A stretch of 64,000 nucleotides of DNA, taken from positions 13,244 through 77,243 of the forward strand of contig CAYYMH010000001.1 of assembly GCA_964472785.1 (NCBI GenBank), written 5' to 3'. How positions within the stretch are numbered: position 1 is the stretch's first letter; the number at the start of each line of letters is the position of its first letter. Positions 1-64,000 of this stretch are shown one piece after another. The position numbers were made by a program, and so were the translations under genes. This stretch comes from an uncultured Cytophagia bacterium (GTDB lineage: Bacteria > Zhuqueibacterota > Zhuqueibacteria > Thermofontimicrobiales > Thermofontimicrobiaceae). The notes beneath the pieces are model-generated. The model made no database searches. It was given only the letters and a program-made list of their open reading frames with translations, and had not been told where the DNA came from.

Positions 1-5
1 ATCAA

Positions 6-284
6 ATGGTTATTGCTGTTGATGCCTATGATCCGAATGATGCATTGTTAAGATCTAACTTTGGAATTGAGTATCAGTGGAATAAAATTTTGTCTCTGCG
101 AACCGGATACCGTGGCATCTCTGTTGAAAAGGATGAATACGAATCATACGATACAGCAAGTTATACTTTCGGTGGCGGTATAGCCTATGATTTGAATTTT
201 GCTTTTGTGCGCTTTGATTATGCCTATACAGACTTCAAAGTTTTGGGAACAGGTCATTTGTTTACGCTGATTTTGTACCTGTAA
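6..284 (+). CDS. hypothetical protein, C-terminal fragment; gene starts upstream of the window. Alternating hydrophobic pattern suggests a beta-barrel/OMP-like C-terminus
   Basis: ORF runs from the window edge. No recognisable catalytic motif. A hairpin plus T-run follows it. Confidence 0.35.
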   Translation: MVIAVDAYDPNDALLRSNFGIEYQWNKILSLRTGYRGISVEKDEYESYDTASYTFGGGIAYDLNFAFVRFDYAYTDFKVLGTGHLFTLILYL

Positions 285-301
285 TATTATTGTAAACGTT
301 C

Positions 302-347
302 AAAAAAAACCTCCCTTAATGAGAAATTTAGGGGAGGGTATTTTTTG
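302..347. terminator. intrinsic terminator-like hairpin (AAAAAAAA-CCTCCCTTAAT...ATTTAGGGGAGG-TATTTTTTG)
   Basis: GC-containing inverted repeat flanked by an A-run and a T-run, read directly. Confidence 0.5.
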
Positions 348-468
348 TTGGACACGAATGATCACATCAAAAAAACACTTGCAAAATTCTGAAATTTATC
401 TTATTTTAGCATCCATTAATTGACTCACATCACTATTTAAATTAAATTGACAACGCAGCGAGTAACCT

Positions 469-1761
469 TTGAAACAAACAACCGCGATGAACTATAATCA
501 AGCAATTGATTATCTTTACAGCCTGACAAGTCTGGGCTGGAAATTAGGACTGAACAAAATACGTTCACTCCTCAATGAACTTGATAACCCACAAGATAAA
601 TATAAAGTGATCCATGTTGCGGGGACAAATGGCAAAGGCTCCACTTCAACAATGTTGGTGTCGATTTTAAAATCCGCGGGTTATAAAACCGGTTTATTCA
701 CATCACCCCATTTGGTTTTTGTGGGTGAACGCATTCAAATTAACAATAACATGATCAATCGTGAGGAATTATCTGAATATATCCAAAGGTTACAACCGCT
801 TTTTAAAAAATACAAATGCACCTTTTTTGAAGCACTCACCGCAATAGGATTTTTATATTTTGCCGATCACAAAATCGATATTGCCGTTGTCGAAGTCGGG
901 CTTGGCGGACGATTAGACTCAACCAATGTTGTCAATCCGATTTTGAGCCTGATTACGAATATCAATCTCGATCACGAAAAGCACCTCGGAAATACTCGAA
1001 AAAGCATTGCCAAAGAAAAAGCCGGAATTATTAAACCTAACTCAATCTGCATCACAAACAGTCAATCCAAAAGCGCCAACAGGGTTTTTGAACAAATTTG
1101 TCTCGAGCGTCAGGTTGAGCATATTTCAATTAGCCAACTGCTTAAAATTGACAATCTCGTACTGAATGAAAATTTTTCAAAATTCGATTTAGCAATAAAC
1201 GGCTCGCTCTATCCGCAATTACAGTTGAACTTAAGCGGCTTACATCAAATTCAAAATGCGGCATTAGCCGTAACCGCCGCAAACATTATCAATGCACGGT
1301 ATCTGCCAATTCAAGTAGGTCACATTTATCAGGGGTTAAATGAGGTCCGGTGGCCTGGCAGATTACAATTATTAAACACGAATCCTAAAATCGTTGTTGA
1401 CGTTGCTCATAATCCTGCTGGAATGATTTCACTTAAAAAATCAATCAAAACAATTTTCAAGTACAAGCATTTAATATTACTATTGGGAATTGTCAAAAAC
1501 AAAAACTACCAGAGCATGATTCGACAAATCGCTCCGATGGCGGACTTGTTGATCGCCGTTAAAATTGATAACAGCCGAAGTCTGTCGCCGACCATACTCG
1601 CGAAAACTGCTCGCCAATATCATGCACACGTGAAAAGTTTTCGTTCGGTTGAAGAGGGATTGTGTTTTGCGTTAAAAAATGCCCAACACGACGATCTGGT
1701 GTTGGGTACAGGTTCTCACTTTACGGTAGGCGAAATCATTCAACGTTTGGGAAAGACCTGA
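469..1761 (+). CDS. folC: bifunctional folylpolyglutamate synthase / dihydrofolate synthase (Mur-ligase family). The ATG at 487 is an alternative start
   Basis: P-loop HVAGTNGKGSTSTML and overall Mur ligase/FolC architecture. Confidence 0.85.
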   Translation: MKQTTAMNYNQAIDYLYSLTSLGWKLGLNKIRSLLNELDNPQDKYKVIHVAGTNGKGSTSTMLVSILKSAGYKTGLFTSPHLVFVGERIQINNNMINREELSEYIQRLQPLFKKYKCTFFEALTAIGFLYFADHKIDIAVVEVGLGGRLDSTNVVNPILSLITNINLDHEKHLGNTRKSIAKEKAGIIKPNSICITNSQSKSANRVFEQICLERQVEHISISQLLKIDNLVLNENFSKFDLAINGSLYPQLQLNLSGLHQIQNAALAVTAANIINARYLPIQVGHIYQGLNEVRWPGRLQLLNTNPKIVVDVAHNPAGMISLKKSIKTIFKYKHLILLLGIVKNKNYQSMIRQIAPMADLLIAVKIDNSRSLSPTILAKTARQYHAHVKSFRSVEEGLCFALKNAQHDDLVLGTGSHFTVGEIIQRLGKT

Positions 1762-1789
1762 TAAAAAATAAAAATTCACATAAAAATAC

Positions 1790-1818
1790 TTGACATTAAT
1801 CCAAAAAATTCATAATTT
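1790..1818 (+). promoter_or_regulatory. sigma-70-like promoter candidate TTGACA-N17-TAATTT, about 260 nt upstream of the ABC ATPase gene
   Basis: hexamers read from sequence; spacing is 17 nt. Confidence 0.3.
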
Positions 1819-2078
1819 ACGGACGTTAACTCGCCCTATGAAGAATAAATTGCATTTCGTAATACTTCAAAAATACCCTTCGGCGATTTTATCCTTGGAT
1901 TATTTATGATAATAAAATTACTAAATAATAATTCGGTGCTGGAACTTTGATAATTTTCTCTGTGTTCGTGAAAATCAATTAAATTCCGATTGGCTAAGAA
2001 TAGGGATAAAATTTAATGAAATCGATTCTTTATTGTATAGATTTGTAACAAAAAATGAAGTAACAATGAGGGATAAAG

Positions 2079-3176
2079 ATGGCAAGTGTGAAACTGGAAA
2101 AAGTCACCAAAACATTTGAAAAAGAAGTAATTGCTGTTAATGAAGTTGACATTGACATCCAAGACAAAGAGTTCATGGTACTGGTCGGGCCTTCGGGCTG
2201 CGGGAAATCGACGACGCTGAGAATGATCGCCGGTTTGGAAGAGATCACAAAAGGAGAAATTTACATCGGAGAAAAATTAGTTAATGATATTCCGCCTAAA
2301 GATCGTGACATCGCCATGGTTTTTCAAAATTATGCGCTTTATCCACACATGACAGTCTATCAGAATATGGCGTTTGGATTGAAACTGAGAAAGTTTCCTA
2401 AAAAGCAAATTGAAGCCCGGGTACATGAAGCCGCCGAAATTTTAGAAATCAAAAATCTGCTTGACAGAAAGCCAAAAGCGTTATCCGGTGGGCAACGCCA
2501 ACGGGTCGCAGTAGGACGAGCCATTGTCAGAAAACCCAAAGTTTTTCTGTTTGACGAGCCACTCTCCAACCTTGATGCCAAATTGCGCGTTCAAATGCGA
2601 ACAGAGATATCCAAGCTGCACAATCAACTCGAAACAACAATGATTTATGTCACGCACGATCAAATGGAAGCGATGACAATGGGCAATCGAATTGTTGTTA
2701 TGAAAGATGGTGATATTCATCAAATAGACACCCCGTTAAATTTGTACAATAAGCCAATAAATAAATTCGTCGCCGGTTTTATCGGCAGTCCTTCCATGAA
2801 TTTTATGGTGGGTATGTTAAAGAATGACGGCGGAATGTTTTTTGATGAAGGAAAGATACAGCTCCGGGTTTCCAAACACGATCAAAATAAATTATCAAAA
2901 TATGTCGATAAAAAAATAGTTTTTGGAATTCGACCCGAGGATATACATGATGAGCGTCTTAATCGTGATTTAAAAAATCCCGCAAAAACCCAGTGTATGC
3001 TGGAGGTTATTGAACCCATGGGGAATGAATCGTTCCTTTACTTAAACTCCGGTATAAACTCATTCGTAGCAAGAGTCGAAGCAAGAAGCGATTTGGAAGT
3101 TGGCAAGCAAGCAAATTTAATTTTTGACATGGATAAAGCGCACTTTTTTGACATTGAAACAGAAGCAAGGATATAG
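2079..3176 (+). CDS. ABC transporter ATP-binding protein, MalK/UgpC/MsmK family, with a C-terminal TOBE-like regulatory domain. Orphan: no permease or binding-protein gene is adjacent
   Basis: Walker A GPSGCGKST, signature LSGGQRQRVAVGRA, Walker B FLFDEPLSNLD. Confidence 0.9.
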   Translation: MASVKLEKVTKTFEKEVIAVNEVDIDIQDKEFMVLVGPSGCGKSTTLRMIAGLEEITKGEIYIGEKLVNDIPPKDRDIAMVFQNYALYPHMTVYQNMAFGLKLRKFPKKQIEARVHEAAEILEIKNLLDRKPKALSGGQRQRVAVGRAIVRKPKVFLFDEPLSNLDAKLRVQMRTEISKLHNQLETTMIYVTHDQMEAMTMGNRIVVMKDGDIHQIDTPLNLYNKPINKFVAGFIGSPSMNFMVGMLKNDGGMFFDEGKIQLRVSKHDQNKLSKYVDKKIVFGIRPEDIHDERLNRDLKNPAKTQCMLEVIEPMGNESFLYLNSGINSFVARVEARSDLEVGKQANLIFDMDKAHFFDIETEARI

Positions 3177-3201
3177 TTTATAATTAGAGATATACTCAAT
3201 A

Positions 3202-3330
3202 TAAAGTGGTTATCGGATTTTTTTTAGAATCCATCAGTAAATGAATGGAGTGCGACGCCTTTATGCGTCGCTGTGCAATGCATAAAGGCATTGCACTCCA
3301 CTTTATTAATCAATCCGAAAACCACTTCGT
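3202..3330. other. about 130-nt nested inverted-repeat element, a candidate structured RNA or REP-like element. Outer stem aagtggttatcggat/atccgaaaaccactt, inner stem tggagtgc/gcactcca, two 7-bp hairpins (gcgacgc..gcgtcgc, gcaatgc..gcattgc) and an alternative pairing cctttatgc/gcataaagg
   Basis: seen directly in the sequence between the ABC ATPase gene and rho. Confidence 0.5.
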
Positions 3331-3718
3331 GATTAGTATAACACCTGTCAAACCCAAACAATTATAATATTGAAACATTATTGATCACAGAATTAGTTGA
3401 TGATTTGACGATTAGGAGAATACTTTTAAAAGAATTTACGACGATAGTGAAAGAAAAAATATGGTGGAGTGATTTGATTCTTTAATTTAATTTCAAAAAT
3501 CTCCGGATGATTGCATAATTGAAGTCCTCAAACCAGTTACCTCTTTTCATTTTATAATGTTCAATAATAGGATAAACCAATCTATCATAAATACACAACC
3601 CGTTTTGTCGTACGTGAGGGTTTACTTACTCCGACAACCGGTGAGTTTATGTAGTCAATTTCAATAATAGATTTTATAAAATAATAAGCATCAAAATGTA
3701 ACAAAAAAGGAACAAGCT

Positions 3719-4966
3719 ATGGATATTGCTGAATTAAAGGCTTTGAAAATTAGCGAATTAAACAAAGTAGCTCAAGATCTGAATATTAGTGGATCGACTG
3801 GCTTGAAAAAGCAGGAACTGATATTCAAAATTCTTGAGGAGCAAACAAAACAGGAAGGTCTCATCTTTGCCGATGGTGTCCTTGAAATTTTACCTGATGG
3901 CTACGGATTTTTAAGATCACCGGATTATAATTATCTTCCCGGTCCCGATGATATTTATGTTTCTCCCTCCCAAATTAAACGTTTTGGGTTGCGCACCGGA
4001 GATACGGTTTCAGGGCAAATCCGTCCGCCCAAGGAAAATGAACGCTTTTTCGCCCTGCTAAAAGTGGAAGCGGTCAACTATGAAAACCCGGAAGAAGCGA
4101 AAAACAAGATTCTCTTCGACAATCTGACGCCTCTGTATCCGGAAGAGCGGCTCAATTTGGAATACGCATCAGGAAATTTTTCAACACGAATCATGAATCT
4201 TTTAACACCCATTGGCAAAGGGCAACGCGGATTGATCGTGGCACAGCCCAAAACCGGAAAAACAATGCTGTTGCAGTCTATTGCAAATGCGATCACGACA
4301 AACCACCCCGAAATAAAATTAATCGTCTTGTTAATCGATGAAAGACCCGAAGAAGTGACCGATATGGAACGCTCTGTCGACGCAGAGGTTATTAGCTCTA
4401 CGTTTGATGAACCGGCTGAACGACATGTTCAGGTTTCAGAAATGGTCATTGAAAAATCGAAACGAATGGTTGAGTACAAACAGGACGTTGTGATTTTATT
4501 GGACAGTATTACAAGACTGGCTCGCGCCTATAACACCGTTGTACCTCATAGCGGTAAAATATTGTCCGGTGGTGTCGATGCCAATGCTTTACATAAACCC
4601 AAACGTTTCTTTGGCGCGGCCCGAAATATTGAAGAAGGCGGAAGCTTGACTATTATTGCGACGGCTCTTATCGATACCGGCAGCCGAATGGATGAAGTCA
4701 TTTTTGAAGAATTCAAAGGTACAGGTAATATGGAACTCGTATTAGACCGTAACCTGTCTGACAAGAGGATTTACCCGTCGATTGACATTAACAAGTCCAG
4801 CACCCGAAAAGAAGAGCTGCTATTGAGTAAAAATGAACTGAACCGGGTTTGGATTTTGCGTAAGTATCTAAGTGAATCCACGACCATTGAAGCGGCTGAT
4901 TTCATTTTAGACCGAATGCGCGGAACGAAATCAAACAAAAAATTTCTCGAATCAATGAGTTCGTAA
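3719..4966 (+). CDS. rho: transcription termination factor Rho
   Basis: N-terminal [18 protein letters not shown]-binding domain and RecA-like ATPase with [15 protein letters not shown]. Confidence 0.95.
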
Positions 4967-5086
4967 CAATAATTGTTCAAACCTAAATATGTTTTGTTCA
5001 TTTTCTAACAACCAATCATGAATGAAACAGATGTTTGTATCGCCGGGGCAAACCAATAGTTAAAAAATCATCATCTTTAATCGTGA

Positions 5087-5281
5087 CTATTCAGATAACA
5101 AAAAATGCCACAGAGATACAGAGAGCACAGAGGCATTTCAATAATCAATTGGTAGATTTTAGTATATTGATATGGCTTTGAAATTTAATCCGAAACTCTG
5201 ATTCACAAAAATGAGAAAAATAGGTACCCTAAATTTTATTGATTTTTTCTCCGAGTCCTCTGTGACTCGGAAGCTGAATAG
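5087..5281. repeat. MITE-like repeat, copy A. It is about 195 bp with 8-bp terminal inverted repeats ctattcag/ctgaatag and conserved internal hairpins aaatgcc..ggcattt and ccgagtc..gactcgg
   Basis: about 80% identical to 32548..32741 in the same orientation. Confidence 0.6.
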
Positions 5282-5494
5282 ATACCTTTAATATTCCATA
5301 TATTTAGATTTTTGAAACGAACAGGATAAAGAAAAGACTGCCTGCAAAGCTGCTATCAGCAAAACGGAGTAAATTGCTGACAAGTTTTTTTTACTTGCAT
5401 TCATCAAATAATATTATTATATTTACTTCTGTTAAATATTGAATTTTCAAGAAAAGATGAATAAAATGGTTTAAATGTGAGGAGGTTGGTTCCA

Positions 5495-5734
5495 TTGAAA
5501 GAAAAAATTCATCCAAAATATACAGTTGGAAAAGTGACCTGTGCCTGTGGCAACACTTTTGAAGTGAGGTCCACAAAGGGTGATATGCATTTGGAAATTT
5601 GCTCAAGCTGTCATCCATTTTTTACCGGTCGTCAAAAGCTTGTTGACTCGGCGGGGCGTGTTGAGAAATTTAGAAGAAAATATGGTTTAAATAAAAAAGA
5701 AGACGAAGCCAAAGAAGAAAAACAAAATTCTTAG
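5495..5734 (+). CDS. rpmE: 50S ribosomal protein L31. A TTG start after a GGAGG RBS is likely; the ORF track starts it at 5477
   Basis: KEKIHPKY...CxCG...[10 protein letters not shown] zinc-ribbon L31 signature. Confidence 0.9.
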
Positions 5735-5875
5735 CACTTATTTTTTAAAAAACGGAATACGTCATTTTTTGATCGAATAGATTGATCACGTGTTCCGTTT
5801 TTTAGTATATATACCCCGAACTATTCAAATTGTCGAAATAGCCACGAGCATAACTTTTATAAAAAGGATAAATCG

Positions 5876-6826
5876 TTGTCAGAAGATAAAAAAATTCATG
5901 TTGGAGGACAAGCGGTCATCGAAGGTGTGATGATGCGCTCTCCTAACCGGGTGGCAGTGGCTGTTCGTCGTCCCGACGGAAAAATTGTTCTCAAAAATGA
6001 TCCTTATATTTCTTTAACCAAACGAGGTAAATTTTGGGGAAGCCCGATTATCCGGGGTGCTGTTATCCTGATCGAATCAATGGTGTTAGGCGTTAAAGCT
6101 CTTACTTTCTCCGGTGACGTTGCGATTGAAGAGGAACAAAAAAAAGAAAATAACAAAAAAAAGAAAAAGTCGAAGCCGACCGGTCTATCTAATTTGTGGC
6201 TTATCGGCACGGTTATCTTTTCTTTGTTTTTTGGTCTGGCGTTATTTTTCTATCTGCCCTTGATTTTGACCGAGCTGCTGGGAGCAAAATCAGGGTTCTG
6301 GTTCAATATTATTGACGGCGTGATTCGGATTTTAATCTTTTTACTTTACTTAGTCCTGATCACGCAATGGAAAGATATCCAGCGTATTTTTGAATACCAT
6401 GGCGCTGAACATCAAACAATTTTTACTTATGAAGACGGAAAAGATTTGACGGTAGAAAACTCCAGTAAATACACACCTCACCATCCAAGGTGCGGTACCA
6501 GTTTTCTGATCACAGTATTATTGGTCAGTATTTTTGTCTTTATGTTCTTAGGTAAACCAGACACTATTGTCGAAAGGCTAATTCGGCTGGCTTTTGTGCC
6601 AGTTATTGGCGGGCTATCTTATGAGGCGATAAAGCTCTCTGACAAAAACAAAAACAATCCATTAGTCAGAATAGCAATTAAACCGGGATTATGGCTGCAA
6701 AAAATTACTGCCCGCAAGCCGGACGAATCAATGCTTGAAGTGGCAATCGTCGCATTAAAAGCGTCATTGGGTAAGGAAATAGTTGACGGAGAAAATATCA
6801 TAACCGCCGATCAGCTAAATCGTTGA
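5876..6826 (+). CDS. DUF1385 (YqhQ-like) membrane protein with a poly-Lys low-complexity insert
   Basis: N-terminal [17 protein letters not shown] motif and a hydrophobic core. The DUF1385-prfA-prmC arrangement is a conserved synteny. Confidence 0.7.
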
Positions 6827-6841
6827 ATTGGAGAATTGGTA

Positions 6842-7915
6842 ATGCGCGACAAATTGGAAAAAATTAAAGAACGTTATGATGAATTGAGTCAGTTATTGAC
6901 CGATTCCAAAGTCATCAAAGATCAGACCCGGTTTCCGAAATTATCAAAAGAGCAGAGTGACTTATCGGTTATTGTCGAAAAATATGACCGGCTCAATAAA
7001 ATTGATAGACAGTTGAATCAGGCAAAAGAGATGGTTGAAAATGAGGCTGAATCAGAGCTGATTGAATTAGCAGAAGCAGAGATAGAAGATTTACGAAAAC
7101 AACAAAGTGAATTAGAACAGGAACTGAAGCTACTTTTGATCCCCAAAAATCCGGCTGATGAGAAAAACGCAATTGTCGAAGTACGTGCCGGGACCGGTGG
7201 CGATGAAGCCTGTCTTTTCGCCGGTGATTTAGTACGCATGTATTTTAAATATGCGGAAATGAAAAATTGGAAAGTCGAAGTGTTAAACTCTCATCACCAG
7301 GAACGGGGCGGATTCAAAGAAATCTCATTTTTGGTGAACGGAACAAACGCTTATGGTAAATTAAAATTTGAAGCCGGAGTTCATCGTGTTCAGCGTGTCC
7401 CTGATACTGAAACCAGCGGACGAATCCACACTTCAGCGGCTTCCGTGGCTGTTTTGCCGGAAGTTGAAGAGCTCGAAGTTGAGATTGATCCTAACGATTT
7501 GAAAATAGATGTGTACCGATCATCAGGACCCGGAGGGCAGAGTGTCAATACAACCGACTCTGCCGTCAGAGTGACGCACATCCCGTCCGGTTTAGTGGTT
7601 ACGTGTCAGGACGAAAAGTCGCAGCACAAAAATCGCGCGAAAGCACTTAAAGTATTGAGAGCGCGATTATATGAAAAAATTCAGGAAGAAGAACAGGCAA
7701 AACTGGATGCTGAACGGCGTTCAATGGTGAGCACCGGGGATCGTAGTGCCAAAATTCGCACTTACAATTTTCCGCAGAGTCGAGTCACCGATCATCGCAT
7801 CAATCTGACATTGTACAAGTTAGATAATATTTTAGAAGGGGAAATTGACGAAATTATCGAGCAGCTTCAAGTCGCTGACCGATCTGAAAAATTAAAAACA
7901 GTTGATACAAAGTAA
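6842..7915 (+). CDS. prfA: peptide chain release factor 1. The ATG at 6842 after GGAGAA is preferred over the TTG at 6836
   Basis: GGQ motif ([23 protein letters not shown]) and RF1-type recognition loop [15 protein letters not shown]. Confidence 0.93.
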
Positions 7916-7918
7916 AGT

Positions 7919-8806
7919 ATGCCTTCAAAAACATTGCAGGTTATCGAAATCATTCAGTTAATGTCAAAATATCTTGAGGACAAAGGTATTGAAAATGCGC
8001 GCTTAAACGCCGAACTGCTTTCCGGACATGTGCTAAATTTAGACCGCGTCCAGCTCTATTTGAATTTCGAAAAGCCGGTTGAAAAAGATGAAGCCGATCA
8101 GCTTCGCGAACTTTTGAAAAGACGAGCAAATCATGAACCCGTCCAATATATTTTAGGCGAGACTGAGTTTTATTCATTAAAATTTAAAGTCAATAAACAT
8201 ACGCTAATACCTCGTCCGGAGACAGAGATCCTGATTGATGCGATTTTAAAAATACATGAAACCGATTTTCAACATAAAAAAAAGACTAATATTTTAGATA
8301 TTGGCGCCGGTTGCGGAAATATTCCTGTAACTTTAACAAAGAATTTAGCAACAGTTTATGTCACATCAATCGATATTAATTCTGACGCTTTGAAAACAGC
8401 ACAAAAAAACGCCGAAGTTCATGGGGTCGCTGATCGAATTCAATTTTTACATCAAGATGTTTTCGAGGATAATATGAATTCCTTTCCGCAATTCGATTTG
8501 ATTGTCGCTAATCCACCATATATTGCCGAGGACGAATTTAATAACTTACCTGAAGAGATAAAAAAATATGAATCCCACACCGCTTTGTTCGGCGGGAAAG
8601 ACGGTCTTAAATTTTATCATCGAATTGTTGAATTGGCAAAAAATAAATTAGCGGATCAGGGATACATGACCGTGGAAATTGGGGCAGCTCAAGGAAAAAA
8701 AGTCCAAAATCTTTTTCAGGCAAAAGAAATATTTGAGAGCGTACACATTGAAAAAGACTATAATCAACGGGATCGTGTCGTCATCGCTAAAAAAATTAAA
8801 TCTTAA
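7919..8806 (+). CDS. prmC: release factor glutamine N5-methyltransferase PrmC/HemK
   Basis: NPPY motif (VANPPYI), SAM-binding DIGAGCG, and position immediately after prfA. Confidence 0.9.
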   Translation: MPSKTLQVIEIIQLMSKYLEDKGIENARLNAELLSGHVLNLDRVQLYLNFEKPVEKDEADQLRELLKRRANHEPVQYILGETEFYSLKFKVNKHTLIPRPETEILIDAILKIHETDFQHKKKTNILDIGAGCGNIPVTLTKNLATVYVTSIDINSDALKTAQKNAEVHGVADRIQFLHQDVFEDNMNSFPQFDLIVANPPYIAEDEFNNLPEEIKKYESHTALFGGKDGLKFYHRIVELAKNKLADQGYMTVEIGAAQGKKVQNLFQAKEIFESVHIEKDYNQRDRVVIAKKIKS

Positions 8807-8824
8807 AAATACATGAAGGAGATG

Positions 8825-10201
8825 ATGGTGATAAATCCAAGCATTTTCAGAGAATATGATATTCGAGGGATCGCGGAAAAAGATTTAACAGATGAAAACA
8901 TCGAACTTATTGGCAAAGCTTATAGCAGCTTTTTGGGCAAAAAAGAATTGAAAAATTTTGTTGTCGGCAGGGACGTAAGGCTCTCTTCGCCGCGTATCCA
9001 AAAGGCACTTATCCGTGGGATTAATTCAACTGGCGCCAATGTTATTGACATCGGGCAAGTTCCCACGCCGGTGTTGTATTTTGCCATTGTTCATCTTAAT
9101 GCTGATGGTGGAATTATGGTGACAGGTAGTCACAATCCCATCGAATTCAACGGATTAAAAATGTGTGAAGGGATCGCATCGGTTTATGGAAAAGACATCC
9201 AGAAGTTGAAAGATATTATTGAGAAAGGCACTTTTTTGACCGGTCAGGGAAAATCCGAAACAAAAAATGTCTTACCGGAATACATTAGAACGATCAAAGA
9301 AAAAATTAACATCAGCCGTAAATTGAAAGTGGTGATTGATGCCGGTAACGGAACCGCAGGTGAGATTGCGCCCCAGTTGTGGGAAGATTTGGGATGCGAT
9401 GTGACTCGTCTGTATTGTGAACCGGACGGACGTTTCCCCAACCATTTGCCTGATCCGACAGTGCCAAAATATGTTGTCGATTTGAAAGCAACAGTACTTG
9501 AGGAACAAGCGGATGTGGGCATTGGCTACGACGGCGATTCGGACCGCATCGGTGTGATCGATGATAAAGGGAGGATTATTTACGCGGATCGTTTAATCGC
9601 CCTGTTCAGCCAAGACGTGTTAAAAAGGATTCCTGGCGCCACCATTGTTTTTGATGTGAAATGTTCTCAGGCGCTACCCGAATATATTGAGAAATATGGC
9701 GGTAAACCAATTATGTGGAAAACTGGCCATTCACTGCTGAAAGCAAAAATGAAAGAGGAGAAAGCACCATTTGCCGGAGAAATGTCTGGTCACATCTTTT
9801 TTGGGGACGACTATTTTGGTTTTGACGATGCCATCTATGCGTCGGGCAGATTGCTGCAAATTTTATCATCGACAAACAGAAATTTGTCTGATTTGGCTGA
9901 TGAAATTCCGGACTTTATCTCCACACCTGAAATTCGAATCGAATGTGCCGATGAAGAAAAATTTTCCGTGATCAACGATCTGGTCAAAAAGTTCAAAGAT
10001 GAATATGATGTCGTCGATATCGACGGAGCGCGTGTATTGTTTGGTGACGGTTGGGGATTAGTGCGTGCATCCAATACGCAGCCGGTATTGGTATTGAGAT
10101 TTGAAGCGAAAACAGAATCACGTCTGAAAGAGATCAAAAATATTTTTAAAGCCAAATTAAAGGACTATGAAGCTGTTAAATTTAGTGATGATGAATTTTA
10201 G
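8825..10201 (+). CDS. phosphomannomutase/phosphoglucomutase (alpha-D-phosphohexomutase family). Start is ambiguous among 8813, 8825 and 8828
   Basis: active-site TGSHNP, GEMSGH and a four-domain layout. Confidence 0.85.
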   Translation: MVINPSIFREYDIRGIAEKDLTDENIELIGKAYSSFLGKKELKNFVVGRDVRLSSPRIQKALIRGINSTGANVIDIGQVPTPVLYFAIVHLNADGGIMVTGSHNPIEFNGLKMCEGIASVYGKDIQKLKDIIEKGTFLTGQGKSETKNVLPEYIRTIKEKINISRKLKVVIDAGNGTAGEIAPQLWEDLGCDVTRLYCEPDGRFPNHLPDPTVPKYVVDLKATVLEEQADVGIGYDGDSDRIGVIDDKGRIIYADRLIALFSQDVLKRIPGATIVFDVKCSQALPEYIEKYGGKPIMWKTGHSLLKAKMKEEKAPFAGEMSGHIFFGDDYFGFDDAIYASGRLLQILSSTNRNLSDLADEIPDFISTPEIRIECADEEKFSVINDLVKKFKDEYDVVDIDGARVLFGDGWGLVRASNTQPVLVLRFEAKTESRLKEIKNIFKAKLKDYEAVKFSDDEF

Positions 10202-10219
10202 TGAACCGGAGAAATAAAA

Positions 10220-10351
10220 ATGAAAAGACGAGTTGCAAATAAAATTTTAAAAAGAAAAGATAAATTAAATTACTCAAGACAGCAAATTGAGCAGGCAGCG
10301 AAAAAGATGGGCGAAGACCAAAAGCCTGATGAAAGCAAGAAAGAGAAATAA
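10220..10351 (+). CDS. possible small basic protein, 43 aa (MKRRVANKILKRKDKLNYSRQQIEQAAKKMGEDQKPDESKKEK). It is not in the ORF track
   Basis: GGAG RBS 10 nt upstream, located just after the PMM stop; no homology recognised. Confidence 0.25.
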   Translation: MKRRVANKILKRKDKLNYSRQQIEQAAKKMGEDQKPDESKKEK

Positions 10352-10371
10352 CTTCTTTCTCTATTTACATT

Positions 10372-11547
10372 TTAATTATTCAGTTTATCCATAATGTCGA
10401 GCATAAAATCGATCTGCTTACTTTCTTCACTGTGGCTCAGCCAAAATACGGCTTTCTCCCGCAGATGGAGCTGTAAATCCGAACGAACGATTTTCATCAG
10501 ATAGCGTTTGCCTTTTTCATCTGGCATCTGGCTCAATGCAAATATGGCATATTCCTTTATGTCCGGATGCGAATCTCCTAAAATAATCTCCAGCAAGGTA
10601 TGAATTGATTTGTTATCGCTCATTTGCCCCAACCAGAAAATTGCTTCTTTTCGAACGACCGGATTTCCCAACTTTTGGGCCAAATACCGGAGAATATGTT
10701 TTGCCGGATCAGATTGCATCTCTCCCAGCGCATGGATTGCCTTTTTCTTCATATTTACATTATGGGCTTTCACTGCAATTGTTGCCAGCAATTTCACATT
10801 TTGCAAAGATTCATATTGGCCTAACCAGTAAATAGCTTTACTTTTCAGAGACTCCGTATATGAACCGTTGATCAGGCGTACGGAAAATTTGTAAAATTCT
10901 CGGGGACTGGAATGGATTGCTAAAATTCCAATTAGTTGCCCTCGTAATTTTTCATATTTCGTTTGATAAAAAAGCGCTTTCAAATATTGATAACTTTGTT
11001 TCGATTGCGTATGTCCCAACCAGATGATGGGACGATTTTCTCTTGAGAACACATCTCCTAATTGCTGATTATCAGCCTGATAAATACAGGGACGAAAAGA
11101 CTCAAGCGAACAATCCAAAATAATCGCGACATCTGATGCGTCAAATGAACTACTGCAAGAGGATTCATTTGTCTTAAAATTTAGTCCTTTATTTTTAAAC
11201 AGAGTAGATTTGTTAACAATGTCTGTTGCTTTTTGCTTACTGCTCTGAAAAAGAATTTGCTCTAATGTTCTGCAATTTTGATAATCGTACTTTCTGTTGT
11301 ATGAATCTTCCTGATTTCTGACGCTGCTCGGAATTGAATAGATAATCCAAATTTTTCGTCCGTTGTAATGTTTCAGGGCGTATTGCATAGCAGATTTAAT
11401 TTTTGTGTTAAAACTCACCTGCTCATTGCCGAGCACATTAATCACATCTTCACTATGAACATTCCCAATAAAAAAGAAGTAACCCAGCAAAATAGTTCCG
11501 ATGAAAATATTGAGAAAACAGTTCTGAACCTGAAGTTTATCCATCAT
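10372..11547 (-). CDS. HEAT-repeat (PBS-lyase-like) protein with an N-terminal signal/anchor
   Basis: repeated A(I/V)(F/Y)WLGQ-type HEAT units in the C-terminal half and a hydrophobic N-terminus. Confidence 0.7.
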   Translation of the reverse strand: MMDKLQVQNCFLNIFIGTILLGYFFFIGNVHSEDVINVLGNEQVSFNTKIKSAMQYALKHYNGRKIWIIYSIPSSVRNQEDSYNRKYDYQNCRTLEQILFQSSKQKATDIVNKSTLFKNKGLNFKTNESSCSSSFDASDVAIILDCSLESFRPCIYQADNQQLGDVFSRENRPIIWLGHTQSKQSYQYLKALFYQTKYEKLRGQLIGILAIHSSPREFYKFSVRLINGSYTESLKSKAIYWLGQYESLQNVKLLATIAVKAHNVNMKKKAIHALGEMQSDPAKHILRYLAQKLGNPVVRKEAIFWLGQMSDNKSIHTLLEIILGDSHPDIKEYAIFALSQMPDEKGKRYLMKIVRSDLQLHLREKAVFWLSHSEESKQIDFMLDIMDKLNN

Positions 11548-11627
11548 AAGAGTAGTGAATAATTTTTTAGTTTTTTTCTACTGTGGTTTTTAAACAGGGT
11601 GATAAAATTATTTGAAGAAAAAGAAAT

Positions 11628-12230
11628 TTATTCCCCACTGCCAGCGTTATCTATCGTAACAATCGTATTGTTTAATTCGTGAATACCATATTTTTTAAAA
11701 TCAACTCTCCCGATCCCATCACTTTCAAATTTCTCTCCAATGGAATGAATGTATAAATTAACGTTTTGATAGAGATTTTTTTTATGAGCAAACAAATAAA
11801 GGAAGGTATATTGTGTTTCTTTCGATTGGATAGCACGAATAAAAAGCTCATTCTCATCAACCGGGATACAGTCCAAATCCTCAATAGGTAATTTTTCACG
11901 ATTGCTGTTTGTTGAAATCAACTGACTATTGTACTGTTTTGATACAGTCGATTTTGTAGAATTTTTGGGGATGAGAATTATTCCTGCAATGTGATATTTA
12001 TCAGGTTCAAGGTTATTGATTAACTCGAAAGTCAGGCTCGATACCGGCTTTTGAAGCTCATTCCAAAAAATCGAGTAGAACCGCTGAAGCTCACAGTATT
12101 TCCCCCAACATTTATGACATAATTGAAGGTGAGAAAAGACTTGGTTACGCTCAGACAGAGACAGTTCTTTCGTAATAAAAGCTTCTAAAAGAATGTCTTC
12201 CGGGCAGTTTTTAGGATTGATTGTTTTCAT
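11628..12230 (-). CDS. putative zf-HC2 zinc-finger anti-sigma-factor-like protein; no TM segment
   Basis: N-terminal ...ELSLSERNQVFSHLQLCHKCW matches the H-x3-C-x2-C zf-HC2 pattern. Confidence 0.5.
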   Translation of the reverse strand: MKTINPKNCPEDILLEAFITKELSLSERNQVFSHLQLCHKCWGKYCELQRFYSIFWNELQKPVSSLTFELINNLEPDKYHIAGIILIPKNSTKSTVSKQYNSQLISTNSNREKLPIEDLDCIPVDENELFIRAIQSKETQYTFLYLFAHKKNLYQNVNLYIHSIGEKFESDGIGRVDFKKYGIHELNNTIVTIDNAGSGE

Positions 12231-12444
12231 AGTAAATTATAAAAATTTACAGACCCCCTACTCCTGTCACTAATAAAAAGGACTTATGCGGGATGCAGTA
12301 CGCGGAGCAGCGCTAACTCAAGATGAAAATGCTATCGTTGATTTAAATTCCCCTAAATTGCATAAGTCCCTTTCTTACTGCTTGAAAGGAATAGCTTTAA
12401 TTGTTTTTTATAATATACAATCAATCCCCTAATTTTACGTAAAA

Positions 12445-13518
12445 TTACAACAATTCTTTCAATTTATTTCTTAAAGTTTTTTTAGTTACTTTTACCAAAT
12501 ACTCAAAAATCGATCGCTCCTGTTCGCGATAGGTTTTTTGTGTTAATGTGGGAAGGTATCGATTCAGGTATTGGAAGTTGGAATCTGTTGTTTTATCCTG
12601 AGTGAATTCGATAATAAACGCTGATATTGCCTGGATATAAACATTTGCTTTTTCAGGAGTTATTTTACCCCTACCCAAATATTGATGGTGAATTTTTTGT
12701 TGAATATCCTTGATAACATCTTGATTTACTTTTTCTATTTCCTCAGTTTGCAAATCATGGATTGGTGATTTCATATCCACGTCATCGGTCAACCTTTCCT
12801 TCACATGTTGAAATGTGACTTCCCGAATAACATTAGCGATTAAATCGAGCGGTGCATATTTTTGATAATCTGGCAAGCTCATCACAATATCCATAATTTT
12901 ATCTAGCATGATAGATATCGGATCTGAAGGTAAGTATTTGTCTAAAAAGTGGTGTAGCAGAATCTTGTCAGGTATGATTCTTTTTTCGATTTCGCTAATG
13001 CTGTCGATTGTCACATCTGCTTCAATCTCCGCATCTTTGTTTAGCGGAAATACGAATTCCCTTCCCATTTGTTTAAATGATGAATATTTATCTGAATTCC
13101 GGATTGCTACCTTGATATTTCGGATAATTTTTGCTCCTTCGGGATCACGCTCTTTAAAAATTCGAGACAATTCCTGTTTTGTTTTTTTGACTATCAACCG
13201 CCTTAACATACTGTTTATTTGAAGTTCAGAGATTGTTCCCTGAATATTATTTTTATCTTCAAAATATCGACGCAATTGAACAAATTCGCCCTGTTTATTT
13301 CGCATGAAAAGCCCAGCGATACAATCTATGGCGACATCTTCGATTTCGTTTATGCCCTTCGATCTTCTGGGCCGAATCTGTTTACCGTTTAACTCCAAAT
13401 ATTTTAAATAGCTGATTGCAATTTTTTGTGAAACATCGACAAACGCAGTTAGCTCTTGCGGTGTATAACTACCATCACAAATATGACGGATTATGGGAAT
13501 TAATTTTGCAGAGTCCAT
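12445..13518 (-). CDS. hypothetical protein, 357 aa, first gene of a putative three-gene operon
   Basis: long ORF with coherent codon usage; no recognisable domain. Confidence 0.6.
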   Translation of the reverse strand: MDSAKLIPIIRHICDGSYTPQELTAFVDVSQKIAISYLKYLELNGKQIRPRRSKGINEIEDVAIDCIAGLFMRNKQGEFVQLRRYFEDKNNIQGTISELQINSMLRRLIVKKTKQELSRIFKERDPEGAKIIRNIKVAIRNSDKYSSFKQMGREFVFPLNKDAEIEADVTIDSISEIEKRIIPDKILLHHFLDKYLPSDPISIMLDKIMDIVMSLPDYQKYAPLDLIANVIREVTFQHVKERLTDDVDMKSPIHDLQTEEIEKVNQDVIKDIQQKIHHQYLGRGKITPEKANVYIQAISAFIIEFTQDKTTDSNFQYLNRYLPTLTQKTYREQERSIFEYLVKVTKKTLRNKLKELL

Positions 13519-13831
13519 AATTTTCTAATATAATTGGAATGATTATTAATCAAGGTTCATTTTTCGAGACATCTGCAAATATTATACCATTATTTGTAAT
13601 GAACTTATGGTATTTAGATAACGTAATTCATTTATTATCAATATAATATAATATTAGATTTATGTGGCTTACGAATGACGCTGTCAAAACATGAAACAAA
13701 TGTCTCATTGTAAAACAAATGCCATGTTAAGGAGTTTTCTAACGAAACGATTATTGTGGAAAACAAGTAAGATTAAAATTTCAGATATAACAGATATCAT
13801 TGATATCTCACAAGTTTATCAAAGGCGGGTA

Positions 13832-13878
13832 AAAAAACTGGCTGATCACAACTTGTGGTAATCAGCCAGCGTAAAAAA
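13832..13878 (-). terminator. intrinsic terminator downstream of the sigma-54 response regulator gene (ctggctgat...atcagccag stem, flanked by A/T runs, possibly bidirectional)
   Basis: perfect 9-bp inverted repeat plus T-tract on the minus strand. Confidence 0.55.
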
Positions 13879-13895
13879 ATGACTCACTCTGTTCC

Positions 13896-15284
13896 CTATT
13901 TATTGATTGGCAGTCCGTACTTCTTGGCTTTTCGATATATAGTAGCTCTGCCGATCCCTAATTTTTTTGCTGTTTTGGAAATATTTCCTTCATTCTCCAG
14001 CAATGCCTGCCTCAAAGCCTCTTCTTCTAACTTTTCAATCCAGCTGGAAAGCGTATTGTCAGATTCGTAAATTTTCTTTTCCCCAATCGAACGGACAGCA
14101 GCAGGAATATCTTTGACATGAATCTGGTCGGTACTCGCTAAAACAACCGCGCGCTCGATAGCGTTTTCCAGTTCCCGCACATTACCAGGCCAACTGTATG
14201 ACATCAACAGCTCCAGGGCGTCCGGTGAAATACTGTCAATTTTCTTTCCTTCCTGTTCTGAATATTTATTTAAAAAATAGGCAGCTAATAACGGAATATC
14301 TTCTCTGCGATCTCTAATCGGAGGTAATTTTATGGGAAACACAGCCAATCGGTAATACAAATCTTCGCGAAACTCATTTTTCTTCATTGCCGCTTCCAAA
14401 TCCTGATTCGTCGCTGAAATAATCCGTACATCCACTTCAATCAAATCAGACCCGCCGACTCGTTCAAACTTTCTTTCCTGAATAACCCGCAGAACCTTTG
14501 ACTGTGTCGCCGGAGACATTAAGCCGATTTCGTCAAGAAAAATGGTGCCGCCGTCTGCCTGCTCGAATTTTCCGACCCTGCGAGCTTGCGCACCTGTAAA
14601 CGATCCTTTTTCATGACCGAACAATTCACTCTCCAAAAGCGTCTCCGGCAGGGCAGAACAATTCACTGCCACAAAGGGTTTATCAGATCTGGTTTTGCTG
14701 TTATAATGAATCGCCCTGGCAATGAGCTCCTTACCGGTACCACTCTCTCCCTGAATCAATACAGTAACATTACTGTTGACAACCTTATCGACGGCTTTGA
14801 ATACCTCCTGCATTTTACCGCTTTGTCCGATGATATTTTCATATTCGTATTTCTTTTTGATTTCCTGCCGCAGCTCATATAGTTCACGTTCCAAAGAACT
14901 TCGCATCAACGTATTTTTCACAGTAATTTTAAGCAGGTCTTTATTCTTAAAAGGTTTTTCGAGATAATCAAATGCGCCGAGTTTCATTGATTCAACGGCT
15001 TTTTCAATCAATCCGAGCCCGGAGATCATCACCACAGGGATTCTCGGGTCGTATTCTTTTATTCGTTTTAATGTTTCAATCCCATCAATACCGTCTGGCA
15101 TCTGAATATCCAGCAGTATCAGATCCGGGATTTGATCGCGGAGATATTTTAAACAGGCCTCTCCGCTGGTCAAGGTCGATATTTTATAATTTTTTTCTGA
15201 TTTCAAATACTCCTGAATCAGTTTTCCAATATGTTTCTCGTCATCAACAATAAGAATTTGATATATTTTTTCTGAGGTTGACAC
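13896..15284 (-). CDS. sigma-54-dependent two-component response regulator (NtrC/Fis family: receiver + AAA+ + Fis HTH)
   Basis: receiver domain with conserved Asp, Walker [24 protein letters not shown] motif, C-terminal HTH. Confidence 0.9.
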
Positions 15285-15884
15285 GTTAATCTCCTAAAAA
15301 ATGACCATTTAATTTTAAATGAAAGTAACAAAAATTATATTAATTTTCAAGCACTTTTTACACTTTGATAAAAATATGTAACATTCAGACTTTGATATTA
15401 GATTGAAAAAAAAGTTACCGAGATTAAATCAATTGTTATACGAACGACTGAATTTCTTTCCCCATTTCTTAATTCAACTTATTGATCAAAAAAATTCTTC
15501 CGATTTAGGCAAGAGAGCCAAGTTTGTCATGTCACATCATACAGGTAAAATCGAAGTTGTCGGTAAAACAACAAACCATCTTTTCCTACGATATCATCGT
15601 GCAGCAAATCCGGACGAAAAATCTACATTCATCGTCTTGAAAAAGCAATCCGGCAGCATATCGTTTTGTTGATTAGGAGAAATCAGTGGGTGAGTGCTAT
15701 TTCGAAAATCCCTTTATCAACATATCTGCAGCTTAACAAATAAATCAAGGAAAAGATAATGGTTTCAGAACTTGAGGCTCTCGAAGGTGGTTAGCGAGGC
15801 GCTAATGATAGCGCCTTCTTTCTGCTTCTTCGTCAATAGGTCTTACAATATTTTCAATTTACTGTCTCTAAATTGATCAAATTC

Positions 15885-18800
15885 TCATTTAATAAACCCT
15901 TTACTATCCAGATAAGCCTCACACCGCGTAATGATGCCGGCATCATTTCCGTGTTCATCAAATTGTAGCGTCAAATATGGTTTTGTAGCAGCTTCACTGA
16001 TATAATGTTTAATATATGAATCGGGGCCGCACTTAAAGTTGGTAATGTAGATCAAATGAAAATTATCGAATTGGCTTGTCCAACGTGCAGTTCGGATGAT
16101 TTTTTTGCCATAATTCCAATACATGTTATCGTTGATGTCTGAAATATCGATCCCGTTAGTGTCAATAAAATCAATTGGGATCACATTAATACCATACTGT
16201 TTTCGAAGTGTCGTCGGTATATTTATATTGATCATTTTGTCATAGAGATTGTAGGGACGGCCTAATAATACAATTGCTTTTTCCTTTTGGGTTATAATCT
16301 GCTCAATTTCATTTTTACCAACTTTAATGAGCTCGCGTTGAAAATCATACAATGCCTCATAGGCAGCCCCAACCGCGCTGTCGCTTTTGTGTTTGGACAC
16401 GCCAAGACATTTTGCTAATTTTTGGAAGGATTGTTTCACCGAATTTTTCCCAAGCCGGAAACGAATGGTGGGGTAGAGTAATTTCTCGCGGTACGGAATA
16501 AACTTGGGCGTCGCTTGAATGACGTAACACAATGTCTGTCCCCAGGGACAAAAGAAGCTGTTAACCTGGCTTTCTTTCGATTCTGCATCGATCATATTCG
16601 GAACAAAGATAAAATCAACATTCTTGCGGATCAAGTCATTTATGTGCCCGTGAGCCACCGTGAGCGGAAAACAAGGTTCAGCCACGCGGGTCTCGATTCC
16701 ATCATTGATGATTTTCCGGTTAGTTTCATCCGATAAAATCACCCTGTAGCCGATGTGTTTAAAATAGGTGCTCCAGAAAGGGAGCTGATCATAATAATAT
16801 AATGCCCGGGGAATTCCCACAGTTGGACCGACATGTTGCGTCTTCTCAATTGTGCGTAACAATAATCGTTCTCTCAGTGCAATCAGATCCTCAACGACCG
16901 GATCACGTTCTACCCTTGCTTCCTTCCGGTATTTTTCAGAACATTTATCACCCCAGTATGTCTTTTTACCTTCGACATTAAATTCCTGAATGTCACAGTA
17001 ATTCGTGCAACCCTTGCAGGTAAAAGATCGCAATGTATAATGAATATCGTTTAAGTTGAAGCCATTGAATTTCGTTGCTGTCTTTTTCCGCACCATGTTT
17101 TCCTGTGCCAGCAAAGCCGCGCCAATGGCGCCAAGTATGCCGTTGAATGGCGGGACGATGATCTTTTTTTTCAATATCATTGAAAAAGCGGCGGCGACTG
17201 CGTCATTATAGGCTGTCCCGCCCTGAAAAAATATCACGTCTCCGATTTTCCGTCCCCTAACAACACGATTGAGATAATTTGTCACAATAGAATAGGCCAA
17301 TCCGGCAATAATATCTTTTTTATCCGCTCCCCGCTGGAGAAATGGGATGATTTCCTTTTCCATAAAAACAGTACACCGTTCACCCAGACGGATCGGATGC
17401 TCTGCCTGAAAAGCCAGTTCAGCAAATTCCTGCTTAATATTGATATCCAGCTTTTCTGCCTGTTCCTCAAGGAACGAACCTGTTCCCGCTGCACAGGCTT
17501 CATTCATGGTGAAATCGACCACAACACCTTCTTCAATCGAAATATATTTTGAGTCCTGCCCGCCGATGTCGAATATGGTATCTACTTTTTGCTGATTTAA
17601 ACTCTTGCTGATGTGCAGCGCACCTGTTTTGTGAGCGGTTATTTCGTCTTTTACAATATCCGCATTGACCAATTCACCAATCAATTCTCTGCCCGATCCG
17701 GTTGTCCCAACCCCTTGTATTTCAATCTTATCGCCGATCTCTCTTTCAATTTCATGTAATCCCTGGCTTACAACTTCGATGGGGCGCGCTTTGGTTTTCG
17801 TATAAATTCCTTTCAGGACATTACCCGCTCGGTCGATAACAACTAACTTAGTTGTCACAGAACCAATATCGATTCCTAAAAATGATACTATTTTTTCTTT
17901 TTCGCTTTTCACCGAAATCGGATGAACCTGATTCCGAAGCAAAATCGTGTTGTCTTTTTTTAAAGGCTTTAATGTTTCAAATTTTTGGGCCGGCGGAATC
18001 AGTTGCTGGAGGTTTTCTTTGAAGTTTGCCACTTTCAGGTTCGAGGACTTTTTTAAGGACAAGAGGGCAGTGCCGATTGCTTCCATCCAGTTATGTAATT
18101 TTGGAACGAAAAAAATATCATCATCTTTGGCAATTGTCTGTCTTAAAGCGGAAACGATTCCTTCATTGGCTGCGACACCACCGATAAATGCGATCTTCGG
18201 CACGATCGGTTTTCCTTTGACGATAGTCCCTCTGAAATTTCGCACCACAGCTTCACATAAGCCCCGCAAAATTTCAGGTGGTTGGTACCCTTTTTGCTGG
18301 GCGTGGATCATATCAGATTTTGCAAAAACAGAACACCGGCCGGCGATACTGGCAGGTTTTCCTGCCTGGCGAACAATATCGCCCACTTCTTCGATTCGAT
18401 AAAGCAACCTCGATGCTTGCTGATCAATAAAAGAACCAGTTCCAGCCGCACATTCACCGTTCACTTCATAATCCACAATGCCTGTCATGCCGGTATCATC
18501 TGCTCGCTGAAGCAGAATATACTTTGAACTGTCTCCTCCCATTTCCAGAACAGTCTTTACATCCGGATGCAAGAATCCCATCGCCAAAGCTATAGCTTGA
18601 AATTCATTTTGGTACGGCAACTTCAAAGCAGCGGCAATCAATTTCCCGTTTGATCCTGTCACAGATAGATTGACCAGTTTGTTGTCCGGTAATCGCTCAA
18701 TAATTTCTTGCAATAATCTGATGGTCGTTCGTAACGGTGCGCCCATGGTCCGCTTATACCGCGTAACCACAACAACCATTTTTGCGTCATTGATAAATAT

Positions 18801-18950
18801 TCTTTTAAATTTCGGCTCAAATAAACCAGGATGAGATTTTTGAATTTTTATCAATGTATTTTCGTTTTGAAGGTGAGTTAACAGGGAGATTTTACTGCTA
18901 ATTGCGCCGACATCGATACCGATAAAAAAAACATTTTCATTCGGTGACAC
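15885..18950 (-). CDS. acyl-CoA dehydratase activase-related fusion protein: two tandem BadF/BadG/BcrA/BcrD-type ATPase domains plus a C-terminal DUF2229 / HgdB-like domain
   Basis: two ASKH-fold ATPase modules (CAAGTGSF..., GIDIGS/GIDVGA glycine loops) and a 1021-aa architecture. Confidence 0.75.
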   Translation of the reverse strand: MSPNENVFFIGIDVGAISSKISLLTHLQNENTLIKIQKSHPGLFEPKFKRIFINDAKMVVVVTRYKRTMGAPLRTTIRLLQEIIERLPDNKLVNLSVTGSNGKLIAAALKLPYQNEFQAIALAMGFLHPDVKTVLEMGGDSSKYILLQRADDTGMTGIVDYEVNGECAAGTGSFIDQQASRLLYRIEEVGDIVRQAGKPASIAGRCSVFAKSDMIHAQQKGYQPPEILRGLCEAVVRNFRGTIVKGKPIVPKIAFIGGVAANEGIVSALRQTIAKDDDIFFVPKLHNWMEAIGTALLSLKKSSNLKVANFKENLQQLIPPAQKFETLKPLKKDNTILLRNQVHPISVKSEKEKIVSFLGIDIGSVTTKLVVIDRAGNVLKGIYTKTKARPIEVVSQGLHEIEREIGDKIEIQGVGTTGSGRELIGELVNADIVKDEITAHKTGALHISKSLNQQKVDTIFDIGGQDSKYISIEEGVVVDFTMNEACAAGTGSFLEEQAEKLDINIKQEFAELAFQAEHPIRLGERCTVFMEKEIIPFLQRGADKKDIIAGLAYSIVTNYLNRVVRGRKIGDVIFFQGGTAYNDAVAAAFSMILKKKIIVPPFNGILGAIGAALLAQENMVRKKTATKFNGFNLNDIHYTLRSFTCKGCTNYCDIQEFNVEGKKTYWGDKCSEKYRKEARVERDPVVEDLIALRERLLLRTIEKTQHVGPTVGIPRALYYYDQLPFWSTYFKHIGYRVILSDETNRKIINDGIETRVAEPCFPLTVAHGHINDLIRKNVDFIFVPNMIDAESKESQVNSFFCPWGQTLCYVIQATPKFIPYREKLLYPTIRFRLGKNSVKQSFQKLAKCLGVSKHKSDSAVGAAYEALYDFQRELIKVGKNEIEQIITQKEKAIVLLGRPYNLYDKMININIPTTLRKQYGINVIPIDFIDTNGIDISDINDNMYWNYGKKIIRTARWTSQFDNFHLIYITNFKCGPDSYIKHYISEAATKPYLTLQFDEHGNDAGIITRCEAYLDSKGFIK

Positions 18951-19131
18951 CTTTTCCTGACCTCCATATTAAACAAAGAGGAAAACAGTTTCTACTGATT
19001 TCCTCGATAAAATTCATCCGATGAACTCGTCTGATCCTTGAATCTGTAATAACACAATTTCAGTGCATGTTAAAAATAATCGAGCGATATTTTTTAGACG
19101 TACCCCTGTGACTAACGCATGGGATGAATCA

Positions 19132-20175
19132 TCAAGCTATTTCCAAAAAATCCAACAATGACAATTCCGGTTTCAGCATTAGCGGGGCAATAAAATTCTG
19201 TTGCTCCGGCGTTTTTTCAGTGATGACCAATAATGCGCTGACCGGATGTTCCAGCGCGAGCTCCTGAAGGAATTGAAAATATTTATTATCGCCAGTACCT
19301 CTTCCTAAAAGCGTCCTCTGTACCTGCAGAAAATCTTGTTCAGACTTTGCCGAGCTCAATTGCTGTACTGCATTTTTATAATTTTGCACAAAATCATTAA
19401 AACGTGTTATCCCTCCGGAAAATCGAACCGCTAACTGCTTGTAAAAACTTCTTCGCAATTTTCCGGAGCTCAAAAATCCTTCAATTCGATTAAATAGATT
19501 TTTATCATCAATTAAGTACTGAATACCAAAATCCAAAATTTCTTTAAACAGATTTTGATCAATATATTTGGAATATTTACGCATCGCCTCCGCATCTTCG
19601 TAGTGCAATGTGAGCGCCAACTTTTGGAATTGATTCCCGAATGGATTCTTCAACTTCAAAGCTTTAAATAGCATCTCAACCGCGGCAGCCACTTTTTCCT
19701 CAAAATCGCTCTGCTCCCCCTCACCAGAGCGAAGCTGTTTTGACTGAAGCAACTGAATCGTTTCATTTAAAAACTGATTTACGTACTTATCCAACTGATT
19801 ACACGCTTTAAATGCTGAATGCGCATCTCTGTAGTGTCCCAACTCAATTGCCCGTACACCTAAATCGGATAAGAACGTATCAGGTAGCGGTACTTGCTGG
19901 GCGCGGAGCTGGTTTCCATATTTTTCATTCAACACTTTGTAAATGTTATCCAGTTCAGCACTTTTTTCTTCAGACAACAAATCCGAATCAACCCAGTTTC
20001 GGGAAGCGAACATTTGCAACGCAGCAATGTCATTTTTTTTAACGGCTAAATATGCGTGTGAATTTGGATTAATAAAATGATAAGGAATTGAGTAATCACC
20101 GTATAAATAGGCAATGCAGAGCAAATGAAGCTCCAGTTCAAACGGATCATTTATTTGATGATAATTGGCAAACAA
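19132..20175 (-). CDS. hypothetical protein, 347 aa
   Basis: long ORF; no recognisable motif. Confidence 0.5.
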   Translation of the reverse strand: MFANYHQINDPFELELHLLCIAYLYGDYSIPYHFINPNSHAYLAVKKNDIAALQMFASRNWVDSDLLSEEKSAELDNIYKVLNEKYGNQLRAQQVPLPDTFLSDLGVRAIELGHYRDAHSAFKACNQLDKYVNQFLNETIQLLQSKQLRSGEGEQSDFEEKVAAAVEMLFKALKLKNPFGNQFQKLALTLHYEDAEAMRKYSKYIDQNLFKEILDFGIQYLIDDKNLFNRIEGFLSSGKLRRSFYKQLAVRFSGGITRFNDFVQNYKNAVQQLSSAKSEQDFLQVQRTLLGRGTGDNKYFQFLQELALEHPVSALLVITEKTPEQQNFIAPLMLKPELSLLDFLEIA

Positions 20176-20860
20176 TCTTTAACCTCCGATAATGAACAAA
20201 TGTAGTACATTTTAAAATTTAGATATTATCTGAACGAAAACACTTTTTTGTTTAAGAAATTGATATTTTCAAATTTGCCTAAACTTACCTCATCCCATCT
20301 CCCCTTCTCCTGGAAGTAGAAAGGAGATTCCTATTCTGGAACTGTATCAAAAGTCCCGATGCAAAATGTTTAGCCCAATTCGTAGCAGCGAATTTATTAG
20401 CTCCACACAATATATGGTATTTGACGAATAAATTCGTCACTACAAATTCACCTTTGATACAGCCCCATAGATGAAGTCTATTATGGTATTTTCGGTCAGG
20501 CAATAGATAGTAAATATACCACAACCACAGCTAATAATCAAGTAAAAAAACAGACGCCATCAAATCAGAAAAGGAAAACTGGAATCAACGATAAATTTTT
20601 TTGAAAAATATCAAAAATACTTGACATTCTAATTTTTTTTTACTTTATTGAGTCATCTTTTTATAATTTGATCTAACTAAATTAATAGAACAAAACAATT
20701 GAATCAAATAACATGCTGCGATATTGATCCGGTTTAATCAGCATGATTTTGCAGAGTAGGCGTCTTAAATTCATTTTGAGGAAAACCTCGAAACATAGTT
20801 TCGCTACAATTGATAATCACCGCATAAGCGCTATTCGTCACTCATAAAAGGGAGAACAAA

Positions 20861-21205
20861 ATGTCTTTCAAAAAAACAACAAAAAGTGGCATCACTTTTA
20901 TAAAGATTGAAAATGATCGATTGGACTCAACTATTGCCTCTGACTTAAAAACCGAACTATTACTGATTGTGGACGATGGGGCAAAAAACGTTGTCGTTGA
21001 TCTGACCGAAGTCAATTATGCAGACAGTTCAGGTCTCGGGGCGCTGCTATTTGGTCTCAGGCAACTGAAAAATTTGGGCGGTAAACTGTCGCTATTAAGA
21101 GCGAATAAAAAGATCATGAATCTGATCCGTATTGCCAGATTGGAAGATATTCTTGTTAATTTCCAAAATGAGAACGAAGCACTCGAGAACATTAAATACG
21201 AATAG
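20861..21205 (+). CDS. STAS-domain anti-sigma-factor antagonist (SpoIIAA/RsbV-like). Orphan
   Basis: VVDLTEVNYADSSGLGALL motif including the phosphorylatable serine context. Confidence 0.8.
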   Translation: MSFKKTTKSGITFIKIENDRLDSTIASDLKTELLLIVDDGAKNVVVDLTEVNYADSSGLGALLFGLRQLKNLGGKLSLLRANKKIMNLIRIARLEDILVNFQNENEALENIKYE

Positions 21206-21514
21206 CAGCTAAAGATTTTCGCATTAAATTATAAAAGATAAAAAGCGTTGGACTGTAAGTGCATCAGTGGGTCTGCTGATTTTATTATTTTCTTCCTTAT
21301 ATGCAGTGCGCATGGATTGGAAAACGATTCAACAGATATTTTTCTGAACATTTGTCGAATGTTAAACAATTGGCGAACACAATTAAATCCAATACAGTAA
21401 ATAAACCATCGAACTATTTCCCTCCAAAAAGCATATAATATTATCAAATAAAACTTGTTTCTTTTGTTACTTAAAGTTATCTTTCAAAAACGATAAATTT
21501 CAACATAGAGAATA

Positions 21515-23296
21515 ATGAATAAAAAATCGAAACTAAACCGAATTAAAATTCTGCCGGAAGAGCTCACGAACAAAATTGCTGCTGGTGAGGTTGTGGACAG
21601 ACCAGCTTCAATCGTCAAAGAGCTGATTGAAAATGCCATTGATGCTGGCAGTGATCAGATTGAAATTATTTTGAAAAACGGCGGGAAAAGTCTGATCCAG
21701 GTTGTGGATAATGGAACCGGCATGAATCGGGAAGACGCCATTTTAGCTATCCAGAGACACACCACCAGCAAAATTTCAAACTATGATGATTTACACAATA
21801 TTCGCACACTCGGCTTTCGCGGAGAAGCGCTGGCGAGCATTGCCTCAATATCGCGAATGGAAATCAAGACCATGACCGATAAAACCAATGTCGGAACATT
21901 GCTGAAAATTAATGGTAGTGTCATTGATGATGTGGGAGAAGTTGGTGGCACCCGTGGCACTTCAATTAGCGTTAAAAATATTTTTTACAATACACCGGCA
22001 CGGAAAAAATTTTTGAAAGCCGATGAAACTGAATACAGACACATTCTGAGTGTGATACACCGGTTTACTCTCTCTTATTTTGATATCCGTTTAAAATTGT
22101 TTCACAATGATCAAAAAATTTTCGACCTCAAACCCTCGGATCCAAAGCTGCGTATTATTGACGTCCTCGGCAGTCGTTATGAGAACAACTTGATCAAAGT
22201 CGAGGATCGTGGCACTATTTTGGAAATCTGGGGTTTTGCCGGCAACCAGGACACATCAAAAAAATCCAGAGGAGACCAATATCTGTTTTTAAACGGACGC
22301 TATATCATCAATCGCGCTTTAAATCATGCGGTGTTTTCGTCCTACGGTTCTATCATTCCGAGAGGGGAATTCCCGATGTATGTCCTCTTTCTGGAAATTG
22401 ATCCACGTCGTGTTGATGTCAATGTACACCCTTCAAAAATGGAAGTAAAATTTGCAGATGAAGGTCTGATTTATAACATCCTGCGTTCAGCAGTCCGAAG
22501 ATCGCTATCATCCGAAGATGTTATTCCTTCATTGTCCCGTTTCGATAAATTCGAACCAAAAGCGCTTGAGACAAAGAAACAGGATATCTTTTCACAACAG
22601 ACCGCGATACCGTTATTTGAGAAACAAACCGTTCAGTCGCTTCGGTTAGCAGGTGGGGTATCGCCACCCGAATCAGAAGCTGGTCACATCGCCCCAGCCG
22701 AACAAAAAAAATATGCCAATGATAAATACGAGCGCTCCAATGTTTGGCAAATTCATAATCAGTACATTTTATCCGAAATCAAGAGCGGTCTGATTATCAT
22801 TGATCAGCACGTTGCTCATGAACGAATTTTATACGAAAAAGCCTTACAAGAATTTGAAAGAAGCAATCCGGCTTCCCAACAATTGCTGTTCCCCCACGTT
22901 GTTGAACTAACACCCGAGGAATACTCCTATTTATCGGAAATGCTCCCTTTTCTGGAAAAAATTGGCTTTATCATCAAGGGGTTCGGCGGAACTACCGTGG
23001 TTTTAGAAGGCGTTCCCTCAGGCATGAAAATCAGCAAGCCGGAAACATTGCTCAACGAAATTATTGATGAATATAAACAAAACAAAGAAAATAGTCTCGA
23101 TATTCGGGACAATGTGGCAAAATCTTATTCCTGTAAAATGGCAATCAAAAAAGGGGAACCGCTCACAAAAGAAGAGATGAACACATTGATAGATCATCTG
23201 TTTGCCACCCAAAGTCCCTATTTCTGCCCTCATGGACGTCCTGTCATCATCAACGTCACAATGCAGGAATTGGATAAAAGGTTCGGGCGGATCTAA
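21515..23296 (+). CDS. mutL: DNA mismatch repair protein MutL
   Basis: GHKL ATPase motifs ELIENAIDAG and DNGTGM, plus a C-terminal dimerisation domain. Confidence 0.93.
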   Translation: MNKKSKLNRIKILPEELTNKIAAGEVVDRPASIVKELIENAIDAGSDQIEIILKNGGKSLIQVVDNGTGMNREDAILAIQRHTTSKISNYDDLHNIRTLGFRGEALASIASISRMEIKTMTDKTNVGTLLKINGSVIDDVGEVGGTRGTSISVKNIFYNTPARKKFLKADETEYRHILSVIHRFTLSYFDIRLKLFHNDQKIFDLKPSDPKLRIIDVLGSRYENNLIKVEDRGTILEIWGFAGNQDTSKKSRGDQYLFLNGRYIINRALNHAVFSSYGSIIPRGEFPMYVLFLEIDPRRVDVNVHPSKMEVKFADEGLIYNILRSAVRRSLSSEDVIPSLSRFDKFEPKALETKKQDIFSQQTAIPLFEKQTVQSLRLAGGVSPPESEAGHIAPAEQKKYANDKYERSNVWQIHNQYILSEIKSGLIIIDQHVAHERILYEKALQEFERSNPASQQLLFPHVVELTPEEYSYLSEMLPFLEKIGFIIKGFGGTTVVLEGVPSGMKISKPETLLNEIIDEYKQNKENSLDIRDNVAKSYSCKMAIKKGEPLTKEEMNTLIDHLFATQSPYFCPHGRPVIINVTMQELDKRFGRI

Positions 23297-23432
23297 TTCT
23301 TTCAGGCTGGGCATTTTATTATTAGCGACCGTGTAACACTGATTTTACAAACCCGTATTTATCTGTGTTAATCGTCAGCTATCTAAAACAGGTTTATCAG
23401 CAAATTTATTATCAAACGAATACTAAACTCAA

Positions 23433-24383
23433 ATGCAAAATAAAGTCCTTCTGATCGTCGGTCCGACAGCCGCTGGCAAAACAAAACTTTCATTAAAATT
23501 AGCCGAAAAAATGAAACGTGTTGAGATTGTCTCTGCTGACTCGCGGCAGGTTTACAAACTCATGGACATCGGCACTGCCAAACCGACACTGGATGAACTG
23601 GAAAAAGTACCACATCATTTTATTGACATCATTTTTCCGGATCAGCATTACAGCGCCGGGAAATTCGGTAGAGAAGCGCGACAGACGATAAATCAACTCC
23701 GGGACCAGGGCAAATTTCCGATCGTCGTCGGAGGCTCCGGATTGTATGTCAGAGCGTTAGTCGATGGCTTTTTTGAAAAACAATTATCCGATCCCATTAT
23801 AAAAAAACAGCTGAAACAGGCAATTAAAGAAAAGGGCGTTGAGCCATTTTATGAAAAATTAGCACAGATTGATCCCCGGTCTGCGGCAAAAATTCATCCC
23901 AATGACGCTCATAGAATTGTGCGTGCTTTGGAGGTGTATCAGATCAGCGGACTGCCAATTTCAGAACTTCAGAAACAGCAATCCGTCAAAGCCAATTTTA
24001 TTCCGGTTTTTGTCGGGCTAAACAAAAATCGGGACCAGTTGTATTCAATAATCGAAAAACGAGTCGAAGCAATGCTGTCAAGCGGTCTAATTGAAGAAGT
24101 TGAGTCGCTACTGAAAACAGGGCATGATTCGCAGCTCAACAGCATGCAAACTGTCGGCTACAGGGAAGTAATCGAATATTTAAACGGTAATTTAAGTTAC
24201 GATGAAATGGTTGATCTGATAAAAAAACGAACCCGGAATTACGCAAAACGTCAACTCACCTGGTTTCGAAAGGACAAGCGAATCAAATGGTATAATTTAG
24301 ACCGGTTTGACAGCTTTGACGATCTGGCTGATGAAGTGTTGGATTTTATTAAAACCGAGTTTCCACACCGTTTTTCTGTTTAA
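23433..24383 (+). CDS. miaA: tRNA dimethylallyltransferase
   Basis: P-loop GPTAAGKT and DSRQVY motif. Confidence 0.93.
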   Translation: MQNKVLLIVGPTAAGKTKLSLKLAEKMKRVEIVSADSRQVYKLMDIGTAKPTLDELEKVPHHFIDIIFPDQHYSAGKFGREARQTINQLRDQGKFPIVVGGSGLYVRALVDGFFEKQLSDPIIKKQLKQAIKEKGVEPFYEKLAQIDPRSAAKIHPNDAHRIVRALEVYQISGLPISELQKQQSVKANFIPVFVGLNKNRDQLYSIIEKRVEAMLSSGLIEEVESLLKTGHDSQLNSMQTVGYREVIEYLNGNLSYDEMVDLIKKRTRNYAKRQLTWFRKDKRIKWYNLDRFDSFDDLADEVLDFIKTEFPHRFSV

Positions 24384-25717
24384 TCCTCTGCCTTAATATC
24401 ATAACGTTGAATCATTCTTCTCAACGTTCCCTTATCAATATCCAAATCCCGCGCCGTTGCCATTTTTCTCCAGTTATTTCGTTCAAGGGCTCGCTCGACA
24501 GCGCGTTTTTTAATATCTTCCAAGGTTAGACTGGTCACCTCGACCTCATCTTTTTTTTCTTCGTTTTGGAACTGTTCCGGAAGGTGTTTCGCCTGAATAA
24601 GATTTCTTCTGCAGAGGATGAAGGCGTATTCAATGATATTTTCCAGCTCCCGAACATTCCCCGGAAATGGGTAGCGCATCAACAATGACAACGCTTCATC
24701 GGAAATTCCGAGAATATTTTTATTCTTAAGTTTATTAAATCGATTAATAAAATGACTCACCAATAGCGGGATGTCCTCTTTTCGCTGACGCAGCGGGGGC
24801 AATTTTATGGTGACGACATTCAACCGATAATAAAGGTCCTCACGGAATTCTCTCTTTTCAACCATCCTTTTTAAATCATGGTGGGTAGCAGCCACGATTC
24901 TGACATTCGCTTTTTCCGACTTTGTACTGCCGAGGGGTTCGTAAATTTTATTTTGCAGCACGCGCAGCAATTTTACCTGCAGTGCCGGTGAAACGTCACC
25001 AATTTCATCCAGAAACAGCGTTCCCTTTTCTGCCAGGGCGAAGCGCCCGGGCTTGTCTTTTTTCGCATCTGTAAAAGCGCCAGCTTTGTAACCAAAAAGT
25101 TCGGATTCAAGCAAAGTGTCCGGAAGGGCGCCCGTGTTGACGATAACCAGCGGATTGGCAGTCCGGTGACTTAAATTGTGAATTGCTCTGGCGAACAGCT
25201 CTTTACCAGTTCCACTGTCTCCTAAAATGAGCACTGTGCTGTCGCTTTCGGCGATGTCCGGCAGAATGGAGAATATTTTTTGAATTTGCTTATTTTTGCT
25301 GATGATATCCTGAAATGAGTACTTCTTTTCCAGTTCCTTGCGCAGCTCTGCAACTTCCGATTGATCGCGGAAGGTTTCTACTCCGCCGATAATATTTCCT
25401 TCCGCATCTTTTAATGGTGCAGCGCTGATACTAATGGGAATCTCTCTGCCCTTTGCATCCACGATGTAAATGGACTGATCCGTAATTGGCTTGTTGCCTG
25501 CGATACTCTTTTTTAAAATGCACTCCCGGTCACAAATGTTGGAATGAAAAATATCACGGCAGGTACGCCCCAATGCGTCCTCTTGAGGCACACCGGTAAT
25601 GGTCTCAGCAGCGCGATTAAACGAAGTGATCCTGAAAGCGCAATCCACTGTAAAAACACCGTCTGCGATGCTGTCTAAAATGACATCGGTTTGGAATTTG
25701 TTAAATTTTGTATTCAA
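24380..25717 (-). CDS. sigma-54-dependent transcriptional activator with an N-terminal PAS domain and no receiver domain
   Basis: PAS-like N-terminus, AAA+ GDSGTGKE, ESELFGYKAGAFT, Fis HTH. Confidence 0.88.
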   Translation of the reverse strand: MNTKFNKFQTDVILDSIADGVFTVDCAFRITSFNRAAETITGVPQEDALGRTCRDIFHSNICDRECILKKSIAGNKPITDQSIYIVDAKGREIPISISAAPLKDAEGNIIGGVETFRDQSEVAELRKELEKKYSFQDIISKNKQIQKIFSILPDIAESDSTVLILGDSGTGKELFARAIHNLSHRTANPLVIVNTGALPDTLLESELFGYKAGAFTDAKKDKPGRFALAEKGTLFLDEIGDVSPALQVKLLRVLQNKIYEPLGSTKSEKANVRIVAATHHDLKRMVEKREFREDLYYRLNVVTIKLPPLRQRKEDIPLLVSHFINRFNKLKNKNILGISDEALSLLMRYPFPGNVRELENIIEYAFILCRRNLIQAKHLPEQFQNEEKKDEVEVTSLTLEDIKKRAVERALERNNWRKMATARDLDIDKGTLRRMIQRYDIKAED

Positions 25718-25790
25718 TTTTCTAATCTGTATTTATAATTATCTGGTAAATAAAATCTTCTAACATCTTTTTATTCTTATTTTGTTTACA

Positions 25791-26414
25791 TTACATCTCT
25801 CGTATTAAAATACAAACGGCTGCCCAGGCGCTATCTTCTACTCGGTACATTTTTGAAGTTTTTACTGACAATTGAAAATTATCACCGAGGATAGCTCTTA
25901 TATTCTCTTTTATTCTTTTTATCTTAGCTTCGATTTTTTCTTCAGCACTCAGTCGCTCACCATCAAATGCAGAATCATAAAAAGCAAACAGACCAAACTG
26001 AATCGATGATAATGTAGAGTTGAGCTTTATAAATTCTCTAATTCTCTTAATATCTTTATAATATTGATCCTTGGAATAGATTTGATTTTTAATTTCTATA
26101 ATTGCACGTGGAGTATCATTTGCCCACCATACTAAAATATCAACTTTTCCATGTTTTCTGATATCACGGGGTAGACGACCTCTCCTTTTTGCTCCTGCTT
26201 CTTCTATAGTTTGTGCCGATGAATGCTCCAAAGTTATATATTTTGATCCTGAAAGGTTGGCGATAATTTCTGCGACGTTTATTGTGATTAAATATTCTGG
26301 GCCTTCCCATAACCAATAGCCACCGGACCAAATCTCATATTTTTTATGAGATATTTCAATTCCAGAGAGAGTCGCATTGACTATTTGATTAATTGATAAA
26401 CTTTTCGGCATCAA
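25791..26414 (-). CDS. hypothetical protein with a possible PD-(D/E)xK nuclease-like motif (VDILVWW...AIIEIK)
   Basis: motif spacing only; weak. Confidence 0.4.
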   Translation of the reverse strand: MMPKSLSINQIVNATLSGIEISHKKYEIWSGGYWLWEGPEYLITINVAEIIANLSGSKYITLEHSSAQTIEEAGAKRRGRLPRDIRKHGKVDILVWWANDTPRAIIEIKNQIYSKDQYYKDIKRIREFIKLNSTLSSIQFGLFAFYDSAFDGERLSAEEKIEAKIKRIKENIRAILGDNFQLSVKTSKMYRVEDSAWAAVCILIREM

Positions 26415-26444
26415 TCCGAATCTTTCGCTTTCATAAATTACAAC

Positions 26445-27164
26445 CTAATGAGAATTCTTGTAAAAATCAACAATTTTTTCAATTACCTCAGCGGGTTTGT
26501 CAACCACCTGAAACAGTGCCAAATCTGCTTGTGAGATTTTATTTTCAGCGAGCAGTCTATTTTTTAACCATTCGATTAATCCGTCCCAAAATTGACTGTC
26601 CACTAAAATCACCGGGAAACGGGCTATCTTGTTCGTTTGTATCAGCGTGAGTGATTCAAAAAGTTCGTCCAGGGTACCGAACCCCCCGGGTAAAATAACA
26701 AACGCTTTGGCATATTTGACAAACATCACTTTTCTGATAAAAAAGTAACGAAAGTCAAGTTGAATTTTTGCATATTTATTGGCAGATTGTTCAAAGGGAA
26801 GATCAATATTTAAACCGACCGATGTCCCTCCTGCTTCAGTAGCGCCTCTGTTCCCTGCCTCCATAATTCCAGGTCCGCCACCGGTGATAATACCATATCC
26901 TGCTCCAACTGCGAGTTTGCCGATTTCGCGTGCTGTTTCATATTCCTCATCGCCTTCTCTGGTTCTGGCAGAGCCAAACATAGTAATACAATCTTGAATC
27001 CGGGAAAGCTCCTCAAAGCCTTCAACAAATTCTGAAATAATTCGAAATACGCGCCAACTATCTTCAATGAAAAGCTTTTCAACCTCTTCGGTAATCGGTC
27101 TGTCTGATTTTCTTAGCATGTTTTTTCCCTTTATCTTATTAATAAACTCTTTCGCATTATCCAT
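26445..27164 (-). CDS. LOG family protein (cytokinin riboside 5'-monophosphate phosphoribohydrolase-like, TIGR00730 type). The start is probably the internal Met at 27119, which avoids overlap with the upstream gene
   Basis: GGGPGIMEAGNRGA and PGGFGTLDELFE motifs. Confidence 0.85.
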   Translation of the reverse strand: MDNAKEFINKIKGKNMLRKSDRPITEEVEKLFIEDSWRVFRIISEFVEGFEELSRIQDCITMFGSARTREGDEEYETAREIGKLAVGAGYGIITGGGPGIMEAGNRGATEAGGTSVGLNIDLPFEQSANKYAKIQLDFRYFFIRKVMFVKYAKAFVILPGGFGTLDELFESLTLIQTNKIARFPVILVDSQFWDGLIEWLKNRLLAENKISQADLALFQVVDKPAEVIEKIVDFYKNSH

Positions 27165-28774
27165 TCGTAATCCGTGGTCAGCTTATAAAAATATAATCCT
27201 GATGCCAGAGCGTCACCTTCACTATTTTTTCCGTCCCAATTAATTTGGTGAATCCCTGAACTGAAATTTGCATCAACAATTGTATTAACCAATCGACCCA
27301 ATGCATCGTAAATTTTCAAAGTCACATGTGATGTTTTTTCCAGATGGAATTCTATCATTGTTGACGCATTAAATGGATTGGGGTAATTTTTTACCAATGT
27401 AATATTAACAGGTTCCGTTGCCGGCTCTCTTTCGACAAATGATGGTCGTGTATATTTTTCTAATTTTGTTTGAAATCCCAAAGGCGAATTTAATTGCTGC
27501 AGAATTGCAGACGCTGAATCCGGTGAAAAATCAGGCGGAAGAAAAAAGTTATGATAACGGACATCGAGTGTGGTTTCTTCAGTTATATAATTTTGAATAT
27601 TTCCATAGAGCAACAATCCATTGTCACCAAATGACATTTTATCGCCAGTATCTCTCTGTATCATTGGGTCGCCGGTGGTACCGGAAGTTTTATCCTCGTG
27701 ATAATAGAATTGAATATTATCACCCAGACTCGGAACATGAAAAACATTGAGCATCGTTCCCTGCTGACCTGTTCCCATCGTCCAATTTAACTCTCCGGAA
27801 TGACAATCCGTAACTACTGACGAATCTTCAACGCCATCGATGACAAGGCCGTCCGGATTCCCTTCACTATAAAATCTCATACCGGTAGCGTTTTCATTGA
27901 AATCCCACGATACTCGAAACACATCAATTTCAGCACCCACGTCCTTCACATCCTTAATCGGAATTTCCACTAAAACAAATGAACCATGCCATGGGTAAAA
28001 AAAGGATGTCTGGGTAAATTTTTCAGTCAGATTCAATAGACCGAACACAAAATTGCCCACCATATTTCGAATAATTCTGACTTTACCATGTTTAACATAC
28101 GCTAATCGCTGTTGGAAATTGTCTTCGTTGAGAAAAATGGGCAAAACAAAAAACGATCCGATTCCCCTAATTTTCGTCCGATCAAAAATATCCGTACCCG
28201 ATCCACCAATATCCGGGTCAATCGCGACATCGGCCAACTGACCTGTGTTATTGAAACCCGCGCGATAATGCGCGGTCATTATTTCATCAGCCGAACTGTC
28301 GTAATGTATTTTGTATGTATCCGGAATTGGCTCTGTCATTGTTTCGGAATAATAAAGATAAACATAGCCGCTTACATTTTTTAGCGAATCGAAGAAAGCA
28401 ATTTCGATCCGAAACGTATCTGTGTCCGCCACCCAAGTATCTTGATCTGCCTTGTCACCCAAATCCGCTGCCATAAAAACCAGTTCATCATCAGCATCTA
28501 ACAGTCCTCCCAATGAATCTTCCGGCTCAAAATATTTTAATGAGTCATTCACATCGGGATTGACTTCATCAAATTGAAAAGGAATCATCTGCCAACTATC
28601 CTGATTTCCATCGTAGCGAAATAAATAAAGATGTTCTATCTGCTCTAACAAAAACGCGGACAGCGTATCGCCTTTGAGAACGATTGGTTCGTATTTACGA
28701 TCGATTTGAGCGACACCAAATACACTGGTGACACATATCATGATAATTACAAGCATTATTATTTTTACTTTCAT
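27131..28774 (-). CDS. secreted protein of unknown function with a type-IX-secretion C-terminal sorting domain
   Basis: N-terminal signal peptide; C-terminal NYPNPFN...LKIYDALGRLV...GLYFYKL Por-secretion tail. Confidence 0.7.
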   Translation of the reverse strand: MKVKIIMLVIIMICVTSVFGVAQIDRKYEPIVLKGDTLSAFLLEQIEHLYLFRYDGNQDSWQMIPFQFDEVNPDVNDSLKYFEPEDSLGGLLDADDELVFMAADLGDKADQDTWVADTDTFRIEIAFFDSLKNVSGYVYLYYSETMTEPIPDTYKIHYDSSADEIMTAHYRAGFNNTGQLADVAIDPDIGGSGTDIFDRTKIRGIGSFFVLPIFLNEDNFQQRLAYVKHGKVRIIRNMVGNFVFGLLNLTEKFTQTSFFYPWHGSFVLVEIPIKDVKDVGAEIDVFRVSWDFNENATGMRFYSEGNPDGLVIDGVEDSSVVTDCHSGELNWTMGTGQQGTMLNVFHVPSLGDNIQFYYHEDKTSGTTGDPMIQRDTGDKMSFGDNGLLLYGNIQNYITEETTLDVRYHNFFLPPDFSPDSASAILQQLNSPLGFQTKLEKYTRPSFVEREPATEPVNITLVKNYPNPFNASTMIEFHLEKTSHVTLKIYDALGRLVNTIVDANFSSGIHQINWDGKNSEGDALASGLYFYKLTTDYEWIMRKSLLIR

Positions 28775-28804
28775 ATTCTGCCTCTTATCAATATTTAAAG
28801 TTTT

Positions 28805-30481
28805 TCATTTTGTGAATAATATTTTTCTGACTTCATGAGCATGACCATCTGAAAATTTAAGGAAATATACGCCTGATGTCAGGATTGTCTGTACCGATTG
28901 TACATCCCAAAAAATATCATTTGTTTCATTATTTAATTCGCTATCAAAAATATCAGCAACCAATTGACCATTCAAGTTATACATTTTTATCTTCAACCGA
29001 GCAGTGCCTATTTTCTTCAATGATATTTTTAAACTGCCGGAGAACGGATTAGGTGCAATATTTATTATTTCGAATGACTTGACTATTACCGGTCGATTTG
29101 AAATTTCTTTTGTTAAGTAAAAAGAATATTGTTCAGGCGCTTCCTTGAAATAGATTGTCATTGGATCTTTCAGATGATTCGTGTTACAGGCGATAGCCAC
29201 TATTTCCTGTCCAGAAGCCACTTCTTCAAGTGTAACCCCCTGCCCCGGTTTAATTATGTTTGTTCTGATATACTGGGCATCCCGGATAATCACACCCAAC
29301 CTCCAATGGTCTTGCCACTCCGTTGAGAAATAAACATTGTAAGTGCTATTTTCCACAGGCTGTAAAACATAGTAAGCAGCCGTAAGAAAATAGCCGCTAT
29401 TTACGGTTTGATAATAATACTCTATTTGCGAACGATCCTTAATTTTGATTTCAGGATAGTCAACTCCTGAATCGTACGAAAAATCCGGATTGGCTCTTGT
29501 CCCTGTGAAATAATTCCACATGCAAAATTTCACAAATTCCTGTTTAAAACTGGTGTTTAGATTTTTCAAAATCTTATCCATTGCTTCTATTGCCGGCATT
29601 TCTGGCATAAGCTGCCAGATTTGTTTAATGATATCCTCGCCATAATTTTCGACGAGGTAAAACGCAAAAATACAATCACCGTAAATGTGCCTGATCACGT
29701 TGGGTATAGTGAAAGACACACCGTTAAGCGGTATTTCCGGCGCTGAAAAAAAATAGTCGAGATAGTACAAATAATTGTCGACTTCATCAAAGACCTGATC
29801 CTCCATCCAAACTGCTGAAAGCTCGAAAAAGAATGCATCAATTTTTCTGAATACATAACCCATCTGAATAGCATGAAAAAATTCGTGAGCAGCCGTAACT
29901 TTGATGGCCTCATCACCAGTTAGGTGAAAACCCTGTCCGATAAAATCATTGTCAAATAAAATATAGCTACAAACATCTTTCTGTTCCCATGCAGTAGAAT
30001 CCGGACTGATTCGGATGGCTCTGCCAAAAGAATTATTTAAATCCAACACATAAACTTGATAAGGATTCGCTCCGTCGTTCATTGAAGGTGGAATGCGATA
30101 TTGCATTTCTTCAACTTCAACTTCATAGCTTTTCTCAAACGCTGCGGCAATTTTCTCTATCCGATCCGGTATCTGATTGGAATTTTCGTCAATAGCAGAA
30201 ACAGCGTCTTTTCCCTGGATGGTATAATGGATCATGAAGCGCTGATTCGCACTCAAAAAGCTATCCGGCAGGTCAGGTCTGGGATCAGTCGGAGCGGCAC
30301 TCTCAATATCAAAACTTAATGCTGTGATAAATTGATTTTTGACAGACGGCTGCTGTTGATTACTTTTTGGTATTTGTGAATCCCAGGAGCTGCTCACATA
30401 TTCTGGAATGATCACTAAAAATATACCCCAGCACAATACTGTTTTTCTGATCTCTAATATTTTAAAAAATATTGATTTCAT
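28805..30481 (-). CDS. secreted putative zinc metalloprotease (HExxH) with a T9SS C-terminal sorting domain
   Basis: TAAHEFFHAIQ zincin motif, signal peptide, C-terminal IAPNPFSG...YFLKF sorting domain. Confidence 0.7.
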   Translation of the reverse strand: MKSIFFKILEIRKTVLCWGIFLVIIPEYVSSSWDSQIPKSNQQQPSVKNQFITALSFDIESAAPTDPRPDLPDSFLSANQRFMIHYTIQGKDAVSAIDENSNQIPDRIEKIAAAFEKSYEVEVEEMQYRIPPSMNDGANPYQVYVLDLNNSFGRAIRISPDSTAWEQKDVCSYILFDNDFIGQGFHLTGDEAIKVTAAHEFFHAIQMGYVFRKIDAFFFELSAVWMEDQVFDEVDNYLYYLDYFFSAPEIPLNGVSFTIPNVIRHIYGDCIFAFYLVENYGEDIIKQIWQLMPEMPAIEAMDKILKNLNTSFKQEFVKFCMWNYFTGTRANPDFSYDSGVDYPEIKIKDRSQIEYYYQTVNSGYFLTAAYYVLQPVENSTYNVYFSTEWQDHWRLGVIIRDAQYIRTNIIKPGQGVTLEEVASGQEIVAIACNTNHLKDPMTIYFKEAPEQYSFYLTKEISNRPVIVKSFEIINIAPNPFSGSLKISLKKIGTARLKIKMYNLNGQLVADIFDSELNNETNDIFWDVQSVQTILTSGVYFLKFSDGHAHEVRKILFTK

Positions 30482-30570
30482 TTCTTATTTTTGGATAAAA
30501 CAATGCACCCCCCGCCTCTTCCAACTTTTTAACCAACATCCTCAATTCAGGTTCACTAAAACTTTAGTGC

Positions 30571-30873
30571 TCAATCGTTACGCTCACTTTTTCTCAGCTC
30601 CCGCTGCTTTTTGTTCAAATAGATTATAATGAACGGCAAAATAAACCAGACTGGTGAAAAAGCAAAAACCTTGTAGGGAGATGGAATCAGATATGCTGTC
30701 ACCGCCATTACGATTATTATCAACCACAATAGAGAAGCGGTTCTCATTATAAAGGCTCTTTCCTTTTCTCCCTTTGCATTTCGAATGCTGAAGTAAGTTC
30801 CGACGATCCCCCCTATCAAACCAATAACAATGCCTGCAATGCCTCCGATTAAACCTAATTCTGCCGGACTCAT
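30571..30873 (-). CDS. small membrane protein, 100 aa, about 3 TM segments
   Basis: hydrophobic segments and Gly-zipper-like IGGIAGIVIGLIGGIVG. Confidence 0.45.
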   Translation of the reverse strand: MSPAELGLIGGIAGIVIGLIGGIVGTYFSIRNAKGEKERAFIMRTASLLWLIIIVMAVTAYLIPSPYKVFAFSPVWFILPFIIIYLNKKQRELRKSERND

Positions 30874-30993
30874 TTTTGCTTACCTTTTTTTGAAGTTAAA
30901 AAATCAAAATGTTCGTTATGATTTATTTTATCAAATTTATCTCAAAAAAACAATCTCTTTTTCAAAGTGAAAGACTTCAAAAATACTCATCAC

Positions 30994-31040
30994 CAAAAAA
31001 AAGAACCTCCGTCCCGCATTTAAAATTGATGGAACGGAGG
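30994..31040 (-). terminator. intrinsic terminator after the OMP gene (cctccgt..acggagg stem plus T8 on the minus strand)
   Basis: inverted repeat followed by a T-run, read on the minus strand. Confidence 0.55.
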
Positions 31041-31071
31041 AATAAGTTAATTCAACTTTTTATTATTGACT

Positions 31072-31920
31072 TTAAATAAACGTATATGTCAGGCCAAGGG
31101 CAATTGATTGTTTAATCTGTCGTTTTGGTGAAATATCCTTGTCATAAAGCAGTTTGAAATTAACATTCACATTGAAGTATTCCGATATTTTTGTTGTGAA
31201 AACGTTATCCCAGTTAACGTCTGTTTTATCGAACGTCTTAAATGTGGAAAACAATTCCAGCTTTGACTTGATCAGAGAATTTTCAGAAACTTTTAAGCTC
31301 AAATCCGTCACTGATTCCGCACCGATTTCGTTCCTAAAATCATCTCCGTCTGCATAGATTTCCGCATACTGATCGGTCACAGTTTGCTTCATCGAGGCGC
31401 CAAGACGTGTTTTGAATGCCTCGCTATGAATATATCCCAAGCCCACACTTTCTCTGAAATAGGCCGGATCCATGAAAGCCGATATTTCTGTTTTGGGTGC
31501 ATCTTCTGCATATTTGTATCCTGGTGCGATTTGCGTTTCCGCCGTCCCTGCAACGAAAGGGTTAAGATATTTGGCAAATTTATGAGTGTACACTGTTTCC
31601 AATTTAATTTCATCAATCGACTTGCGTGCAGACTGTTCGCCTGCTTTTGTGGAACCGTAGGTCAACTTCGCCGAATTCGCCCAATTTGATTTCTCCTGAT
31701 CGTTCACGAATTTAGCGTTTAAATTGACCTGCCACGCAAACGAATTTTCGCCTCCTGCTGCCCAATTATCGAAACTGGTCTGTGTAATATTCAATCCACT
31801 AACCATTTCTTTCTGCCATCCATATTTCGGTTCTTCCGGCTTCTCTTCCTGAGCAACAACGGTAAGCGTGAAAACAAGCGATAGGCCCCAAATTAAAGTG
31901 AATAAGGATTTAATTTTCAT
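31072..31920 (-). CDS. outer-membrane beta-barrel protein, DUF3078-like
   Basis: signal peptide, NWAAGGENSF motif, amphipathic beta-strand pattern. Confidence 0.55.
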   Translation of the reverse strand: MKIKSLFTLIWGLSLVFTLTVVAQEEKPEEPKYGWQKEMVSGLNITQTSFDNWAAGGENSFAWQVNLNAKFVNDQEKSNWANSAKLTYGSTKAGEQSARKSIDEIKLETVYTHKFAKYLNPFVAGTAETQIAPGYKYAEDAPKTEISAFMDPAYFRESVGLGYIHSEAFKTRLGASMKQTVTDQYAEIYADGDDFRNEIGAESVTDLSLKVSENSLIKSKLELFSTFKTFDKTDVNWDNVFTTKISEYFNVNVNFKLLYDKDISPKRQIKQSIALGLTYTFI

Positions 31921-32431
31921 AAGGTTTTCCTCCTCGCAATAAAAAGTTATAAATTAATTCGACTTACAATTCAAACAACTTTTTTGACAATTATTTTAAG
32001 TTTCTTCAAATTTATAAAATTTATTTATTATTTGCAACATATTTAAAAAACATTTTTTCTTTGATTGAATTCTATCAGCAAGGAACTGTTAAATGTCATA
32101 CAATTGAACCTAAAATTCTGAAATGAATTAAGTTATTTATTTTTTAAGTTTTTGATTAATTATAGAGGTCATCGTCTGTGACGAAGTATGCACTGACGCA
32201 GTCAATGCGCTCCACATAACTACATTAATATAATTAATTTATATTAATAATATAAATGGTCAATTTATTCTATTACACCCAAAAACTTTGTTATTTTAAC
32301 AAAATTTTTTAAAAGATGCTCATGCAAAGCCGCAGAGACGCAAAGATGCCGCAAAGGGAACTATGTAAAATGCCACGCGACTGCTTTGCGACTTAGCCCG
32401 CTTATTGGTGGGTGAGAACTAATTTTTTTAA

Positions 32432-32468
32432 ATCCGTGCAAATCCGCGTTATCCGCGTTATCCGCGTT
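32432..32468. repeat. 9-bp tandem repeat: atccgcgtt x3 perfect plus one degenerate unit
   Basis: seen directly. Confidence 0.8.
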
Positions 32469-32547
32469 CTATTTTGGTTGCGGCTTTGCTGCATTAGGAA
32501 TTTCGGTTGAATAACAAGGACGGAAAGAAGAAACAGTTTGTTTCTCA

Positions 32548-32741
32548 CTATTCAGACAACAAAAAATGCCACAGAGACAAAGAGCGTACAAAGGCATTTC
32601 AATAATAAATTCATAGATTTTATTTTAATGATGTAGTTTTGAAATTTCATCCGAAACCCAATTCACAAAAATGAGAAAAATATCTGCCCTAAACTTTATT
32701 TATTTTTTCTCCGAGTCCTCTGTGACTCGGTAGCTGAATAG
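32548..32741. repeat. MITE-like repeat, copy B (see 5087..5281)
   Basis: same TIRs and same two internal hairpins, about 80% identity. Confidence 0.6.
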
Positions 32742-32763
32742 TAACGTTTGTTTTAATCAAATC

Positions 32764-32800
32764 ATAAAAAAACAGGCGTTGTAAATTCACAACGCCTGCC
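32764..32800 (-). terminator. intrinsic terminator after the RHH gene (caggcgttgt..acaacgcctg plus T7 on the minus strand)
   Basis: 10-bp perfect inverted repeat plus T-run. Confidence 0.5.
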
Positions 32801-32854
32801 TCGTGTAACAGTAACAATAATTATAGGGGATGGATCTCGTAAAGCCTGTTTTAA

Positions 32855-33130
32855 TTACAATACACCAATTCGTTTCAATCGAGCATTAGCACTTATTTCA
32901 ATATCATGAATAATATTTGAAATATTCAGAATTTGATTGTGTCCACTATTTTGCTGTTTTAAGTTATTAATTTCCTTTAAATAATCTTTAATCGCAAGGT
33001 ACTCGTTTATGGGCAACAAAGAGAAAATTGTATCCTTTATGAAATCAGCGGAATTCCTACCAGCCAGTTTACTAATTTGCTCCAACACCTCAACCTGGTC
33101 GTCTGTCAAATCAACATTAATCGTTTTCAT
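32855..33130 (-). CDS. ribbon-helix-helix (CopG/ParD-like) DNA-binding protein. The start is taken at MKTINVDL, which has a strong AGGGGG RBS, not at the upstream ATG at 33220
   Basis: MKTINVDLTDDQVEVLEQISKLAGRNSADFIKDTI matches the RHH beta-alpha-alpha pattern. Confidence 0.55.
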   Translation of the reverse strand: MKTINVDLTDDQVEVLEQISKLAGRNSADFIKDTIFSLLPINEYLAIKDYLKEINNLKQQNSGHNQILNISNIIHDIEISANARLKRIGVL

Positions 33131-33667
33131 CACACTACCCCCTTCATTCATTTTTAAATCCCATGTCTTCAACTCTATTAATATAGCATTAAACACACAT
33201 TTAATTTTATCGTTTTGCAATCAAATTTACAAATTCCATGCCAACTTTAAAACATTCATGTTTTACTTCATTAATTAATTATAGTAATATAAAATAGTTA
33301 GCTACATAACAATCTTAACATATTTAATATCAATTACTTAATTTGTTAATTTGAGCCGATTGTCATTATCTTAAAATTAAAGATAACCTCCTGTCAATTT
33401 TCAAAATGCATAATTATAATTTCCAAATTGAATTTTGGGAATTTCGTTTTTGCATTACTTTGAGCGATAACAGCCAGTTTTTTAAAACTTTCGACTCAAA
33501 AATCTCCGGCTACACTGATATGATTAAAATTTCAATGTTTTTGAATAATCACAAAAATATGTTGCAAAATGAATTATGATTTACTATATTTATGGCATTC
33601 GTTTATCATTTTGTAATAAATGAGAAAACAACTTGTGCCAACCTTTTTACCTAAACTGGAGGGAAAA

Positions 33668-34459
33668 ATGAGGACCATCAAGTTTTTATTTATGTTCACC
33701 CTGTTGTTATCTGTTTCAGCTCTATTCGCCCAAAATTTAATGCAGCAGGCAGACAGTCTGTGGGACATGAGAGGCGAAGGTTTTGAACACGAGACACTTT
33801 TGGCTGACAGCACGAACATCAATCAGGCAATCTCAATTTACAAAGAAATCATCAACAACGCGACTGGCTCCGAAAAGGAAGAAGCAATGTGGAAATTAAT
33901 TCGGGCATATTATTTCAAAGGCCGGTACACAACTCATGATAGTGAACTGAAAAAAGGAATTTACGATCTGGGCAAAGAATTAGGAGAAGAGGGGATAAAA
34001 GAATTTCCTGATTCTCCCGGTGTTAATTTATTTTTAGCCATTGTTTGGGGTGTTTGGGGTGAAGAGTACGGAATTTTCGCCGCAGCCCGAAAAGGCGTTG
34101 CCGGAAAAATAAAAGATTTATGTGAAAAAACGATTGAATTGGATCCCGAATATGATGATGCAGGCGGGTATCGGGTGCTGGGCCGTGTCTATTTTAAAGC
34201 GCCCAAAATCCCCCTTATTCTCGGCTGGCCTTCCGATAAAAAGGCGGTGAAAATTTTAGAGAAAGCATACGAAATCGCTCCGGATAATCTGACGACCAAG
34301 CAATTTTTAGCTGAAGCGCTTTATTCGCGGGATCAGAAAGAGCGAGCGATGGAACTGATGAACGAAATTCTGGCAACATCCGAAGTATCCGAAGGTGCAG
34401 CAGAGGATGCTATCATCAAAAAAGAAGTTAAAGAAAAGCTGGCCGAATGGTCAGAATAA
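33668..34459 (+). CDS. secreted tetratricopeptide-repeat protein
   Basis: signal peptide (MRTIKFLFMFTLLLSVSALFAQ) after a GGAGGG RBS; TPR-like helices. Confidence 0.65.
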   Translation: MRTIKFLFMFTLLLSVSALFAQNLMQQADSLWDMRGEGFEHETLLADSTNINQAISIYKEIINNATGSEKEEAMWKLIRAYYFKGRYTTHDSELKKGIYDLGKELGEEGIKEFPDSPGVNLFLAIVWGVWGEEYGIFAAARKGVAGKIKDLCEKTIELDPEYDDAGGYRVLGRVYFKAPKIPLILGWPSDKKAVKILEKAYEIAPDNLTTKQFLAEALYSRDQKERAMELMNEILATSEVSEGAAEDAIIKKEVKEKLAEWSE

Positions 34460-34483
34460 TAACATGATTCACTGAATTTGAAT

Positions 34484-34518
34484 CAAAAGCCCTTTAGCAA
34501 AACTAAAGGGCTTTTGAT
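34484..34518. terminator. bidirectional intrinsic terminator (aaagcccttta..taaagggcttt)
   Basis: 11-bp perfect inverted repeat between convergent genes. Confidence 0.6.
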
Positions 34519-34559
34519 AATTTATCAAAATATTGTCGCGTACAAAATCATTGGTTCGC

Positions 34560-36926
34560 TCATGAAAAAACCAATCCCACAACCTCATCAATGCTTTCCA
34601 CTAAATGCACACTAATCCCTTGTTTAATTTCAACCGGAATGTCGATCAAATCATTTTTGTTCTGAGCTGGCATAATAACCGACTTAATACCTGCCCGCCG
34701 TGCAGCGAGTAATTTCTCCTTTATCCCGCCAACAGGCAGTACTGTCCCTCGCAAAGAAATCTCACCGGTCATGGCGATTTTATTGTTGATTCGCTGTTGT
34801 TTGAGCAGAGAAATTAAAGATATCACCATCGTAATACCAGCAGAAGGTCCATCCTTTGGAATCGCTCCGGCAGGAACGTGGATATGAAATTGACCCGAGG
34901 TGATCTGTTTTAGATTCAGGTTGAGCTTATTACATTTTGCCTGCACATAAGTTAGCGCTGCCTGAGCCGATTCTTTCATCACATCGCCCATCTGTCCGGT
35001 CAACATCAGTCCTTCTTTGCCCTTGATGTAAGTGGACTCCACAAACAGAATATCACCACCAAACGGAGTCCATGCCAAGCCCGTTGCGACACCAGGCTCA
35101 TTGACACGGTTAGCGATTTCAGAATAATACTTTTCTGGGCCGAGATACTCAGATAAATTTTTAGCGGTGATGGTCGATTTTCCCTCATGGCCCCGGGCAA
35201 TTTGTTTGGCCACTTTCCGGCATATCCTGGCAATTTCTCTTTCCAGATTCCGTAGCCCTGCTTCTCGCGTGTAATCCTTAATGATTTTCTTCTGTGCAGT
35301 TTTATAAAAATAAATGTGTTTTTTGAGCAAACCGTGTTCTCTCAGTTGCTTCGGTACCAGATATTTTTTCGCTATCTGCAATTTCTCTTCTTCGGCGTAG
35401 CCAGGCAATTCAATAATTTCCATGCGATCTTTCAGTGCCGGCGGAATCGGGTCGAGATAATTTGCTGTGGTAATAAAAAACACCTTGGACAGGTCAAACG
35501 GGACATCAAGGTAATGATCCGCAAAGGAGAAATTCTGTTCCGGATCCAAAACCTCCAGCAAAGCGGATGAAGGATCGCCACGGAAATCCTGACCGAGCTT
35601 GTCAACTTCATCTAGCATAAAAACAGGGTTGTTGTAATTTACATTTTTTATTCCCTGAATTATTCTGCCAGGCAAGGCGCCAATATACGTCCGGCGATGA
35701 CCACGGATTTCAGCTTCATCTTTCACACCGCCCAGAGAGATACGGATAAACTTCCGGTCCATTGCGCGCGCAATGGAGCGTCCCAAAGATGTCTTGCCAA
35801 CTCCCGGCGGTCCGACAAAACAGAGAATCGGCCCTTTCATGTCTTTTTTCAATTTTCGTACTGCGAGATATTCTAAAATCCGTTCTTTTACTTTTTCCAA
35901 ATCATAATGATCCTCATCCAATATCTTTTCTGCTTCATCGATATCCAGATTGTCTTCAGTCGATCGGTTCCACGGTAAATGTATTAGCCAGTCGAGATAC
36001 GTTCGGGAAACCGTATATTCCGCTGCGCCAAGCGGCATTCGCATTAACCGTTCCAATTCTTTTTTCGCAATACTTTCGACACCTGCGGGCATCATAGCTT
36101 CTTTGATTTTTTGCTTTAACTCATTGAATTCATGGGTACGCTCATCTGCTTCACCCAGTTCACGCTGGATCGCTTTCAACTGCTCTCTGAGAAAAAATTC
36201 GCGCTGATTTTTGCTCATTTCAGTCTGCACTTGACTCTGAATTCTCGATCCGACTTCAAGTACTTGAATTTCTCGATTCATAAAAATCGTTAATTTTTTC
36301 AAGCGTTCTTTAACATCGAGCGTTTCCAATAATTCTTGTTTTTCGTACAAGCTCAGATTTAGATTTGAAGCTAATAAATCTGAAAGTTTGCTCGGGTCAT
36401 TCATGTTCATTACAGCAATTTGCAATTCATCGGAAAGGTTCGGCATCAATGTCAACAACTTTTGAAACTGGTTAGATATATTCCGAATCAAGGCTTCAAT
36501 TTCCAGTGTCATTTCAAACTTTTCCGGAATCTCTTTTATTATCGCCTGAAAATATGGTTTGTCCTGAACAATATTTTCAATTTGAATTCGTGATATCCCC
36601 TGCACCAAAATACGTATGTTATTATCCGGATAGCGAAGCATTTTCAAAATGTAAGCGGCACTGCCGTATTCAAATAGCGATTCTTTATCCGGGTTTTCAT
36701 TATCAGGTTCAACCTGAGCTACCAACGCCAAAATCTTCGCGTCATCCATGACATCTTCAACCAGTTTTAATGACTTTTTTCGCGCGATTATCAGCGGAGA
36801 GACCATATTAGGATAAACGACAAAATCACGGAGAGGTAAAACCGGAAGCTGTTGGGGAATTTTGATGTTCTTAATTTCATCTAAATCTTTTATTTTTGCA
36901 AAAGTCACATCTTGCATAAAACCCAC
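34560..36926 (-). CDS. lon: ATP-dependent protease Lon
   Basis: GPPGVGKTSLGRSIA Walker A and catalytic DGPSAGITM serine motif. Confidence 0.95.
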   Translation of the reverse strand: MGFMQDVTFAKIKDLDEIKNIKIPQQLPVLPLRDFVVYPNMVSPLIIARKKSLKLVEDVMDDAKILALVAQVEPDNENPDKESLFEYGSAAYILKMLRYPDNNIRILVQGISRIQIENIVQDKPYFQAIIKEIPEKFEMTLEIEALIRNISNQFQKLLTLMPNLSDELQIAVMNMNDPSKLSDLLASNLNLSLYEKQELLETLDVKERLKKLTIFMNREIQVLEVGSRIQSQVQTEMSKNQREFFLREQLKAIQRELGEADERTHEFNELKQKIKEAMMPAGVESIAKKELERLMRMPLGAAEYTVSRTYLDWLIHLPWNRSTEDNLDIDEAEKILDEDHYDLEKVKERILEYLAVRKLKKDMKGPILCFVGPPGVGKTSLGRSIARAMDRKFIRISLGGVKDEAEIRGHRRTYIGALPGRIIQGIKNVNYNNPVFMLDEVDKLGQDFRGDPSSALLEVLDPEQNFSFADHYLDVPFDLSKVFFITTANYLDPIPPALKDRMEIIELPGYAEEEKLQIAKKYLVPKQLREHGLLKKHIYFYKTAQKKIIKDYTREAGLRNLEREIARICRKVAKQIARGHEGKSTITAKNLSEYLGPEKYYSEIANRVNEPGVATGLAWTPFGGDILFVESTYIKGKEGLMLTGQMGDVMKESAQAALTYVQAKCNKLNLNLKQITSGQFHIHVPAGAIPKDGPSAGITMVISLISLLKQQRINNKIAMTGEISLRGTVLPVGGIKEKLLAARRAGIKSVIMPAQNKNDLIDIPVEIKQGISVHLVESIDEVVGLVFS

Positions 36927-37059
36927 CTTAAAGTTTGGAATGAATTATTTGATGTGCCATAAAAAAACCTGAATCAACTTTCCAAATATAACCAAGTTTT
37001 GATACTTTTACAACGAAAATAAAATTAAATATTTTTAAGATTTGAATTTTGGGGTAAGA

Positions 37060-37734
37060 TTATTTTACATTTAACAGATCTTTAAAATCATCATCACTTC
37101 CAATTCCAACCAAAATATCACTGTCTTTTATCACATGATCAGCTTTAGGTACGATCACGAGATTTTCCGGAACTAATTCCTTTATGACCACGATCTGAAT
37201 ACCATAACGATTGGCAACGTCCAATTCTTTCAAGCTTTTCCCTAAAAATGAATTTGGCGGGCCAAATTCCAGAATCGATACGCCAGGGATCAGCGGTATC
37301 GCATCTAAAATATTAACATTCTCCAAACTTTTTGCAAGTCGGTAGGCAACATCCCGTTCGGGAAAGATCACTGTCGTCGCGCCAATGCGATCCAATATTT
37401 TGCCATGGTCTTCGGTGGAGGCTTTGGCAATAATTTCCTTGACCTTCAATTCTTTAAGGTAAAGTGTTACCAGAATACTCGCATCAATTTGATCGCCGAG
37501 ACTCACAATAACAACATCAAATTCATGGATTCCGATTTCGTCCAATGTTTCTTTATCTCTGGCGTCAGCGACTATCGCTTTGGAGACCATGTCTTTGACT
37601 TTGTCAATTCTGGTTTCATTGGTATCAATTGCCATCACCTGAAATCCGGATTCTGATAAATATTTTGTCAAATATGTTCCAAATGCGCTCAAGCCGATTA
37701 TCGCAAAACTTCTGTTGTTCTTATTTCCGTCCAT
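37060..37734 (-). CDS. TrkA/KtrA-family K+ uptake regulatory subunit (RCK_N + RCK_C)
   Basis: Rossmann GLSAFG motif; KtrA-type size of 224 aa. Confidence 0.85.
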   Translation of the reverse strand: MDGNKNNRSFAIIGLSAFGTYLTKYLSESGFQVMAIDTNETRIDKVKDMVSKAIVADARDKETLDEIGIHEFDVVIVSLGDQIDASILVTLYLKELKVKEIIAKASTEDHGKILDRIGATTVIFPERDVAYRLAKSLENVNILDAIPLIPGVSILEFGPPNSFLGKSLKELDVANRYGIQIVVIKELVPENLVIVPKADHVIKDSDILVGIGSDDDFKDLLNVK

Positions 37735-37738
37735 TTTT

Positions 37739-39106
37739 TTATCCTATCAATATTTTTTCTTTTGCAAATTGATAACGCGGACTTTTTTTCTTCCCGATGG
37801 CTATTGCTATGGTAAGCGGTCCGATTCTACCAATAAACATTGTAACGAGAATAATAATTTTTCCCATCGTTGACAAACTAAACGTTGTACCCGCTGATAA
37901 GCCGACAGTTCCGAAAGCAGACACAACTTCGAACAACATTTCCAGATAAAGACCTCTGCTTGCCTGGTGAGAAAGTCCGCCAAGTTCTGAAACCATTAAA
38001 AGCATTGTAGCCACCGTAATAACTGTCGCAGAGAAAAAGGTCACGGATATCGCTTTCGAAACTATATTATCAGGAATCTGGCGGTTTGCTATATTCACGT
38101 CGCCACGATTTTTAAATCGTGCAATTAACATAGCGGCAATCACAGCCGCCGTGCTGGTTTTTATACCGCCGCCACACGATCCCGGGGAAGCGCCAATAAA
38201 CATTAAGATGATCAAAAAAAATAGCGATGTATTTGTCAAAATGGAAATATCGATTGTATTGAAACCGGCAGTTCGCGCGGTGACTGACTGAAACAGAGGA
38301 ATTAAAAACTTATTCTGCAAAGGTTCTCCGGCAAGGACATTTTTATATTCAAAAAACAAGAGGAATAGAAACCCCATCACAATTAAAATGAGTGAAGCCG
38401 TCAACACAATTCTGGAATGAAATGAAAAGGAGCCCTGCTTTTTTGATTTGACATGAAATAAATACCTTTTTCCTTCGCTAAAAACAACAAAGCCCAATCC
38501 ACCGAAAATAATTAAAACCATGAGAACAATATTAATTCTCCAATCTCCACGAAATTCCATAAAGCTGGTTTCAAATAGTGAAAATCCGGCATTGCAAAAC
38601 GCTGACACCGAATGGAACAGCCCGTTGTAACATGCAGCCTTAAAAGGCATTTTATCCCAAAAACAGAACGTCATTAAAAGTGCGCCAACAAGTTCTATCA
38701 ACAGCGTAAACAAAAAAATAGTCTTTAGTAAACCAGCGATGTTTTTAATTGGCGACTGAGTGAGGGTTGATTGGATGACATCCCGATCCGCAATTGAAAA
38801 TTTACCCAGGAGAAGGAAAATAAAAAACGTCGAAAAAGTCATAATCCCCAGGCCACCAAGCTGGATCATCATCAGGATGACGATCTGCCCAAATAGTGAA
38901 AATTTCGTACCGGTATCAACGACAATTAATCCTGTTACGCATGTCGCCGATGTTGAAGTAAAAGCGGCATCAATAAAAGATAATCGGTCTCCGTTTACTG
39001 CCTGGGGAAGCATTAGCAATAAAGTTCCGATAGTGATAATACCAGCGAAACTTATGATAAGGATTCGCGATGGTTCCCAGATATTTCGCTTTTTGATTTG
39101 TAACAT
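37739..39106 (-). CDS. TrkH/KtrB-family K+ transporter membrane subunit
   Basis: multi-TM protein with repeated selectivity-filter-like glycine motifs, adjacent to the ktrA-like gene. Confidence 0.85.
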   Translation of the reverse strand: MLQIKKRNIWEPSRILIISFAGIITIGTLLLMLPQAVNGDRLSFIDAAFTSTSATCVTGLIVVDTGTKFSLFGQIVILMMIQLGGLGIMTFSTFFIFLLLGKFSIADRDVIQSTLTQSPIKNIAGLLKTIFLFTLLIELVGALLMTFCFWDKMPFKAACYNGLFHSVSAFCNAGFSLFETSFMEFRGDWRINIVLMVLIIFGGLGFVVFSEGKRYLFHVKSKKQGSFSFHSRIVLTASLILIVMGFLFLLFFEYKNVLAGEPLQNKFLIPLFQSVTARTAGFNTIDISILTNTSLFFLIILMFIGASPGSCGGGIKTSTAAVIAAMLIARFKNRGDVNIANRQIPDNIVSKAISVTFFSATVITVATMLLMVSELGGLSHQASRGLYLEMLFEVVSAFGTVGLSAGTTFSLSTMGKIIILVTMFIGRIGPLTIAIAIGKKKSPRYQFAKEKILIG

Positions 39107-39228
39107 AAAATAGTTTCAATAAAAAAACGTTGATTCAAATTTTTTTAAAAATTATTATTCAATCATAGCCAACTAAAAACACAAAAATGCACGAAATATT
39201 ATTTTTTGACTTTGCATTTAGTGTAATG

Positions 39229-39921
39229 TCAATTTAATAAAGTTGGATAGAGCCTTTTTAATTTAATTCTAGCATCGTCAGTGGCGAAACGCCAATCTAC
39301 TTTTGCTTCAAGGAAATTTCTTTGTTTTTGCCACTGATTTACTTCATGCTCTAATGTTTGTTTATCTGGAATTCTACGATTCAGACATTGATTTATTAGA
39401 ATTCGCAGTTCGATTTCAGCTATATTAAGCCAACTGCCATGTTTAGGTGTAAAGTGCATTTCTAATCGCTCTATCAATCGCCTGGCTTCTGCTGGCTGAA
39501 AAGTTTCGTACAAAGAGGACCCAGCATGAATATTGAGATTGTCCATAACAAGAATAACTTTATTGGCATCAGGGTAATGAACGTCCAACAATTCCTTTAT
39601 CTGATGAGCCCAATCAATTTTTGTACGATGGTCAGTGACAACCACATAACGTTTCCCGCCAAACGGCTCATAAAACATAAACAGATTACAGACGCCATTG
39701 CGCTCATATTCGTAATCATAGCGCGCAGGCTTTCCAGGCTCTACCGGTATGATATGGCGCAATTGTTTTGTCAATTGTTTGGTTGTTTCATCCATGCATA
39801 CAAGTGGCTCCTCTGGATTATATGGACGTTTGTAGACTTCAAGTATATCTTCCATGGCACAAACAAACGCAGCATTAGCCTTTGGAGGGATACACCACAT
39901 TTGTTTCAACCAGGGTTTCAA
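39229..39921 (-). CDS. IS630 transposase orfB (DDE_3 catalytic domain), in the -1 frame relative to orfA
   Basis: DDE triad context (VCMDET...VVVTDHRTKIDW...LVMDNLNIH...WLNIAEIE). Confidence 0.8.
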   Translation of the reverse strand: MKPWLKQMWCIPPKANAAFVCAMEDILEVYKRPYNPEEPLVCMDETTKQLTKQLRHIIPVEPGKPARYDYEYERNGVCNLFMFYEPFGGKRYVVVTDHRTKIDWAHQIKELLDVHYPDANKVILVMDNLNIHAGSSLYETFQPAEARRLIERLEMHFTPKHGSWLNIAEIELRILINQCLNRRIPDKQTLEHEVNQWQKQRNFLEAKVDWRFATDDARIKLKRLYPTLLN

Positions 39922-40364
39922 TTCGTTTTTTTTAAAGCCTGGCGAATGGCTTCATGGGAGATACTTTCAACATACCCGAGCTCTACTATCTTGTTTGCCA
40001 AAAGACGTAAAGTCCATCTGGTACGCCCTGCTGGCGGCTCGCTACAAGAAAGAGCAATTAAATGCGCTTCAACGTCTCCATCAATCTTTTTACGAGAAAC
40101 GTTCTGTTTATATTCTCGACGCGCTAAAACAGCATCAAACCCTTCTTCTACAAGTTGCTTACGAACGCGTTCAACAGTCTGTACCGTTACATCCAGAGCC
40201 TCACTGATTTCTTCGTCTGACCACGCTGGCCCTTTATCGCTTTGGTCAGCCTTGAGAAGAATGCGTGCACGTGTAAATATCCGTGCTGCACCACGACCAG
40301 ATGAGATTATTTTTTTTAAGTTTTTACGCTCATCATTAGATAATCTTACAATATATTTTTTCAT
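39918..40364 (-). CDS. IS630 transposase orfA (HTH domain); ends 9 nt after an A8 run
   Basis: HTH_Tnp-like N-terminus (MKKYIVRLSNDERKNLKKII...). Confidence 0.75.
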   Translation of the reverse strand: MKKYIVRLSNDERKNLKKIISSGRGAARIFTRARILLKADQSDKGPAWSDEEISEALDVTVQTVERVRKQLVEEGFDAVLARREYKQNVSRKKIDGDVEAHLIALSCSEPPAGRTRWTLRLLANKIVELGYVESISHEAIRQALKKTN

Positions 40365-40539
40365 TGATAACCCCAAAGCTTTGTTAATAAAATGGCTTCG
40401 AGGGAATATAATAAAATATAAAACAAATGTCAATAGTTATTACCCAATAATATTAGCTTGACATGACATTAGCACTATTTCGTGTGTTTCGTGGGCAATA
40501 AATCTAATTTTTCAAAAAGATTCTGATAGCCAATACAAT

Positions 40540-42630
40540 TTATAAAGCACCCTGTCTGGGAATTCTTCTGAATTTTTCCAAATTATCGGTTTTCCCAGCG
40601 ACGACCAAAATATCTCCTGCCTCGAATATCCGATCAGGATCAGGTATTTCATTGCTCGGTCCGATTTCTGTTAACTTTTTCTTCACTGCTAACACTGTAA
40701 CTTTATATTTCGCACGGAGATCAAGGCTCTTGATTGATTTACCGATAAAATTATCCGGCACGGTCACGAAATCGACCTTAAAATCTTTTGGCAGTTGGAC
40801 CAGATTGCGCTTTTTTTCAGCCCCAAAATCCCGGACATATTTTACACTGAGTACATCTTTTCTCAAAATTTCTCTGTTGTATAGCTTGATAATATCTTTT
40901 CTGCATATAATTCCAATGAGTCGTTGTGTGGCTGTGTTTTCAATTACAGGTAAATGTTCGGACTCTACATGTTCGAATTTGTGCATTGCCTGGTCGAGTG
41001 TGATTTCCGGCGTGACAAATTGTTCTGTTGGCACCATTAAATCCTGTGCGATAACTAATTGATCAAGGCTTTCGGTTTCACTGAGCACACTTTTTACCAG
41101 ATGAGTAGAAAGTGAGCCTAACAACCTGCCATCTTCGGTTACCACATAATAGTACGGTTCCTGGCTATTCATGAAAATTTTAGCAATTTTTTTCAAATGA
41201 ACACCTTCATCAATGGTGGGTGGGTTTGGCTGCATTAAATCTCCGACAGAAAAAGATTTCATAATCAATTCCTCCCTACCCTGATCAAGAGAAATACCCC
41301 GCAGGCTTAGTTTAAGTGTATAAATGGAATCTTCTTTTAATCGGCGTGCTAAAATGGTGGCAATCGTACAGGCTAACATTATGGGTAGAATAATTTTATA
41401 GTCATTCGTAATTTCAAATAAAATTAAAATCGAAGTAATTGGTGCATGAGTTGCCGCAGCGACAACAGCGCCCATACCCACCATAGCATAAGCACCACTA
41501 CTCGCCGTATGAGTTGGGAAAAAATAGTTTGCCGCATGTCCAAAAGCACCTCCTACAGCCGCACCCAAAAATAATGCAGGCGCAAAAATTCCGCCTGATC
41601 CACCTGACCCCAGTGTTGTCGCTGTTGCTAACAACTTCGCCACAATCAAAAAAAGCAGCGTGTGCCAGATTAATTTTCCCTCCAACATCATACTGATTGA
41701 CTCGTATCCTCCACCAAAAACATGGGGGCTGAATACAATCAGAGCCCCTAAAGCTATGGCACCGAATGGTGTCTTGAGGTATTCTGGCATCTTAAGTTTA
41801 TCAAAAAACTTTTCACTCGCGTAAACTGACTCGATAAAAGCCAATCCCACCAATCCAGTAACCAAACCCAACAACATGTATAGCGGTATTTCCCAAACAC
41901 TAACCAATGAATATAATGGAACCGTAAAAACATGTTCGTTTCCAAAAAATGCTCTGGAAATGACCGTTGCCATCACAGAAGAAATAATGATGGGACTGAA
42001 GCTCAGCAATCCAAAATTTCCGATAATAACCTCTAATGCAAAAAATGCTCCAGCAATTGGCGCATTAAATGTTGCAGCAATTCCCGCAGCAGCACCACAT
42101 CCAACCAGTATTTTGAGTCTTTCCGGTGATACTTTCAGCCACTGTCCGACTGACGATCCGACTGCAGATCCAACTTGAATGATAGGTCCTTCCTGTCCGA
42201 CAGATCCACCTGTGCTAATAGTAATTGCGGATGCGAGGGATTTAATAACGGCAACTCGCGGTCGAATGACACCATTTTTTAAAGCGATAGCCTGCATAAC
42301 TTCCGGGACGCCATGTCCCTTTGCTTCGCGTGCAAAAAAATATACGATAGGTCCAACAATGGCGCCACCAATTACAGGCACTAAAATTTTCCACCAGACT
42401 GGTAAATTATATAACGCTTCCAAGATGCTTGTATGTTCTTTTATTGTATATGATTGAAAGAATGTGATTAATAACCTAAAACCAACAGAGAAAAAACCGC
42501 TTAATACGCCAACAATAATGCTCAGAATGAGAACATAAGTTGTCTGACTAAATTGAGTGTAATTGATAAAAGCGTCACTTAGTCTTTTTATCCAATTCTT
42601 CGGTAATATTTTTAGCTTTTCCATTTTCAA
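40540..42630 (-). CDS. ClC-family chloride channel / H+-Cl- antiporter with a C-terminal CBS pair and TrkA-C domain
   Basis: GSGIP-like and GQEGP selectivity motifs, about 10 TM helices, CBS and RCK_C tail. Confidence 0.88.
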   Translation of the reverse strand: MKMEKLKILPKNWIKRLSDAFINYTQFSQTTYVLILSIIVGVLSGFFSVGFRLLITFFQSYTIKEHTSILEALYNLPVWWKILVPVIGGAIVGPIVYFFAREAKGHGVPEVMQAIALKNGVIRPRVAVIKSLASAITISTGGSVGQEGPIIQVGSAVGSSVGQWLKVSPERLKILVGCGAAAGIAATFNAPIAGAFFALEVIIGNFGLLSFSPIIISSVMATVISRAFFGNEHVFTVPLYSLVSVWEIPLYMLLGLVTGLVGLAFIESVYASEKFFDKLKMPEYLKTPFGAIALGALIVFSPHVFGGGYESISMMLEGKLIWHTLLFLIVAKLLATATTLGSGGSGGIFAPALFLGAAVGGAFGHAANYFFPTHTASSGAYAMVGMGAVVAAATHAPITSILILFEITNDYKIILPIMLACTIATILARRLKEDSIYTLKLSLRGISLDQGREELIMKSFSVGDLMQPNPPTIDEGVHLKKIAKIFMNSQEPYYYVVTEDGRLLGSLSTHLVKSVLSETESLDQLVIAQDLMVPTEQFVTPEITLDQAMHKFEHVESEHLPVIENTATQRLIGIICRKDIIKLYNREILRKDVLSVKYVRDFGAEKKRNLVQLPKDFKVDFVTVPDNFIGKSIKSLDLRAKYKVTVLAVKKKLTEIGPSNEIPDPDRIFEAGDILVVAGKTDNLEKFRRIPRQGAL

Positions 42631-42680
42631 CTTCAGTATCCAAATTTAGTAAACAATAAATTTTCAATTCCGATAATATA

Positions 42681-44021
42681 CTACCTAATTAATATCAACC
42701 TCAAATCCATCACATTGGTATTCGTGGGGCCTGTTATGATTAAATCATCCAATTGCTCAAAAAAATGATATGAATCGTTCTCTTTTAAATAATTTTCCGG
42801 CTTTAGCTTTTTCTGCATCGCTCGCTCCACAGTATAATTGTCCGCGATTGCGCCGGCAGCTTCTGTAGGGCCATCAGTGCCATCGGTCCCCGCACTTAAC
42901 ATCACAGTGGACGGAAAATTCGAGATATCCATAGCAGCCGCCAAAACAAATTCTTGATTACGACCACCTTTACCTTGTCCTTTAATCGTCACGGTCGTTT
43001 CACCTCCGGAAATAACACAGGCAGGAATCGAGATCGGATTGCCTGTCTTATGAATTTCTTTGGCAATGGCGGCGTGGACGCGAGCCACATCTTTCGTTTC
43101 CCCTTCGACAAAAGTGGATAAAATTAACGTATTGTACCCGAGTTGCTCTGCTTTTTCCTTTGCAGCCAACACTGCCTGTAAATTGCTCCCCACGATGACG
43201 TTGTATGTTTTTTCAAACGCAGTGTCATTTTCCTTGGGTGTTTCCGGTATTTGATGCTGCGCTCCGGATTTGAGATGGTTTTCCACTGTTGCCGGAATTT
43301 TCCCCAGGAGCTCATATTTCTCTAAAATATTAATACAATCTCCAAAAGTCGAATTATCGGGCGCTGTTGGTCCCGAAGCAATACTGTCCAACGGATCTCC
43401 GATTACATCGGATAAAATCAACGTTATCAGCGTCGCAGGGTAAACAGCTCTGGCAAATTGTCCGCCTTTGACTTTGGATATATGTTTTCGAATGGCATTT
43501 ATTTCGGTAATATCGGCGCCACACGACAAAAGCAATTTTGTGGTGTGTTGCTTTTCCTCCAGAGAAATACCTGTTTGAGGAGACGGAAATATCGCAGACC
43601 CTCCACCAGAAATCACACAAACAACCAAGTCGGTTTCTCCGCAGTTTTGTACTAAATTAATAATTTCATCAGTGCCTTTTATCCCGGCCTCATCAGGAAC
43701 CGGGTGTCCGGCTTCGTTGATTTTTATCTTTTGACTGACCTCGTCCAAATGTCCATATTTCACATTTACGATTCCGGCTGTCAGTTTAGCGCCCAGCACA
43801 TTTTCAACTCCTTTTGCCATGGAAGCCGCAGCCTTTCCAAATCCGACTAAATAGATATTCTCAAAATCGTCTATGGAAAACTTGTGACCGTTTAACTCCA
43901 GAGTTTCTCCTCTTAACTGCAAATAATTCTGCACCGCCAGCGTTGGATCTACAGCCTTCAGCGAAGTAAGAAAAATATCATTTGCTTGTTTGCGCATTTT
44001 TTTTAAATTATCACTTAACAT
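42681..44021 (-). CDS. glycerate 2-kinase (MOFRL family)
   Basis: DUF4147 plus MOFRL architecture with VISGGGSA and GTDGTDGPT motifs. Confidence 0.78.
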   Translation of the reverse strand: MLSDNLKKMRKQANDIFLTSLKAVDPTLAVQNYLQLRGETLELNGHKFSIDDFENIYLVGFGKAAASMAKGVENVLGAKLTAGIVNVKYGHLDEVSQKIKINEAGHPVPDEAGIKGTDEIINLVQNCGETDLVVCVISGGGSAIFPSPQTGISLEEKQHTTKLLLSCGADITEINAIRKHISKVKGGQFARAVYPATLITLILSDVIGDPLDSIASGPTAPDNSTFGDCINILEKYELLGKIPATVENHLKSGAQHQIPETPKENDTAFEKTYNVIVGSNLQAVLAAKEKAEQLGYNTLILSTFVEGETKDVARVHAAIAKEIHKTGNPISIPACVISGGETTVTIKGQGKGGRNQEFVLAAAMDISNFPSTVMLSAGTDGTDGPTEAAGAIADNYTVERAMQKKLKPENYLKENDSYHFFEQLDDLIITGPTNTNVMDLRLILIR

Positions 44022-44225
44022 GTTATGCCGCCCCTCTCTCGTCAGTTATCAGTTAATAAATTTGAATATACAAATTTATATAATAAAAACAAATATTTTC
44101 TTCAAAGATTAACCAAATTTCATGTAAAAGTTATTGTCAAAAAAACCAACACAAAATTTTTTTGATTCCCAGATTTTCATATTAAGTGAATTAAAAGCCC
44201 AAATGTATAATAAAGGTAAACCCCA

Positions 44226-45410
44226 ATGGATGAGATTTTTAAAATTATCGACAAAGAAGAGCAAAATTTAATCAAGTTGAGAAGGGAATTTCATCAAATA
44301 CCAGAAACCGGTTTTCAGGAATTTAAAACTTCAGATAAAATCATTCAGTTTCTGAAACGAATAGGCGTAGATGACATTCAGCCTGTTGCCGGTACGGGTG
44401 TGATCGGAGTATTGAAAGGTCGAAGTGATCAAAAGACCATTCTCTATCGCGCTGACATCGATGGTTTACCGATTGAGGAAGAAAATGATGTGACTTATCG
44501 CTCTCAACATCCCGGCAAAATGCACGCCTGCGGACATGATGCGCACATCGCCATGGCTCTGGTAACCTGTTCAATGTTATCCAGATTCAAAGACAAACTA
44601 AACGGAAATGTGAAATTTGTATTTCAGCCAGCCGAGGAAACCGTGGATGGCGCGAAAAAGGTCATCGAGGCCGGGGCATTGGAAAATCCGAAAGTAGATG
44701 CCGCGATTGGTTTTCACGTGTGGAATAATCTACAGATCGGAAAAATCTCTATTCAACAGGGTCCGATTATGGCGGCATCCAATCATCTCAACATTAACAT
44801 TATGGGCAAAGAAGCACACGGAGCAAAACCACACGAAGGCATCGATCCGATTTTAGCAGCAGCCCAATTAATTCAACAGCTTCATTCGATAGTTCATAGA
44901 AAAATTTCTATTGACGATAAATTTGTAATTAGCATCGGGAAAATCTCCGGTGGCACTGCCAGAAATATTATTGCAAAACAAGTGGATTTGCAGGGGATTA
45001 TCCGCACCTTTGATTCGGCAACCAGATCTCGAATTGAGCGGGAGATAAAAAATACTGGACATGGTTTGGAAAAAAGTCATGGCGTCAAGGTAAACATTGA
45101 TAATATGGAAACGGTTCCGGCATTGGTTAATGATGAAAAAATGGTCAACTATGCAAAGAAGTCAGCACAAAAATTTATCGATCCGGAAAATATCGTGGCG
45201 ATAGAAAAGCAATTCGGCAGTGAAGACGTTGCACTTTTCTTTCAAAAGGTTCCGGGTTGCTACATTATTCTGGGAAGCGGAAATACTGCAACGGGGCTTA
45301 ATCAACCTCATCACAATTCAAAATTTGATATTGATGAACGTTGCTTGATTACTGGAGTAAAAATTGCCGTAGATATGATCCTCTCATTCCTGACTCAAAA
45401 AAACGATTGA
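44226..45410 (+). CDS. M20D-family amidohydrolase (N-acyl-amino-acid / hippurate hydrolase-like)
   Basis: metal-binding HACGHDAH and M20 fold. Confidence 0.85.
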   Translation: MDEIFKIIDKEEQNLIKLRREFHQIPETGFQEFKTSDKIIQFLKRIGVDDIQPVAGTGVIGVLKGRSDQKTILYRADIDGLPIEEENDVTYRSQHPGKMHACGHDAHIAMALVTCSMLSRFKDKLNGNVKFVFQPAEETVDGAKKVIEAGALENPKVDAAIGFHVWNNLQIGKISIQQGPIMAASNHLNINIMGKEAHGAKPHEGIDPILAAAQLIQQLHSIVHRKISIDDKFVISIGKISGGTARNIIAKQVDLQGIIRTFDSATRSRIEREIKNTGHGLEKSHGVKVNIDNMETVPALVNDEKMVNYAKKSAQKFIDPENIVAIEKQFGSEDVALFFQKVPGCYIILGSGNTATGLNQPHHNSKFDIDERCLITGVKIAVDMILSFLTQKND

Positions 45411-45465
45411 TATAGCAATTCAGGGCTTGGAAAAAATTTATTTCCAATCAGATATTTTAAATGGA

Positions 45466-46752
45466 CTATTTTAAAATTGGCTCTAAATTTCGAATACGAC
45501 ACGGCAAACCACCGTTCTGAAACTCGCACTCATCCCAGTAAAAACACTTCACCGAACAAATTATCTCGCTCTCTTTTCCCTGATTAGGCGGATATCCCTG
45601 GGCTTGCGCCTGAATCTTACGCCGAATTTGCCATTTTGAAAAAAAGGCATCAACTTTTCGTTTTTTGAATAATTTGAGGGTAATTATTTTAGCGATGCTG
45701 CGCGATGCCGGAGATTTCGGATCATTGAGAATAAAAGGTCTCAACTCTTTTACCGATTTCCGCATATTTTCATCATAATCCACATAGCCTAAATAATCTA
45801 AATCAACTGAAAGTAACTCACCAAGTGCTGTTTTGATTGCCATGCCTTCTTTTATCTCATCAGGTTCCATGACCATATTTAAAATTAATCGCGGCCGAAA
45901 GCTCATGACCACATTTTCAATACGACTGGCCATTTCTGTACTTTTCTTCCGCGCCCTTTCGAGAATTTTGTCGACAGTAGAATTAATCTGAATCAGATTG
46001 CTGTCGCCATCAAGCTCAAGTAAAGATAATATCTCCGGCTCATTTTTAAAAGCCTGCTGAAGTTTTCGGAGCAGGCAAAGTTTTATAAATTCAAACGCTT
46101 CCTGAATTGCCATCGGTTCCGGTGTTGTGACCACAATCGATTCATCCACTGACAGGAAAAAGTCTATCACATTGTATGATGTGCCGGCACCCAAATCCAT
46201 AATGACATAATCGGCGGGTAACTCTTCCAACTCACGTATCAATCGTTGTTTTTGGGAATATTTAGGATTTGCCATGCCAAGTGTTCCACAAGCGCCGCTG
46301 ATTAATTTCAGATTCTCAATCGGAGAGTCGAGAACAATATCCTCCAGCGTTTCCCGATTCATGGTATAATAATCAAAAAAGGTATATTCCGGCTCCAAAA
46401 TTCCCATACAGGTATGTAAATTCGCGCCGCCGAAGTCAGCGTCAACTAAAATAACTTCTTTGTCCATTGCAGCCAAGCCAACTCCCAGAGAAGCACTGAT
46501 AACGGTTTTGCCCACGCCGCCTTTTCCGCTTGCCACTGCGATTATCTTTCGTTTCGTATCTTCAATTGCATTGGTTGAAAACAGCTTTTTTATTTGATCC
46601 AAATTTTCCGCTTTAATCCAATCACCATATTCTTCATTCCATACATAATCGTTGAGCGAAAACTTGCCTTTTCTGACCAATGTTCTTAATTCTGTCTGCG
46701 ACATTGGTCCATACTGTTTCTCATTCACACGGACCATTAAGTTGCCCTTCAT
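45466..46752 (-). CDS. ParA/MinD/Mrp-like P-loop ATPase with an N-terminal DUF4339-like domain and a C-terminal Cys4 cluster
   Basis: deviant Walker A AVASGKGGVGKT; C-terminal CSVKC-x5-C-x8-C. Confidence 0.6.
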   Translation of the reverse strand: MKGNLMVRVNEKQYGPMSQTELRTLVRKGKFSLNDYVWNEEYGDWIKAENLDQIKKLFSTNAIEDTKRKIIAVASGKGGVGKTVISASLGVGLAAMDKEVILVDADFGGANLHTCMGILEPEYTFFDYYTMNRETLEDIVLDSPIENLKLISGACGTLGMANPKYSQKQRLIRELEELPADYVIMDLGAGTSYNVIDFFLSVDESIVVTTPEPMAIQEAFEFIKLCLLRKLQQAFKNEPEILSLLELDGDSNLIQINSTVDKILERARKKSTEMASRIENVVMSFRPRLILNMVMEPDEIKEGMAIKTALGELLSVDLDYLGYVDYDENMRKSVKELRPFILNDPKSPASRSIAKIITLKLFKKRKVDAFFSKWQIRRKIQAQAQGYPPNQGKESEIICSVKCFYWDECEFQNGGLPCRIRNLEPILK

Positions 46753-47452
46753 AGCAAATCCTCATATCTTATAAAATAAATCGATAGTTTCAATTTAGGT
46801 GCTCTAACTTTTAAGGCACTAAAAATGTGCAAAAATTGTACCTGGTTTTATAATATTTAGAGACATATAATTTGATACACTAAAAATAAAAGTAATTGAT
46901 TAAATTAAAGAACCCTAACTCTATTTAATCTCTCAAGTATATATTTATCATTTAATTAGATGTTGATTTGAATTCTACCTCTTCTTTTTTCTCATTAATC
47001 ACTTGATGCTTTTTACAGAATGTTAATAGCTGCTTTCAAATTGAAACAGAATTATTCATCAACATTTTGCCTTAACTCTTTTTAAATTAATTATTAATAA
47101 TTTATACATTTATTAACTTACTAAATATATTGATTAAAACAGTGATGCACGTCAACTTTTCGCTTTTTTTCAATAAAATGATTGTCGTATATTAGTCAGT
47201 GATGTGGATGATATTTTGCCACTGACTCGATTATAAATCAAAAATTCGTTTTTCTGAGCCGAATGAATTCATTTATAATCGTAAAACTCCACCCTTTATT
47301 GTATCAGTGTAAAACAGAATTTAAAAATTGCACAATCAAAATCTTGATTTTTTGGATTTATTTTATTACATTGATATGAAAATTTTTCTAAACTGAACAT
47401 TTCAAAGTTTACCAATAAATTAAAACATCAGGCTAAATATTAAGGAGTTTTT

Positions 47453-47983
47453 TTGAACAGAAATTTGAAAATTACTATTTTGACGCTGATTGTTCTTTTG
47501 TGTACCAGTTGTGATTTGACCACCAAATGGATGGCAAAGCGCCATCTGCAATCATCAGCGCCGATACAAATTATTAATAACTATTTCGAATTACACTACA
47601 CCGAAAACACCGCCATCGCCTTTAGCATGCTCCGCTCTGTTGAGGCCGGTTTTCGCAAATGGATTATCTACAGCTTAACCTTGTTCGCGACCCTGTTTCT
47701 TTCGATCCTGATCTGGAAATCGAGAAATTATCCGTTTTGCTGGTTACTATCTCTCATGTTAATTTTATCAGGCGCTCTCGGAAATATCGGTGAACGGATG
47801 TTCCGCGGGTACGTTGTGGACTTTATTCATGTGCACTATCAACATAAATGGAGTTGGCCTGTTTTCAATATCGCTGATGTGCTGATAACCTGCGGCGCTA
47901 TTTTTTTGGCAATTTTAACATTGTTCAAAAATCCCGAAGAAACCGTTGTGAAAAAAAACTTAAGTAATGAGGATGCAAGATGA
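47453..47983 (+). CDS. lspA: lipoprotein signal peptidase (signal peptidase II)
   Basis: conserved FNIADVLI Asp motif and 4 TM segments. Confidence 0.88.
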
Positions 47984-48720
47984 ATTTTGGAGATTTACCC
48001 GAGTTTAAGCCCGATATTGACCAGCTAAAACAACAATTGGAAGCATTATTTGAAAAGCATGATATTAGCCGATTTGAGCCGGACGATATTATCGAACTAT
48101 TGGAAGATGGTGAAGCTGTTGACTGGGTGATCGAACAGATTTTGCAGGATGACGATAGCATTGATCAAAATAAAGCGGCTGAGTTACTTGGTTCCATTCG
48201 AAACATTGTTGGGCCAAGTGAACAGGAAATTGAGGAAGAAAAAGCCGCCGAGTTGCCAGAGGAACAGATTACTGAAAAGGAACAATCCGAGCCTGTTGCG
48301 GAAGATCAGCCTTTAGATATGTCTCAGCTTGATTTTTCTCAATTGGGTCCGGAACTGGAAGCTATGACCGGGATGAAGCTTCCTAAAGACATGGACATGA
48401 ATCAGATCAAAAAATTCATGCAAGGGTCGCAGGGAAAATTAATGACCGATTTTGCCCAATGGTGTCAGGAACAAAATATCGACATGGCTTCTATTTCTGA
48501 TCAAACAAGGATTCATGAATTAAATGAGCAATACATGCAAACGCCTCGTCCCGCATTTGATGGTCAAACACCAGCAGAAGCAACCGATGGGGAACAATCT
48601 TTATTAGGATTTAAAAAAGTTGAGACTGTGCGTCGTGAACAACCCAAAGTGGGGAGAAACGACCCCTGTCCGTGCGGAAGCGGTAAAAAATATAAAAAAT
48701 GTTGTGGAAAAGGCAAATAA
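47980..48720 (+). CDS. acidic protein with a C-terminal SEC-C metal-binding motif; translationally coupled to lspA through an ATGA overlap
   Basis: C-terminal [16 protein letters not shown]. Confidence 0.6.
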
Positions 48721-49322
48721 AATGATCAATTGGAATTTGAAAAAAATAGGTCGATTTATTCAATAATGATTAAACATATTTTTGTAATCCCCTTAAAAAT
48801 TCTCATTCACCCTAATCCGGATAAACCGGAAACGCAAAATAACACCTTTTGATTAGCTATGCGTTTTCGCCATTAGGCAACTTTGGTAATTGTTTATCTA
48901 AATTTGAAATTCATTTGATATTCAAAATTTGTGTATTTTAATTTTTCTACCAAAAACATACTGAATTTGACCTTCCAGTAATAAATCATTATGAGTCAAA
49001 TTCATTTTGTACTTGACAATAAACATATTTTTTCTTATCATATATTCAAGAAGATTCGGGATCAATAAAACTTTAACGAGGGTCAATGATTATGAAAAAA
49101 CTGCTCGTTTTTCTTGATTCGACGTGACATATTTAAAATCATTCTTTTAATTTTTAGAATTCACTGCGAACATGTCCCAACAGACCTCATCGGATAATGA
49201 GTAACACCTGCCAGAACTGACCCTTTCGAATTGGTTTTATCGGAGCCGTGATTTCTAATTTAAAATAAAATCATTTCCAAAATCGAATAATCTCCCAAAC
49301 CACAAACTTCGGAGACTGAAAC

Positions 49323-49877
49323 ATGACCGAGAACAGTAAGCATTGGGAAATGACCAACATCAGGTTCGGATTTATTGTCTATGAAAAATGCTATCAAACA
49401 GGAGAATTGAGGACTTATTTTTCAGTTGAAGACAACCCAATTTTAGGTGATCGTTATCGTGAAGGAAAAAAACACTGGACGCGAGTAGAGAATGCCCAAT
49501 CGTTTCAATTTGATCTGTTAAACAGGGAGACTGGTAACACGATCAAATTTGATGATCTCATGGGTTTACTTTACTGCACCGAATGCAGAGAAGAATGTGA
49601 ATTATTCAAATTACAAAAAAAACATGAAGCCGAAAAAACAATGGTGATCGTTGCTTTCGGATTTTTCCCTCAAGCGATAAAAAATCCCGTCCCACAGGAA
49701 AAATTAGATGTGCTGACTGATTATTTCAACCAACGACGGGATACGACTCGGTCGAAAATTAAAGTCTTACCTTTCAACTTGATTGACGATCTCTCCCGCT
49801 GCCGTGGAGAATTTTTACACGATGTGGACATGCTCTCAAAAGAGCCGCCACCAAAAGAAAGAAGGCGCTTATTCTAA
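49323..49877 (+). CDS. hypothetical protein, 184 aa, immediately upstream of the sensor module
   Basis: ORF only; no motif recognised. Confidence 0.45.
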   Translation: MTENSKHWEMTNIRFGFIVYEKCYQTGELRTYFSVEDNPILGDRYREGKKHWTRVENAQSFQFDLLNRETGNTIKFDDLMGLLYCTECREECELFKLQKKHEAEKTMVIVAFGFFPQAIKNPVPQEKLDVLTDYFNQRRDTTRSKIKVLPFNLIDDLSRCRGEFLHDVDMLSKEPPPKERRRLF

Positions 49878-49918
49878 ACAAAAAATTATATGACACACGT
49901 AAACCAGGGAGTGAATGA

Positions 49919-50257
49919 ATGACTACAAAAGAATTGTGCGATCAGATGAATTTCAAACAGTTGAGCAAATTTTCTCATAAAGATATCAGTGGCGTCTATG
50001 TATCGGATATGATAAGTGATGTTATGGCTGGAGCGAAATCCGGGGACCTATGGCTGACCATTCAAACTCACAAGAGCATTGTACCGGCGGCTAATCTGGT
50101 TGACGTTTCTGCAGTTGTTATCACAGGCGGAAAACAAGTGCCGCAAGATACCATTGATCTGGCAAGCAAACATGATATCGCGATTCTTAAGACTGATCTG
50201 CCGACTTTTGAAGTAGTAGGCAAACTTTATTCGCTTGGAATAAAGGGCTCTGAATAA
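49919..50257 (+). CDS. DRTGG-domain protein
   Basis: small alpha/beta domain with a VITGG core, typical of DRTGG proteins found in hydrogenase-regulatory (hfs-like) clusters. Confidence 0.55.
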   Translation: MTTKELCDQMNFKQLSKFSHKDISGVYVSDMISDVMAGAKSGDLWLTIQTHKSIVPAANLVDVSAVVITGGKQVPQDTIDLASKHDIAILKTDLPTFEVVGKLYSLGIKGSE

Positions 50258-50333
50258 TTGTATCCATGCAGCATTTCTATTGAAAAAACAATAAAAAATC
50301 AAAAAAAACTAAATTAGTAATCCATGGCCGGTC

Positions 50334-51131
50334 ATGGAAATCAAAACGATTAAAGATGCTTTAAATGCTACCGTGCTTGTGGGTGAAAACGGATTGGAAT
50401 CGACCTTCGAACATGTTTATGCCTCTGATTTAATGAGCGATGTGCTTGCGTTTGGTAAACCCAATTCGATCCTACTCACAGGCTTGGCAACTCAACAGGC
50501 TGTCATTTCAGCGCACATGGCTGAATTTAAGGGTGTTGTCTTTGTTCGCGGTAAGAATCCCAACGACGGATCAATACAGTTTGCTGAAAGTAACGATCTG
50601 ATCCTGCTTACAACAAAAGCCGACATGTACGATGCCTGTGTCAAAGTCGACGCCTTTAAAACCGGAAAATTATCAAAAGCAGTTACTGAGTTAACTGAAA
50701 CAAAAACTGACGAAGTGATTTTAAGCCAGGATTTTAAGATTATGGCAGATGACTTTGCAAATGCTGGCGCTGTTTCAACGGAAATTAAATCGATATTAAA
50801 AAAAATAGGCTTTGATCCCAAAATCATCCGGAGGGTTGCTATTTCCACTTATGAAGCAGAAATGAATGTTGTGATGCATGCGGAACAAGGTAAAGTCAAT
50901 TTATCCATTACCCCCGAATATATTCAAGTACTTATCGATGATGTGGGAAAGGGTATTCCAGATATTGAAATGGCTTTGAAGGAAGGATACACCACCGCAA
51001 CCGATGAAATGAGAGCCATGGGATTTGGCTCAGGCATGGGATTGCCTAATATCAATAAAAATACTGATGAAATGAATCTGGAAAGTGAGATCGGAAAAGG
51101 AACGAGGCTGGAACTAAAATTTAAAATTTAA
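50334..51131 (+). CDS. DRTGG domain fused to a GHKL-type ATPase (RsbW/SpoIIAB-like serine kinase / anti-sigma regulatory factor)
   Basis: N-box YEAEMNVVMHAE, G1 IDDVGKGIPD and G2 GFGSGMGL in the C-terminal half. Confidence 0.65.
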   Translation: MEIKTIKDALNATVLVGENGLESTFEHVYASDLMSDVLAFGKPNSILLTGLATQQAVISAHMAEFKGVVFVRGKNPNDGSIQFAESNDLILLTTKADMYDACVKVDAFKTGKLSKAVTELTETKTDEVILSQDFKIMADDFANAGAVSTEIKSILKKIGFDPKIIRRVAISTYEAEMNVVMHAEQGKVNLSITPEYIQVLIDDVGKGIPDIEMALKEGYTTATDEMRAMGFGSGMGLPNINKNTDEMNLESEIGKGTRLELKFKI

Positions 51132-51162
51132 AAAATAATAGTTATAAAATAAGGTCGAGTCT

Positions 51163-52440
51163 ATGCCACATTATTATCATGCGCATCAGGTCATGCCTGA
51201 AAAGTGCGAAGGTCATATGAAATGTGTGCGCTCTTGTCCCACTCAAGCAATTCGAATCAGAAACGGAAAAGCACAAATAAATGAAGAACTCTGTGTTGAC
51301 TGCGGTACCTGCATTTCTGTTTGTCCTTCAAATGCAATTATACCAGTCACCGATCCGATCGAAGAATTCGATCAGTTTAAATATAAGGTCATTGTTCCGA
51401 CACCGGTTTTGTATTCTCAATTTGACGCTTCAATTCACCCCTACATTATTCATCTCGCATTAAAAAATCTCGGTTTTGATGAAGTAGTTGATGTAAATTA
51501 TTCAACATCGCTTTTGGCCAAAGTTTTGGTCAAATACCTGGAAAACTACACCGGTCAGTTACCCTTAATTTCATCACATTGTCCGTCTTTAATCCGTTTA
51601 ATTCAGGTTAAATATCCGGATTTAGTGGACCAGATTATTCCGTTGGACGTGCCCAGAGAAGTGACTGCCCGAGAAATACGAAAAAATCTGCCGACAAAGA
51701 TTGGCATTCCACCCAATCAAATTGGCATCATTTATATTGCAAACTGTCCGGCTAAAATTGTATCGACAAAACAACCGGCTGAAAAATCCAAATCATGGTT
51801 CGACGGTGTTCTTTCTGTGAAGGATGTTTACGCCTGGCTCTATCCACATGTCATTTCTATTAAGGAAAGCTTCCACGAAGATAAAGTAGAAAAAGATTTT
51901 ACGTTCACTACTGGCTGGTCGCGATTGGGGAGCATCATCAAATCTGCTAAAATGGAGAATTGGATGGCCGTATCCGGATTAGACCATGTGATGAGAGTAT
52001 TGGATGATATTGAAAATTCCAGACTGCGAAATGTGGATTTTTTAGAAGTAATGACGTGCATGTTAGGTTGTATCGGTGGTCCCTTCAATGTGGAAAATGC
52101 TTATGTAGCGCGCGCCAACACCGTTAAACAAGCAATGAAATACGAAACACCTATTGAGATCGATGAAAAATTGATTAAGAAAAAGCTCGAGGAAGGTTAC
52201 TATTATTTCGAGAATCCGATTTTACCAAGACCAACCAAATATTTTGACACTGATTTAATGACGTCAGTAAAACGGATTAAAGAGCGGGATCGCATTTATC
52301 AGAAACTGCCGCAGATTGACTGCGGCTGTTGTGGTGCACCGACCTGTCTGGCATTTGCCGAAGACGTTGTCCGGGGTGAAGCCGAATTGACCGATTGTAT
52401 ATCTTTCTCGCACAAAATTATGAATAAAAATAACGATTAA
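51163..52440 (+). CDS. sensory-type (HydS-like, group C) [FeFe]-hydrogenase homologue: 2x[4Fe-4S] ferredoxin, a degenerate H-cluster domain and a C-terminal Cx2Cx4Cx16C cluster; no PAS domain
   Basis: L1 reads SSHCPS (canonical TSCCPxW), L2 ANCPAK, L3 EVMTCMLGCIGGP; C-terminal DCGCCGAPTC-x16-C. Confidence 0.65.
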   Translation: MPHYYHAHQVMPEKCEGHMKCVRSCPTQAIRIRNGKAQINEELCVDCGTCISVCPSNAIIPVTDPIEEFDQFKYKVIVPTPVLYSQFDASIHPYIIHLALKNLGFDEVVDVNYSTSLLAKVLVKYLENYTGQLPLISSHCPSLIRLIQVKYPDLVDQIIPLDVPREVTAREIRKNLPTKIGIPPNQIGIIYIANCPAKIVSTKQPAEKSKSWFDGVLSVKDVYAWLYPHVISIKESFHEDKVEKDFTFTTGWSRLGSIIKSAKMENWMAVSGLDHVMRVLDDIENSRLRNVDFLEVMTCMLGCIGGPFNVENAYVARANTVKQAMKYETPIEIDEKLIKKKLEEGYYYFENPILPRPTKYFDTDLMTSVKRIKERDRIYQKLPQIDCGCCGAPTCLAFAEDVVRGEAELTDCISFSHKIMNKNND

Positions 52441-52459
52441 AGATTAAGCGAACAGGAGA

Positions 52460-52945
52460 TTGATCGTGGAGAACAATCAATATCAAGAAATCTTTCAGAA
52501 ATTCAGAGGAAACCAAGGTGATTTAATTTCCATCCTGCATCAAGTGCAAAGTAATTTTGGCTATGTTTCACAAGATGCAGTTCAAAATATTTCGAGCTTT
52601 TTGAAAATTTCCGAAAATCAAATCTACGGCGTGGCTTCTTTTTATTCACAGTTTAGATTTGTCGAGCAAGGGAAATGTATCATCAAAATATGTATGGGTA
52701 CTGCCTGCCACGTCCGGGGATCAAAAAATATCCTCGAAGAATTCAAACGCTGGCTGAACATTGAAGAAGGCGAAACAACCGAAGACAAAATGTTTACTTT
52801 GGAAACGGTAAATTGCGTAGGTGCATGTGCGCTGGGTCCAATTGCTATTTTTGACAACGATTATCACGGTCAATTGAAGATAAAAACTGTCGAAGAATTA
52901 ATTCAAAAATATCAGACAGAAATCGAAAGCGAGGAAAGTGAATGA
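52460..52945 (+). CDS. NuoE-like [2Fe-2S] thioredoxin-fold subunit (HydC/BfuC-type). The GTG at 52466 after AGGAG is the likely start
   Basis: CMGTACHVRG...C...C cluster motif. Confidence 0.88.
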   Translation: MIVENNQYQEIFQKFRGNQGDLISILHQVQSNFGYVSQDAVQNISSFLKISENQIYGVASFYSQFRFVEQGKCIIKICMGTACHVRGSKNILEEFKRWLNIEEGETTEDKMFTLETVNCVGACALGPIAIFDNDYHGQLKIKTVEELIQKYQTEIESEESE

Positions 52946-54828
52946 AAGATAAAATCGATAATAAGGTTTTAGACACAATAAAACAGAAGACCGCTAAAAT
53001 TAAAGATAAAAGCAAAATCTGTATTTCCGTCTGCGGTGGAACCGGCTGTCAAGCGCAGGGAGCTAAATTGTTAGTCAGTGTTTTCAGAGAAGAAATTCGA
53101 AAACAGGGGCTGGATAAATCGGTTGATTTATTAACCACCGGCTGTCATGGGTTTTGCGAACAAGGTCCCATTGTTGTTATTCACCCGGAAGGGATTTTTT
53201 ATGGCAGGGTGAAAGTGAAAGACGTGCCAGAGATCGTATCAGAAACAGTGGTCAATAACAAAATTATTCAAAGACTGCTTTATCGCGATCCGAAAACAAG
53301 GGAAAGAATTGTGCGCGAACAGGACATCCCATTTTATAAAAAACAAAAACGGGTTGTCTTTGGCATGAACGGCATATTGGACGCAACCAGTATTGAAGAT
53401 TATATTTATCATGGCGGTTACGAGGCGCTGGCAAAAGCGCTCCGGGATTTTACGCCGGATGGGATCATTGATGAGATAAAGAATTCCGGTCTGCGCGGTC
53501 GCGGCGGCGCGGGTTTCCCCACCGGTAAAAAATGGGAATTGTGCCGTAATACAGCCAGTGACCAAAAATATGTCATCTGCAATGCCGATGAAGGTGATCC
53601 CGGTGCGTTCATGGACCGCAGTGTTTTAGAAGGAAATCCGCACAGCGTAATTGAAGGGATGATTATCGGCGGCTATGCCATCGGCGCGACAGAGGGATAT
53701 ATTTATGTCCGCTTTGAATATCCATTGGCAGTCAAGAATGTTAAACTTGCCATCGAAAAAGCGCGAGAACTCGGACTGCTGGGCAAATCAATTTTAGGCT
53801 CTGATTTTGATTTTGACATTCATGTTTTTCAGGGCGCCGGTGCCTTTGTCTCAGGCGAGGAAACATCGCTGATGGCTTCTATTGAAGGCAGGCGCGCTTT
53901 TCCCAGTCCCAGACCTCCCTATCCGGCAGAGTCCGGAATTTACGGCAAGCCGACCAATATCAACAATGTGGAGACGTGGGCAAATGTCCCGCATATCATT
54001 GCCAAGGGTGCGGACTGGTACGCCAACATCGGCACCGAAGATAGCACAGGGACTAAAATATTTTCACTGGTGGGTAAGATCAACAACACCGGACTGGTGG
54101 AAGTTCCGATGGGCATTACGCTCAGAGAAATCGTTGATGATATTGGCGGCGGTGTAAAAAACAAAAAGCGGTTTAAGGCAATCCAAACAGGTGGTCCCTC
54201 GGGAGGCTGTATTCCCGAAAATATGCTGGATTTGCCAATAGATTACAAAACACTTGCCAAAGCCGGCTCCATCATGGGATCCGGCGGTTTGATCGTGATG
54301 GATGAAGATACGTGCATGGTCGATGTGGCGCTGTATTTTCTGAATTTCACTCAGGAGGAATCCTGCGGAAAATGTGTCCCCTGTCGAATTGGTACGGCGC
54401 AAATGGTCGATATTCTCACTCGAATCACCGCTGGCGAGGGCGAAGAAGCTGACATCGAGCGATTGGAAAATCTCGCCATGACCATGAAAAATCATTCACT
54501 TTGCGGTCTGGGACAAACAGCGCCCAACCCGGTTTTAACGACACTACGCTATTTTAAATCTGAGTATCTGTCGCACATCAAAGATAAAGCCTGTCCGGCT
54601 AAAGTATGCAAAAACTTAGTTGAATTCCGTGTCATTCCGGAAAAATGTACCGGTTGCCAAAGATGTGTTGCCGCCTGTCCCACCGGCGCAATTAGCGGAC
54701 CGCGGGCACAGCCTCATTTTCTCGATCCTAAAAAGTGCATCAAGTGTCGTGCTTGTTACGAAATTTGTAAGTTCGATGCCATCGCCGGAGACGCAATCAT
54801 TATCAGTTCAAAAGGCGAAAGTGCTTAA
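52942..54828 (+). CDS. NuoF-like NADH/FMN-binding subunit with an N-terminal [2Fe-2S] domain and C-terminal 2x[4Fe-4S] ferredoxin (HydB/BfuB-type)
   Basis: GRGGAGFPTGKKW, ESCGKCVPCR and two C-terminal CxxCxxCxxxCP motifs. Confidence 0.9.
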   Translation: MKDKIDNKVLDTIKQKTAKIKDKSKICISVCGGTGCQAQGAKLLVSVFREEIRKQGLDKSVDLLTTGCHGFCEQGPIVVIHPEGIFYGRVKVKDVPEIVSETVVNNKIIQRLLYRDPKTRERIVREQDIPFYKKQKRVVFGMNGILDATSIEDYIYHGGYEALAKALRDFTPDGIIDEIKNSGLRGRGGAGFPTGKKWELCRNTASDQKYVICNADEGDPGAFMDRSVLEGNPHSVIEGMIIGGYAIGATEGYIYVRFEYPLAVKNVKLAIEKARELGLLGKSILGSDFDFDIHVFQGAGAFVSGEETSLMASIEGRRAFPSPRPPYPAESGIYGKPTNINNVETWANVPHIIAKGADWYANIGTEDSTGTKIFSLVGKINNTGLVEVPMGITLREIVDDIGGGVKNKKRFKAIQTGGPSGGCIPENMLDLPIDYKTLAKAGSIMGSGGLIVMDEDTCMVDVALYFLNFTQEESCGKCVPCRIGTAQMVDILTRITAGEGEEADIERLENLAMTMKNHSLCGLGQTAPNPVLTTLRYFKSEYLSHIKDKACPAKVCKNLVEFRVIPEKCTGCQRCVAACPTGAISGPRAQPHFLDPKKCIKCRACYEICKFDAIAGDAIIISSKGESA

Positions 54829-54846
54829 TTAAAGAAGGAGTTTACA

Positions 54847-55344
54847 ATGAAAAATCCCAAAATACCATTTTATAGATTATTCTTATTAATTCTCATCGTT
54901 TGCCCGGGTTCGCTATTTTCCCAAACCATTGAGCAAAAGAATATCGGATTGCTTAAGCAATTAATTGAGGTTGGTTACAATCAACGAAATTTTGAAATCG
55001 TTGATCAGATTGTGGACTCAAACTACGTTGAAAATACCAACGGCATTACGGCAAAATCACCTGAAGTTGTCAAACAAACAATAACTTATCTTGCTGAAGA
55101 GTCCCCGAATTTTAAACTGGTGATCGACGATGTCATTGCACAGGGAGATAAGGTTGCGTTACGCTGGATATATAGCGGACATAACAAGAAGCATGATAAG
55201 CAGGTCATTATTCACGGTATGTTTTTTTGCACGATTAAAGACGGAAAACTTGTGGAGAGCTGGCAAATTTTTGATAATTTGACCCGTTTCAAACAATTGG
55301 GATTTAACCTCACACCACCGATACCAAATGAAGATAATGAATAA
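54847..55344 (+). CDS. secreted SnoaL-like / NTF2-fold (ester-cyclase-like) protein
   Basis: signal peptide plus the SnoaL-like pattern ...GDKVALRWIYSGHN...DGKLVESWQIFDNLTRFKQLG. Confidence 0.6.
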   Translation: MKNPKIPFYRLFLLILIVCPGSLFSQTIEQKNIGLLKQLIEVGYNQRNFEIVDQIVDSNYVENTNGITAKSPEVVKQTITYLAEESPNFKLVIDDVIAQGDKVALRWIYSGHNKKHDKQVIIHGMFFCTIKDGKLVESWQIFDNLTRFKQLGFNLTPPIPNEDNE

Positions 55345-55398
55345 AAACTTACAGCAACTCATAATTGTTGACACAAGAAAATTCAAAGCGGAGTTTTC

Positions 55399-57897
55399 AT
55401 GAACCAGAAAAACGGAACGATTAAGATCACCATTGACGACAACGTTTTAAACGTTAAAAAAGGCATTTCCATACTCGACGCTGCCGAGCAGAATGATATT
55501 TTCATCCCATCGCTTTGTGCCTACGAATCGCTGGATCCGCATGGCGGTTGCCGCGTTTGTATCGTCGAAGTCGAAGGGAAAAAAGGCTTCCTTAAATCAT
55601 GTGCTACTCCGGTTCAAGAGGGAATGGTTGTTCGAACAAACACAGATACAGTTCAGGGCGAACGAAAAAAAATTCTGCAATTACTGCTGAGCGAACACAC
55701 GTCCAGTTGTTTGATCTGTGAAGAAAAAGAAGAATGCCGGAATTCAATGAGCACGATTCGCAAAGTCGGCGTGACCACCGGCTGTCGCTACTGTCCCGGC
55801 GACAACAAATGTGAATTACAAAAGGTTGTGGAATGGGTCGGCGTTGATGAACTGATTTACCCGACTTATTACCGGAATTTGCCGGTTGAAAAAGAAGATC
55901 CGTTTTACGATCGCGACTACAATCTGTGTATTCTTTGCGGCAGATGTGTCCGTGTTTGCCACGAAGTGCGCAGCGCCAACACGCTGGCATTTAATCAGCG
56001 CGGACGGGATACTGTGATCGGTCCCGCTTTTGGCAGGAATCACATCGAAGCTGGTTGTGAGTTTTGCGGCGCCTGTGTCGAGGTCTGCCCCACTGGCGCG
56101 CTTTCGGAAAAAGCGAATAAGTGGGACGGGATTCACGAAACCGAGGAGATCTCCACCTGCGCATTGTGCGGAGTTGGCTGCCAGATTAAAGTCCTGTCCA
56201 AAGGTGATAAATTGATCGGCACGCTGCCTGCAGAAGATGAATTGGTAAATGACGGGCATCTTTGTGTGAAAGGCAGATTTTGTATTTATGAATTAGTCAA
56301 TAATTATCAGCGATTGAAAAAAGCAATCAAACTTAAAGAAGGCTCGCAGCTTCAGATACCGATTGACGAAGCCGTTAAAATCGCAGCAGAAAAACTTGCC
56401 GATTGCAAGCCGGATGAATTCGGCATGATCATTTCGCCCAACTGCACTGTAGAAGATTTGTACATCGCTCAGAAATTTACGCGTCACGTCATGAGCTCTC
56501 ACCATATCGACACCTCTGCCCGGCTGTTTTATGGTGCCGGTTTTAACAGTTATTTAAAATTAATGAAAAAGAGCACGACGCTCAAGAATATGAAAAATTC
56601 CTCGCTGATTTTTGGAATCGGCGCAGATTTGAGATATGGTAGGTCGGTAGTTGGCGTTGCTATCAGAAACGCAATTCATAGAGGCGCCAAAATAATTACT
56701 ATTCATCCCCACGACCACAGCCTTGTGCTCAGCAGCGATGTCTGGATTCAGCCGACTCCGGGAGAGGAAGCAGATATTTTAAATTCGTTATCGAATATTT
56801 TGGAGGATAATGAAAAGAAAAAAGTCAGTGCTGACCTATCAAAAATCGCTGACTTGTTGAAAGGGGCGGAAAATCCGATTTTCTTGATCGGCACAGAATT
56901 TCTGAATTACTCAAACAGCGCTGAAATACTTGAATTAGTCAACAAAATAGCGGAAAAAATTAATGCCGAAATTTTAACGCTGCCGGCACAAAATAATCTG
57001 TACGGTTCGTTGCTCATGGGCAATTACCCGGAGCTTTTGCCCGGCGGCAGTCATTCGAGCGACAAAAAGACTGTGGCTGATCTCGGTAAACTCTGGGGTA
57101 AAGAGATGCCGGTTTACAAAAATGGCTGGGATTTAAATAAAATTGTATCTGGTCAAAAATTGAAAGTTGCATATCTCGTGGGTGAAACACCGCCGATCCC
57201 GGAACCGATTTCAGAATATCTGATTTATCAAAATATTTATCCGCTGGATCACGTTCAAACCGCCAATTTGACCTTTCCGGCTGCTGCGTTCACAGAAGTG
57301 GACGGCACATTTATTAACGGCGAAGGCAGAATCCAACCGATCAAAAAATCTGTCTCTGCCCCCGGCGACGCATTACCGGATTGGCAAATTCTCTGCAAAA
57401 TCGCACAAAAAATGGGTGCGTCCGGATTTGATTTTAATTCAATAGCAGACATCCACACAGAAATCGGCAAGGTCGTGGACGCGTTTAAGGATAAAGACCG
57501 GTTCGCCAGAAAAGCCCAACCTTTGCCAGATTCAATACAGATTAAATCTCATAAAACTGATAAAACCGGGATCAAAACCAGCAGTAAAAATAAACTATTT
57601 ATTTTAACGGCAATTCCCCTTGAGCACGTTTACCGGGGAATTCCTTTGACCAGCAAAGTTGAGGGGTTAAAAAAGCTGTTTGATGAAAGTGTCGTTGTGT
57701 TGAACAACGCTGATGCTGAAAAAATGAATATTACAAACGGAGAAAAACTAAAAATTAGCTCGGACGAGTTTTCCGGCACCTTTCCGGTGTGGATTTCCGC
57801 CGGACAAAAAACGGGAACTGTTCACATCACAAACTTAAATTTTTCACCATCAACACCAAATCCGCAATTCGTAAAATTGGAGAGAGAACATGTTTAA
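55399..57897 (+). CDS. NuoG-like subunit (BfuA-type): [2Fe-2S], His-ligated and 2x[4Fe-4S] N-terminus plus a cofactor-less molybdopterin-oxidoreductase fold. It has neither an H-cluster nor a Mo active-site Cys/Sec
   Basis: CALCGVGC MopB cluster. The position matching formate-dehydrogenase CARV(U/C)HGPS reads SARLFYGAG. Confidence 0.85.
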   Translation: MNQKNGTIKITIDDNVLNVKKGISILDAAEQNDIFIPSLCAYESLDPHGGCRVCIVEVEGKKGFLKSCATPVQEGMVVRTNTDTVQGERKKILQLLLSEHTSSCLICEEKEECRNSMSTIRKVGVTTGCRYCPGDNKCELQKVVEWVGVDELIYPTYYRNLPVEKEDPFYDRDYNLCILCGRCVRVCHEVRSANTLAFNQRGRDTVIGPAFGRNHIEAGCEFCGACVEVCPTGALSEKANKWDGIHETEEISTCALCGVGCQIKVLSKGDKLIGTLPAEDELVNDGHLCVKGRFCIYELVNNYQRLKKAIKLKEGSQLQIPIDEAVKIAAEKLADCKPDEFGMIISPNCTVEDLYIAQKFTRHVMSSHHIDTSARLFYGAGFNSYLKLMKKSTTLKNMKNSSLIFGIGADLRYGRSVVGVAIRNAIHRGAKIITIHPHDHSLVLSSDVWIQPTPGEEADILNSLSNILEDNEKKKVSADLSKIADLLKGAENPIFLIGTEFLNYSNSAEILELVNKIAEKINAEILTLPAQNNLYGSLLMGNYPELLPGGSHSSDKKTVADLGKLWGKEMPVYKNGWDLNKIVSGQKLKVAYLVGETPPIPEPISEYLIYQNIYPLDHVQTANLTFPAAAFTEVDGTFINGEGRIQPIKKSVSAPGDALPDWQILCKIAQKMGASGFDFNSIADIHTEIGKVVDAFKDKDRFARKAQPLPDSIQIKSHKTDKTGIKTSSKNKLFILTAIPLEHVYRGIPLTSKVEGLKKLFDESVVVLNNADAEKMNITNGEKLKISSDEFSGTFPVWISAGQKTGTVHITNLNFSPSTPNPQFVKLEREHV

Positions 57898-58735
57898 AGT
57901 CGTTGAAAATAAAATGATTGTTCCCAATATGCATTCGCTGACGGTGGAAGCGCCGGACGTGGTGCAGGACATCCGGCCCGGTCAATTTGTCATTTTAAGG
58001 TCAGAGGATGATGGCGAACGAATTCCATTCTCAATTTCTGACTGGAATAAGGAAGAAAAAACTGTAACCGTGGTATTTATGAACGTCGGAACGACGACCA
58101 ATAAATTAGCGGCACTTGAGGAAGGCAGCTACATTCCAACTGTGGTCGGTCCGCTGGGACTGGCAACCGAGATTGATAATTACGGCACGGTTTTGTGTCT
58201 GGGAGGCTGTTACGGAATCGGCAGCATTTACCCAATCGCCAGAGCGCTGAAAGAGGAAGGCAACCGAGTGATTACGGTGATCGAAGCGCGCAGCTCATAT
58301 CTTTTTTATTGGGAAGACAAATTGAAGCAGGTGTCGGACCAACTCTTTTTTATTACCCGCGACGGGACCAAAGGGAACCGTGGTCATGTCAACAAATTAC
58401 CGGAGATTATTAAAATTTCTGGCGGCTCCGTGGATCGCGTTATTATCAATGGCTGCACATATTTGGTCAAACGCGGATCAGAAGTAACGCGTCCCATGGA
58501 AATCAAGACCATCGTCAGTCTGGCGCCGATTATGATTGACGGCACCGGAATGTGCGGTGTCTGCCGTGTATCCATTGGTGAGAACACGCGGTTTGCCTGC
58601 GTTCACGGCCCCGACTTTGATGGTCATCAGGTGAACTGGGATGAATTGCTGCAACGACGAAAAATGTATTTCTCTGAGGAAGTTGTCCCGCTTCAGACCA
58701 GTAGATGCGAGGAGCATTCGCAGCATTTAAGCTAA
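57890..58735 (+). CDS. NfnA / SudB-like FAD + [2Fe-2S] subunit (PyrK family)
   Basis: ferredoxin-reductase-like fold and C-terminal GMCGVCRV...CVHGP cluster. Confidence 0.8.
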   Translation: MFKVVENKMIVPNMHSLTVEAPDVVQDIRPGQFVILRSEDDGERIPFSISDWNKEEKTVTVVFMNVGTTTNKLAALEEGSYIPTVVGPLGLATEIDNYGTVLCLGGCYGIGSIYPIARALKEEGNRVITVIEARSSYLFYWEDKLKQVSDQLFFITRDGTKGNRGHVNKLPEIIKISGGSVDRVIINGCTYLVKRGSEVTRPMEIKTIVSLAPIMIDGTGMCGVCRVSIGENTRFACVHGPDFDGHQVNWDELLQRRKMYFSEEVVPLQTSRCEEHSQHLS

Positions 58736-58860
58736 AAGATTTGCCACCGAGATACAGAGAACTCGGAGAAATTATATAAAAATTATTATAGAGTACCTCT
58801 GAACTCTGTGCCTTTGCGGCATTCAATTTTCGACTGAACAATTATTAACACTCAAAATAA

Positions 58861-60282
58861 ATGAGGAACAGAGACATGCCCGAGAAGCAAAAGAAAAAAA
58901 TCGACTTGAACCGCCGCGAAATGCCCAAACAGTCCGAGGAAGTCCGCAGACAAAACTTCGATGAAGTAGCACTCGGCTATCCAGAGCAAACAGCAATTGA
59001 CGAAGCCATCCGTTGTTTGCAATGCAAAAAACCGAATTGTGTTGCAATGTGTCCTGTGGAAATTGACATCCCCGGTTTTATCGAGAGGATTGCTGAACGC
59101 GATTTTGAAGAAGGCGTTCGCGTGTTAAAGGACCAAAATTTGTTACCTGCTATATGTGGGCGAGTGTGTCCCCAGGAAGAACAATGCGAAAAAGGGTGCA
59201 TTTTAAATAAAAAGGGAGCGCCGGTTGCCATCGGTCGATTGGAACGTTTTTTAGCGGATTGGGAAGCGAAACAGGGCGAAGCAGAAATTCCTGCGCTGCC
59301 AAAATCGACCGGTAAAAAAGTGGGCATCGTGGGTGGCGGACCAGCCGGACTGACTGTCGCCGGCGATTTAATCAAGCTGGGACACGCGGTAACAATTTTT
59401 GAAGCGCTGCATGATATGGGCGGGGTGCTCGTTTACGGTATCCCGGAATTCCGGCTGCCCAAAGCGATTGTGAAACGTGAAGTCGATTATTTGAAAAAAC
59501 TGGGCGTAAAAATTATCACGGATTATGTTGTAGGCAAAACACGTACACTTGATCGCTTGCTGGAAGAATTTGACGTCATTTTTGTCGGCTCCGGCGCCGG
59601 ACTGCCCTGGTTTATGGAAGTGCCGGGAGAAAATCTGAACGGTGTTTATTCTGCCAACGAATATCTGACGCGCATGAATTTGATGAAAGGGTATCTGTTC
59701 CCTCAGTATGACACACCGATAAAAAATCACAAACGCGTGGCAGTCATCGGCGGCGGAAATGTCGCCATGGATTGTGCCCGAACAGCGTTGAGATTGGGCG
59801 CGGATGAGGTGCAAATCATTTACCGTCGTTCACGCCAGGAAATGCCCGCCCGTGAAGAAGAGATCGAAAATGCGGAAGAAGAAGGCGTGGTGTTCAATTA
59901 TTTAACCTTGCCCGTTAATTATATTGGCAATGAAAATGGCTGGGTCACAGAAATCGAATGCCTGAAAATGGAACTGGGAGAACCGGACGCTTCCGGACGG
60001 CGACGCCCTGTTCCCATTGAAGGTTCCAACTACATCATTCCCATGGATGCGGTAGTGTGCGCCATTGGCAACAGCCCCAATCCGCTGATCCCGGAAACCA
60101 CTCCCGGGCTGGAAGTCGGAAAATGGGGCAACATTAAAGCGGACGAGGAAACCGGCAAAACATCCAAAGACCGTGTCTGGGCTGGCGGAGATGTCGTGTC
60201 CGGTGCCGCCACCGTTATTTTAGCCATGGGCGCCGGCAGAATTGCTGCCCGGTCGATGCAGGAATATTTGATGTCGCATTGA
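58861..60282 (+). CDS. NfnB / SudA / GltD-like subunit (2x[4Fe-4S] + FAD + NAD(P)H)
   Basis: CLQCKKPNCVAMCPV, GGGPAGL and VIGGGNVAMDCA dinucleotide motifs. Confidence 0.88.
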   Translation: MRNRDMPEKQKKKIDLNRREMPKQSEEVRRQNFDEVALGYPEQTAIDEAIRCLQCKKPNCVAMCPVEIDIPGFIERIAERDFEEGVRVLKDQNLLPAICGRVCPQEEQCEKGCILNKKGAPVAIGRLERFLADWEAKQGEAEIPALPKSTGKKVGIVGGGPAGLTVAGDLIKLGHAVTIFEALHDMGGVLVYGIPEFRLPKAIVKREVDYLKKLGVKIITDYVVGKTRTLDRLLEEFDVIFVGSGAGLPWFMEVPGENLNGVYSANEYLTRMNLMKGYLFPQYDTPIKNHKRVAVIGGGNVAMDCARTALRLGADEVQIIYRRSRQEMPAREEEIENAEEEGVVFNYLTLPVNYIGNENGWVTEIECLKMELGEPDASGRRRPVPIEGSNYIIPMDAVVCAIGNSPNPLIPETTPGLEVGKWGNIKADEETGKTSKDRVWAGGDVVSGAATVILAMGAGRIAARSMQEYLMSH

Positions 60283-60349
60283 TTGTTGAAATAATGGGAC
60301 TTGAGGATGAAAGTAATTTCAAAAAGACTGTAATTTTGTTAAGGAATAC

Positions 60350-61150
60350 ATGGTGAAAAGAAATCTTCTTTTTTCACATTTTCTGGTTATTATCTTTTTA
60401 TCTCACAACCTCCTCCACTCACAGAGCATTACTGATACAGACAATAACTTGAAGAACTATTTTGATAACAAATTTTATTTCGGCGCAATAGCGGGCATTT
60501 CGAGTCTTCGAGTTCTGCCTCATTTTTTTATCGAAGACGAAATTTCAGAATTGCCCCGAATAAACATGTTTACGTATGGAGCTCGTATCGGGAAAAGATT
60601 TTTCTTCCATGAAAGCATTTTTATACTTATTGAAGCCGGTTTTTGTCACGGAAAAGGTCAATTGGAAGTCGAGCTTACTGACCGATATAATCCCTCTAAT
60701 CAAAAAAGAAACGTAAAAAGAGATGTCTCAAATACCATGTTTGGAGGAGTATTAGGCTTATGGGCTCCGATTTATCAGAATTTCAATAATCAATCCCTAT
60801 TTGCCCCCAAAGCCATCCTCGTAGACATAAAAATCGGTGGCGATATTATGCTAATACGGGAGGATACGAACCAATCATATCACAAAACATATATTACGCC
60901 AGAGGGTGGTCAAATAACAATTACCGGACATTATGATGAGGAAATAATTGAGGCTGATGATCGGGTTCTATTTTCAATCGGCTTGGGACTTGATTATGTG
61001 TTAAGCCGCCATTTTCTGGTCAAGCTGGAAGCGAACATCGGTGCCTATCCTGTATCAGGTCCCGGCAACGCCCAAGGGGAACCTACAGGTCCACCGGATG
61101 AGTGGGGCAACAATCGGTCACTACTCATCGGTCTCGATTTTATTTTATGA
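60350..61150 (+). CDS. secreted hypothetical protein, possibly an outer-membrane beta-barrel
   Basis: signal peptide and C-terminal alternating hydrophobic pattern ending ...GLDFIL. Confidence 0.45.
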   Translation: MVKRNLLFSHFLVIIFLSHNLLHSQSITDTDNNLKNYFDNKFYFGAIAGISSLRVLPHFFIEDEISELPRINMFTYGARIGKRFFFHESIFILIEAGFCHGKGQLEVELTDRYNPSNQKRNVKRDVSNTMFGGVLGLWAPIYQNFNNQSLFAPKAILVDIKIGGDIMLIREDTNQSYHKTYITPEGGQITITGHYDEEIIEADDRVLFSIGLGLDYVLSRHFLVKLEANIGAYPVSGPGNAQGEPTGPPDEWGNNRSLLIGLDFIL

Positions 61151-61345
61151 TCCGACACATTTGAGCAATGCATAAACGAAAAATGATGGTTCAGGCATCT
61201 GTCATAAATGGATTCTTAAAAAACATCTTCACCGATTTTGAAAGACGTGCCGGTGAATTTAATGCACAAAGTGAATTCTACCGGCGGCAATTCCGCTATC
61301 GCTGCGTTAAACGGCAGTCGATGTGCTACGGCTGGTCTTGTTTTT

Positions 61346-62263
61346 TCATAATGTCTGATCCAATTCCCTTAACGTGTAATTCAATCCTAATACCAGCCTG
61401 GCAAATTTCTTAAAATTCAAATGATCAATTTTATCTTCGGCAGTGTGATAATACGGATTCCGGAAAAATGCGGTGTCGGTGAGCATCAGCGCCGGATAAT
61501 CATATTTCCAAAACGACGCATGGTCCGAGAGATCAACGCCGGGCATAAACGAATTTGCAATTAAAAACTCCACTTTAGCCAGTGAAGTGTCTTTTAATTT
61601 TTTTACAAACGCTTCGGTGAATTTTTCTGAGTGCTTGTTTCCCACCACACCGATGAAATTTCCCCGTTCGGGATACGCCATTTTCATCTCTGCCAATGGA
61701 TACTCCTGACTATTCGGTTCCTCAGAAAAATAGCCTAACATTTCAAACGCCACCATCCCGATAATATTATCCTGATTTTCCCGGCATTTTTTCGCATAAG
61801 CCATACTGCCCATTTTATCCGTTCCGAAAAACGGCGGCTCCTCCAACGTAAACGCCACAAACCGGATCGTCTTCTGGTTTTGATAATCTTCCAGTAACCT
61901 GATTATTTCCAACAAGGCGGCAATACCTGTCGCATTATCATCTGCTCCCGGAGAATCGAGTACCGTGTCATAATGAGCGCCAAGAATAAATATTTCATCT
62001 GGTTCGTCAGTTCCTTTCTTTTCAAGGATCAGATTATGAACGGCTTTACCAGTTACCGAATATTCCTGCTTCTCAACGCAAAATTTGAACGCCGTTATCG
62101 AGTCGAAAATATATTCTGAGGCTTTAACCAATGCTGAATAATGACCCAAATTACGTGCACCAATATTTTGAGATAAGAAGGCGACATGATCGGCCAACCG
62201 CTGCTCTAAATATTCAATCTGTTTTGATTCAAATCCCGATTTTATTTTCCGTGTGAAAAGCAT
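61346..62263 (-). CDS. M28-family zinc peptidase
   Basis: GAHYDTV and GADDNATG metal-binding motifs. Confidence 0.75.
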   Translation of the reverse strand: MLFTRKIKSGFESKQIEYLEQRLADHVAFLSQNIGARNLGHYSALVKASEYIFDSITAFKFCVEKQEYSVTGKAVHNLILEKKGTDEPDEIFILGAHYDTVLDSPGADDNATGIAALLEIIRLLEDYQNQKTIRFVAFTLEEPPFFGTDKMGSMAYAKKCRENQDNIIGMVAFEMLGYFSEEPNSQEYPLAEMKMAYPERGNFIGVVGNKHSEKFTEAFVKKLKDTSLAKVEFLIANSFMPGVDLSDHASFWKYDYPALMLTDTAFFRNPYYHTAEDKIDHLNFKKFARLVLGLNYTLRELDQTL

Positions 62264-62319
62264 TTAATAACGTCTTCCTTTTCCATTATTAGTTGATAGG
62301 TTATCAGGGACTTTGAATT

Positions 62320-63432
62320 TTAATTATCTTGCATCGTTCCAGTCTTTTCCCCATCCAACGTGAGATATTCTTTCATCAAGTTTACCGTCAAACATGAGTG
62401 AACTGGCAAAATAGCAATCAGATCGCCGATGTTGATTCGATCAAAAAAATCTTTCTCCGCTCTGATGATACCGTGTTCTTGTGATAATTTTGAAACATAG
62501 TTCTCTTCGTTAATTGTGCCCCAGCCGTCTTCTATCAATTCGGTGGCATAGCCGAACATTTTTCTACCGACTTTGTCAGTAATAAATTCTTTGGACAAAT
62601 GCACCGCACCGCCATGTACAACGATTTCCAAACGATCCGCGTGTTTGGCAACCACCGGACAGGCTAAGGCAACCGCAATTTGCTCCTCGGAACACACTCC
62701 GAGCCGAAGCTGCATCACATCATAAAACACAAAATTGCCGGGCCGGATTTCATCCACATCACTGAAATCATCGATAACACTACATCCTGGCGTATCCCAC
62801 ACCGAAATTTTCACATCACGATGGCCAAACCGAGTCAACAAGTCAGCTCCGGCTTGCATCCGGCTGGCGGTTTCAAAGTAGATGTGCTTAATTTCATCCA
62901 CAGAAGAAGTGCTGTAAGTATGCCCCGCATGTGTCAACAATCCGGCCAACTGCAAATTACCAAATTGACCAATTTCCTGAGCCAGCGCTTTGATATCCTT
63001 GTGATTATCCCAAGCCACTCCGGTTCGCTGCGCGCCCACATCAATCTTAATCCACACATCAGTCTTATTTCTCAAATTCTCACCCAAAAATCGAACTGCC
63101 TCCAGCGACTCCACCAGCAGATTGAGTTTGATCTTGTTTGAAAGTTGATTGATCTGCTCAATTTCCCGGATATTCACCGGAAAAGCCACCGTGATATCCT
63201 TCCATCCATGCCGGGCAAAATAATCCGCCATCTTTACTGAGGATACGGTGATTTTATCAACACCGGCATCCCGGAACCATTCTCCGATTTCGGCGGATTG
63301 ATGGGTTTTGAAGTGGGGGCGGAAGGTGACTCTATTATTGGCTACTTTTCTGGTCATGTTTTTAATGTTATGCTTGGTTCTTCGGGAATTTAGAAGTAAA
63401 GTTGGTGTAACGATATTTGATCCATGATTCAT
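62320..63432 (-). CDS. alanine-racemase-fold PLP enzyme of the D-threonine aldolase / D-serine dehydratase (DSD1) family
   Basis: TPTLLL...RPHFKTH with the PLP lysine, and a C-terminal beta domain. Confidence 0.68.
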   Translation of the reverse strand: MNHGSNIVTPTLLLNSRRTKHNIKNMTRKVANNRVTFRPHFKTHQSAEIGEWFRDAGVDKITVSSVKMADYFARHGWKDITVAFPVNIREIEQINQLSNKIKLNLLVESLEAVRFLGENLRNKTDVWIKIDVGAQRTGVAWDNHKDIKALAQEIGQFGNLQLAGLLTHAGHTYSTSSVDEIKHIYFETASRMQAGADLLTRFGHRDVKISVWDTPGCSVIDDFSDVDEIRPGNFVFYDVMQLRLGVCSEEQIAVALACPVVAKHADRLEIVVHGGAVHLSKEFITDKVGRKMFGYATELIEDGWGTINEENYVSKLSQEHGIIRAEKDFFDRINIGDLIAILPVHSCLTVNLMKEYLTLDGEKTGTMQDN

Positions 63433-63462
63433 TACATTCCTTTCAATTCCAAATGGATAAAA

Positions 63463-64000
63463 TTAAAGCGACATAATTTTTTCTATCTCCTTAAAAATCC
63501 CATCCACCTCATCCTCCGTATTATAAAAATGCGGCGAAATACGAATCCCCGCATCCGGGCGCCAATCAATCAGAAAATCGCGCTTCAACAATTCCTTTGA
63601 GATCTGTTCGCTGTTTTTCATTTGGACGACCACGGTTCCGCCGCGTTTTTTGGAGTCGAGCGGGCTGTTGATTCGGAAACCGTGTTCCCGCGCTTTTTGG
63701 ATAATCCGTTCAGTGAGTTGAAGGGAACGCTGGCGGATGTTTGGCACGCCGATTTCCCGGATGATTTCGTAACCGGCTTTTACAGCGTACAGTGTTGGTA
63801 AATGGGGCGATCCGTTCAAAAATTTGAAGGCGAGGTTATCGGTGTATCGCATCTCACTCTCAAAAGCGAACGGTTCCGCATGCGCCATCCAGCCAGTGAG
63901 TCGGGGCTGCAATTTGGCGCCCAGATCGGGCCGGACATACAGGTATGACGCACCCGGTCCGCCGCACAGCCATTTGATTGATCCGCCAACCACAAAATCC
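63463..64000 (-). CDS. class-V-fold PLP-dependent enzyme, kynureninase-like, C-terminal part; the gene continues past the window end
   Basis: C-terminal domain pattern (TGWMAHAEPFAFE...); truncated by the window. Confidence 0.5.
   Translation of the reverse strand, partial: DFVVGGSIKWLCGGPGASYLYVRPDLGAKLQPRLTGWMAHAEPFAFESEMRYTDNLAFKFLNGSPHLPTLYAVKAGYEIIREIGVPNIRQRSLQLTERIIQKAREHGFRINSPLDSKKRGGTVVVQMKNSEQISKELLKRDFLIDWRPDAGIRISPHFYNTEDEVDGIFKEIEKIMSL

Follow-up and report, generated by a model that had tools for sequence, protein, structure and literature searches.

The window analysed here, a contiguous stretch of 64,000 nucleotides, carries in the spacer between rho and rpmE an element that is most probably a MITE, i.e. 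a ~203-bp non-autonomous DNA transposon of a KSB1-like bacterium. We put the probability of this reading at roughly 75%. The element would represent a new sequence family of a known kind. Two full copies (A and B) and one degenerate copy (C) are present in the window (Table 1). Both full copies end in short terminal inverted repeats (TIRs), have no coding capacity and are flanked by target-site duplications (TSDs) that are specific to each site, and the element is absent from the corresponding rho–rpmE spacer of related genomes. A MITE-like, non-autonomous element had been proposed in the initial annotation of this DNA, and the TSDs, the TIRs and the lack of an open reading frame (ORF) support that proposal.

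Table 1. Positions of the element copies, their structural features and the IS630-family element in the window
Feature	Position	Strand	Description
Element copy A (probable MITE)	5083..5285	+	203 bp, rho-rpmE spacer; alignment with copy B, nhmmer E=1.8e-70, TSD boundaries
Element copy B (probable MITE)	32544..32745	+	202 bp; nhmmer E=9.5e-68
Span bounded by 8-bp cores, copy A	5087-5281	+	
Span bounded by 8-bp cores, copy B	32548-32741	+	
Copy C	58741..58844	-	degenerate, internally deleted, ~100 nt; nhmmer E=8e-4 and 0.006
Left TIR, copy A	5083..5094	+	GTGACTATTCAG; perfect 8-bp core 5087-5094
Right TIR, copy A	5274..5285	+	CTGAATAGATAC
Left TIR, copy B	32544..32555	+	CTCACTATTCAG
Right TIR, copy B	32734..32745	+	CTGAATAGTAAC
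Left TSD, copy A	5075..5082	.	CTTTAATC; CTTTAAT repeated at 5075 and 5286
Right TSD, copy A	5286..5293	.	CTTTAATA
Left TSD, copy B	32536..32543	.	GTTTGTTT
Right TSD, copy B	32746..32753	.	GTTTGTTT
5' subterminal hairpin, copy A	5103..5138	+	dG -6.1, z -3.5; encloses three CAGAG repeats (CACAGAGATACAGAGAGCACAGAG)
3' subterminal hairpin, copy A	5250..5271	+	TCCGAGTC-CTCTGT-GACTCGGA; dG -13.1, z -3.4
IS630-family element	39221-40469	-	HTH_32 + DDE_3, two ORFs; sole transposase in the window

Copies and boundaries of the element

Two related copies had been annotated at the core-bounded spans listed in Table 1, and both are real and lie on the plus strand. When an nhmmer profile built from A and B was run over the whole window, it returned the two copies with the E values given in Table 1 and nothing comparable elsewhere. 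For the 22-mer of the 3' hairpin, 0.00 chance occurrences are expected from shuffled sequences. Across 204 aligned columns, identity between the copies is 85%, slightly more than the ~80% first estimated. Their 28 substitutions are found mostly in the 5' loop and the centre of the element, whereas conservation is seen in the 5' stem and throughout the 3'-terminal 45 nt. The similarity is lost sharply at (A)CTATTCAG on the left and at CTGAATAG on the right, and the flanks are unalignable. The 8-bp ends that the initial annotation had described as common to both copies are confirmed as a perfect core (CTATTCAG/CTGAATAG), but the limits of the element had been drawn 4 nt too short at each end, with the flanking 8-bp direct repeats overlooked. 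The boundaries used here (203 and 202 bp) are set by these repeats, which are the TSDs described below.

The element had been judged too short to encode a transposase, and this holds: all six frames are interrupted by stop codons, and A and B do not have the same open stretches. None of the six-frame pseudo-peptides of the element scored against a protein in a collection of 5.8 billion proteins.

Copy A is found in the same position in independent short-read contigs of this organism (Logan). Among these, L003 begins at window position 5241, which is the exact start of the 45-nt stretch identical in A and B. A break at this point is the behaviour expected of an assembly at a repeat, given the 45-nt identity with copy B. 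Contigs of two sequencing runs also break at the CAGAG repeats of copy A (window 5111-5119), where L001 runs to 5110 and L004 begins at 5120. These breaks were considered as a sign of further copies, and the idea was dropped because the k-mers at this place include unique flanking sequence. Exact identity between A and B near these breaks extends over only 20 nt, hence copy B does not explain them; local population heterogeneity in the CAGAG repeats, low coverage or a drop in coverage at the hairpin is more likely.

Terminal inverted repeats and target-site duplications

The TIRs are 12 bp long and imperfect (GTNACTATTCAG), with the 8-bp core preceded by four variable nucleotides. These outermost 4 nt read GTGA, GTAT, CTCA and GTTA, each followed by CTATTCAG, so that a GT-A pattern is common to three of the four ends. 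Variation of the outer 4 nt among copies is unusual for transposon tips and counts against a MITE. Much longer TIRs, of ~60 nt, were also considered and dropped: the left end compared with the reverse-complemented right end scores only ~2 SD above shuffles, and statistical support is limited to the 12 bp and the shared CACAGAG motif.

A search for TSDs, suggested in the initial annotation as a check, found direct repeats of 7–8 bp at copy A and 8 bp at copy B. The repeats differ in sequence between the two sites and have the same offset at both, 4 nt outside the 8-bp core (5 nt on one side of A). In copy B all eight positions match, whereas in copy A the match as an 8-mer is seven of eight, CTTTAAT(C/A), which counts against the MITE reading. 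The chance of such flanking repeats was estimated from 20,000 random placements in the window. With symmetric offsets, the probability of a repeat of at least 7 nt is 0.002 (0.006 in AT-rich subsets) and that of a repeat of at least 8 nt is 0.0006 (0.002 in AT-rich subsets); with offsets left free, the corresponding values are 0.022 and 0.0067. The joint probability that both sites would show the same geometry by chance is roughly 1e-5. The flanking repeats are target-site duplications, of the kind left by cut-and-paste or copy-in transposition. Removal of the element and of one repeat at each site gives reconstructed empty sites that read ...CATCATCTTTAATATTCCATAT... and ...GAAACAGTTTGTTTTAATCAAATC...

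No mobility at all would be involved if the copies had arisen by simple segmental duplication or resembled each other by chance. Such an origin would agree with the finding of only two full copies and none in the public collections searched, yet we regard it as extremely improbable: E values of the order of 1e-70 are not due to chance, TIRs together with site-specific, differing duplications are not produced in this way, and a third, degenerate copy exists.

Duplications of 8 bp arise on integration by staggered cuts and are characteristic of DDE-type transposases. By this established knowledge of transposition, the 8-bp TSDs point to a transposase of the DDE type. Such an enzyme would be encoded elsewhere in the genome and would move the element in trans. 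It would recognise the 12-bp imperfect TIRs and possibly also the CACAGAG motifs and hairpins next to them. Target sites would be AT-rich and cut with an 8-bp stagger, and the 8-bp TSDs at both copies would result from the repair. The family may still be active.

Insertion sites and the orthologous rho-rpmE spacer

Among species representatives, MAGs of candidate division KSB1 have a Rho that shares 80-82% identity with that of the window; in a large protein collection, the value is 91-92% for several MAGs, including KSB1/Zhuqueibacterota. Genes for PorV and Por_Secre_tail proteins are located nearby, consistent with the FCB group. The placement of copy A between rho and rpmE is borne out by the Pfam domains of its neighbours (Rho_N/Rho_RNA_bind/ATP-synt_ab on one side and Ribosomal_L31 on the other). 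A short stem followed by T8 had been described ~70 nt downstream of copy A. Both are present, as a 7-bp stem (5356-5380) and a T-run (5385-5392) starting 71 nt after the copy, but the fold of the stem is no better than that of shuffles. Copy B had been assigned to an AT-rich noncoding island, and it is indeed located in a gene-free stretch of 934 nt (31921-32854) with a GC content of 31.8%, compared with 39.7% for the whole window. It lies 14 nt past the A-run of a minus-strand terminator (32802-32769). The two copies are oriented differently with respect to adjacent genes: copy A is sense to rho and rpmE, which are on the plus strand, whereas the genes on either side of copy B are on the minus strand and the copy is antisense to them. 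Copy A follows the rho stop codon and precedes an intact, conserved rpmE promoter, copy B is placed between a terminator and the upstream region of the next gene, and the insertions look neutral.

The gene order rho-rpmE-DUF1385-prfA is kept in four KSB1 relatives, in which the rho-rpmE spacer is much shorter than the 528 nt of the window: 120 nt in L005, 225 nt in L086, 130 nt in L087 and 155 nt in L088. The element is absent from the spacer in all four. These relatives, with Rho 82-92% identical to that of the window, are too diverged to define a base-precise empty site. Their short, element-free spacers nevertheless indicate that the element was probably gained in this lineage by insertion and did not belong to the ancestral spacer. 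A sigma-70-like rpmE promoter (CTTGCATTCAT, a 17-nt spacer and TATATTTAC) is strongly conserved across the same range of KSB1 relatives; in the relatives it follows the rho stop codon at a distance of ~10 nt, and in the window it is at 5395-5423. The ~416 nt that precede this promoter in the window and are missing from the relatives are made up of 211 nt for the MITE and its duplication and ~205 nt of further sequence specific to the lineage. The latter block (4967-5074 and 5294-5392), absent from all four relatives, ends in the weak stem and T8 mentioned above. It may be an older insertion that was later hit by the MITE, and a terminator for rho may have come with it.

Other palindromic sequences were observed in the window. 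An unrelated palindromic element of ~230 bp (32288-32517) is located 18 nt from the left duplication of copy B. Its end repeats are imperfect and 19 nt long (TTGTTATTTTAACAAAATT / AATTTCGGTTGAATAACAA), its inner inverted repeat (GCAAAGCCGCA/TGCGGCTTTGC) is perfect, and GCAAAG/CGCAGAG words and three tandem ATCCGCGTT units are present as well. The Logan contig L085 ends at the left edge of this element (window 32292). The 690-nt gap that precedes a small STAS-domain gene contains a further hairpin-rich, repeat-like segment (20290-20460; GTAGCAGCGAATTTATT...GACGAATAAATTCGTCACTAC). Calculated from their lengths, the Logan contigs recorded under L003 and L085 end at ~20371 and ~20419, a sign that this segment may be another multi-copy element.

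Hairpins and internal architecture

The two conserved hairpins reported in the initial annotation exist in both copies. The arms of the 5' stem (AAATGCC/GGCATTT) were located at 5103-5109 and 5132-5138 in A and at 32564 and 32593 in B, and the 3' stem (TCCGAGTC/GACTCGG(A)) spans 32710-32730 in B, at the place equivalent to 5250-5271 in A. Local fold z-scores of the hairpins range from -2.5 to -3.5. Neither stem differs between A and B. In the short variants described in the next section, the 3' stem has a single compensatory change (C-G to U-A) and a single broken pair, too few differences for covariation to be counted. The loop and right arm of the 3' hairpin contain CTCTGTG, the complement of CACAGAG. 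CACAGAG is found in inverted orientation 9-14 nt inside each terminal repeat, and on the left side there are three copies of it in A and one in B. The two hairpins are the arms of an inner imperfect inverted repeat. Where the central ~115 nt are absent, as in copy C and in the metagenomic locus L002, the inner arms pair as a single foldback. For the whole element, fold z-scores are between -2.0 and -3.2; most of the energy is contributed by the paired termini and the two local hairpins, and A and B are predicted to fold differently in the interior.

These folds, and the conservation of the hairpins between A and B despite divergence of the 5' loop, could also be expected of a small-RNA gene family or a cis-acting RNA, present either as a discrete transcript or as part of the rho 3' UTR. 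Copy A precedes the only terminator-like stem and T8 after rho and is probably co-transcribed with rho. Nevertheless, we consider an RNA gene quite improbable, and the small-RNA alternative raised in the initial annotation is left without support by the searches that bear on it. Rfam 15 gave no match at gathering score in the whole window, and only chance-level matches near the copies at E<=10; the copies have no promoter in common, and neither strand has a T-run after the 3' hairpin. The differing internal folds, with an energy that derives mostly from the pairing of terminal repeats, the opposite orientation of A and B relative to neighbouring genes and the absence of the element from the rho-rpmE spacer of four relatives also argue against it, and flanking TSDs are not expected for an RNA gene. 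A match to a tRNA or rRNA fragment, named at the outset as an observation that would speak against a MITE, was found neither with Rfam nor with ARAGORN, which reported no tRNA or tmRNA genes.

Copy C and the foldback module

The left end of copy C consists of TTCAG-N11-AATGCC followed by CAGAG repeats, and alignment indicates a central deletion of ~90 nt. Its hairpin (CTCCGAG..CTCTGT..CTCGG) differs from the 3' hairpin of the full copies by three mismatches in 22 positions (19/22 match). The whole copy folds as a single long foldback (dG -27.3, z -4.2). No TSD could be recognised at copy C, and TG, instead of TA, precedes TTCAG; the outer 4 nt are still similar to those of the full copies.

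In the JGI metagenomes the 3'-hairpin pattern matched a single locus, L002 (contig Ga0307378_10257879), which contains only the short module and not the full element. Its layout is three CAGAG repeats, an AT-rich spacer of ~25 nt and TTCTCCGAGTTCTCTGTGTCTCGG, with the same fold as copy C (z -4.25). The module is located upstream of a ResB-like gene in an unrelated organism with GC-rich genes. At positions 31-113 of L002, directly upstream of the CAGAG/hairpin module, there is a perfect 22-bp stem (GGACAGGATTAACAGGATTTAC ... GTAAATCCTGTTAATCCTGTCC) with 9-nt repeats of the ACAGGAT type; different palindromic elements thus cluster at L002, as they do beside copy B.

The inner module shared by these loci can be described as two to three CAGAG repeats, an AT-rich spacer of ~25 nt and TTCTCCGAG-TYCTCTGTRW-CTCGG, forming one hairpin of ~85 nt. 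It is present in the 40%-GC KSB1-like genome, as copy C and inside A and B, and in near-identical form in L002. It is conceivable, if doubtful, that this module is a mobile or functional palindromic unit in its own right that crosses phylum boundaries, and that the 203-bp MITE is a composite that captured it. If so, the module would be a horizontally spreading element moved by some enzyme, or the binding site of a widely shared protein.

The architecture of the short forms also bears on the type of mobility. Hairpin-based elements, either REP/REPIN or those derived from IS200/IS605 (PATE), are moved by a tyrosine (HUH/Y1) transposase through subterminal hairpins. A subterminal hairpin near each end, the ~85-nt foldbacks of copy C and L002 with two inverted units of ~25 nt, as in REP doublets, the occurrence of the inner unit in an unrelated GC-rich organism and the clustering with other palindromic repeats would all fit such an origin. 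We find it unlikely, as elements of these types have neither TSDs nor TIRs, both of which are present here. Moreover, no Y1/RAYT-like gene was detected among the Pfam-scanned ORFs of the window or in the Logan gene calls, and the two copies revealed no tetranucleotide that might be a conserved guide or target.

Searches for further copies and for a partner transposase

The sequence of the source genome that was searched amounts to ~80 kb, i.e. the 64-kb window, which is part of a 286,929-nt contig, and ~16 kb of adjoining Logan contigs, and nhmmer detected no copy in these Logan contigs. The 3'-hairpin 24-mer, scanned as an exact/IUPAC pattern, had no match in 185,579 species-representative genomes, and the same type of scan found no full copy in the JGI metagenomes, where the one short-module match is L002. 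Viral contigs contained no match to the 3'-hairpin 24-mer and none to the 5' end, the central block or a loosened hairpin-plus-end pattern. In plasmids and phages, blastn of the element gave only chance-level matches of 20-40 nt. The A+B nhmmer profile revealed no new copy in 89 fetched loci, including three relatives with Rho 91-92% identical to that of the window, and the literature contained nothing relevant on MITEs or transposable elements of KSB1.

An autonomous partner with matching ends was not found in the window. This result and the small number of copies count against the MITE reading, but many accepted MITE families have no known partner IS, so its absence does not exclude membership. 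The IS630-family element of the window comprises an HTH_32 ORF (40433-39918) and a DDE_3 ORF (39921-39229), and their 4-nt overlap suggests a frameshift. The element is flanked by TA and has imperfect terminal repeats of ~31 nt, with ends GTGTAATGTCAA.../...TTGACATGACAT. As a partner of the MITE it was rejected on account of these TA flanks and of ends unrelated to TTCAGATAAC. Inverted-repeat arms (AAATGCACGAAATA / TATTTCGTGTGTTT) flank it at window 39185-39198 and 40476-40489, possibly because it landed in another palindromic element. Calculated from its length, a Logan contig from this organism has its end at approximately window 39287, inside the IS630-like element.

Both full copies can formally be read as C-TA-[TTCAG...CTGAA]-TA-G, that is, as an IS630/Tc1-mariner-type MITE with true ends TTCAG...CTGAA that was inserted in a CTAG target with duplication of TA by an IS630-family transposase, and an IS630-family element with TA flanks is indeed present in the window. 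This alternative is very unlikely. The ends of the IS (GTGTAATGTCAA...) are unrelated to TTCAGATAAC, nhmmer shows no similarity between the MITE and the IS630 region, and in copy C TTCAG is preceded by TG while similarity is kept in the outer 4 nt. In addition, the 7-8-bp repeats situated 4-5 nt further out would have to be a coincidence, with the joint probability of ~1e-5 given above.

The probable MITE would add a previously undescribed family of such elements to KSB1 (Zhuqueibacterota), an uncultured phylum with essentially uncharacterised mobile DNA. It would account for breaks in short-read assemblies of the source organism at these sites and guards against mis-annotation of the element as an sRNA or a regulatory RNA of rho/rpmE, and the insertion sites with their duplications can serve as a marker for strain-level population studies. 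The understanding of how MITEs function is unchanged; a wider reach lies only in the CAGAG/hairpin foldback shared with the GC-rich organism.

Comparison with known elements

Among insertion sequences, the IS66 family is characterised by 8-bp duplications and by ends starting with GTAA. The element described here has TSDs of the same length, and its tips (GTGA/GTAT/GTTA/CTCA) are close to GTAA. Inward of these four nucleotides its ends are unlike the IS66 consensus, and no IS66-type transposase (TnpC) was found in the window. Duplications of 8 bp are also made by ISL3, IS256, IS1595, IS6 and ISAs1, any of which is, like IS66, a possible mobilising family. With MITEs of the IS630/Tc1-mariner type the element shares formally TA-flanked ends and the co-occurrence of an IS630-family element in the window, but its terminal sequences differ from those of that IS, and the supported duplications are 8 bp long and located outside the TA.

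The inner module resembles REPIN/REP doublets in being an inverted doublet of ~25-nt units (a CAGAG arm, an AT-rich spacer and a CTCCGAG arm), and the short form is a single ~85-nt hairpin that is clustered with other palindromic repeats, as in REPINs. The full element differs from REPINs by its TIRs and TSDs, which REPINs lack, and no RAYT gene was seen. Hairpins are also common to the element and to IS200/IS605-derived PATEs, which insert 3' of a fixed tetra- or pentanucleotide and from which it is set apart by its TIRs and 8-bp duplications.

MITEs known from bacteria include Correia/NEMIS of Neisseria, Nezha of cyanobacteria and Chunjie of Geobacter. The element has no known sequence similarity to any of them, and the full element has none to the content of the collections searched. 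It differs from them in its very short perfect repeat core (8 bp), in the variable outer 4 nt and in its uncultured KSB1 host, and from Correia in the duplication, which is 8 bp here and TA in Correia. Bacterial MITEs occur in several diverged copies per genome, compared with two full copies and one degenerate copy in the 64 kb of the window. In its general organization the element is like other bacterial MITEs: it falls within their size range of ~100-400 bp, is noncoding and intergenic, has TIRs and TSDs and can fold into a long hairpin.

Follow-up and report, generated by a model that had tools for sequence, protein, structure and literature searches.

A conserved module of an M2e-type [FeFe]-hydrogenase-like protein, DRTGG proteins and a SpoIIAB-type GHKL protein, encoded in an operon with a predicted electron-bifurcating enzyme lacking its own hydrogenase

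Three co-directional plus-strand ORFs and a conserved 184-aa gene upstream of them constitute an intact, widely conserved module of an already described kind. They represent a divergent branch of that kind and lie in an operon with a predicted electron-bifurcating NAD(P)H/ferredoxin enzyme without its own hydrogenase. The central component is a 425-aa [FeFe]-hydrogenase-like protein, which we assign by architecture to the type described as M2e, equivalent to ‘Group D’ and to C1 (‘histidine-kinase-linked’) of HydDB. The four genes may well encode a regulatory module; sensing of H2 or of redox state is the most likely role, and we give it about an even chance of being the right one. The locus bears on what Group D/C1 ‘sensory’ [FeFe]-hydrogenases do in the cell and on the partners through which they would signal. 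Identification of interaction partners was called critical in a 2026 paper on TamHydS, the Group D protein of Thermoanaerobacter mathranii (PMC13104023). The present locus and its relatives point to DRTGG proteins and SpoIIAB-type GHKL proteins as the very probable partners. Features of the region are collected in Table 1; ‘the window’ denotes the whole stretch of DNA analysed (64 kb), and positions are counted from its first nucleotide.

Table 1. Coordinates of the operon, its upstream region and the motifs of the hydrogenase-like protein
Feature	Position	Strand	Details
Sigma-70-like promoter, best match	49013..49041	+	TTGACA-17-TATCAT, 11/12; consensus only, FCB-group promoters may differ
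U184, conserved Cys-rich protein, 184 aa	49323..49877	+	5'-most gene of the operon
Stand-alone DRTGG protein, 112 aa	49919..50257	+	Pfam DRTGG 1.3e-6, Hpr_kinase_N 3.7e-5
DRTGG (residues ~6-104) fused to SpoIIAB-type GHKL ATPase/Ser-kinase domain (~142-264), 265 aa	50334..51131	+	
M2e-architecture [FeFe]-hydrogenase-like protein, 425 aa	51163..52440	+	
N-terminal 2x[4Fe-4S]-type motifs	51205..51324	+	C15xxH18xxC21xxxC25P, C44xxC47xxC50xxxC54P
L1 SSHCPS	51571..51588	+	His139 (CpI C299 position), Cys140 (ligand C300)
L2 IANCPAKIVS	51736..51765	+	A193 (M353), C195 (C355), K198 (K358), S201 (E361)
L3 EVMTCMLGCIGGP	52045..52083	+	E295, M297 (M497), C299 (C499), C303 (C503)
C-terminal Cx2Cx4Cx16C accessory-cluster domain (PF04060)	52321..52398	+	C387-x2-C390-x4-C395-x16-C412
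NuoE/HydC/BfuC-like [2Fe-2S] subunit	52460..52945	+	Pfam 1.6e-48
NuoF/HydB/BfuB-like flavoprotein	52942..54828	+	N-terminal Trx-like [2Fe-2S], C-terminal 2x[4Fe-4S]; bifurcating-type layout
SnoaL-like protein with signal-peptide-like N-terminus	54847..55344	+	Outside the conserved set
NuoG/BfuA-like protein, 832 aa	55399..57897	+	Degenerate formate-dehydrogenase-like domain
NfnA/SudB-type FAD/[2Fe-2S] small subunit	57890..58735	+	NF004862, 339 bits
NfnB (GltD-type) large subunit	58861..60282	+	4ylf_B 1e-178, 5jca_L 1.6e-157

The 425-aa protein has the [FeFe]-hydrogenase fold. Pfam search detected the H-domain (Fe_hyd_lg_C, PF02906, 3.9e-32), the PF04060 FeS domain (5e-14) and Fer4 families, and phmmer matched the sequence to HydA2, HydA1 and CpI in the PDB. 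An AF2 model (pLDDT 66.7), of moderate overall confidence and low confidence at the metal-binding loops, served for fold assignment only; its top 50 PDB matches in Foldseek are all [FeFe]-hydrogenases (probability 1.00, E-values from 4e-15 to 1e-12). The protein scores far below the cutoffs of the NCBIfam group A and B models, and no PAS domain was matched in it. We collected 2367 homologs, and 326 representative clusters match at E<1e-30. The top 120 share 65-92% identity and are nearly all full-length (~404-439 aa), and hundreds of homologs span 97-100% of the query, with start and stop conserved. A first-pass annotation of the window had named two findings that would undermine its reading of this gene: absence of the four H-cluster Cys ligands, and evidence that it is a fragment, namely a catalytic HydA turned into a pseudogene by a frameshift. 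The ligands are all present (see below). As for a frameshifted or truncated remnant, the altered motifs would speak for it and nothing further does, while homolog length, conservation and the complete domain set refute it; we regard its probability as practically nil.

All four Cys ligands of the H-cluster are kept (C140, C195, C299 and C303, corresponding to C300, C355, C499 and C503 of CpI) and show little or no variation within the clade; one subclade has His at the C499 position, combined with a change of His139 to Tyr/Phe, and yet retains the operon. The clade also conserves the CN-binding Lys K198 (K358) and P79/P164 (P231/P324). The group A motifs TSCCP (L1) and MPCxxKxxE (L2) are replaced by SSHCP and ANCPAKIVS. 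L1 and L3 translate exactly as the first-pass annotation had placed them. It was also right that L1 has lost a Cys; the lost residue is the proton-relay C299 of CpI (here His), not a cluster ligand. The two N-terminal ferredoxin clusters reported there are present too, although the first motif is not canonical, having His in place of the second Cys. This His is kept in 108/121 close homologs, whereas the same position is Cys in 114 of the 131 more distant representatives. The coordinates given for the C-terminal motif hold for Cx2Cx4Cx16C itself; the Asp with which the motif had been written lies 3 nt upstream of them.

Both known proton-transfer routes are missing. In the group A pathway, C299 of CpI is changed to His, E279 to Val, R286 to Tyr and S319 to Ile; E361 is changed to Ser, and further changes in the pocket are Q325 to Arg and M353 to Ala. 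The C299 position is His in 109/121 close homologs, and mostly Ala, Ser, Phe or Thr among the 131 representatives (His in 6). At the M353 position the close clade has Ala (109) or Ser (12), and the representatives Thr (61) or Ser (52). Of the Group D route described for TamHydS, E252, S249 and D265 correspond to Ile258, Leu255 and Ser271; E289 is kept, as E295. TamHydS variants at E252 and E289 lose activity (PMC10407848). The representatives retain Glu at the E252 position in 93/131 cases and Asp at the D265 position in 84/131. Together, the replacements in the window protein are read as a mark of low turnover.

How does this fit the described classes? The domain order (2x[4Fe-4S], H-domain, Cx2Cx4Cx16C, no PAS) is that of M2e/Group D, with His for one Cys in the first cluster. 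A residue other than Cys at the C299 position is likewise an M2e trait, except that it is His139 here and not the usual Ala. However, the change of M353 to Ser/Thr, which M2e proteins are reported to conserve well (PMC8163306), is not seen (Ala193), nor is the Group D proton pathway (PMC10407848). With ~34% identity to canonical Group D, the protein sits on a sister branch. In gene context, Group D genes lie beside a GHKL ATPase gene and upstream of a group A3 HydABC hydrogenase. Here the GHKL neighbour (found in all 82 related loci), NuoE and NuoF are present; HydA is replaced by a formate dehydrogenase (Fdh)-like NuoG without an H-domain, and NfnAB is added. The first-pass annotation had called the module hfs-like and the protein HydS-type (group C). 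Its description as a degenerate sensor-type protein without PAS that carries Cx2Cx4Cx16C stands, and this motif has been described in both TmHydS and TamHydS (PMC8163306). The class does not stand, because the defining traits of hfs/HydS, PAS and PP2C, are absent (no PP2C phosphatase was found in the operon or the 64-kb window), and the published classifications lead to M2e instead (PMC8163306, PMC5037454).

The remodelled pocket raises the possibility that the protein senses redox state and not H2, its H-domain carrying just the [4Fe-4S] cluster, or else an altered site that lacks the 2Fe subcluster, and the module reporting ferredoxin/NAD(P)H poise to the GHKL protein. The replacements at C299, M353 and Q325, His at C499 in one subclade, the lack of a hydrogenase partner in the loci designated type I and the absence of hydE/F/G maturase genes from the window all agree with this, as do the hardly recognisable P1-P3 motifs reported for Hydrogenedentota Group C1 proteins (PMC11406978). 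Nevertheless, we think it improbable. The bridging Cys (C503) and the K358 and P231/P324 equivalents, which contact the 2Fe subcluster and CN ligands, are conserved, and TamHydS, a relative with this domain layout, incorporates the [2Fe]adt cofactor and is reactive towards H2 (PMC8163306).

The genes upstream agree in ORF structure, Pfam matches and paralogy with the earlier description of a DRTGG protein followed by a DRTGG-GHKL protein. The 112-aa protein passes the gathering score of Pfam DRTGG (PF07085; 28.6 bits against a cutoff of 25.2), and its D30, S33 and T47 are invariant in 95 HSPs. The N-terminus of the 265-aa protein falls slightly below the same cutoff (24.5 bits), yet the two proteins are paralogs (32% identity, E 1e-9). 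The remainder matches HATPase_c (5e-8) and HATPase_c_2 (1e-7, also obtained as 1.2e-7), and its best PDB match is SpoIIAB (1til, 8e-6), to which the intact GHKL motifs were aligned (N-box E173/N177, D203-x-G-x-G207 and GSGMG). No HisKA domain was matched in the 265-aa protein. These features place it, as the first-pass annotation had it, with the SpoIIAB/RsbW type and not with HisKA histidine kinases, even though it remains below the score of the curated anti-sigma kinase family (TIGR01925, 48.5 against 135 bits). U184, to which the module extends and which had been overlooked, has no match in Pfam, NCBIfam or among PDB folds. The best promoter match lies in the 600-bp gap 5' of the operon, and neither Rfam elements nor a Rex operator (Rex box) were found in the region upstream.

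The resemblance to SpoIIAB had suggested partner switching, in which the GHKL protein would act as an anti-sigma kinase on an orphan STAS antagonist (20861-21205). The 114-aa product of that gene is a genuine STAS domain. Its gene is, however, 29 kb distant and neighbours mutL and miaA, and none of the 82 related loci has a STAS gene linked to the module, the sole match being 25% identical and 8 kb off in one of them (L080). The operon has no sigma factor, and the kinase has instead a paralogous DRTGG partner of its own. This proposal is left without support, its probability being very low in our estimation.

Related loci were found by a genome scan with the alignment of close homologs (A3), which is biased to PLISSHCP[SA] and CPTQAIR[VI][RK]. 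Canonical Group D loci of Firmicutes were consequently not returned, and their context was taken from the literature. In every one of the 82 loci the GHKL gene adjoins the hydrogenase-like gene, and 79 of the loci contain a DRTGG gene as well; the GHKL-M2e pair stays joined even in permuted operons of planctomycete MAGs (L077, L082 and L083). Natural fusions occur as well. DRTGG is fused to M2e in 12/150 representatives, in 10 of them C-terminally to the Cx2Cx4Cx16C domain, at the location of PAS in group C, and in 1/150 GHKL is fused N-terminally to M2e. DRTGG and GHKL, fused in the window, are separate genes in L058 and in many loci designated type II. Taken together, the fusions (DRTGG-M2e, GHKL-M2e and DRTGG-GHKL) and the universal adjacency argue for one physical complex, in which the DRTGG proteins and the SpoIIAB-type GHKL protein would be partners of the hydrogenase-like protein. 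No relevant literature on DRTGG together with hydrogenase was found.

The same module is found beside [NiFe]-hydrogenase/NuoEF clusters in about two dozen loci and accompanies HydABC in Thermoanaerobacter (PMC8163306); next to such complete hydrogenases it is not the needed catalytic subunit. We describe the type II neighbours only as [NiFe]-hydrogenase/NuoEF clusters, since the L058 ‘HydA’ is a fusion of a NuoG N-terminus with an HdrA C-terminus, which rules out a plain A. mobile-type HydABCSL. In the branch studied here the operon consists of nine conserved genes, encoding U184, DRTGG, DRTGG-GHKL, the 425-aa protein, NuoE, NuoF, Fdh-like NuoG and NfnAB. That the module is operonic with NuoEFG-NfnAB had been missed in the first-pass annotation. 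The SnoaL-like gene is an insertion specific to the window, absent from all 82 other loci.

The downstream genes encode, as had been proposed, a predicted bifurcating-type enzyme without a catalytic hydrogenase, and its Fdh-like domain lacks the Mo-ligand Cys-His pair as well. BfuB and BfuC of the Bfu layout are present. The best PDB matches of the BfuA-like 832-aa protein are alpha subunits of formate dehydrogenase (9wxb_B, 3e-86; 6tg9_A, 1.6e-81), in which ‘CARVCH’ aligns to its ‘SARLFY’. We take it that the Mo-ligand Cys and the catalytic His lie within the CARVCH stretch. All type I loci have xARxFY or xARxYY at this position; a reading of the 832-aa protein as a formate dehydrogenase was therefore rejected. 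Having neither an H-domain nor the Mo ligand in its NuoG-like subunit, the NuoEFG-like module has no site of its own for a third substrate. Loci of this branch offer no neighbouring hydrogenase that could be regulated, and the one candidate for such a site would be the 425-aa protein itself, which favours a catalytic reading. Accordingly, it might be the working hydrogenase of an M2e, NuoE, NuoF, NuoG-like, NfnAB complex that couples H2 to NAD(P)+ and ferredoxin, comparable to the Hyt complex of Clostridium autoethanogenum, whose H-cluster subunit and BfuA are distinct proteins; for a Bfu complex, such a separation has precedent (PMC9304861). In line with this, the operon is tight (nuoE starts 19 nt after the hydrogenase-like gene, and the two overlap in L002), the set of nine genes recurs in at least six phyla and withstands permutation of gene order, type I loci have no other hydrogenase within 10 kb (L029 excepted), and in the clade the C299 position is occupied by a protonatable His and the distal cluster motif contains His. 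On the other side, both known proton pathways are absent, His139 being without its E279/E282/R286 partners, and the subclade that has lost C499 and His139 retains the operon. The GHKL and DRTGG genes stay attached just as in loci that already possess complete hydrogenases. Moreover, NfnAB is a self-sufficient enzyme, and a NuoEFG-like module with a GltD-type one is a known non-hydrogenase design (StnABC/NfnABC; 8oh5, 9n5u). Overall, we consider a catalytic role unlikely.

Under the regulatory reading, we infer that the 425-aa protein is likely to bind H2 or to come to equilibrium with the H2/ferredoxin redox state, and that its turnover would be slow, as in TamHydS. It would form a complex with the DRTGG proteins and the GHKL ATPase/Ser-kinase, DRTGG taking the output position held by PAS in group C sensors. 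Changes in the metal protein, whether of redox or of H2 state, might alter DRTGG pairing between the stand-alone protein and the kinase's own domain, thereby changing GHKL activity, and the kinase could adjust the co-transcribed NuoE/NuoF-based bifurcating enzyme by phosphorylation or partner sequestration. The target here would be a non-hydrogenase, NuoEFG-like plus NfnAB, linking NADH, NADPH and ferredoxin. What has been published on TamHydS, which is slow, has a high affinity for H2 and changes structure in response to it, fits a sensor (PMC8163306, PMC13104023). [quoted passage not shown]

We also entertain, with considerable doubt, a broader proposal. The M2e-DRTGG-GHKL trio may be a general post-translational controller of NuoE/NuoF-type (Bfu) bifurcating enzymes, in which DRTGG replaces the PAS output and the kinase acts on the paralogous DRTGG or on the Bfu core; the FCB-group branch would then gate a hydrogenase-free NADH/NADPH/ferredoxin transhydrogenase by ambient H2. 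If true, H2 partial pressure would be linked directly to the pyridine-nucleotide balance of the cell. As the whole branch serves operons without any hydrogenase, models of mere tuning of hydrogenase expression are incomplete. For spectroscopy, the branch supplies naturally occurring variants of the H-cluster pocket (His at C299, Cys to His at C499, loss of E252).

Among known systems, the closest is TamHydS (PMC8163306, PMC10407848, PMC13104023), with the same domain order, no PAS, a non-Cys residue at C299, E289 kept and a position upstream of NuoE/NuoF-type genes. The window protein differs in being only ~34% identical to the canonical cluster, in His (not Ala) at C299 and Ala (not Ser/Thr) at M353, in the Ile/Leu/Ser replacement of the E252/S249/D265 relay and in the CxxHxxCxxxC motif; its operon has NuoEFG-like and NfnAB genes rather than HydABC, lacks the AraC regulator and contains the extra U184 gene. 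HydDB C1 (PMC5037454; Hydrogenedentota, PMC11406978) likewise comprises sensor-type hydrogenases linked, sometimes fused, to HATPase_c and often found beside BfuABC, but the ‘kinase’ of the window is SpoIIAB-like and has no HisKA/DHp. Group C HydS/HfsB (TmHydS, R. albus HydS, T. saccharolyticum hfs) shares the N-terminal clusters, the degenerate H-domain, Cx2Cx4Cx16C and a tie to Ser/Thr phospho-signalling; its C-terminal PAS and PP2C link are missing here, DRTGG being in the PAS position, in trans in the window and fused in 10 representatives. The downstream genes resemble those of StnABC/NfnABC (Nfn-Bfu) and NfnAB (8oh5, 9n5u, 4ylf; PMC9304861, PMC11829005) in supplying a BfuBC core, a BfuA with a degenerate Fdh-like domain and a GltD-type NADPH module, except that this module is a separate canonical NfnAB pair and not a BfuA domain. 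With SpoIIAB/RsbW (1til, 1l0o, 1th8) the kinase shares a minimal GHKL domain with E-x3-N, DxGxG and GxGxG and without DHp. In contrast to them, it lies far below the family cutoff, carries an N-terminal DRTGG and has no STAS antagonist or sigma factor nearby. Finally, the regulatory [NiFe]-hydrogenase HoxBC with HoxJ, mentioned in PMC8163306 too, follows the same logic of pairing a kinase with a hydrogenase homolog that is slow and binds H2, although the metal site and the proteins are unrelated and HoxJ, a histidine kinase, contains PAS and has a response regulator.

All three plus-strand open reading frames proposed in the first-pass annotation were found: those of a DRTGG protein, a kinase-like DRTGG-GHKL protein and a 425-aa [FeFe]-hydrogenase-like protein, here called the M2e protein. 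The peptides it quoted were also correctly placed, apart from the leading Asp of DCGCC, which is offset by 3 nt.

Window genes considered in the analysis (window positions)
Feature	Position	Strand	Remarks
Sigma-54 response regulator	13896-15284		adjoins the 1021-aa activase-type gene
1021-aa protein	15885-18950	-	two BcrAD/BadFG ATPase domains and DUF2229; CoA-enzyme activase type
STAS protein	20861-21205		genuine, single-domain; upstream of mutL and miaA; Pfam 1.9e-13
Second sigma-54 activator	24380-25717		PAS-containing
U184, 184 aa	49323-49877		opening gene of the operon; Cys-rich; invariant C23, C85, C88, C92, C160
DRTGG protein, 112 aa	49919-50257	+	Pfam DRTGG 1.3e-6
DRTGG-GHKL protein, 265 aa	50334-51131	+	Pfam HATPase_c, HATPase_c_2; N-terminal DRTGG match just under cutoff
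M2e protein, 425 aa	51163-52440	+	Pfam Fer4 families; Fe_hyd_lg_C 3.9e-32; PF04060 'putative Fe-S cluster' 5e-14
SnoaL-like gene	54847-55344		between nuoF and the nuoG-like gene; signal-peptide-like N-terminus
NuoG-like protein, 832 aa	55399-57897		most similar to formate dehydrogenase alpha subunits
266-aa ORF	60350-61150		directly 3' of nfnB; no match in Pfam search

Aligned to solved [FeFe]-hydrogenases (CpI numbering for group A), the M2e protein reads SSH139C140P in L1 (versus TSC299C300P), A193-N-C195-P-A-K198-I-V-S201 in L2 (versus M353-P-C355-x-x-K358-x-x-E361) and E295-V-M297-T-C299-x3-C303 in L3 (versus E-x-M497-x-C499-x3-C503). C140, C195, C299 and C303 thus occupy the ligand positions, and therefore the four H-cluster ligands, which might have been missing, are all present together with the CN-binding Lys. 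The changes are proton-relay Cys299 to His, M353 to Ala and E361 to Ser; the remaining group A relay residues E279, R286 and S319 are Val, Tyr and Ile. The first ferredoxin motif (C15-x2-H18-x2-C21-x3-C25) has its second Cys replaced by His, a feature overlooked earlier. The AF2 model is of moderate confidence (pLDDT 66.7), and its matches among PDB structures are exclusively [FeFe]-hydrogenases (probability 1.00). Of the 2367 homologs retrieved in a protein search, the top 120 share 65-92% identity with the query, have lengths of about 404-439 aa with few exceptions, and align over 93-100% of it (at least 97% except in three); the small number with source names are from KSB1, Zixibacteria and Calditrichaeota MAGs. 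With close homologs of such nearly uniform full length, the protein is not a fragment of a frameshifted HydA. Across 121 close homologs the Cys ligands are essentially invariant, His139 is retained in 109 (Tyr in 10) and His18 in 108. The observation of an M2e/DRTGG/GHKL feature holds, and the genes are intact.

An exhaustive search of 50%-identity representatives yielded 326 clusters at E<1e-30. Identity to the query falls abruptly from 63% to about 40% among them, so the window protein is a member of a compact, distinct clade inside a large family. The initial label 'hfs-like/HydS' has to be replaced: group C has PAS and PP2C, whereas the architecture here is that of the M2e subclass, now Group D, whose studied example is TamHydS, the putative sensory hydrogenase of Thermoanaerobacter mathranii (PMC8163306). 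M2e proteins combine two N-terminal [4Fe-4S] motifs, an H-domain and a C-terminal Cx2Cx4Cx16C cluster, have no PAS and do not conserve C299 (PMC8163306), exactly the architecture of the 425-aa protein. Further hallmarks of Group D are Ser/Thr in place of M353 and a specific proton path, E252/S249/D265 (PMC8163306, PMC10407848). Of 131 distant representatives, 61 have Thr and 52 Ser at the M353 position, 93 have Glu at E252 and 84 have Asp at D265; the corresponding residues in the window protein are Ala193, Ile258 and Ser271. Judged by these residues, it belongs only partially to Group D proper. Average-linkage clustering separated a canonical cluster (52 sequences; C18, A/S139, S/T193, E258, D271; 34% identity to the query) from a super-cluster of 93 sequences including the query (R/H18, I/M/Q258, S271), and the window protein thus represents a sister branch of canonical Group D. 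Neither of the known proton routes is present in it. In one subclade of its branch (L012, L013, L014, L017, L020, L022, L023, L025, L026 and L030 among the loci of the genome scan described below), the ligand equivalent to CpI C499 is His and His139 is replaced by Tyr/Phe, with the full nine-gene operon retained.

The SpoIIAB-type GHKL assignment of the kinase-like protein holds: SpoIIAB is its closest alignment, the E-x3-N, DxGxG and GSGMG catalytic motifs are all there, and domain searches found no HisKA domain. Its DRTGG domain and the 112-aa DRTGG protein are paralogs (32% identity, E 1e-9) that have in common an invariant motif, S-D-[LM]-[LM]-S-D-V-x-A, and one invariant Thr; all 95 HSPs have D30, S33 and T47. 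DRTGG is fused to the M2e protein in 12 of 150 representatives, twice N-terminally and ten times C-terminally, directly after the Cx2Cx4Cx16C domain, where group C instead carries PAS. In one of the 150, GHKL is fused to the N-terminus of M2e. DRTGG and GHKL form one protein in the window and separate overlapping genes in locus L058, so all three pairwise combinations exist as fusions, which is evidence that the trio forms a physical module.

An identical 425-aa protein occurs on one Logan contig with unchanged neighbours. A complete Zixibacteria genome and a Calditrichaeota MAG have the same nine genes in unchanged order: U184, DRTGG, DRTGG-GHKL, M2e, NuoE, NuoF, NuoG-like (~832 aa), NfnA and NfnB. 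A scan of species-representative genomes, itself biased toward the query's own branch, gave 588 related stretches; 80 loci were analysed, and gene presence was assessed by tblastn over 82. A GHKL homolog adjoins the M2e gene in all 82 loci; 79 have a DRTGG gene (contig ends account for two exceptions) and 30 have U184. The whole set occurs in 22, most others being interrupted by contig ends. Three planctomycete-type MAGs (L077, L082, L083) show a permuted order (U184, DRTGG, NuoE, NuoF, NuoG, NfnA, NfnB, GHKL, M2e), with the GHKL-M2e pair relocated downstream of nfnB, at the 3' end. Gene order can thus change while the set is kept, and GHKL-M2e is its tightest unit. A Chloroflexia MAG (L028, 682-kb contig) has a 60%-identical M2e gene with a DRTGG-GHKL neighbour in isolation: NuoE/F, Nfn, U184 and a stand-alone DRTGG are all absent within 10 kb either side. 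U184 has only 227 homologs and no Pfam family, and its AF2 model, although confident, finds no PDB fold match. It co-occurs only with NuoEFG-NfnAB type loci and adjoins the stand-alone DRTGG gene even where the operon is permuted. The SnoaL-like gene is unique to the window, with none at that position in the 82 related loci.

The downstream enzyme comprises a canonical NfnB (473 aa; 4ylf_B 1e-178), a canonical NfnA (281 aa; NF004862 339 bits) and a 628-aa NuoF-like protein with bifurcating-type extras, namely a Trx-like [2Fe-2S] domain at the N-terminus and 2x[4Fe-4S] at the C-terminus. The 832-aa protein most resembles 9wxb_B and 6tg9_A. Their CARVCH stretch, which we take to contain the Mo-ligand Cys and catalytic His, aligns to SARLFY, and xARxFY/xARxYY is found in every locus of the window's type (type I); the Fdh-like domain is therefore degenerate. 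The domain is likewise degenerate in NuoG and StnA, the latter (8oh5_C) being among the matches. That xARxFY is conserved suggests selection for a role that is non-catalytic or different. Locus L027 carries an additional GltD/NfnB-like gene (5795-6997; 42% identical to NfnB) between nuoF and the nuoG-like gene, with nfnAB also there; this arrangement represents an intermediate stage on the way to the StnA fusion. The earlier description of a bifurcating-type enzyme without a catalytic hydrogenase is thus correct, and a formate-dehydrogenase site is missing as well. The main rival reading is specific to this branch: its NuoEFG-like module lacks a third-substrate site, the operon is tight, and there is no hydrogenase nearby. 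On these grounds the 425-aa protein could itself be the catalytic H2 site of a Hyt-like complex, which we consider unlikely given the missing proton routes and the loci described next.

In a second type of locus (type II), found in MAGs of Aminicenantes, 'Eubacteriales', Deltaproteobacteria, Bacteroidota, Chlorobi and Ignavibacteria, M2e shares 36-46% identity with the query. The genes run in the order DRTGG(+/-)GHKL, M2e, DRTGG, PHP phosphoesterase, second GHKL, NuoE, Trx-like [2Fe-2S], NuoF, a NuoG-N-terminus/HdrA-C-terminus fusion and the small and large [NiFe]-hydrogenase subunits, the large one being nearest to 7t2r_D (2e-119) and MvhA. [NiFe] genes lie within 10 kb in about two dozen of the 82 loci, and group A HydA was not detected in any of the 82. 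An example is L058 (8947-20433); about two dozen are similar (e.g. L044, L051, L059-L061, L073 and L075). With its Mvh/HydSL-like [NiFe]-hydrogenase, the cluster resembles a Bfu-Hdr-[NiFe] hybrid of a kind not yet described.

The best-supported reading, to which we give about an even chance, is that M2e, DRTGG and GHKL form a regulatory module, because the proton routes are missing, the kinase linkage is invariant, fusions occur, and the same trio also accompanies complete hydrogenases, which need no further catalytic subunit. The slow H-cluster protein would report H2 or a low-potential redox state via DRTGG contacts to the SpoIIAB-like ATPase/Ser-kinase, whose target may be its DRTGG partner or the NuoE/NuoF-based enzyme encoded alongside. 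The suggestion of partner switching with the STAS protein finds no support in synteny. The STAS gene stands alone and has no kinase or phosphatase partner nearby. No hydE/F/G, PP2C or other hydrogenase gene is present within the 64-kb window. A purely redox sensor devoid of the 2Fe subcluster seems to us quite improbable. TamHydS shows low rates, high H2 affinity and an H2-induced structural change, which fits regulation (PMC8163306, PMC13104023), although a 2026 study cautions that H2 does not reduce its C-terminal cluster (PMC13104023).

The comparisons suggest which proteins are the interaction partners long sought for this hydrogenase class. The trio itself is a member of a described kind. 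It represents a divergent branch whose pocket is distinctive and whose operon partner is, unexpectedly, hydrogenase-free. HydDB class C1 is 'histidine kinase-linked (putative)' (PMC5037454), and in Hydrogenedentota, C1 proteins with fused HATPase_c domains adjoin BfuABC genes (PMC11406978); with these descriptions and that of M2e/Group D, the kind of protein is already known.

What the first reader, a model, noticed from the sequence alone, without database searches (positions are those of the whole stretch)
52460..60282. Bfu-type NuoE/NuoF/NuoG-like genes in one block with nfnA-nfnB and no recognisable catalytic module
Five co-directional genes encode a NuoE-like and a NuoF-like subunit, a NuoG-like subunit and, 8-nt-overlapped downstream, NfnA(PyrK-like) and NfnB(GltD-like). 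The NuoF-like subunit carries an extra N-terminal [2Fe-2S] domain and C-terminal ferredoxin clusters. The NuoG-like subunit has all N-terminal clusters but a cofactor-less MopB fold. This NuoEFG-like core is the hallmark of HydABC-type flavin-based electron-bifurcating (Bfu-family) enzymes. Here the usual third module, an H-cluster or a Mo/W formate-dehydrogenase site, is absent and an NADP(H)-reactive NfnAB pair sits in its place. The inference is a multi-subunit NADH/ferredoxin/NADP(H) transhydrogenase-like bifurcating complex of a composition I cannot match to a characterised enzyme.
Basis: partly seen in the sequence, partly recalled or inferred. Interest (0 to 1): 0.75.

Follow-up and report, generated by a model that had tools for sequence, protein, structure and literature searches.

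The report
Split Bfu–NfnAB redox operon
A tightly packed operon, conserved across more than ten bacterial phyla, joins the NADH/ferredoxin core of one electron-bifurcating enzyme family (Bfu) to a complete copy of a second, unrelated one (NfnAB); no such combination has been characterised, and it probably balances the cell's NADH, NADPH and ferredoxin pools.

Summary
The five genes exist as described. bfuC (NuoE-like) is at 52460-52945, bfuB (NuoF-like, with every Bfu-specific cluster motif) at 52942-54828, and bfuA (NuoG-like with a degenerate MopB domain) at 55399-57897. nfnA is at 57890-58735 (8-nt overlap with bfuA) and nfnB at 58861-60282.

A SnoaL-like ORF (54847-55344) sits between bfuB and bfuA and is unique to this genome. 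A divergent HydA-like gene, with DRTGG/HATPase genes and a Cys-rich orf184, lies directly upstream (49323-52440).

In every one of 80 related loci whose contig reaches far enough, from more than ten phyla, the five-gene core is syntenic. bfuA overlaps nfnA in 59 of 77 loci. BfuA, NfnA and NfnB co-evolve (r 0.79-0.92), whereas BfuB and BfuA do not (r 0.40). About ten loci carry the core with no other redox gene nearby.

The three Fdh catalytic residues are replaced in all 73 BfuA orthologues, so this is not a formate dehydrogenase.

The closest characterised enzymes are StnABC/NfnABC (Nfn-Bfu), where an NfnB-like domain is fused into BfuA and NfnA is absent. Here the module is unfused and NfnAB is canonical.

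Verdict: a new, widespread, uncharacterised variant of a known kind. The physical complex and its reaction remain inferred.

The parts
49323..49877 (+). orf184: 184-aa protein with no family match. Five conserved Cys (C23, C85, C88, C92, C160). First gene of the extended cluster.
   Evidence: No Pfam or NCBIfam hit. Found in the same position in 51 loci. Cys conservation 98-100%. The best sigma-70-like promoter match of the region lies upstream at 49013-49041 (weak evidence).
49919..50257 (+). Small DRTGG-domain protein (112 aa).
   Evidence: Weak DRTGG hit on the identical public contig. Conserved in 55 loci, always next to orf184.
50334..51131 (+). DRTGG + HATPase_c protein (265 aa), resembling an anti-sigma-factor kinase. 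Putative regulator.
   Evidence: Pfam HATPase_c, HATPase_c_2 and DRTGG. NCBIfam spIIAB 48.5 bits, below its cut-off. Conserved in 53 loci.
51163..52440 (+). HydA-like protein (425 aa): 2x[4Fe-4S] ferredoxin domain, [FeFe]-hydrogenase H-domain fold and a C-terminal Cys4 'FeS' domain. Probably a sensor or accessory protein, not the catalytic third module.
   Evidence: PF02906 112 bits, PF04060 52 bits. Below the cut-off of every NCBIfam [FeFe]-hydrogenase model (128 vs 450). Cluster-ligand Cys C140, C195 and C303 are 100% conserved and C299 78%, but the position that is the proton-relay Cys in true hydrogenases (own knowledge) is variable here: His in 26 of 58 orthologues, then Tyr and Ser among the three commonest residues printed. 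Absent within 10 kb in about ten loci that keep the five-gene core.
52460..52945 (+). bfuC: NuoE/HydC-like [2Fe-2S] subunit (159-161 aa).
   Evidence: PF01257 165 bits. NuoE NF005722 146.5 bits vs cut-off 141. Overlaps bfuB by 4 nt here, and overlaps in 68 of 69 loci.
52942..54828 (+). bfuB: NuoF/HydB-like FMN/NAD(H) subunit (628 aa), with an N-terminal [2Fe-2S] domain and a C-terminal 2x[4Fe-4S] domain.
   Evidence: Full-length matches to solved BfuB subunits: 7t2r_B 869 bits over res 28-614; also HydB, Tsi/Csac NfnB and StnB. Nqo1 gives 425 bits over res 140-549 only. It has TCMVD, CGKCVPC, CGLG, SHIKDKACPAKVC, DEGDPGAFMDR and GAGAFV, the Bfu-specific residues of Schut 2022 Supp. Figs 9-10.
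54847..55344 (+). SnoaL-like ORF (165 aa, signal-peptide-like N-terminus). A lineage-specific insertion, probably not part of the system.
   Evidence: PF07366 66 bits. No homologue in any of 80 related loci. Absent in the closest relative with context, where bfuB overlaps bfuA.
55399..57897 (+). bfuA: NuoG/FdsA-like Fe-S subunit (832 aa). It has a [2Fe-2S], a His-ligated [4Fe-4S], 2x[4Fe-4S], a MopB [4Fe-4S] and a degenerate (pterin-site-less) MopB domain.
   Evidence: Pfam. PDB: FdsA 293 bits, StnC 202, NiFe-HydA 201, Csac NfnA 190. Below the NCBIfam cut-offs for NuoG (317 vs 470) and Fdh-alpha (242 vs 666). AF2 gives MopB pLDDT >90. Foldseek best matches are FdsA and NuoG.
55696..55812 (+). 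Family-specific Cys-rich loop in BfuA (H100-C104-C107-C113 ... TIRKxGVTTG-C129-RY-C132 ... C138). It has three Cys more than the usual HxxxCxxCx5C motif, and it lies at the site where the NfnB-like domain is inserted in StnC/NfnA of Nfn-Bfu enzymes.
   Evidence: 100% conserved in 73 orthologues, together with H215. Absent in FdsA and NiFe-HydA. The insertion point is read from the alignments to 8oh5_C and 9bov_A and to 9bov_A and 9n5u_A. Not resolved by AF2 (pLDDT <50).
57890..58735 (+). nfnA: NfnS/PyrK-like FAD + [2Fe-2S] subunit (281 aa).
   Evidence: 255 bits to P. furiosus NfnI-S, 209 to T. maritima NfnA. NF004862 339 bits vs cut-off 220. The D-C-C-C cluster motif (IMIDGTGMCGVCR...FAC) is kept. 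Overlaps bfuA by 8 nt here, and overlaps in 59 of 77 loci.
58861..60282 (+). nfnB: NfnL/GltD-like FAD/NADP(H) + 2x[4Fe-4S] subunit (473 aa; probable true start 58876, 468 aa).
   Evidence: 598 bits full-length to T. maritima NfnB and 528 to Pfu NfnI-L, but only 288-346 to the fused GltD domains of Stn/NfnABC. TIGR01316 594 bits vs cut-off 472. It keeps the canonical-only CPQEEQCE motif and the LMKGYLFPQYDTPIK loop.

Best explanation
[quoted passage not shown] Its third-substrate module is a complete, unfused NfnAB (NfnSL) pair.

Proposed roles. BfuB/BfuC (NuoF/NuoE-like) form the conserved core, which binds NAD(H) at FMN and ferredoxin at the C-terminal clusters. BfuA (NuoG-like) is an iron-sulfur wire whose molybdopterin domain is a dead scaffold, as in StnC and NfnA of Nfn-Bfu. 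NfnB supplies the FAD/NADP(H) site. NfnA contributes a second FAD/[2Fe-2S], and possibly a second NAD(H) site.

Proposed reaction. Most likely the complex reversibly couples NADPH oxidation to reduction of NAD+ and ferredoxin (or the reverse, making NADPH), like StnABC/NfnABC. Electrons would pass between NfnAB and the BfuBC core through BfuA, probably entering near the family-specific Cys-rich loop.

Upstream genes. The HydA-like, DRTGG/HATPase, DRTGG and orf184 genes are an optional regulatory, sensory or accessory module.

Shown versus inferred. Shown: domain and motif content, operon structure, conservation, co-evolution, absence of Fdh catalytic residues. Inferred: the physical complex, the electron path, the stoichiometry, and whether the NfnB flavin still bifurcates.
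For: 1. The BfuBC core is genuine. There are full-length matches to solved BfuB subunits (869-698 bits), against 425 bits over the central part only for Nqo1. All B1/B2 ligands and the Bfu-type NADH/FMN motifs are present.

2. Synteny. The bfuC-bfuB-bfuA-nfnA-nfnB core occurs in every one of the 80 most similar loci whose contig reaches far enough. These come from species-level genomes of Zixibacteria, Ignavibacteria, Calditrichota, KSB1, Acidobacteriota, Bacteroidia, Planctomycetota, Aminicenantes, Anaerolineae, Deltaproteobacteria and others; 581 relatives were detected in all.

3. Junctions. bfuA->nfnA overlaps in 59 of 77 loci and lies within 30 nt in 14 more. bfuC->bfuB overlaps in 68 of 69, and bfuB->bfuA in 56 of 70. 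The median nfnA->nfnB gap is 11 nt.

4. Co-evolution. Distance-matrix correlations are BfuA-NfnA 0.92, BfuA-NfnB 0.87 and NfnA-NfnB 0.79, against BfuB-BfuA 0.40. In L074 and L078, bfuC-bfuB moved away while bfuA-nfnA-nfnB stayed contiguous.

5. Minimal unit. About ten loci have the five genes flanked only by unrelated genes, so no other third module is available there.

6. Precedent. In StnABC and Csac/Tsi NfnABC an NfnB-like domain is fused into a NuoG/Fdh-like subunit whose pterin site is empty. These enzymes bifurcate NADPH to NAD+ and Fd (PMC10482914, PMC11829005, PMC12018979). The fusion point coincides with the conserved Cys-rich loop of this BfuA.

7. Geobacter SfrAB is a purified enzyme made of a NuoG-like and a GltD-like subunit (cited in PMC7483475).
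Against: NfnA and NfnB are canonical in every motif checked and about 60% identical to stand-alone T. maritima NfnB. They could therefore work alone as an ordinary transhydrogenase that is merely co-expressed.

A complex holding two bifurcating sites that use the same three substrates has no obvious thermodynamic advantage. Simple serial schemes I worked through either waste ferredoxin or are endergonic at physiological potentials (my own reasoning).

The literature states that organisms have either Nfn or Stn, and that Stn has no NfnA (PMC10482914).

No interface could be modelled: the Fe-S region of BfuA had pLDDT <50.

In this particular window the operon is loosened by the SnoaL insertion and by a 125-nt nfnA-nfnB gap.
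Confidence: 0.55

Rival explanations
1. Two separate enzymes share one operon. One is an ordinary stand-alone NfnAB transhydrogenase. The other is a BfuABC complex whose third partner is something else: the upstream HydA-like protein acting as a hydrogenase subunit, or a partner encoded elsewhere. They are co-regulated because both manage the NAD(P)H/ferredoxin pools.
For: NfnAB is canonical in sequence. A HydA-like gene with all four H-cluster [4Fe-4S] Cys ligands lies 19 nt upstream of bfuC here, and is in the cluster in 58 loci. The published view is that Nfn and Bfu-type transhydrogenases are alternatives (PMC10482914).
Against: The HydA-like gene is missing within 10 kb in about ten loci that keep the five-gene core. 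It shows no Cys among the commonest residues at the position that is the proton-relay Cys in true hydrogenases, and it fails every hydrogenase family cut-off. The same accessory genes accompany Bfu operons that have their own catalytic subunit (my own knowledge of Thermotoga/Thermoanaerobacter hyd operons; not tested here). BfuA co-evolves with NfnA and NfnB far more tightly than with BfuB, and stays glued to nfnA when bfuCB move. A BfuABC without any third substrate would have no net reaction.
Confidence: 0.25
2. The NuoG-like protein is the catalytic subunit of an NAD(P)+-linked or bifurcating formate dehydrogenase (FdhA + NuoEF; Fdh-Bfu type 1), and Nfn merely lies beside it. This is how a comparable gene neighbourhood (fdhA with nuoE/nuoF-like genes and Nfn genes close by) was read in Margulisbacteria and Saganbacteria.
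For: The best sequence and fold matches of BfuA are FdsA-type formate dehydrogenases. JGI annotates many homologues as 'formate dehydrogenase alpha subunit'. PMC6349859 proposed an FDH next to Nfn.
Against: The Mo/W-ligand Cys/Sec, the catalytic His and the catalytic Arg are F377, Y378 and P529 here. They are never C/U, H or R in 73 orthologues. The protein scores 242 bits against the Fdh-alpha cut-off of 666. The equivalent domain in Csac NfnA has no pterin, and in StnC it is inactive (PMC11829005, PMC10482914).
Confidence: 0.03
3. The NuoEFG-like genes are a detached electron-input module for a membrane complex (a Nuo-Bfu-type complex I or another partner encoded elsewhere). NfnAB sits adjacent for redox balancing.
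For: Schut 2022 predicts Nuo-Bfu complexes with a BfuABC input module. Many anaerobes carry 11-subunit complex I without an N-module (PMC5317091).
Against: No nuoA-N genes were seen in the window or next to the core in the ten loci whose flanks were listed. In predicted Nuo-Bfu clusters the BfuABC genes sit inside the nuo operon. This reading does not explain the invariant bfuA-nfnA coupling.
Confidence: 0.07

Closest known systems
StnABC (Sporomusa ovata) / NfnABC = Nfn-Bfu (Caldicellulosiruptor saccharolyticus, Thermococcus sibiricus); PDB 8OH5, 9BOV, 9N5U
   Same: A BfuBC-type NuoE/NuoF core with extra clusters. BfuB scores 700-749 bits to StnB and Tsi/Csac NfnB. The NuoG/Fdh-like subunit has a dead pterin site. 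The third module is an NfnB/GltD-type FAD/NADP(H) module. The expected substrates are NADH, NADPH and ferredoxin.
   Different: There, the GltD domain is fused into BfuA and NfnA is absent ('no NfnA homologue in Stn'). The fused flavin in StnC is non-bifurcating, and the fused domains lack the CPQExQCE motif and a 9-residue loop. Here NfnB is a separate, canonical polypeptide (598 bits to Tm NfnB against 288-346 to the fused domains). A full NfnA is also present. BfuA carries a Cys-rich loop at the point where the fused enzymes have the insertion.
NfnAB / NfnSL (T. maritima 4YLF, P. furiosus NfnI 5JCA)
   Same: NfnB is about 60% and NfnA about 45-50% identical to these, with all cluster, FAD and NADPH motifs checked retained.
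   Different: The characterised NfnAB enzymes are self-sufficient heterodimers. Here nfnA is translationally coupled to a NuoG-like gene and is always accompanied by BfuBC genes. The cluster-linked NfnBs form their own clade relative to the two stand-alone references tested.
Geobacter sulfurreducens SfrAB (NADPH-dependent soluble Fe(III) reductase / proposed NADPH:ferredoxin oxidoreductase)
   Same: A purified enzyme made of a NuoG/Fdh-like subunit and a GltD-like NADPH subunit (as cited in PMC7483475; further details are from my own knowledge). It is a precedent for a physical NuoG-like:GltD-like partnership.
   Different: SfrAB has no NuoE/NuoF-type subunits and no NfnA. No sequence comparison was run here.
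FdsABG-type NAD+-dependent formate dehydrogenase (R. capsulatus 6TG9) and Fdh-Bfu
   Same: Best sequence and fold match for BfuA, and the same NuoE/NuoF/NuoG-like trio.
   Different: The catalytic Cys/Sec, His and Arg are all replaced. FdsB lacks the Bfu-specific clusters (Schut 2022).
HydABC / NiFe-HydABCSL bifurcating hydrogenases
   Same: Highest-scoring BfuB matches (7t2r_B 869 bits, 7q4v_B 795, 8a6t_B 770). The same accessory gene set (HydA-like, DRTGG, HATPase) accompanies such operons (my own knowledge).
   Different: BfuA has no H-cluster domain and there are no NiFe subunits. The only hydrogenase-like protein is the divergent, optional upstream HydA-like gene.

Membership tests
Bfu family (BfuBC core; Schut et al. 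2022) | BfuB carries the FMN/NADH domain, the B1 [4Fe-4S], the B2 ligands (Cys438, His525, Cys531, Cys536 in A. mobile numbering) and a C-terminal 2x[4Fe-4S] (B3/B4). | tested here: met
   The motifs TCMVD, CGKCVPC, CGLG and SHIKDKACPAKVC are present. Fer4 covers res 564-613. There are full-length alignments to solved BfuBs.
Bfu family (BfuBC core; Schut et al. 2022) | Bfu-type NADH/FMN motifs (DEGDPGAFMDR and GAGAFV), as opposed to the non-bifurcating DE(G/S)EP.../GAGAY forms. | tested here: met
   The sequence reads VICNADEGDPGAFMDRS and GAGAFVSGEE, compared with Supp. Fig. 10.
Bfu family (BfuBC core; Schut et al. 2022) | BfuC is a NuoE-like thioredoxin-fold [2Fe-2S] protein encoded next to BfuB. 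| tested here: met
   PF01257 165 bits, with a 4-nt overlap with bfuB.
Bfu family (BfuBC core; Schut et al. 2022) | BfuA homologue with at least a [2Fe-2S] domain and a 4Fe-4S ferredoxin-type domain. | tested here: met
   Fer2_4, Fer4_Nqo3 and Fer4_7. All cluster Cys are 100% conserved in 73 orthologues.
Bfu family (BfuBC core; Schut et al. 2022) | Tightly coupled bifurcating activity with NAD(H), ferredoxin and a third substrate. | not testable with these tools
   Requires the purified enzyme.
Nfn-Bfu / Stn (Type 1 Bfu) | An NfnL/GltD-like FAD/NADPH domain fused within the BfuA polypeptide, giving a three-subunit enzyme without an NfnS/NfnA homologue. | tested here: not met
   BfuA (832 aa) has no Pyr_redox or Fer4_20 domain. 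The GltD-like protein is a separate 473-aa gene, and a PyrK-like NfnA is present.
Nfn-Bfu / Stn (Type 1 Bfu) | An Fdh/NuoG-like domain in BfuA that lacks a functional pterin site. | tested here: met
   F377, Y378 and P529 replace Cys/Sec, His and Arg. Absence of the cofactor itself was not measured.
NfnAB / NfnSL | NfnB has two [4Fe-4S] motifs (including CPQExQCE), an FAD and an NADPH Rossmann fold (YRR), and the PEFRLPK arginine. | tested here: met
   Residue-by-residue alignment to 4ylf_B and 5jca_L. TIGR01316 594 bits vs cut-off 472.
NfnAB / NfnSL | NfnA has an Asp+3Cys [2Fe-2S] motif and an FAD/NAD(H) FNR-like fold. | tested here: met
   The sequence IMIDGTGMCGVCR...FAC aligns with 5jca_S. 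RIPFS and GGxxGxxxIYP are retained. NF004862 339 bits vs cut-off 220.
NfnAB / NfnSL | Functions as a self-sufficient heterodimer. | not testable with these tools
   Context argues for coupling to BfuA, but no biochemistry is available.
Mo/W formate dehydrogenase (FdsA/FdhF type) | Cys or Sec ligand to Mo/W, the adjacent His, and the catalytic Arg (RGQNN motif). | tested here: not met
   ARVCH becomes ARLFY and PLRGQNN becomes LPAQNN. None of 73 orthologues has these residues. Fdh-alpha scores 242 bits vs cut-off 666.
[FeFe]-hydrogenase (for the upstream 425-aa HydA-like protein) | H-domain motifs L1 (TSCCP), L2 (MPCxxK) and L3 (ExMxCxxGC), with four Cys ligands and the proton-relay Cys. | tested here: inconclusive
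   The four ligand Cys and the Lys are present (SSHCP, NCPAK, EVMTCMLGC). The relay-Cys position is His here and variable among 58 orthologues (His, Tyr and Ser are the three commonest residues printed). All NCBIfam hydrogenase models are below cut-off.
Respiratory complex I N-module (NuoEFG) | NuoF without the extra N- and C-terminal cluster domains, encoded within or with nuoA-N. | tested here: not met
   Extra domains are present. No nuo membrane-arm genes were seen in the window or next to the core in the ten loci whose flanks were listed. NuoG scores 317 bits vs cut-off 470.

The most novel reading that the evidence does not exclude
The five proteins form one complex holding two mechanistically different bifurcation sites in series: the NfnB flavin, and the BfuBC FMN/iron-sulfur 'flavobicluster'. 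They would be wired through BfuA via an extra metal centre ligated by the invariant C113/C129/C132 (+H215) loop. Such a complex would have a stoichiometry or redox reach different from both Nfn and Stn. It would also be the unfused ancestor-like form from which Nfn-Bfu enzymes arose, by insertion of NfnB into that very loop and loss of NfnA.
Probability: 0.25. Interest if true: 0.8.

Novelty: new variant of a known kind. Interest (0 to 1): 0.62.

Why it matters
Electron-bifurcating enzymes set the NADH/NADPH/ferredoxin balance of anaerobes. The field currently treats NfnSL and Bfu-type (Stn/NfnABC) transhydrogenases as unrelated, mutually exclusive solutions to the same reaction. An operon that welds a complete NfnSL to a BfuABC core is present in hundreds of species-level genomes. 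These include abundant sediment and subsurface phyla (Zixibacteria, Ignavibacteria, Calditrichota, KSB1, Acidobacteriota, Planctomycetota, Anaerolineae and others).

If it is one complex, three things follow.
- It adds a subunit architecture that is missing from the published Bfu classification.
- It suggests how the fused enzymes evolved.
- It offers a natural system for asking whether two bifurcation sites can work in series.

There is also a practical point. The NuoG-like gene is widely mis-annotated as formate dehydrogenase, and nfnAB as sulfide dehydrogenase or glutamate synthase. This distorts metabolic reconstructions of these uncultured lineages.

Tried and rejected
- AF2 monomer of BfuA (65-sequence alignment). 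The MopB domain is confident, but the Fe-S region 99-242 has pLDDT <50. Neither the extra Cys loop nor a docking surface could be assessed. Foldseek only restated the FdsA/NuoG fold.
- Linker-fused multimer model.
- Promoter and terminator scan. Counts were at or near shuffle expectation. There is no convincing terminator inside the cluster, and the hairpin in the nfnA-nfnB gap is weak. No conclusion about transcription can be drawn.
- Rfam on the whole window: no hits.
- Organism identity. The exact-sequence look-up returned no name. From protein identities the nearest relatives are KSB1 and an unclassified MAG. Not resolved further.
- Literature. No paper in the held library describes a BfuABC + NfnSL gene cluster. 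A search combining DRTGG with hydrogenase/NuoF/bifurcating terms listed no paper containing DRTGG. Absence from this library is not proof of absence.
- Formate-dehydrogenase reading: rejected on catalytic residues.
- HydA-like protein as the obligatory catalytic module: rejected because it is dispensable in about ten loci and has no Cys at the relay-Cys position here.
- Complex I N-module reading: rejected on domain content and context.
- Simple serial-bifurcation energetics (my own reasoning). These gave no scheme clearly better than canonical Nfn, so the stoichiometry is left open.

Full report
**1. What is in the window**

The + strand from 49323 to 60282 carries ten co-directional ORFs separated by -8 to +125 nt. 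Pfam and NCBIfam give the following.
- orf184, 49323-49877: no family.
- Small DRTGG protein, 49919-50257.
- DRTGG + HATPase_c protein, 50334-51131.
- HydA-like protein, 51163-52440: Fer4 + Fe_hyd_lg_C + PF04060.
- NuoE-like protein, 52460-52945.
- NuoF-like protein, 52942-54828: an extra N-terminal thioredoxin-like [2Fe-2S] domain and C-terminal Fer4 domains.
- SnoaL-like ORF, 54847-55344.
- NuoG-like protein, 55399-57897: all N-terminal cluster domains plus a MopB domain.
- PyrK-like NfnA, 57890-58735.
- GltD-like NfnB, 58861-60282.

The SnoaL ORF inside the interval and the HydA-like gene 19 nt upstream of it were missed.

The same sequence is present on a 39-kb Logan contig and a 287-kb NCBI contig, neither of which carries an organism name.

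The rest of the window is housekeeping: FolC, Rho, RF1, PrmC, MutL, MiaA, Lon, TrkH, ClC, sigma-54 regulators, an acyl-CoA-dehydratase-activase-like protein and an IS630 fragment. It contains no hydA, hydEFG, fdh or nuo membrane genes. Downstream of nfnB there is only an unannotated signal-peptide ORF, followed by opposite-strand genes.

**2. The NuoE/NuoF-like pair is a BfuBC core**

The 628-aa protein aligns end to end with solved BfuB subunits:
- A. mobile NiFe-HydB 7t2r_B: 869 bits, res 28-614.
- HydB 7q4v_B and 8a6t_B.
- T. sibiricus and C. saccharolyticus NfnB, 9n5u_B and 9bov_B.
- StnB 8oh5_B.
- T. maritima HydB 7p5h_B.

Nqo1 scores 425 bits and covers only res 140-549.

The sequence was read against Supplementary Figures 9 and 10 of Schut et al. 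2022. It has every residue that separates bifurcating from non-bifurcating homologues: TCMVD, CGKCVPC, CGLG, SHIKDKACPAKVC, DEGDPGAFMDR and GAGAFV. The N-terminal domain keeps its four Cys (C31, C36, C68, C72; read).

**3. The NuoG-like protein is not a formate dehydrogenase**

Its best sequence and fold matches are FdsA-type Fdh alpha subunits and NuoG. In the alignments, however, ARVCH (the Mo ligand Cys and the His) is ARLFY, and PLRGQNN (the catalytic Arg) is LPAQNN.

In 73 orthologues these positions are F/Y/S/E/L, Y/L/I and P/Y/S/N/H. They are never C/U, H or R. The protein falls below the NCBIfam cut-offs for both NuoG and Fdh-alpha. AF2 models the MopB part confidently.

A pterin-less Fdh-like domain is exactly what the structures of StnC and Csac NfnA show (PMC10482914; PMC11829005).

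**4. NfnA and NfnB are canonical**

NfnB scores 598 bits full-length against T. maritima NfnB and 528 against P. furiosus NfnI-L. It scores only 288-346 against the GltD-like domains fused into StnC and Csac/Tsi NfnA. It keeps the CPQEEQCE cluster motif and a 9-residue loop that the fused domains lack. It also keeps the PEFRLPK arginine and the YRR NADPH signature. NfnA matches NfnI-S (255 bits) and retains the Asp+3Cys [2Fe-2S] motif.

**5. The arrangement is conserved, and the five genes are the unit**

A scan of one genome per GTDB species with an alignment of the NuoG-like family found 581 relatives. The 80 best were fetched. tblastn with the window proteins shows bfuC-bfuB-bfuA-nfnA-nfnB in the same order in every locus with enough sequence. 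The loci come from Zixibacteria, Ignavibacteria, Calditrichota, KSB1, Latescibacterota, Gemmatimonadota, Acidobacteriota, Bacteroidia, Planctomycetota, Aminicenantes, WOR-3, Krumholzibacteria, Anaerolineae and Deltaproteobacteria.

Junction statistics:

| Junction | Overlapping | Other |
|---|---|---|
| bfuC/bfuB | 68 of 69 | |
| bfuB/bfuA | 56 of 70 | |
| bfuA/nfnA | 59 of 77 (mostly -8 nt, as here) | 14 more within 30 nt |
| nfnA-nfnB | | median gap 11 nt |

The orf184/DRTGG/HATPase/HydA-like genes are upstream in the FCB-type and Acidobacteriota loci. In Planctomycetota, Aminicenantes and others the HATPase/HydA-like pair is downstream of nfnB. In about ten Anaerolineae, Deltaproteobacteria and other loci these four genes are absent within 10 kb. 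There the core is flanked by unrelated genes: TsaD, a phosphoribosyltransferase, MatE, an Mrp-type ATPase, an esterase, and STAS-domain proteins.

In L074 and L078, bfuC-bfuB have moved behind the HydA-like gene while bfuA-nfnA-nfnB stay contiguous.

Pairwise-distance correlations over 51 complete loci:
- BfuA-NfnA 0.92
- BfuA-NfnB 0.87
- NfnA-NfnB 0.79
- BfuC-BfuB 0.88
- BfuB-BfuA 0.40
- BfuB-NfnA 0.33

There are thus two co-inherited modules, {BfuC, BfuB} and {BfuA, NfnA, NfnB}, and the first has been exchanged between lineages.

In a neighbour-joining tree the cluster-linked NfnBs form one clade. It excludes the two stand-alone references (T. maritima, P. furiosus), with the fused GltD domains as outgroup. 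With only two references this is a weak test.

**6. A family-specific feature of BfuA**

FdsA and NiFe-HydA have a single HxxxCxxCx5C-ELQ motif. This family instead has H100-x3-C104-x2-C107-x5-C113, then 15 residues (TIRKxGVTTG), then C129-x2-C132-x5-C138-ELQ.

That is three additional Cys. All of them, and H215, are 100% conserved in 73 orthologues.

The alignments to StnC and to Csac and Tsi NfnA show that the NfnB-like domain of those fused enzymes is inserted at exactly this loop. Kremp et al. 2020 noted two Cys-rich motifs flanking the GltD insertion.

I infer that this loop marks the contact or wiring site for NfnB (or NfnA), and may bind an extra metal centre. AF2 did not resolve it, so this remains unexplained.

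**7. The upstream HydA-like protein**

It has the H-domain fold (PF02906, profile positions 24-245 of 245). It also has the four Cys that ligate the [4Fe-4S] part of the H-cluster, and the L2 Lys (SSHCP, NCPAK, EVMTCMLGC).

Against this, the position that is the proton-relay Cys in true hydrogenases (own knowledge) is His here and varies among 58 orthologues; the three commonest residues printed are His, Tyr and Ser. The protein also fails all curated hydrogenase models.

It is found with a kinase-like HATPase protein and DRTGG proteins, it is optional, and STAS-domain genes occupy its place in two Deltaproteobacteria loci. I therefore read it as a sensory, regulatory or accessory module. This is an inference. 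The recollection that the same gene set accompanies hydABC operons in Thermotogae and Firmicutes is my own knowledge and was not tested.

**8. Mechanism**

The best-supported reading is a split Nfn-Bfu. NADP(H) reacts at the NfnB FAD. Electrons travel through the NfnAB clusters and the BfuA wire to the BfuBC core, where NAD(H) and ferredoxin react.

The overall reaction would be that of Stn/NfnABC: NADH + reduced Fd + 2 NADP+ = NAD+ + oxidised Fd + 2 NADPH, reversibly.

The following are not known:
- whether NfnA's NAD(H) site and NfnB's bifurcating flavin remain active, which would give two bifurcation sites;
- which NfnAB cofactor contacts BfuA;
- the stoichiometry.

The main rival is simple co-expression of a self-sufficient NfnAB with a BfuABC that has another partner. 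The minimal loci, the rearranged loci and the co-evolution pattern argue against it. Only biochemistry or a confident multimer model can settle the matter.

**9. Comparison with what is known, and novelty**

Schut et al. 2022 list Nfn-Bfu only as a Type 1 three-subunit enzyme with a fused domain. No BfuABC + NfnSL type appears in their text or their Supplementary Table 1.

Kumar et al. 2023 state that Stn has no NfnA homologue and that most species have either Nfn or Stn.

In Margulisbacteria and Saganbacteria, fdhA with adjacent nuoE/nuoF-like genes and Nfn genes close by was read as 'FDH' plus 'Nfn' (PMC6349859). I did not verify that those loci belong to this family. One family member (P0021, 55% identity to the window protein) does come from a candidate division WOR-1 genome.

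The Caldithrix abyssi genome paper mentions only 'SudBA sulfide dehydrogenase'. Whether those genes lie in this cluster was not checked.

Some members may also have been counted as 'Fdh-Bfu' in Schut 2022. That is my inference and is untested.

Within the searchable library I found no description of this five-subunit type.

It fails the defining feature of Nfn-Bfu (fusion, no NfnS). It meets the sequence-level definitions of both the BfuBC core and NfnSL. I therefore class it as a new variant of a known kind: widespread, uncharacterised and commonly mis-annotated.

**10. Peculiarities of this window**

The SnoaL-like insertion breaks the usual bfuB/bfuA overlap (a 570-nt gap). It is absent in all 80 loci, and in the closest relative with context (65% identity).

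The nfnA-nfnB gap (125 nt, or 140 nt if nfnB starts at 58876) is longer than the median of 11 nt. It contains only a weak hairpin.

These features loosen the operon here. They do not change the family-level conclusion.

Noticed in passing
window 54847-55344 (+): A SnoaL-like 165-aa ORF with a signal-peptide-like N-terminus is inserted between bfuB and bfuA. It has no counterpart in 80 related loci or in the closest relative. A secreted-looking protein inside a cytoplasmic redox operon is odd.
   Followed up: partly
window 49323-49877 (+); same position in 51 loci: orf184 is a protein with no family match. It has 98-100% conserved Cys at C23, C85, C88, C92 and C160 (CxxCxxxC plus two more). It always leads the cluster together with a 112-aa DRTGG protein. 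It could be an unrecognised metal-binding subunit or assembly factor.
   Followed up: partly
window 55696-55812 (+), BfuA residues 100-138, and H215: An invariant extra three-Cys loop (C113, C129, C132; TIRKxGVTTGCRYCP) and an invariant His215 are absent from FdsA and NiFe-HydA. The loop is located where the NfnB-like domain is inserted in the fused Stn/NfnABC enzymes. It may be an additional metal site.
   Followed up: partly
L043 4103-7225 and L077 970-4149: In an unclassified MAG and a Phycisphaerae MAG the NuoF-like protein is 1040-1059 aa long. Its C-terminal 2x[4Fe-4S] ferredoxin-binding domain is replaced by a GltD-like Fer4_20 + Pyr_redox_2 domain. bfuA-nfnA-nfnB still follow.
   Followed up: partly
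L074 and L078 (Eubacteriales-labelled and Aminicenantes MAGs): Rearranged clusters: orf184-DRTGG-bfuA-nfnA-nfnB-DRTGG-HATPase-HydA-like-bfuC-bfuB. The BfuBC genes moved, while bfuA-nfnAB stayed together.
   Followed up: yes
Loci L003, L004, L033, L041, L060 compared with the rest: There are two classes of BfuC/BfuB. The window's BfuB is 69-76% identical to those of a few Ignavibacteria, Deltaproteobacteria and other loci, but only about 50-56% identical to most FCB-group loci. BfuA identity does not follow this split. This indicates exchange of the BfuBC module between lineages.
   Followed up: partly
L041 6856-7203 and L060 6664-7182: In Desulfomonilaceae-type loci a STAS-domain (anti-anti-sigma-like) gene lies upstream of bfuC, where other lineages have the HATPase/HydA-like genes. 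This hints at partner-switching regulation of the operon.
   Followed up: no
window 39229-39921 (-) and 39918-40433 (-): A fragment of an IS630-family transposase (230 aa, matching profile positions 110-299), with an adjacent 171-aa ORF. It is probably a split or decayed insertion sequence.
   Followed up: no
window 15885-18950 (-): A 1021-aa protein with an acyl-CoA dehydratase activase (BcrAD/HgdC-like) domain. Two sigma-54-dependent activators lie nearby (13896-15284 and 24380-25717). This is consistent with an anaerobic lifestyle.
   Followed up: no
window 60350-61150 (+): A 266-aa ORF with a signal peptide and no family match lies directly after nfnB. It is not found in any related locus.
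   Followed up: no
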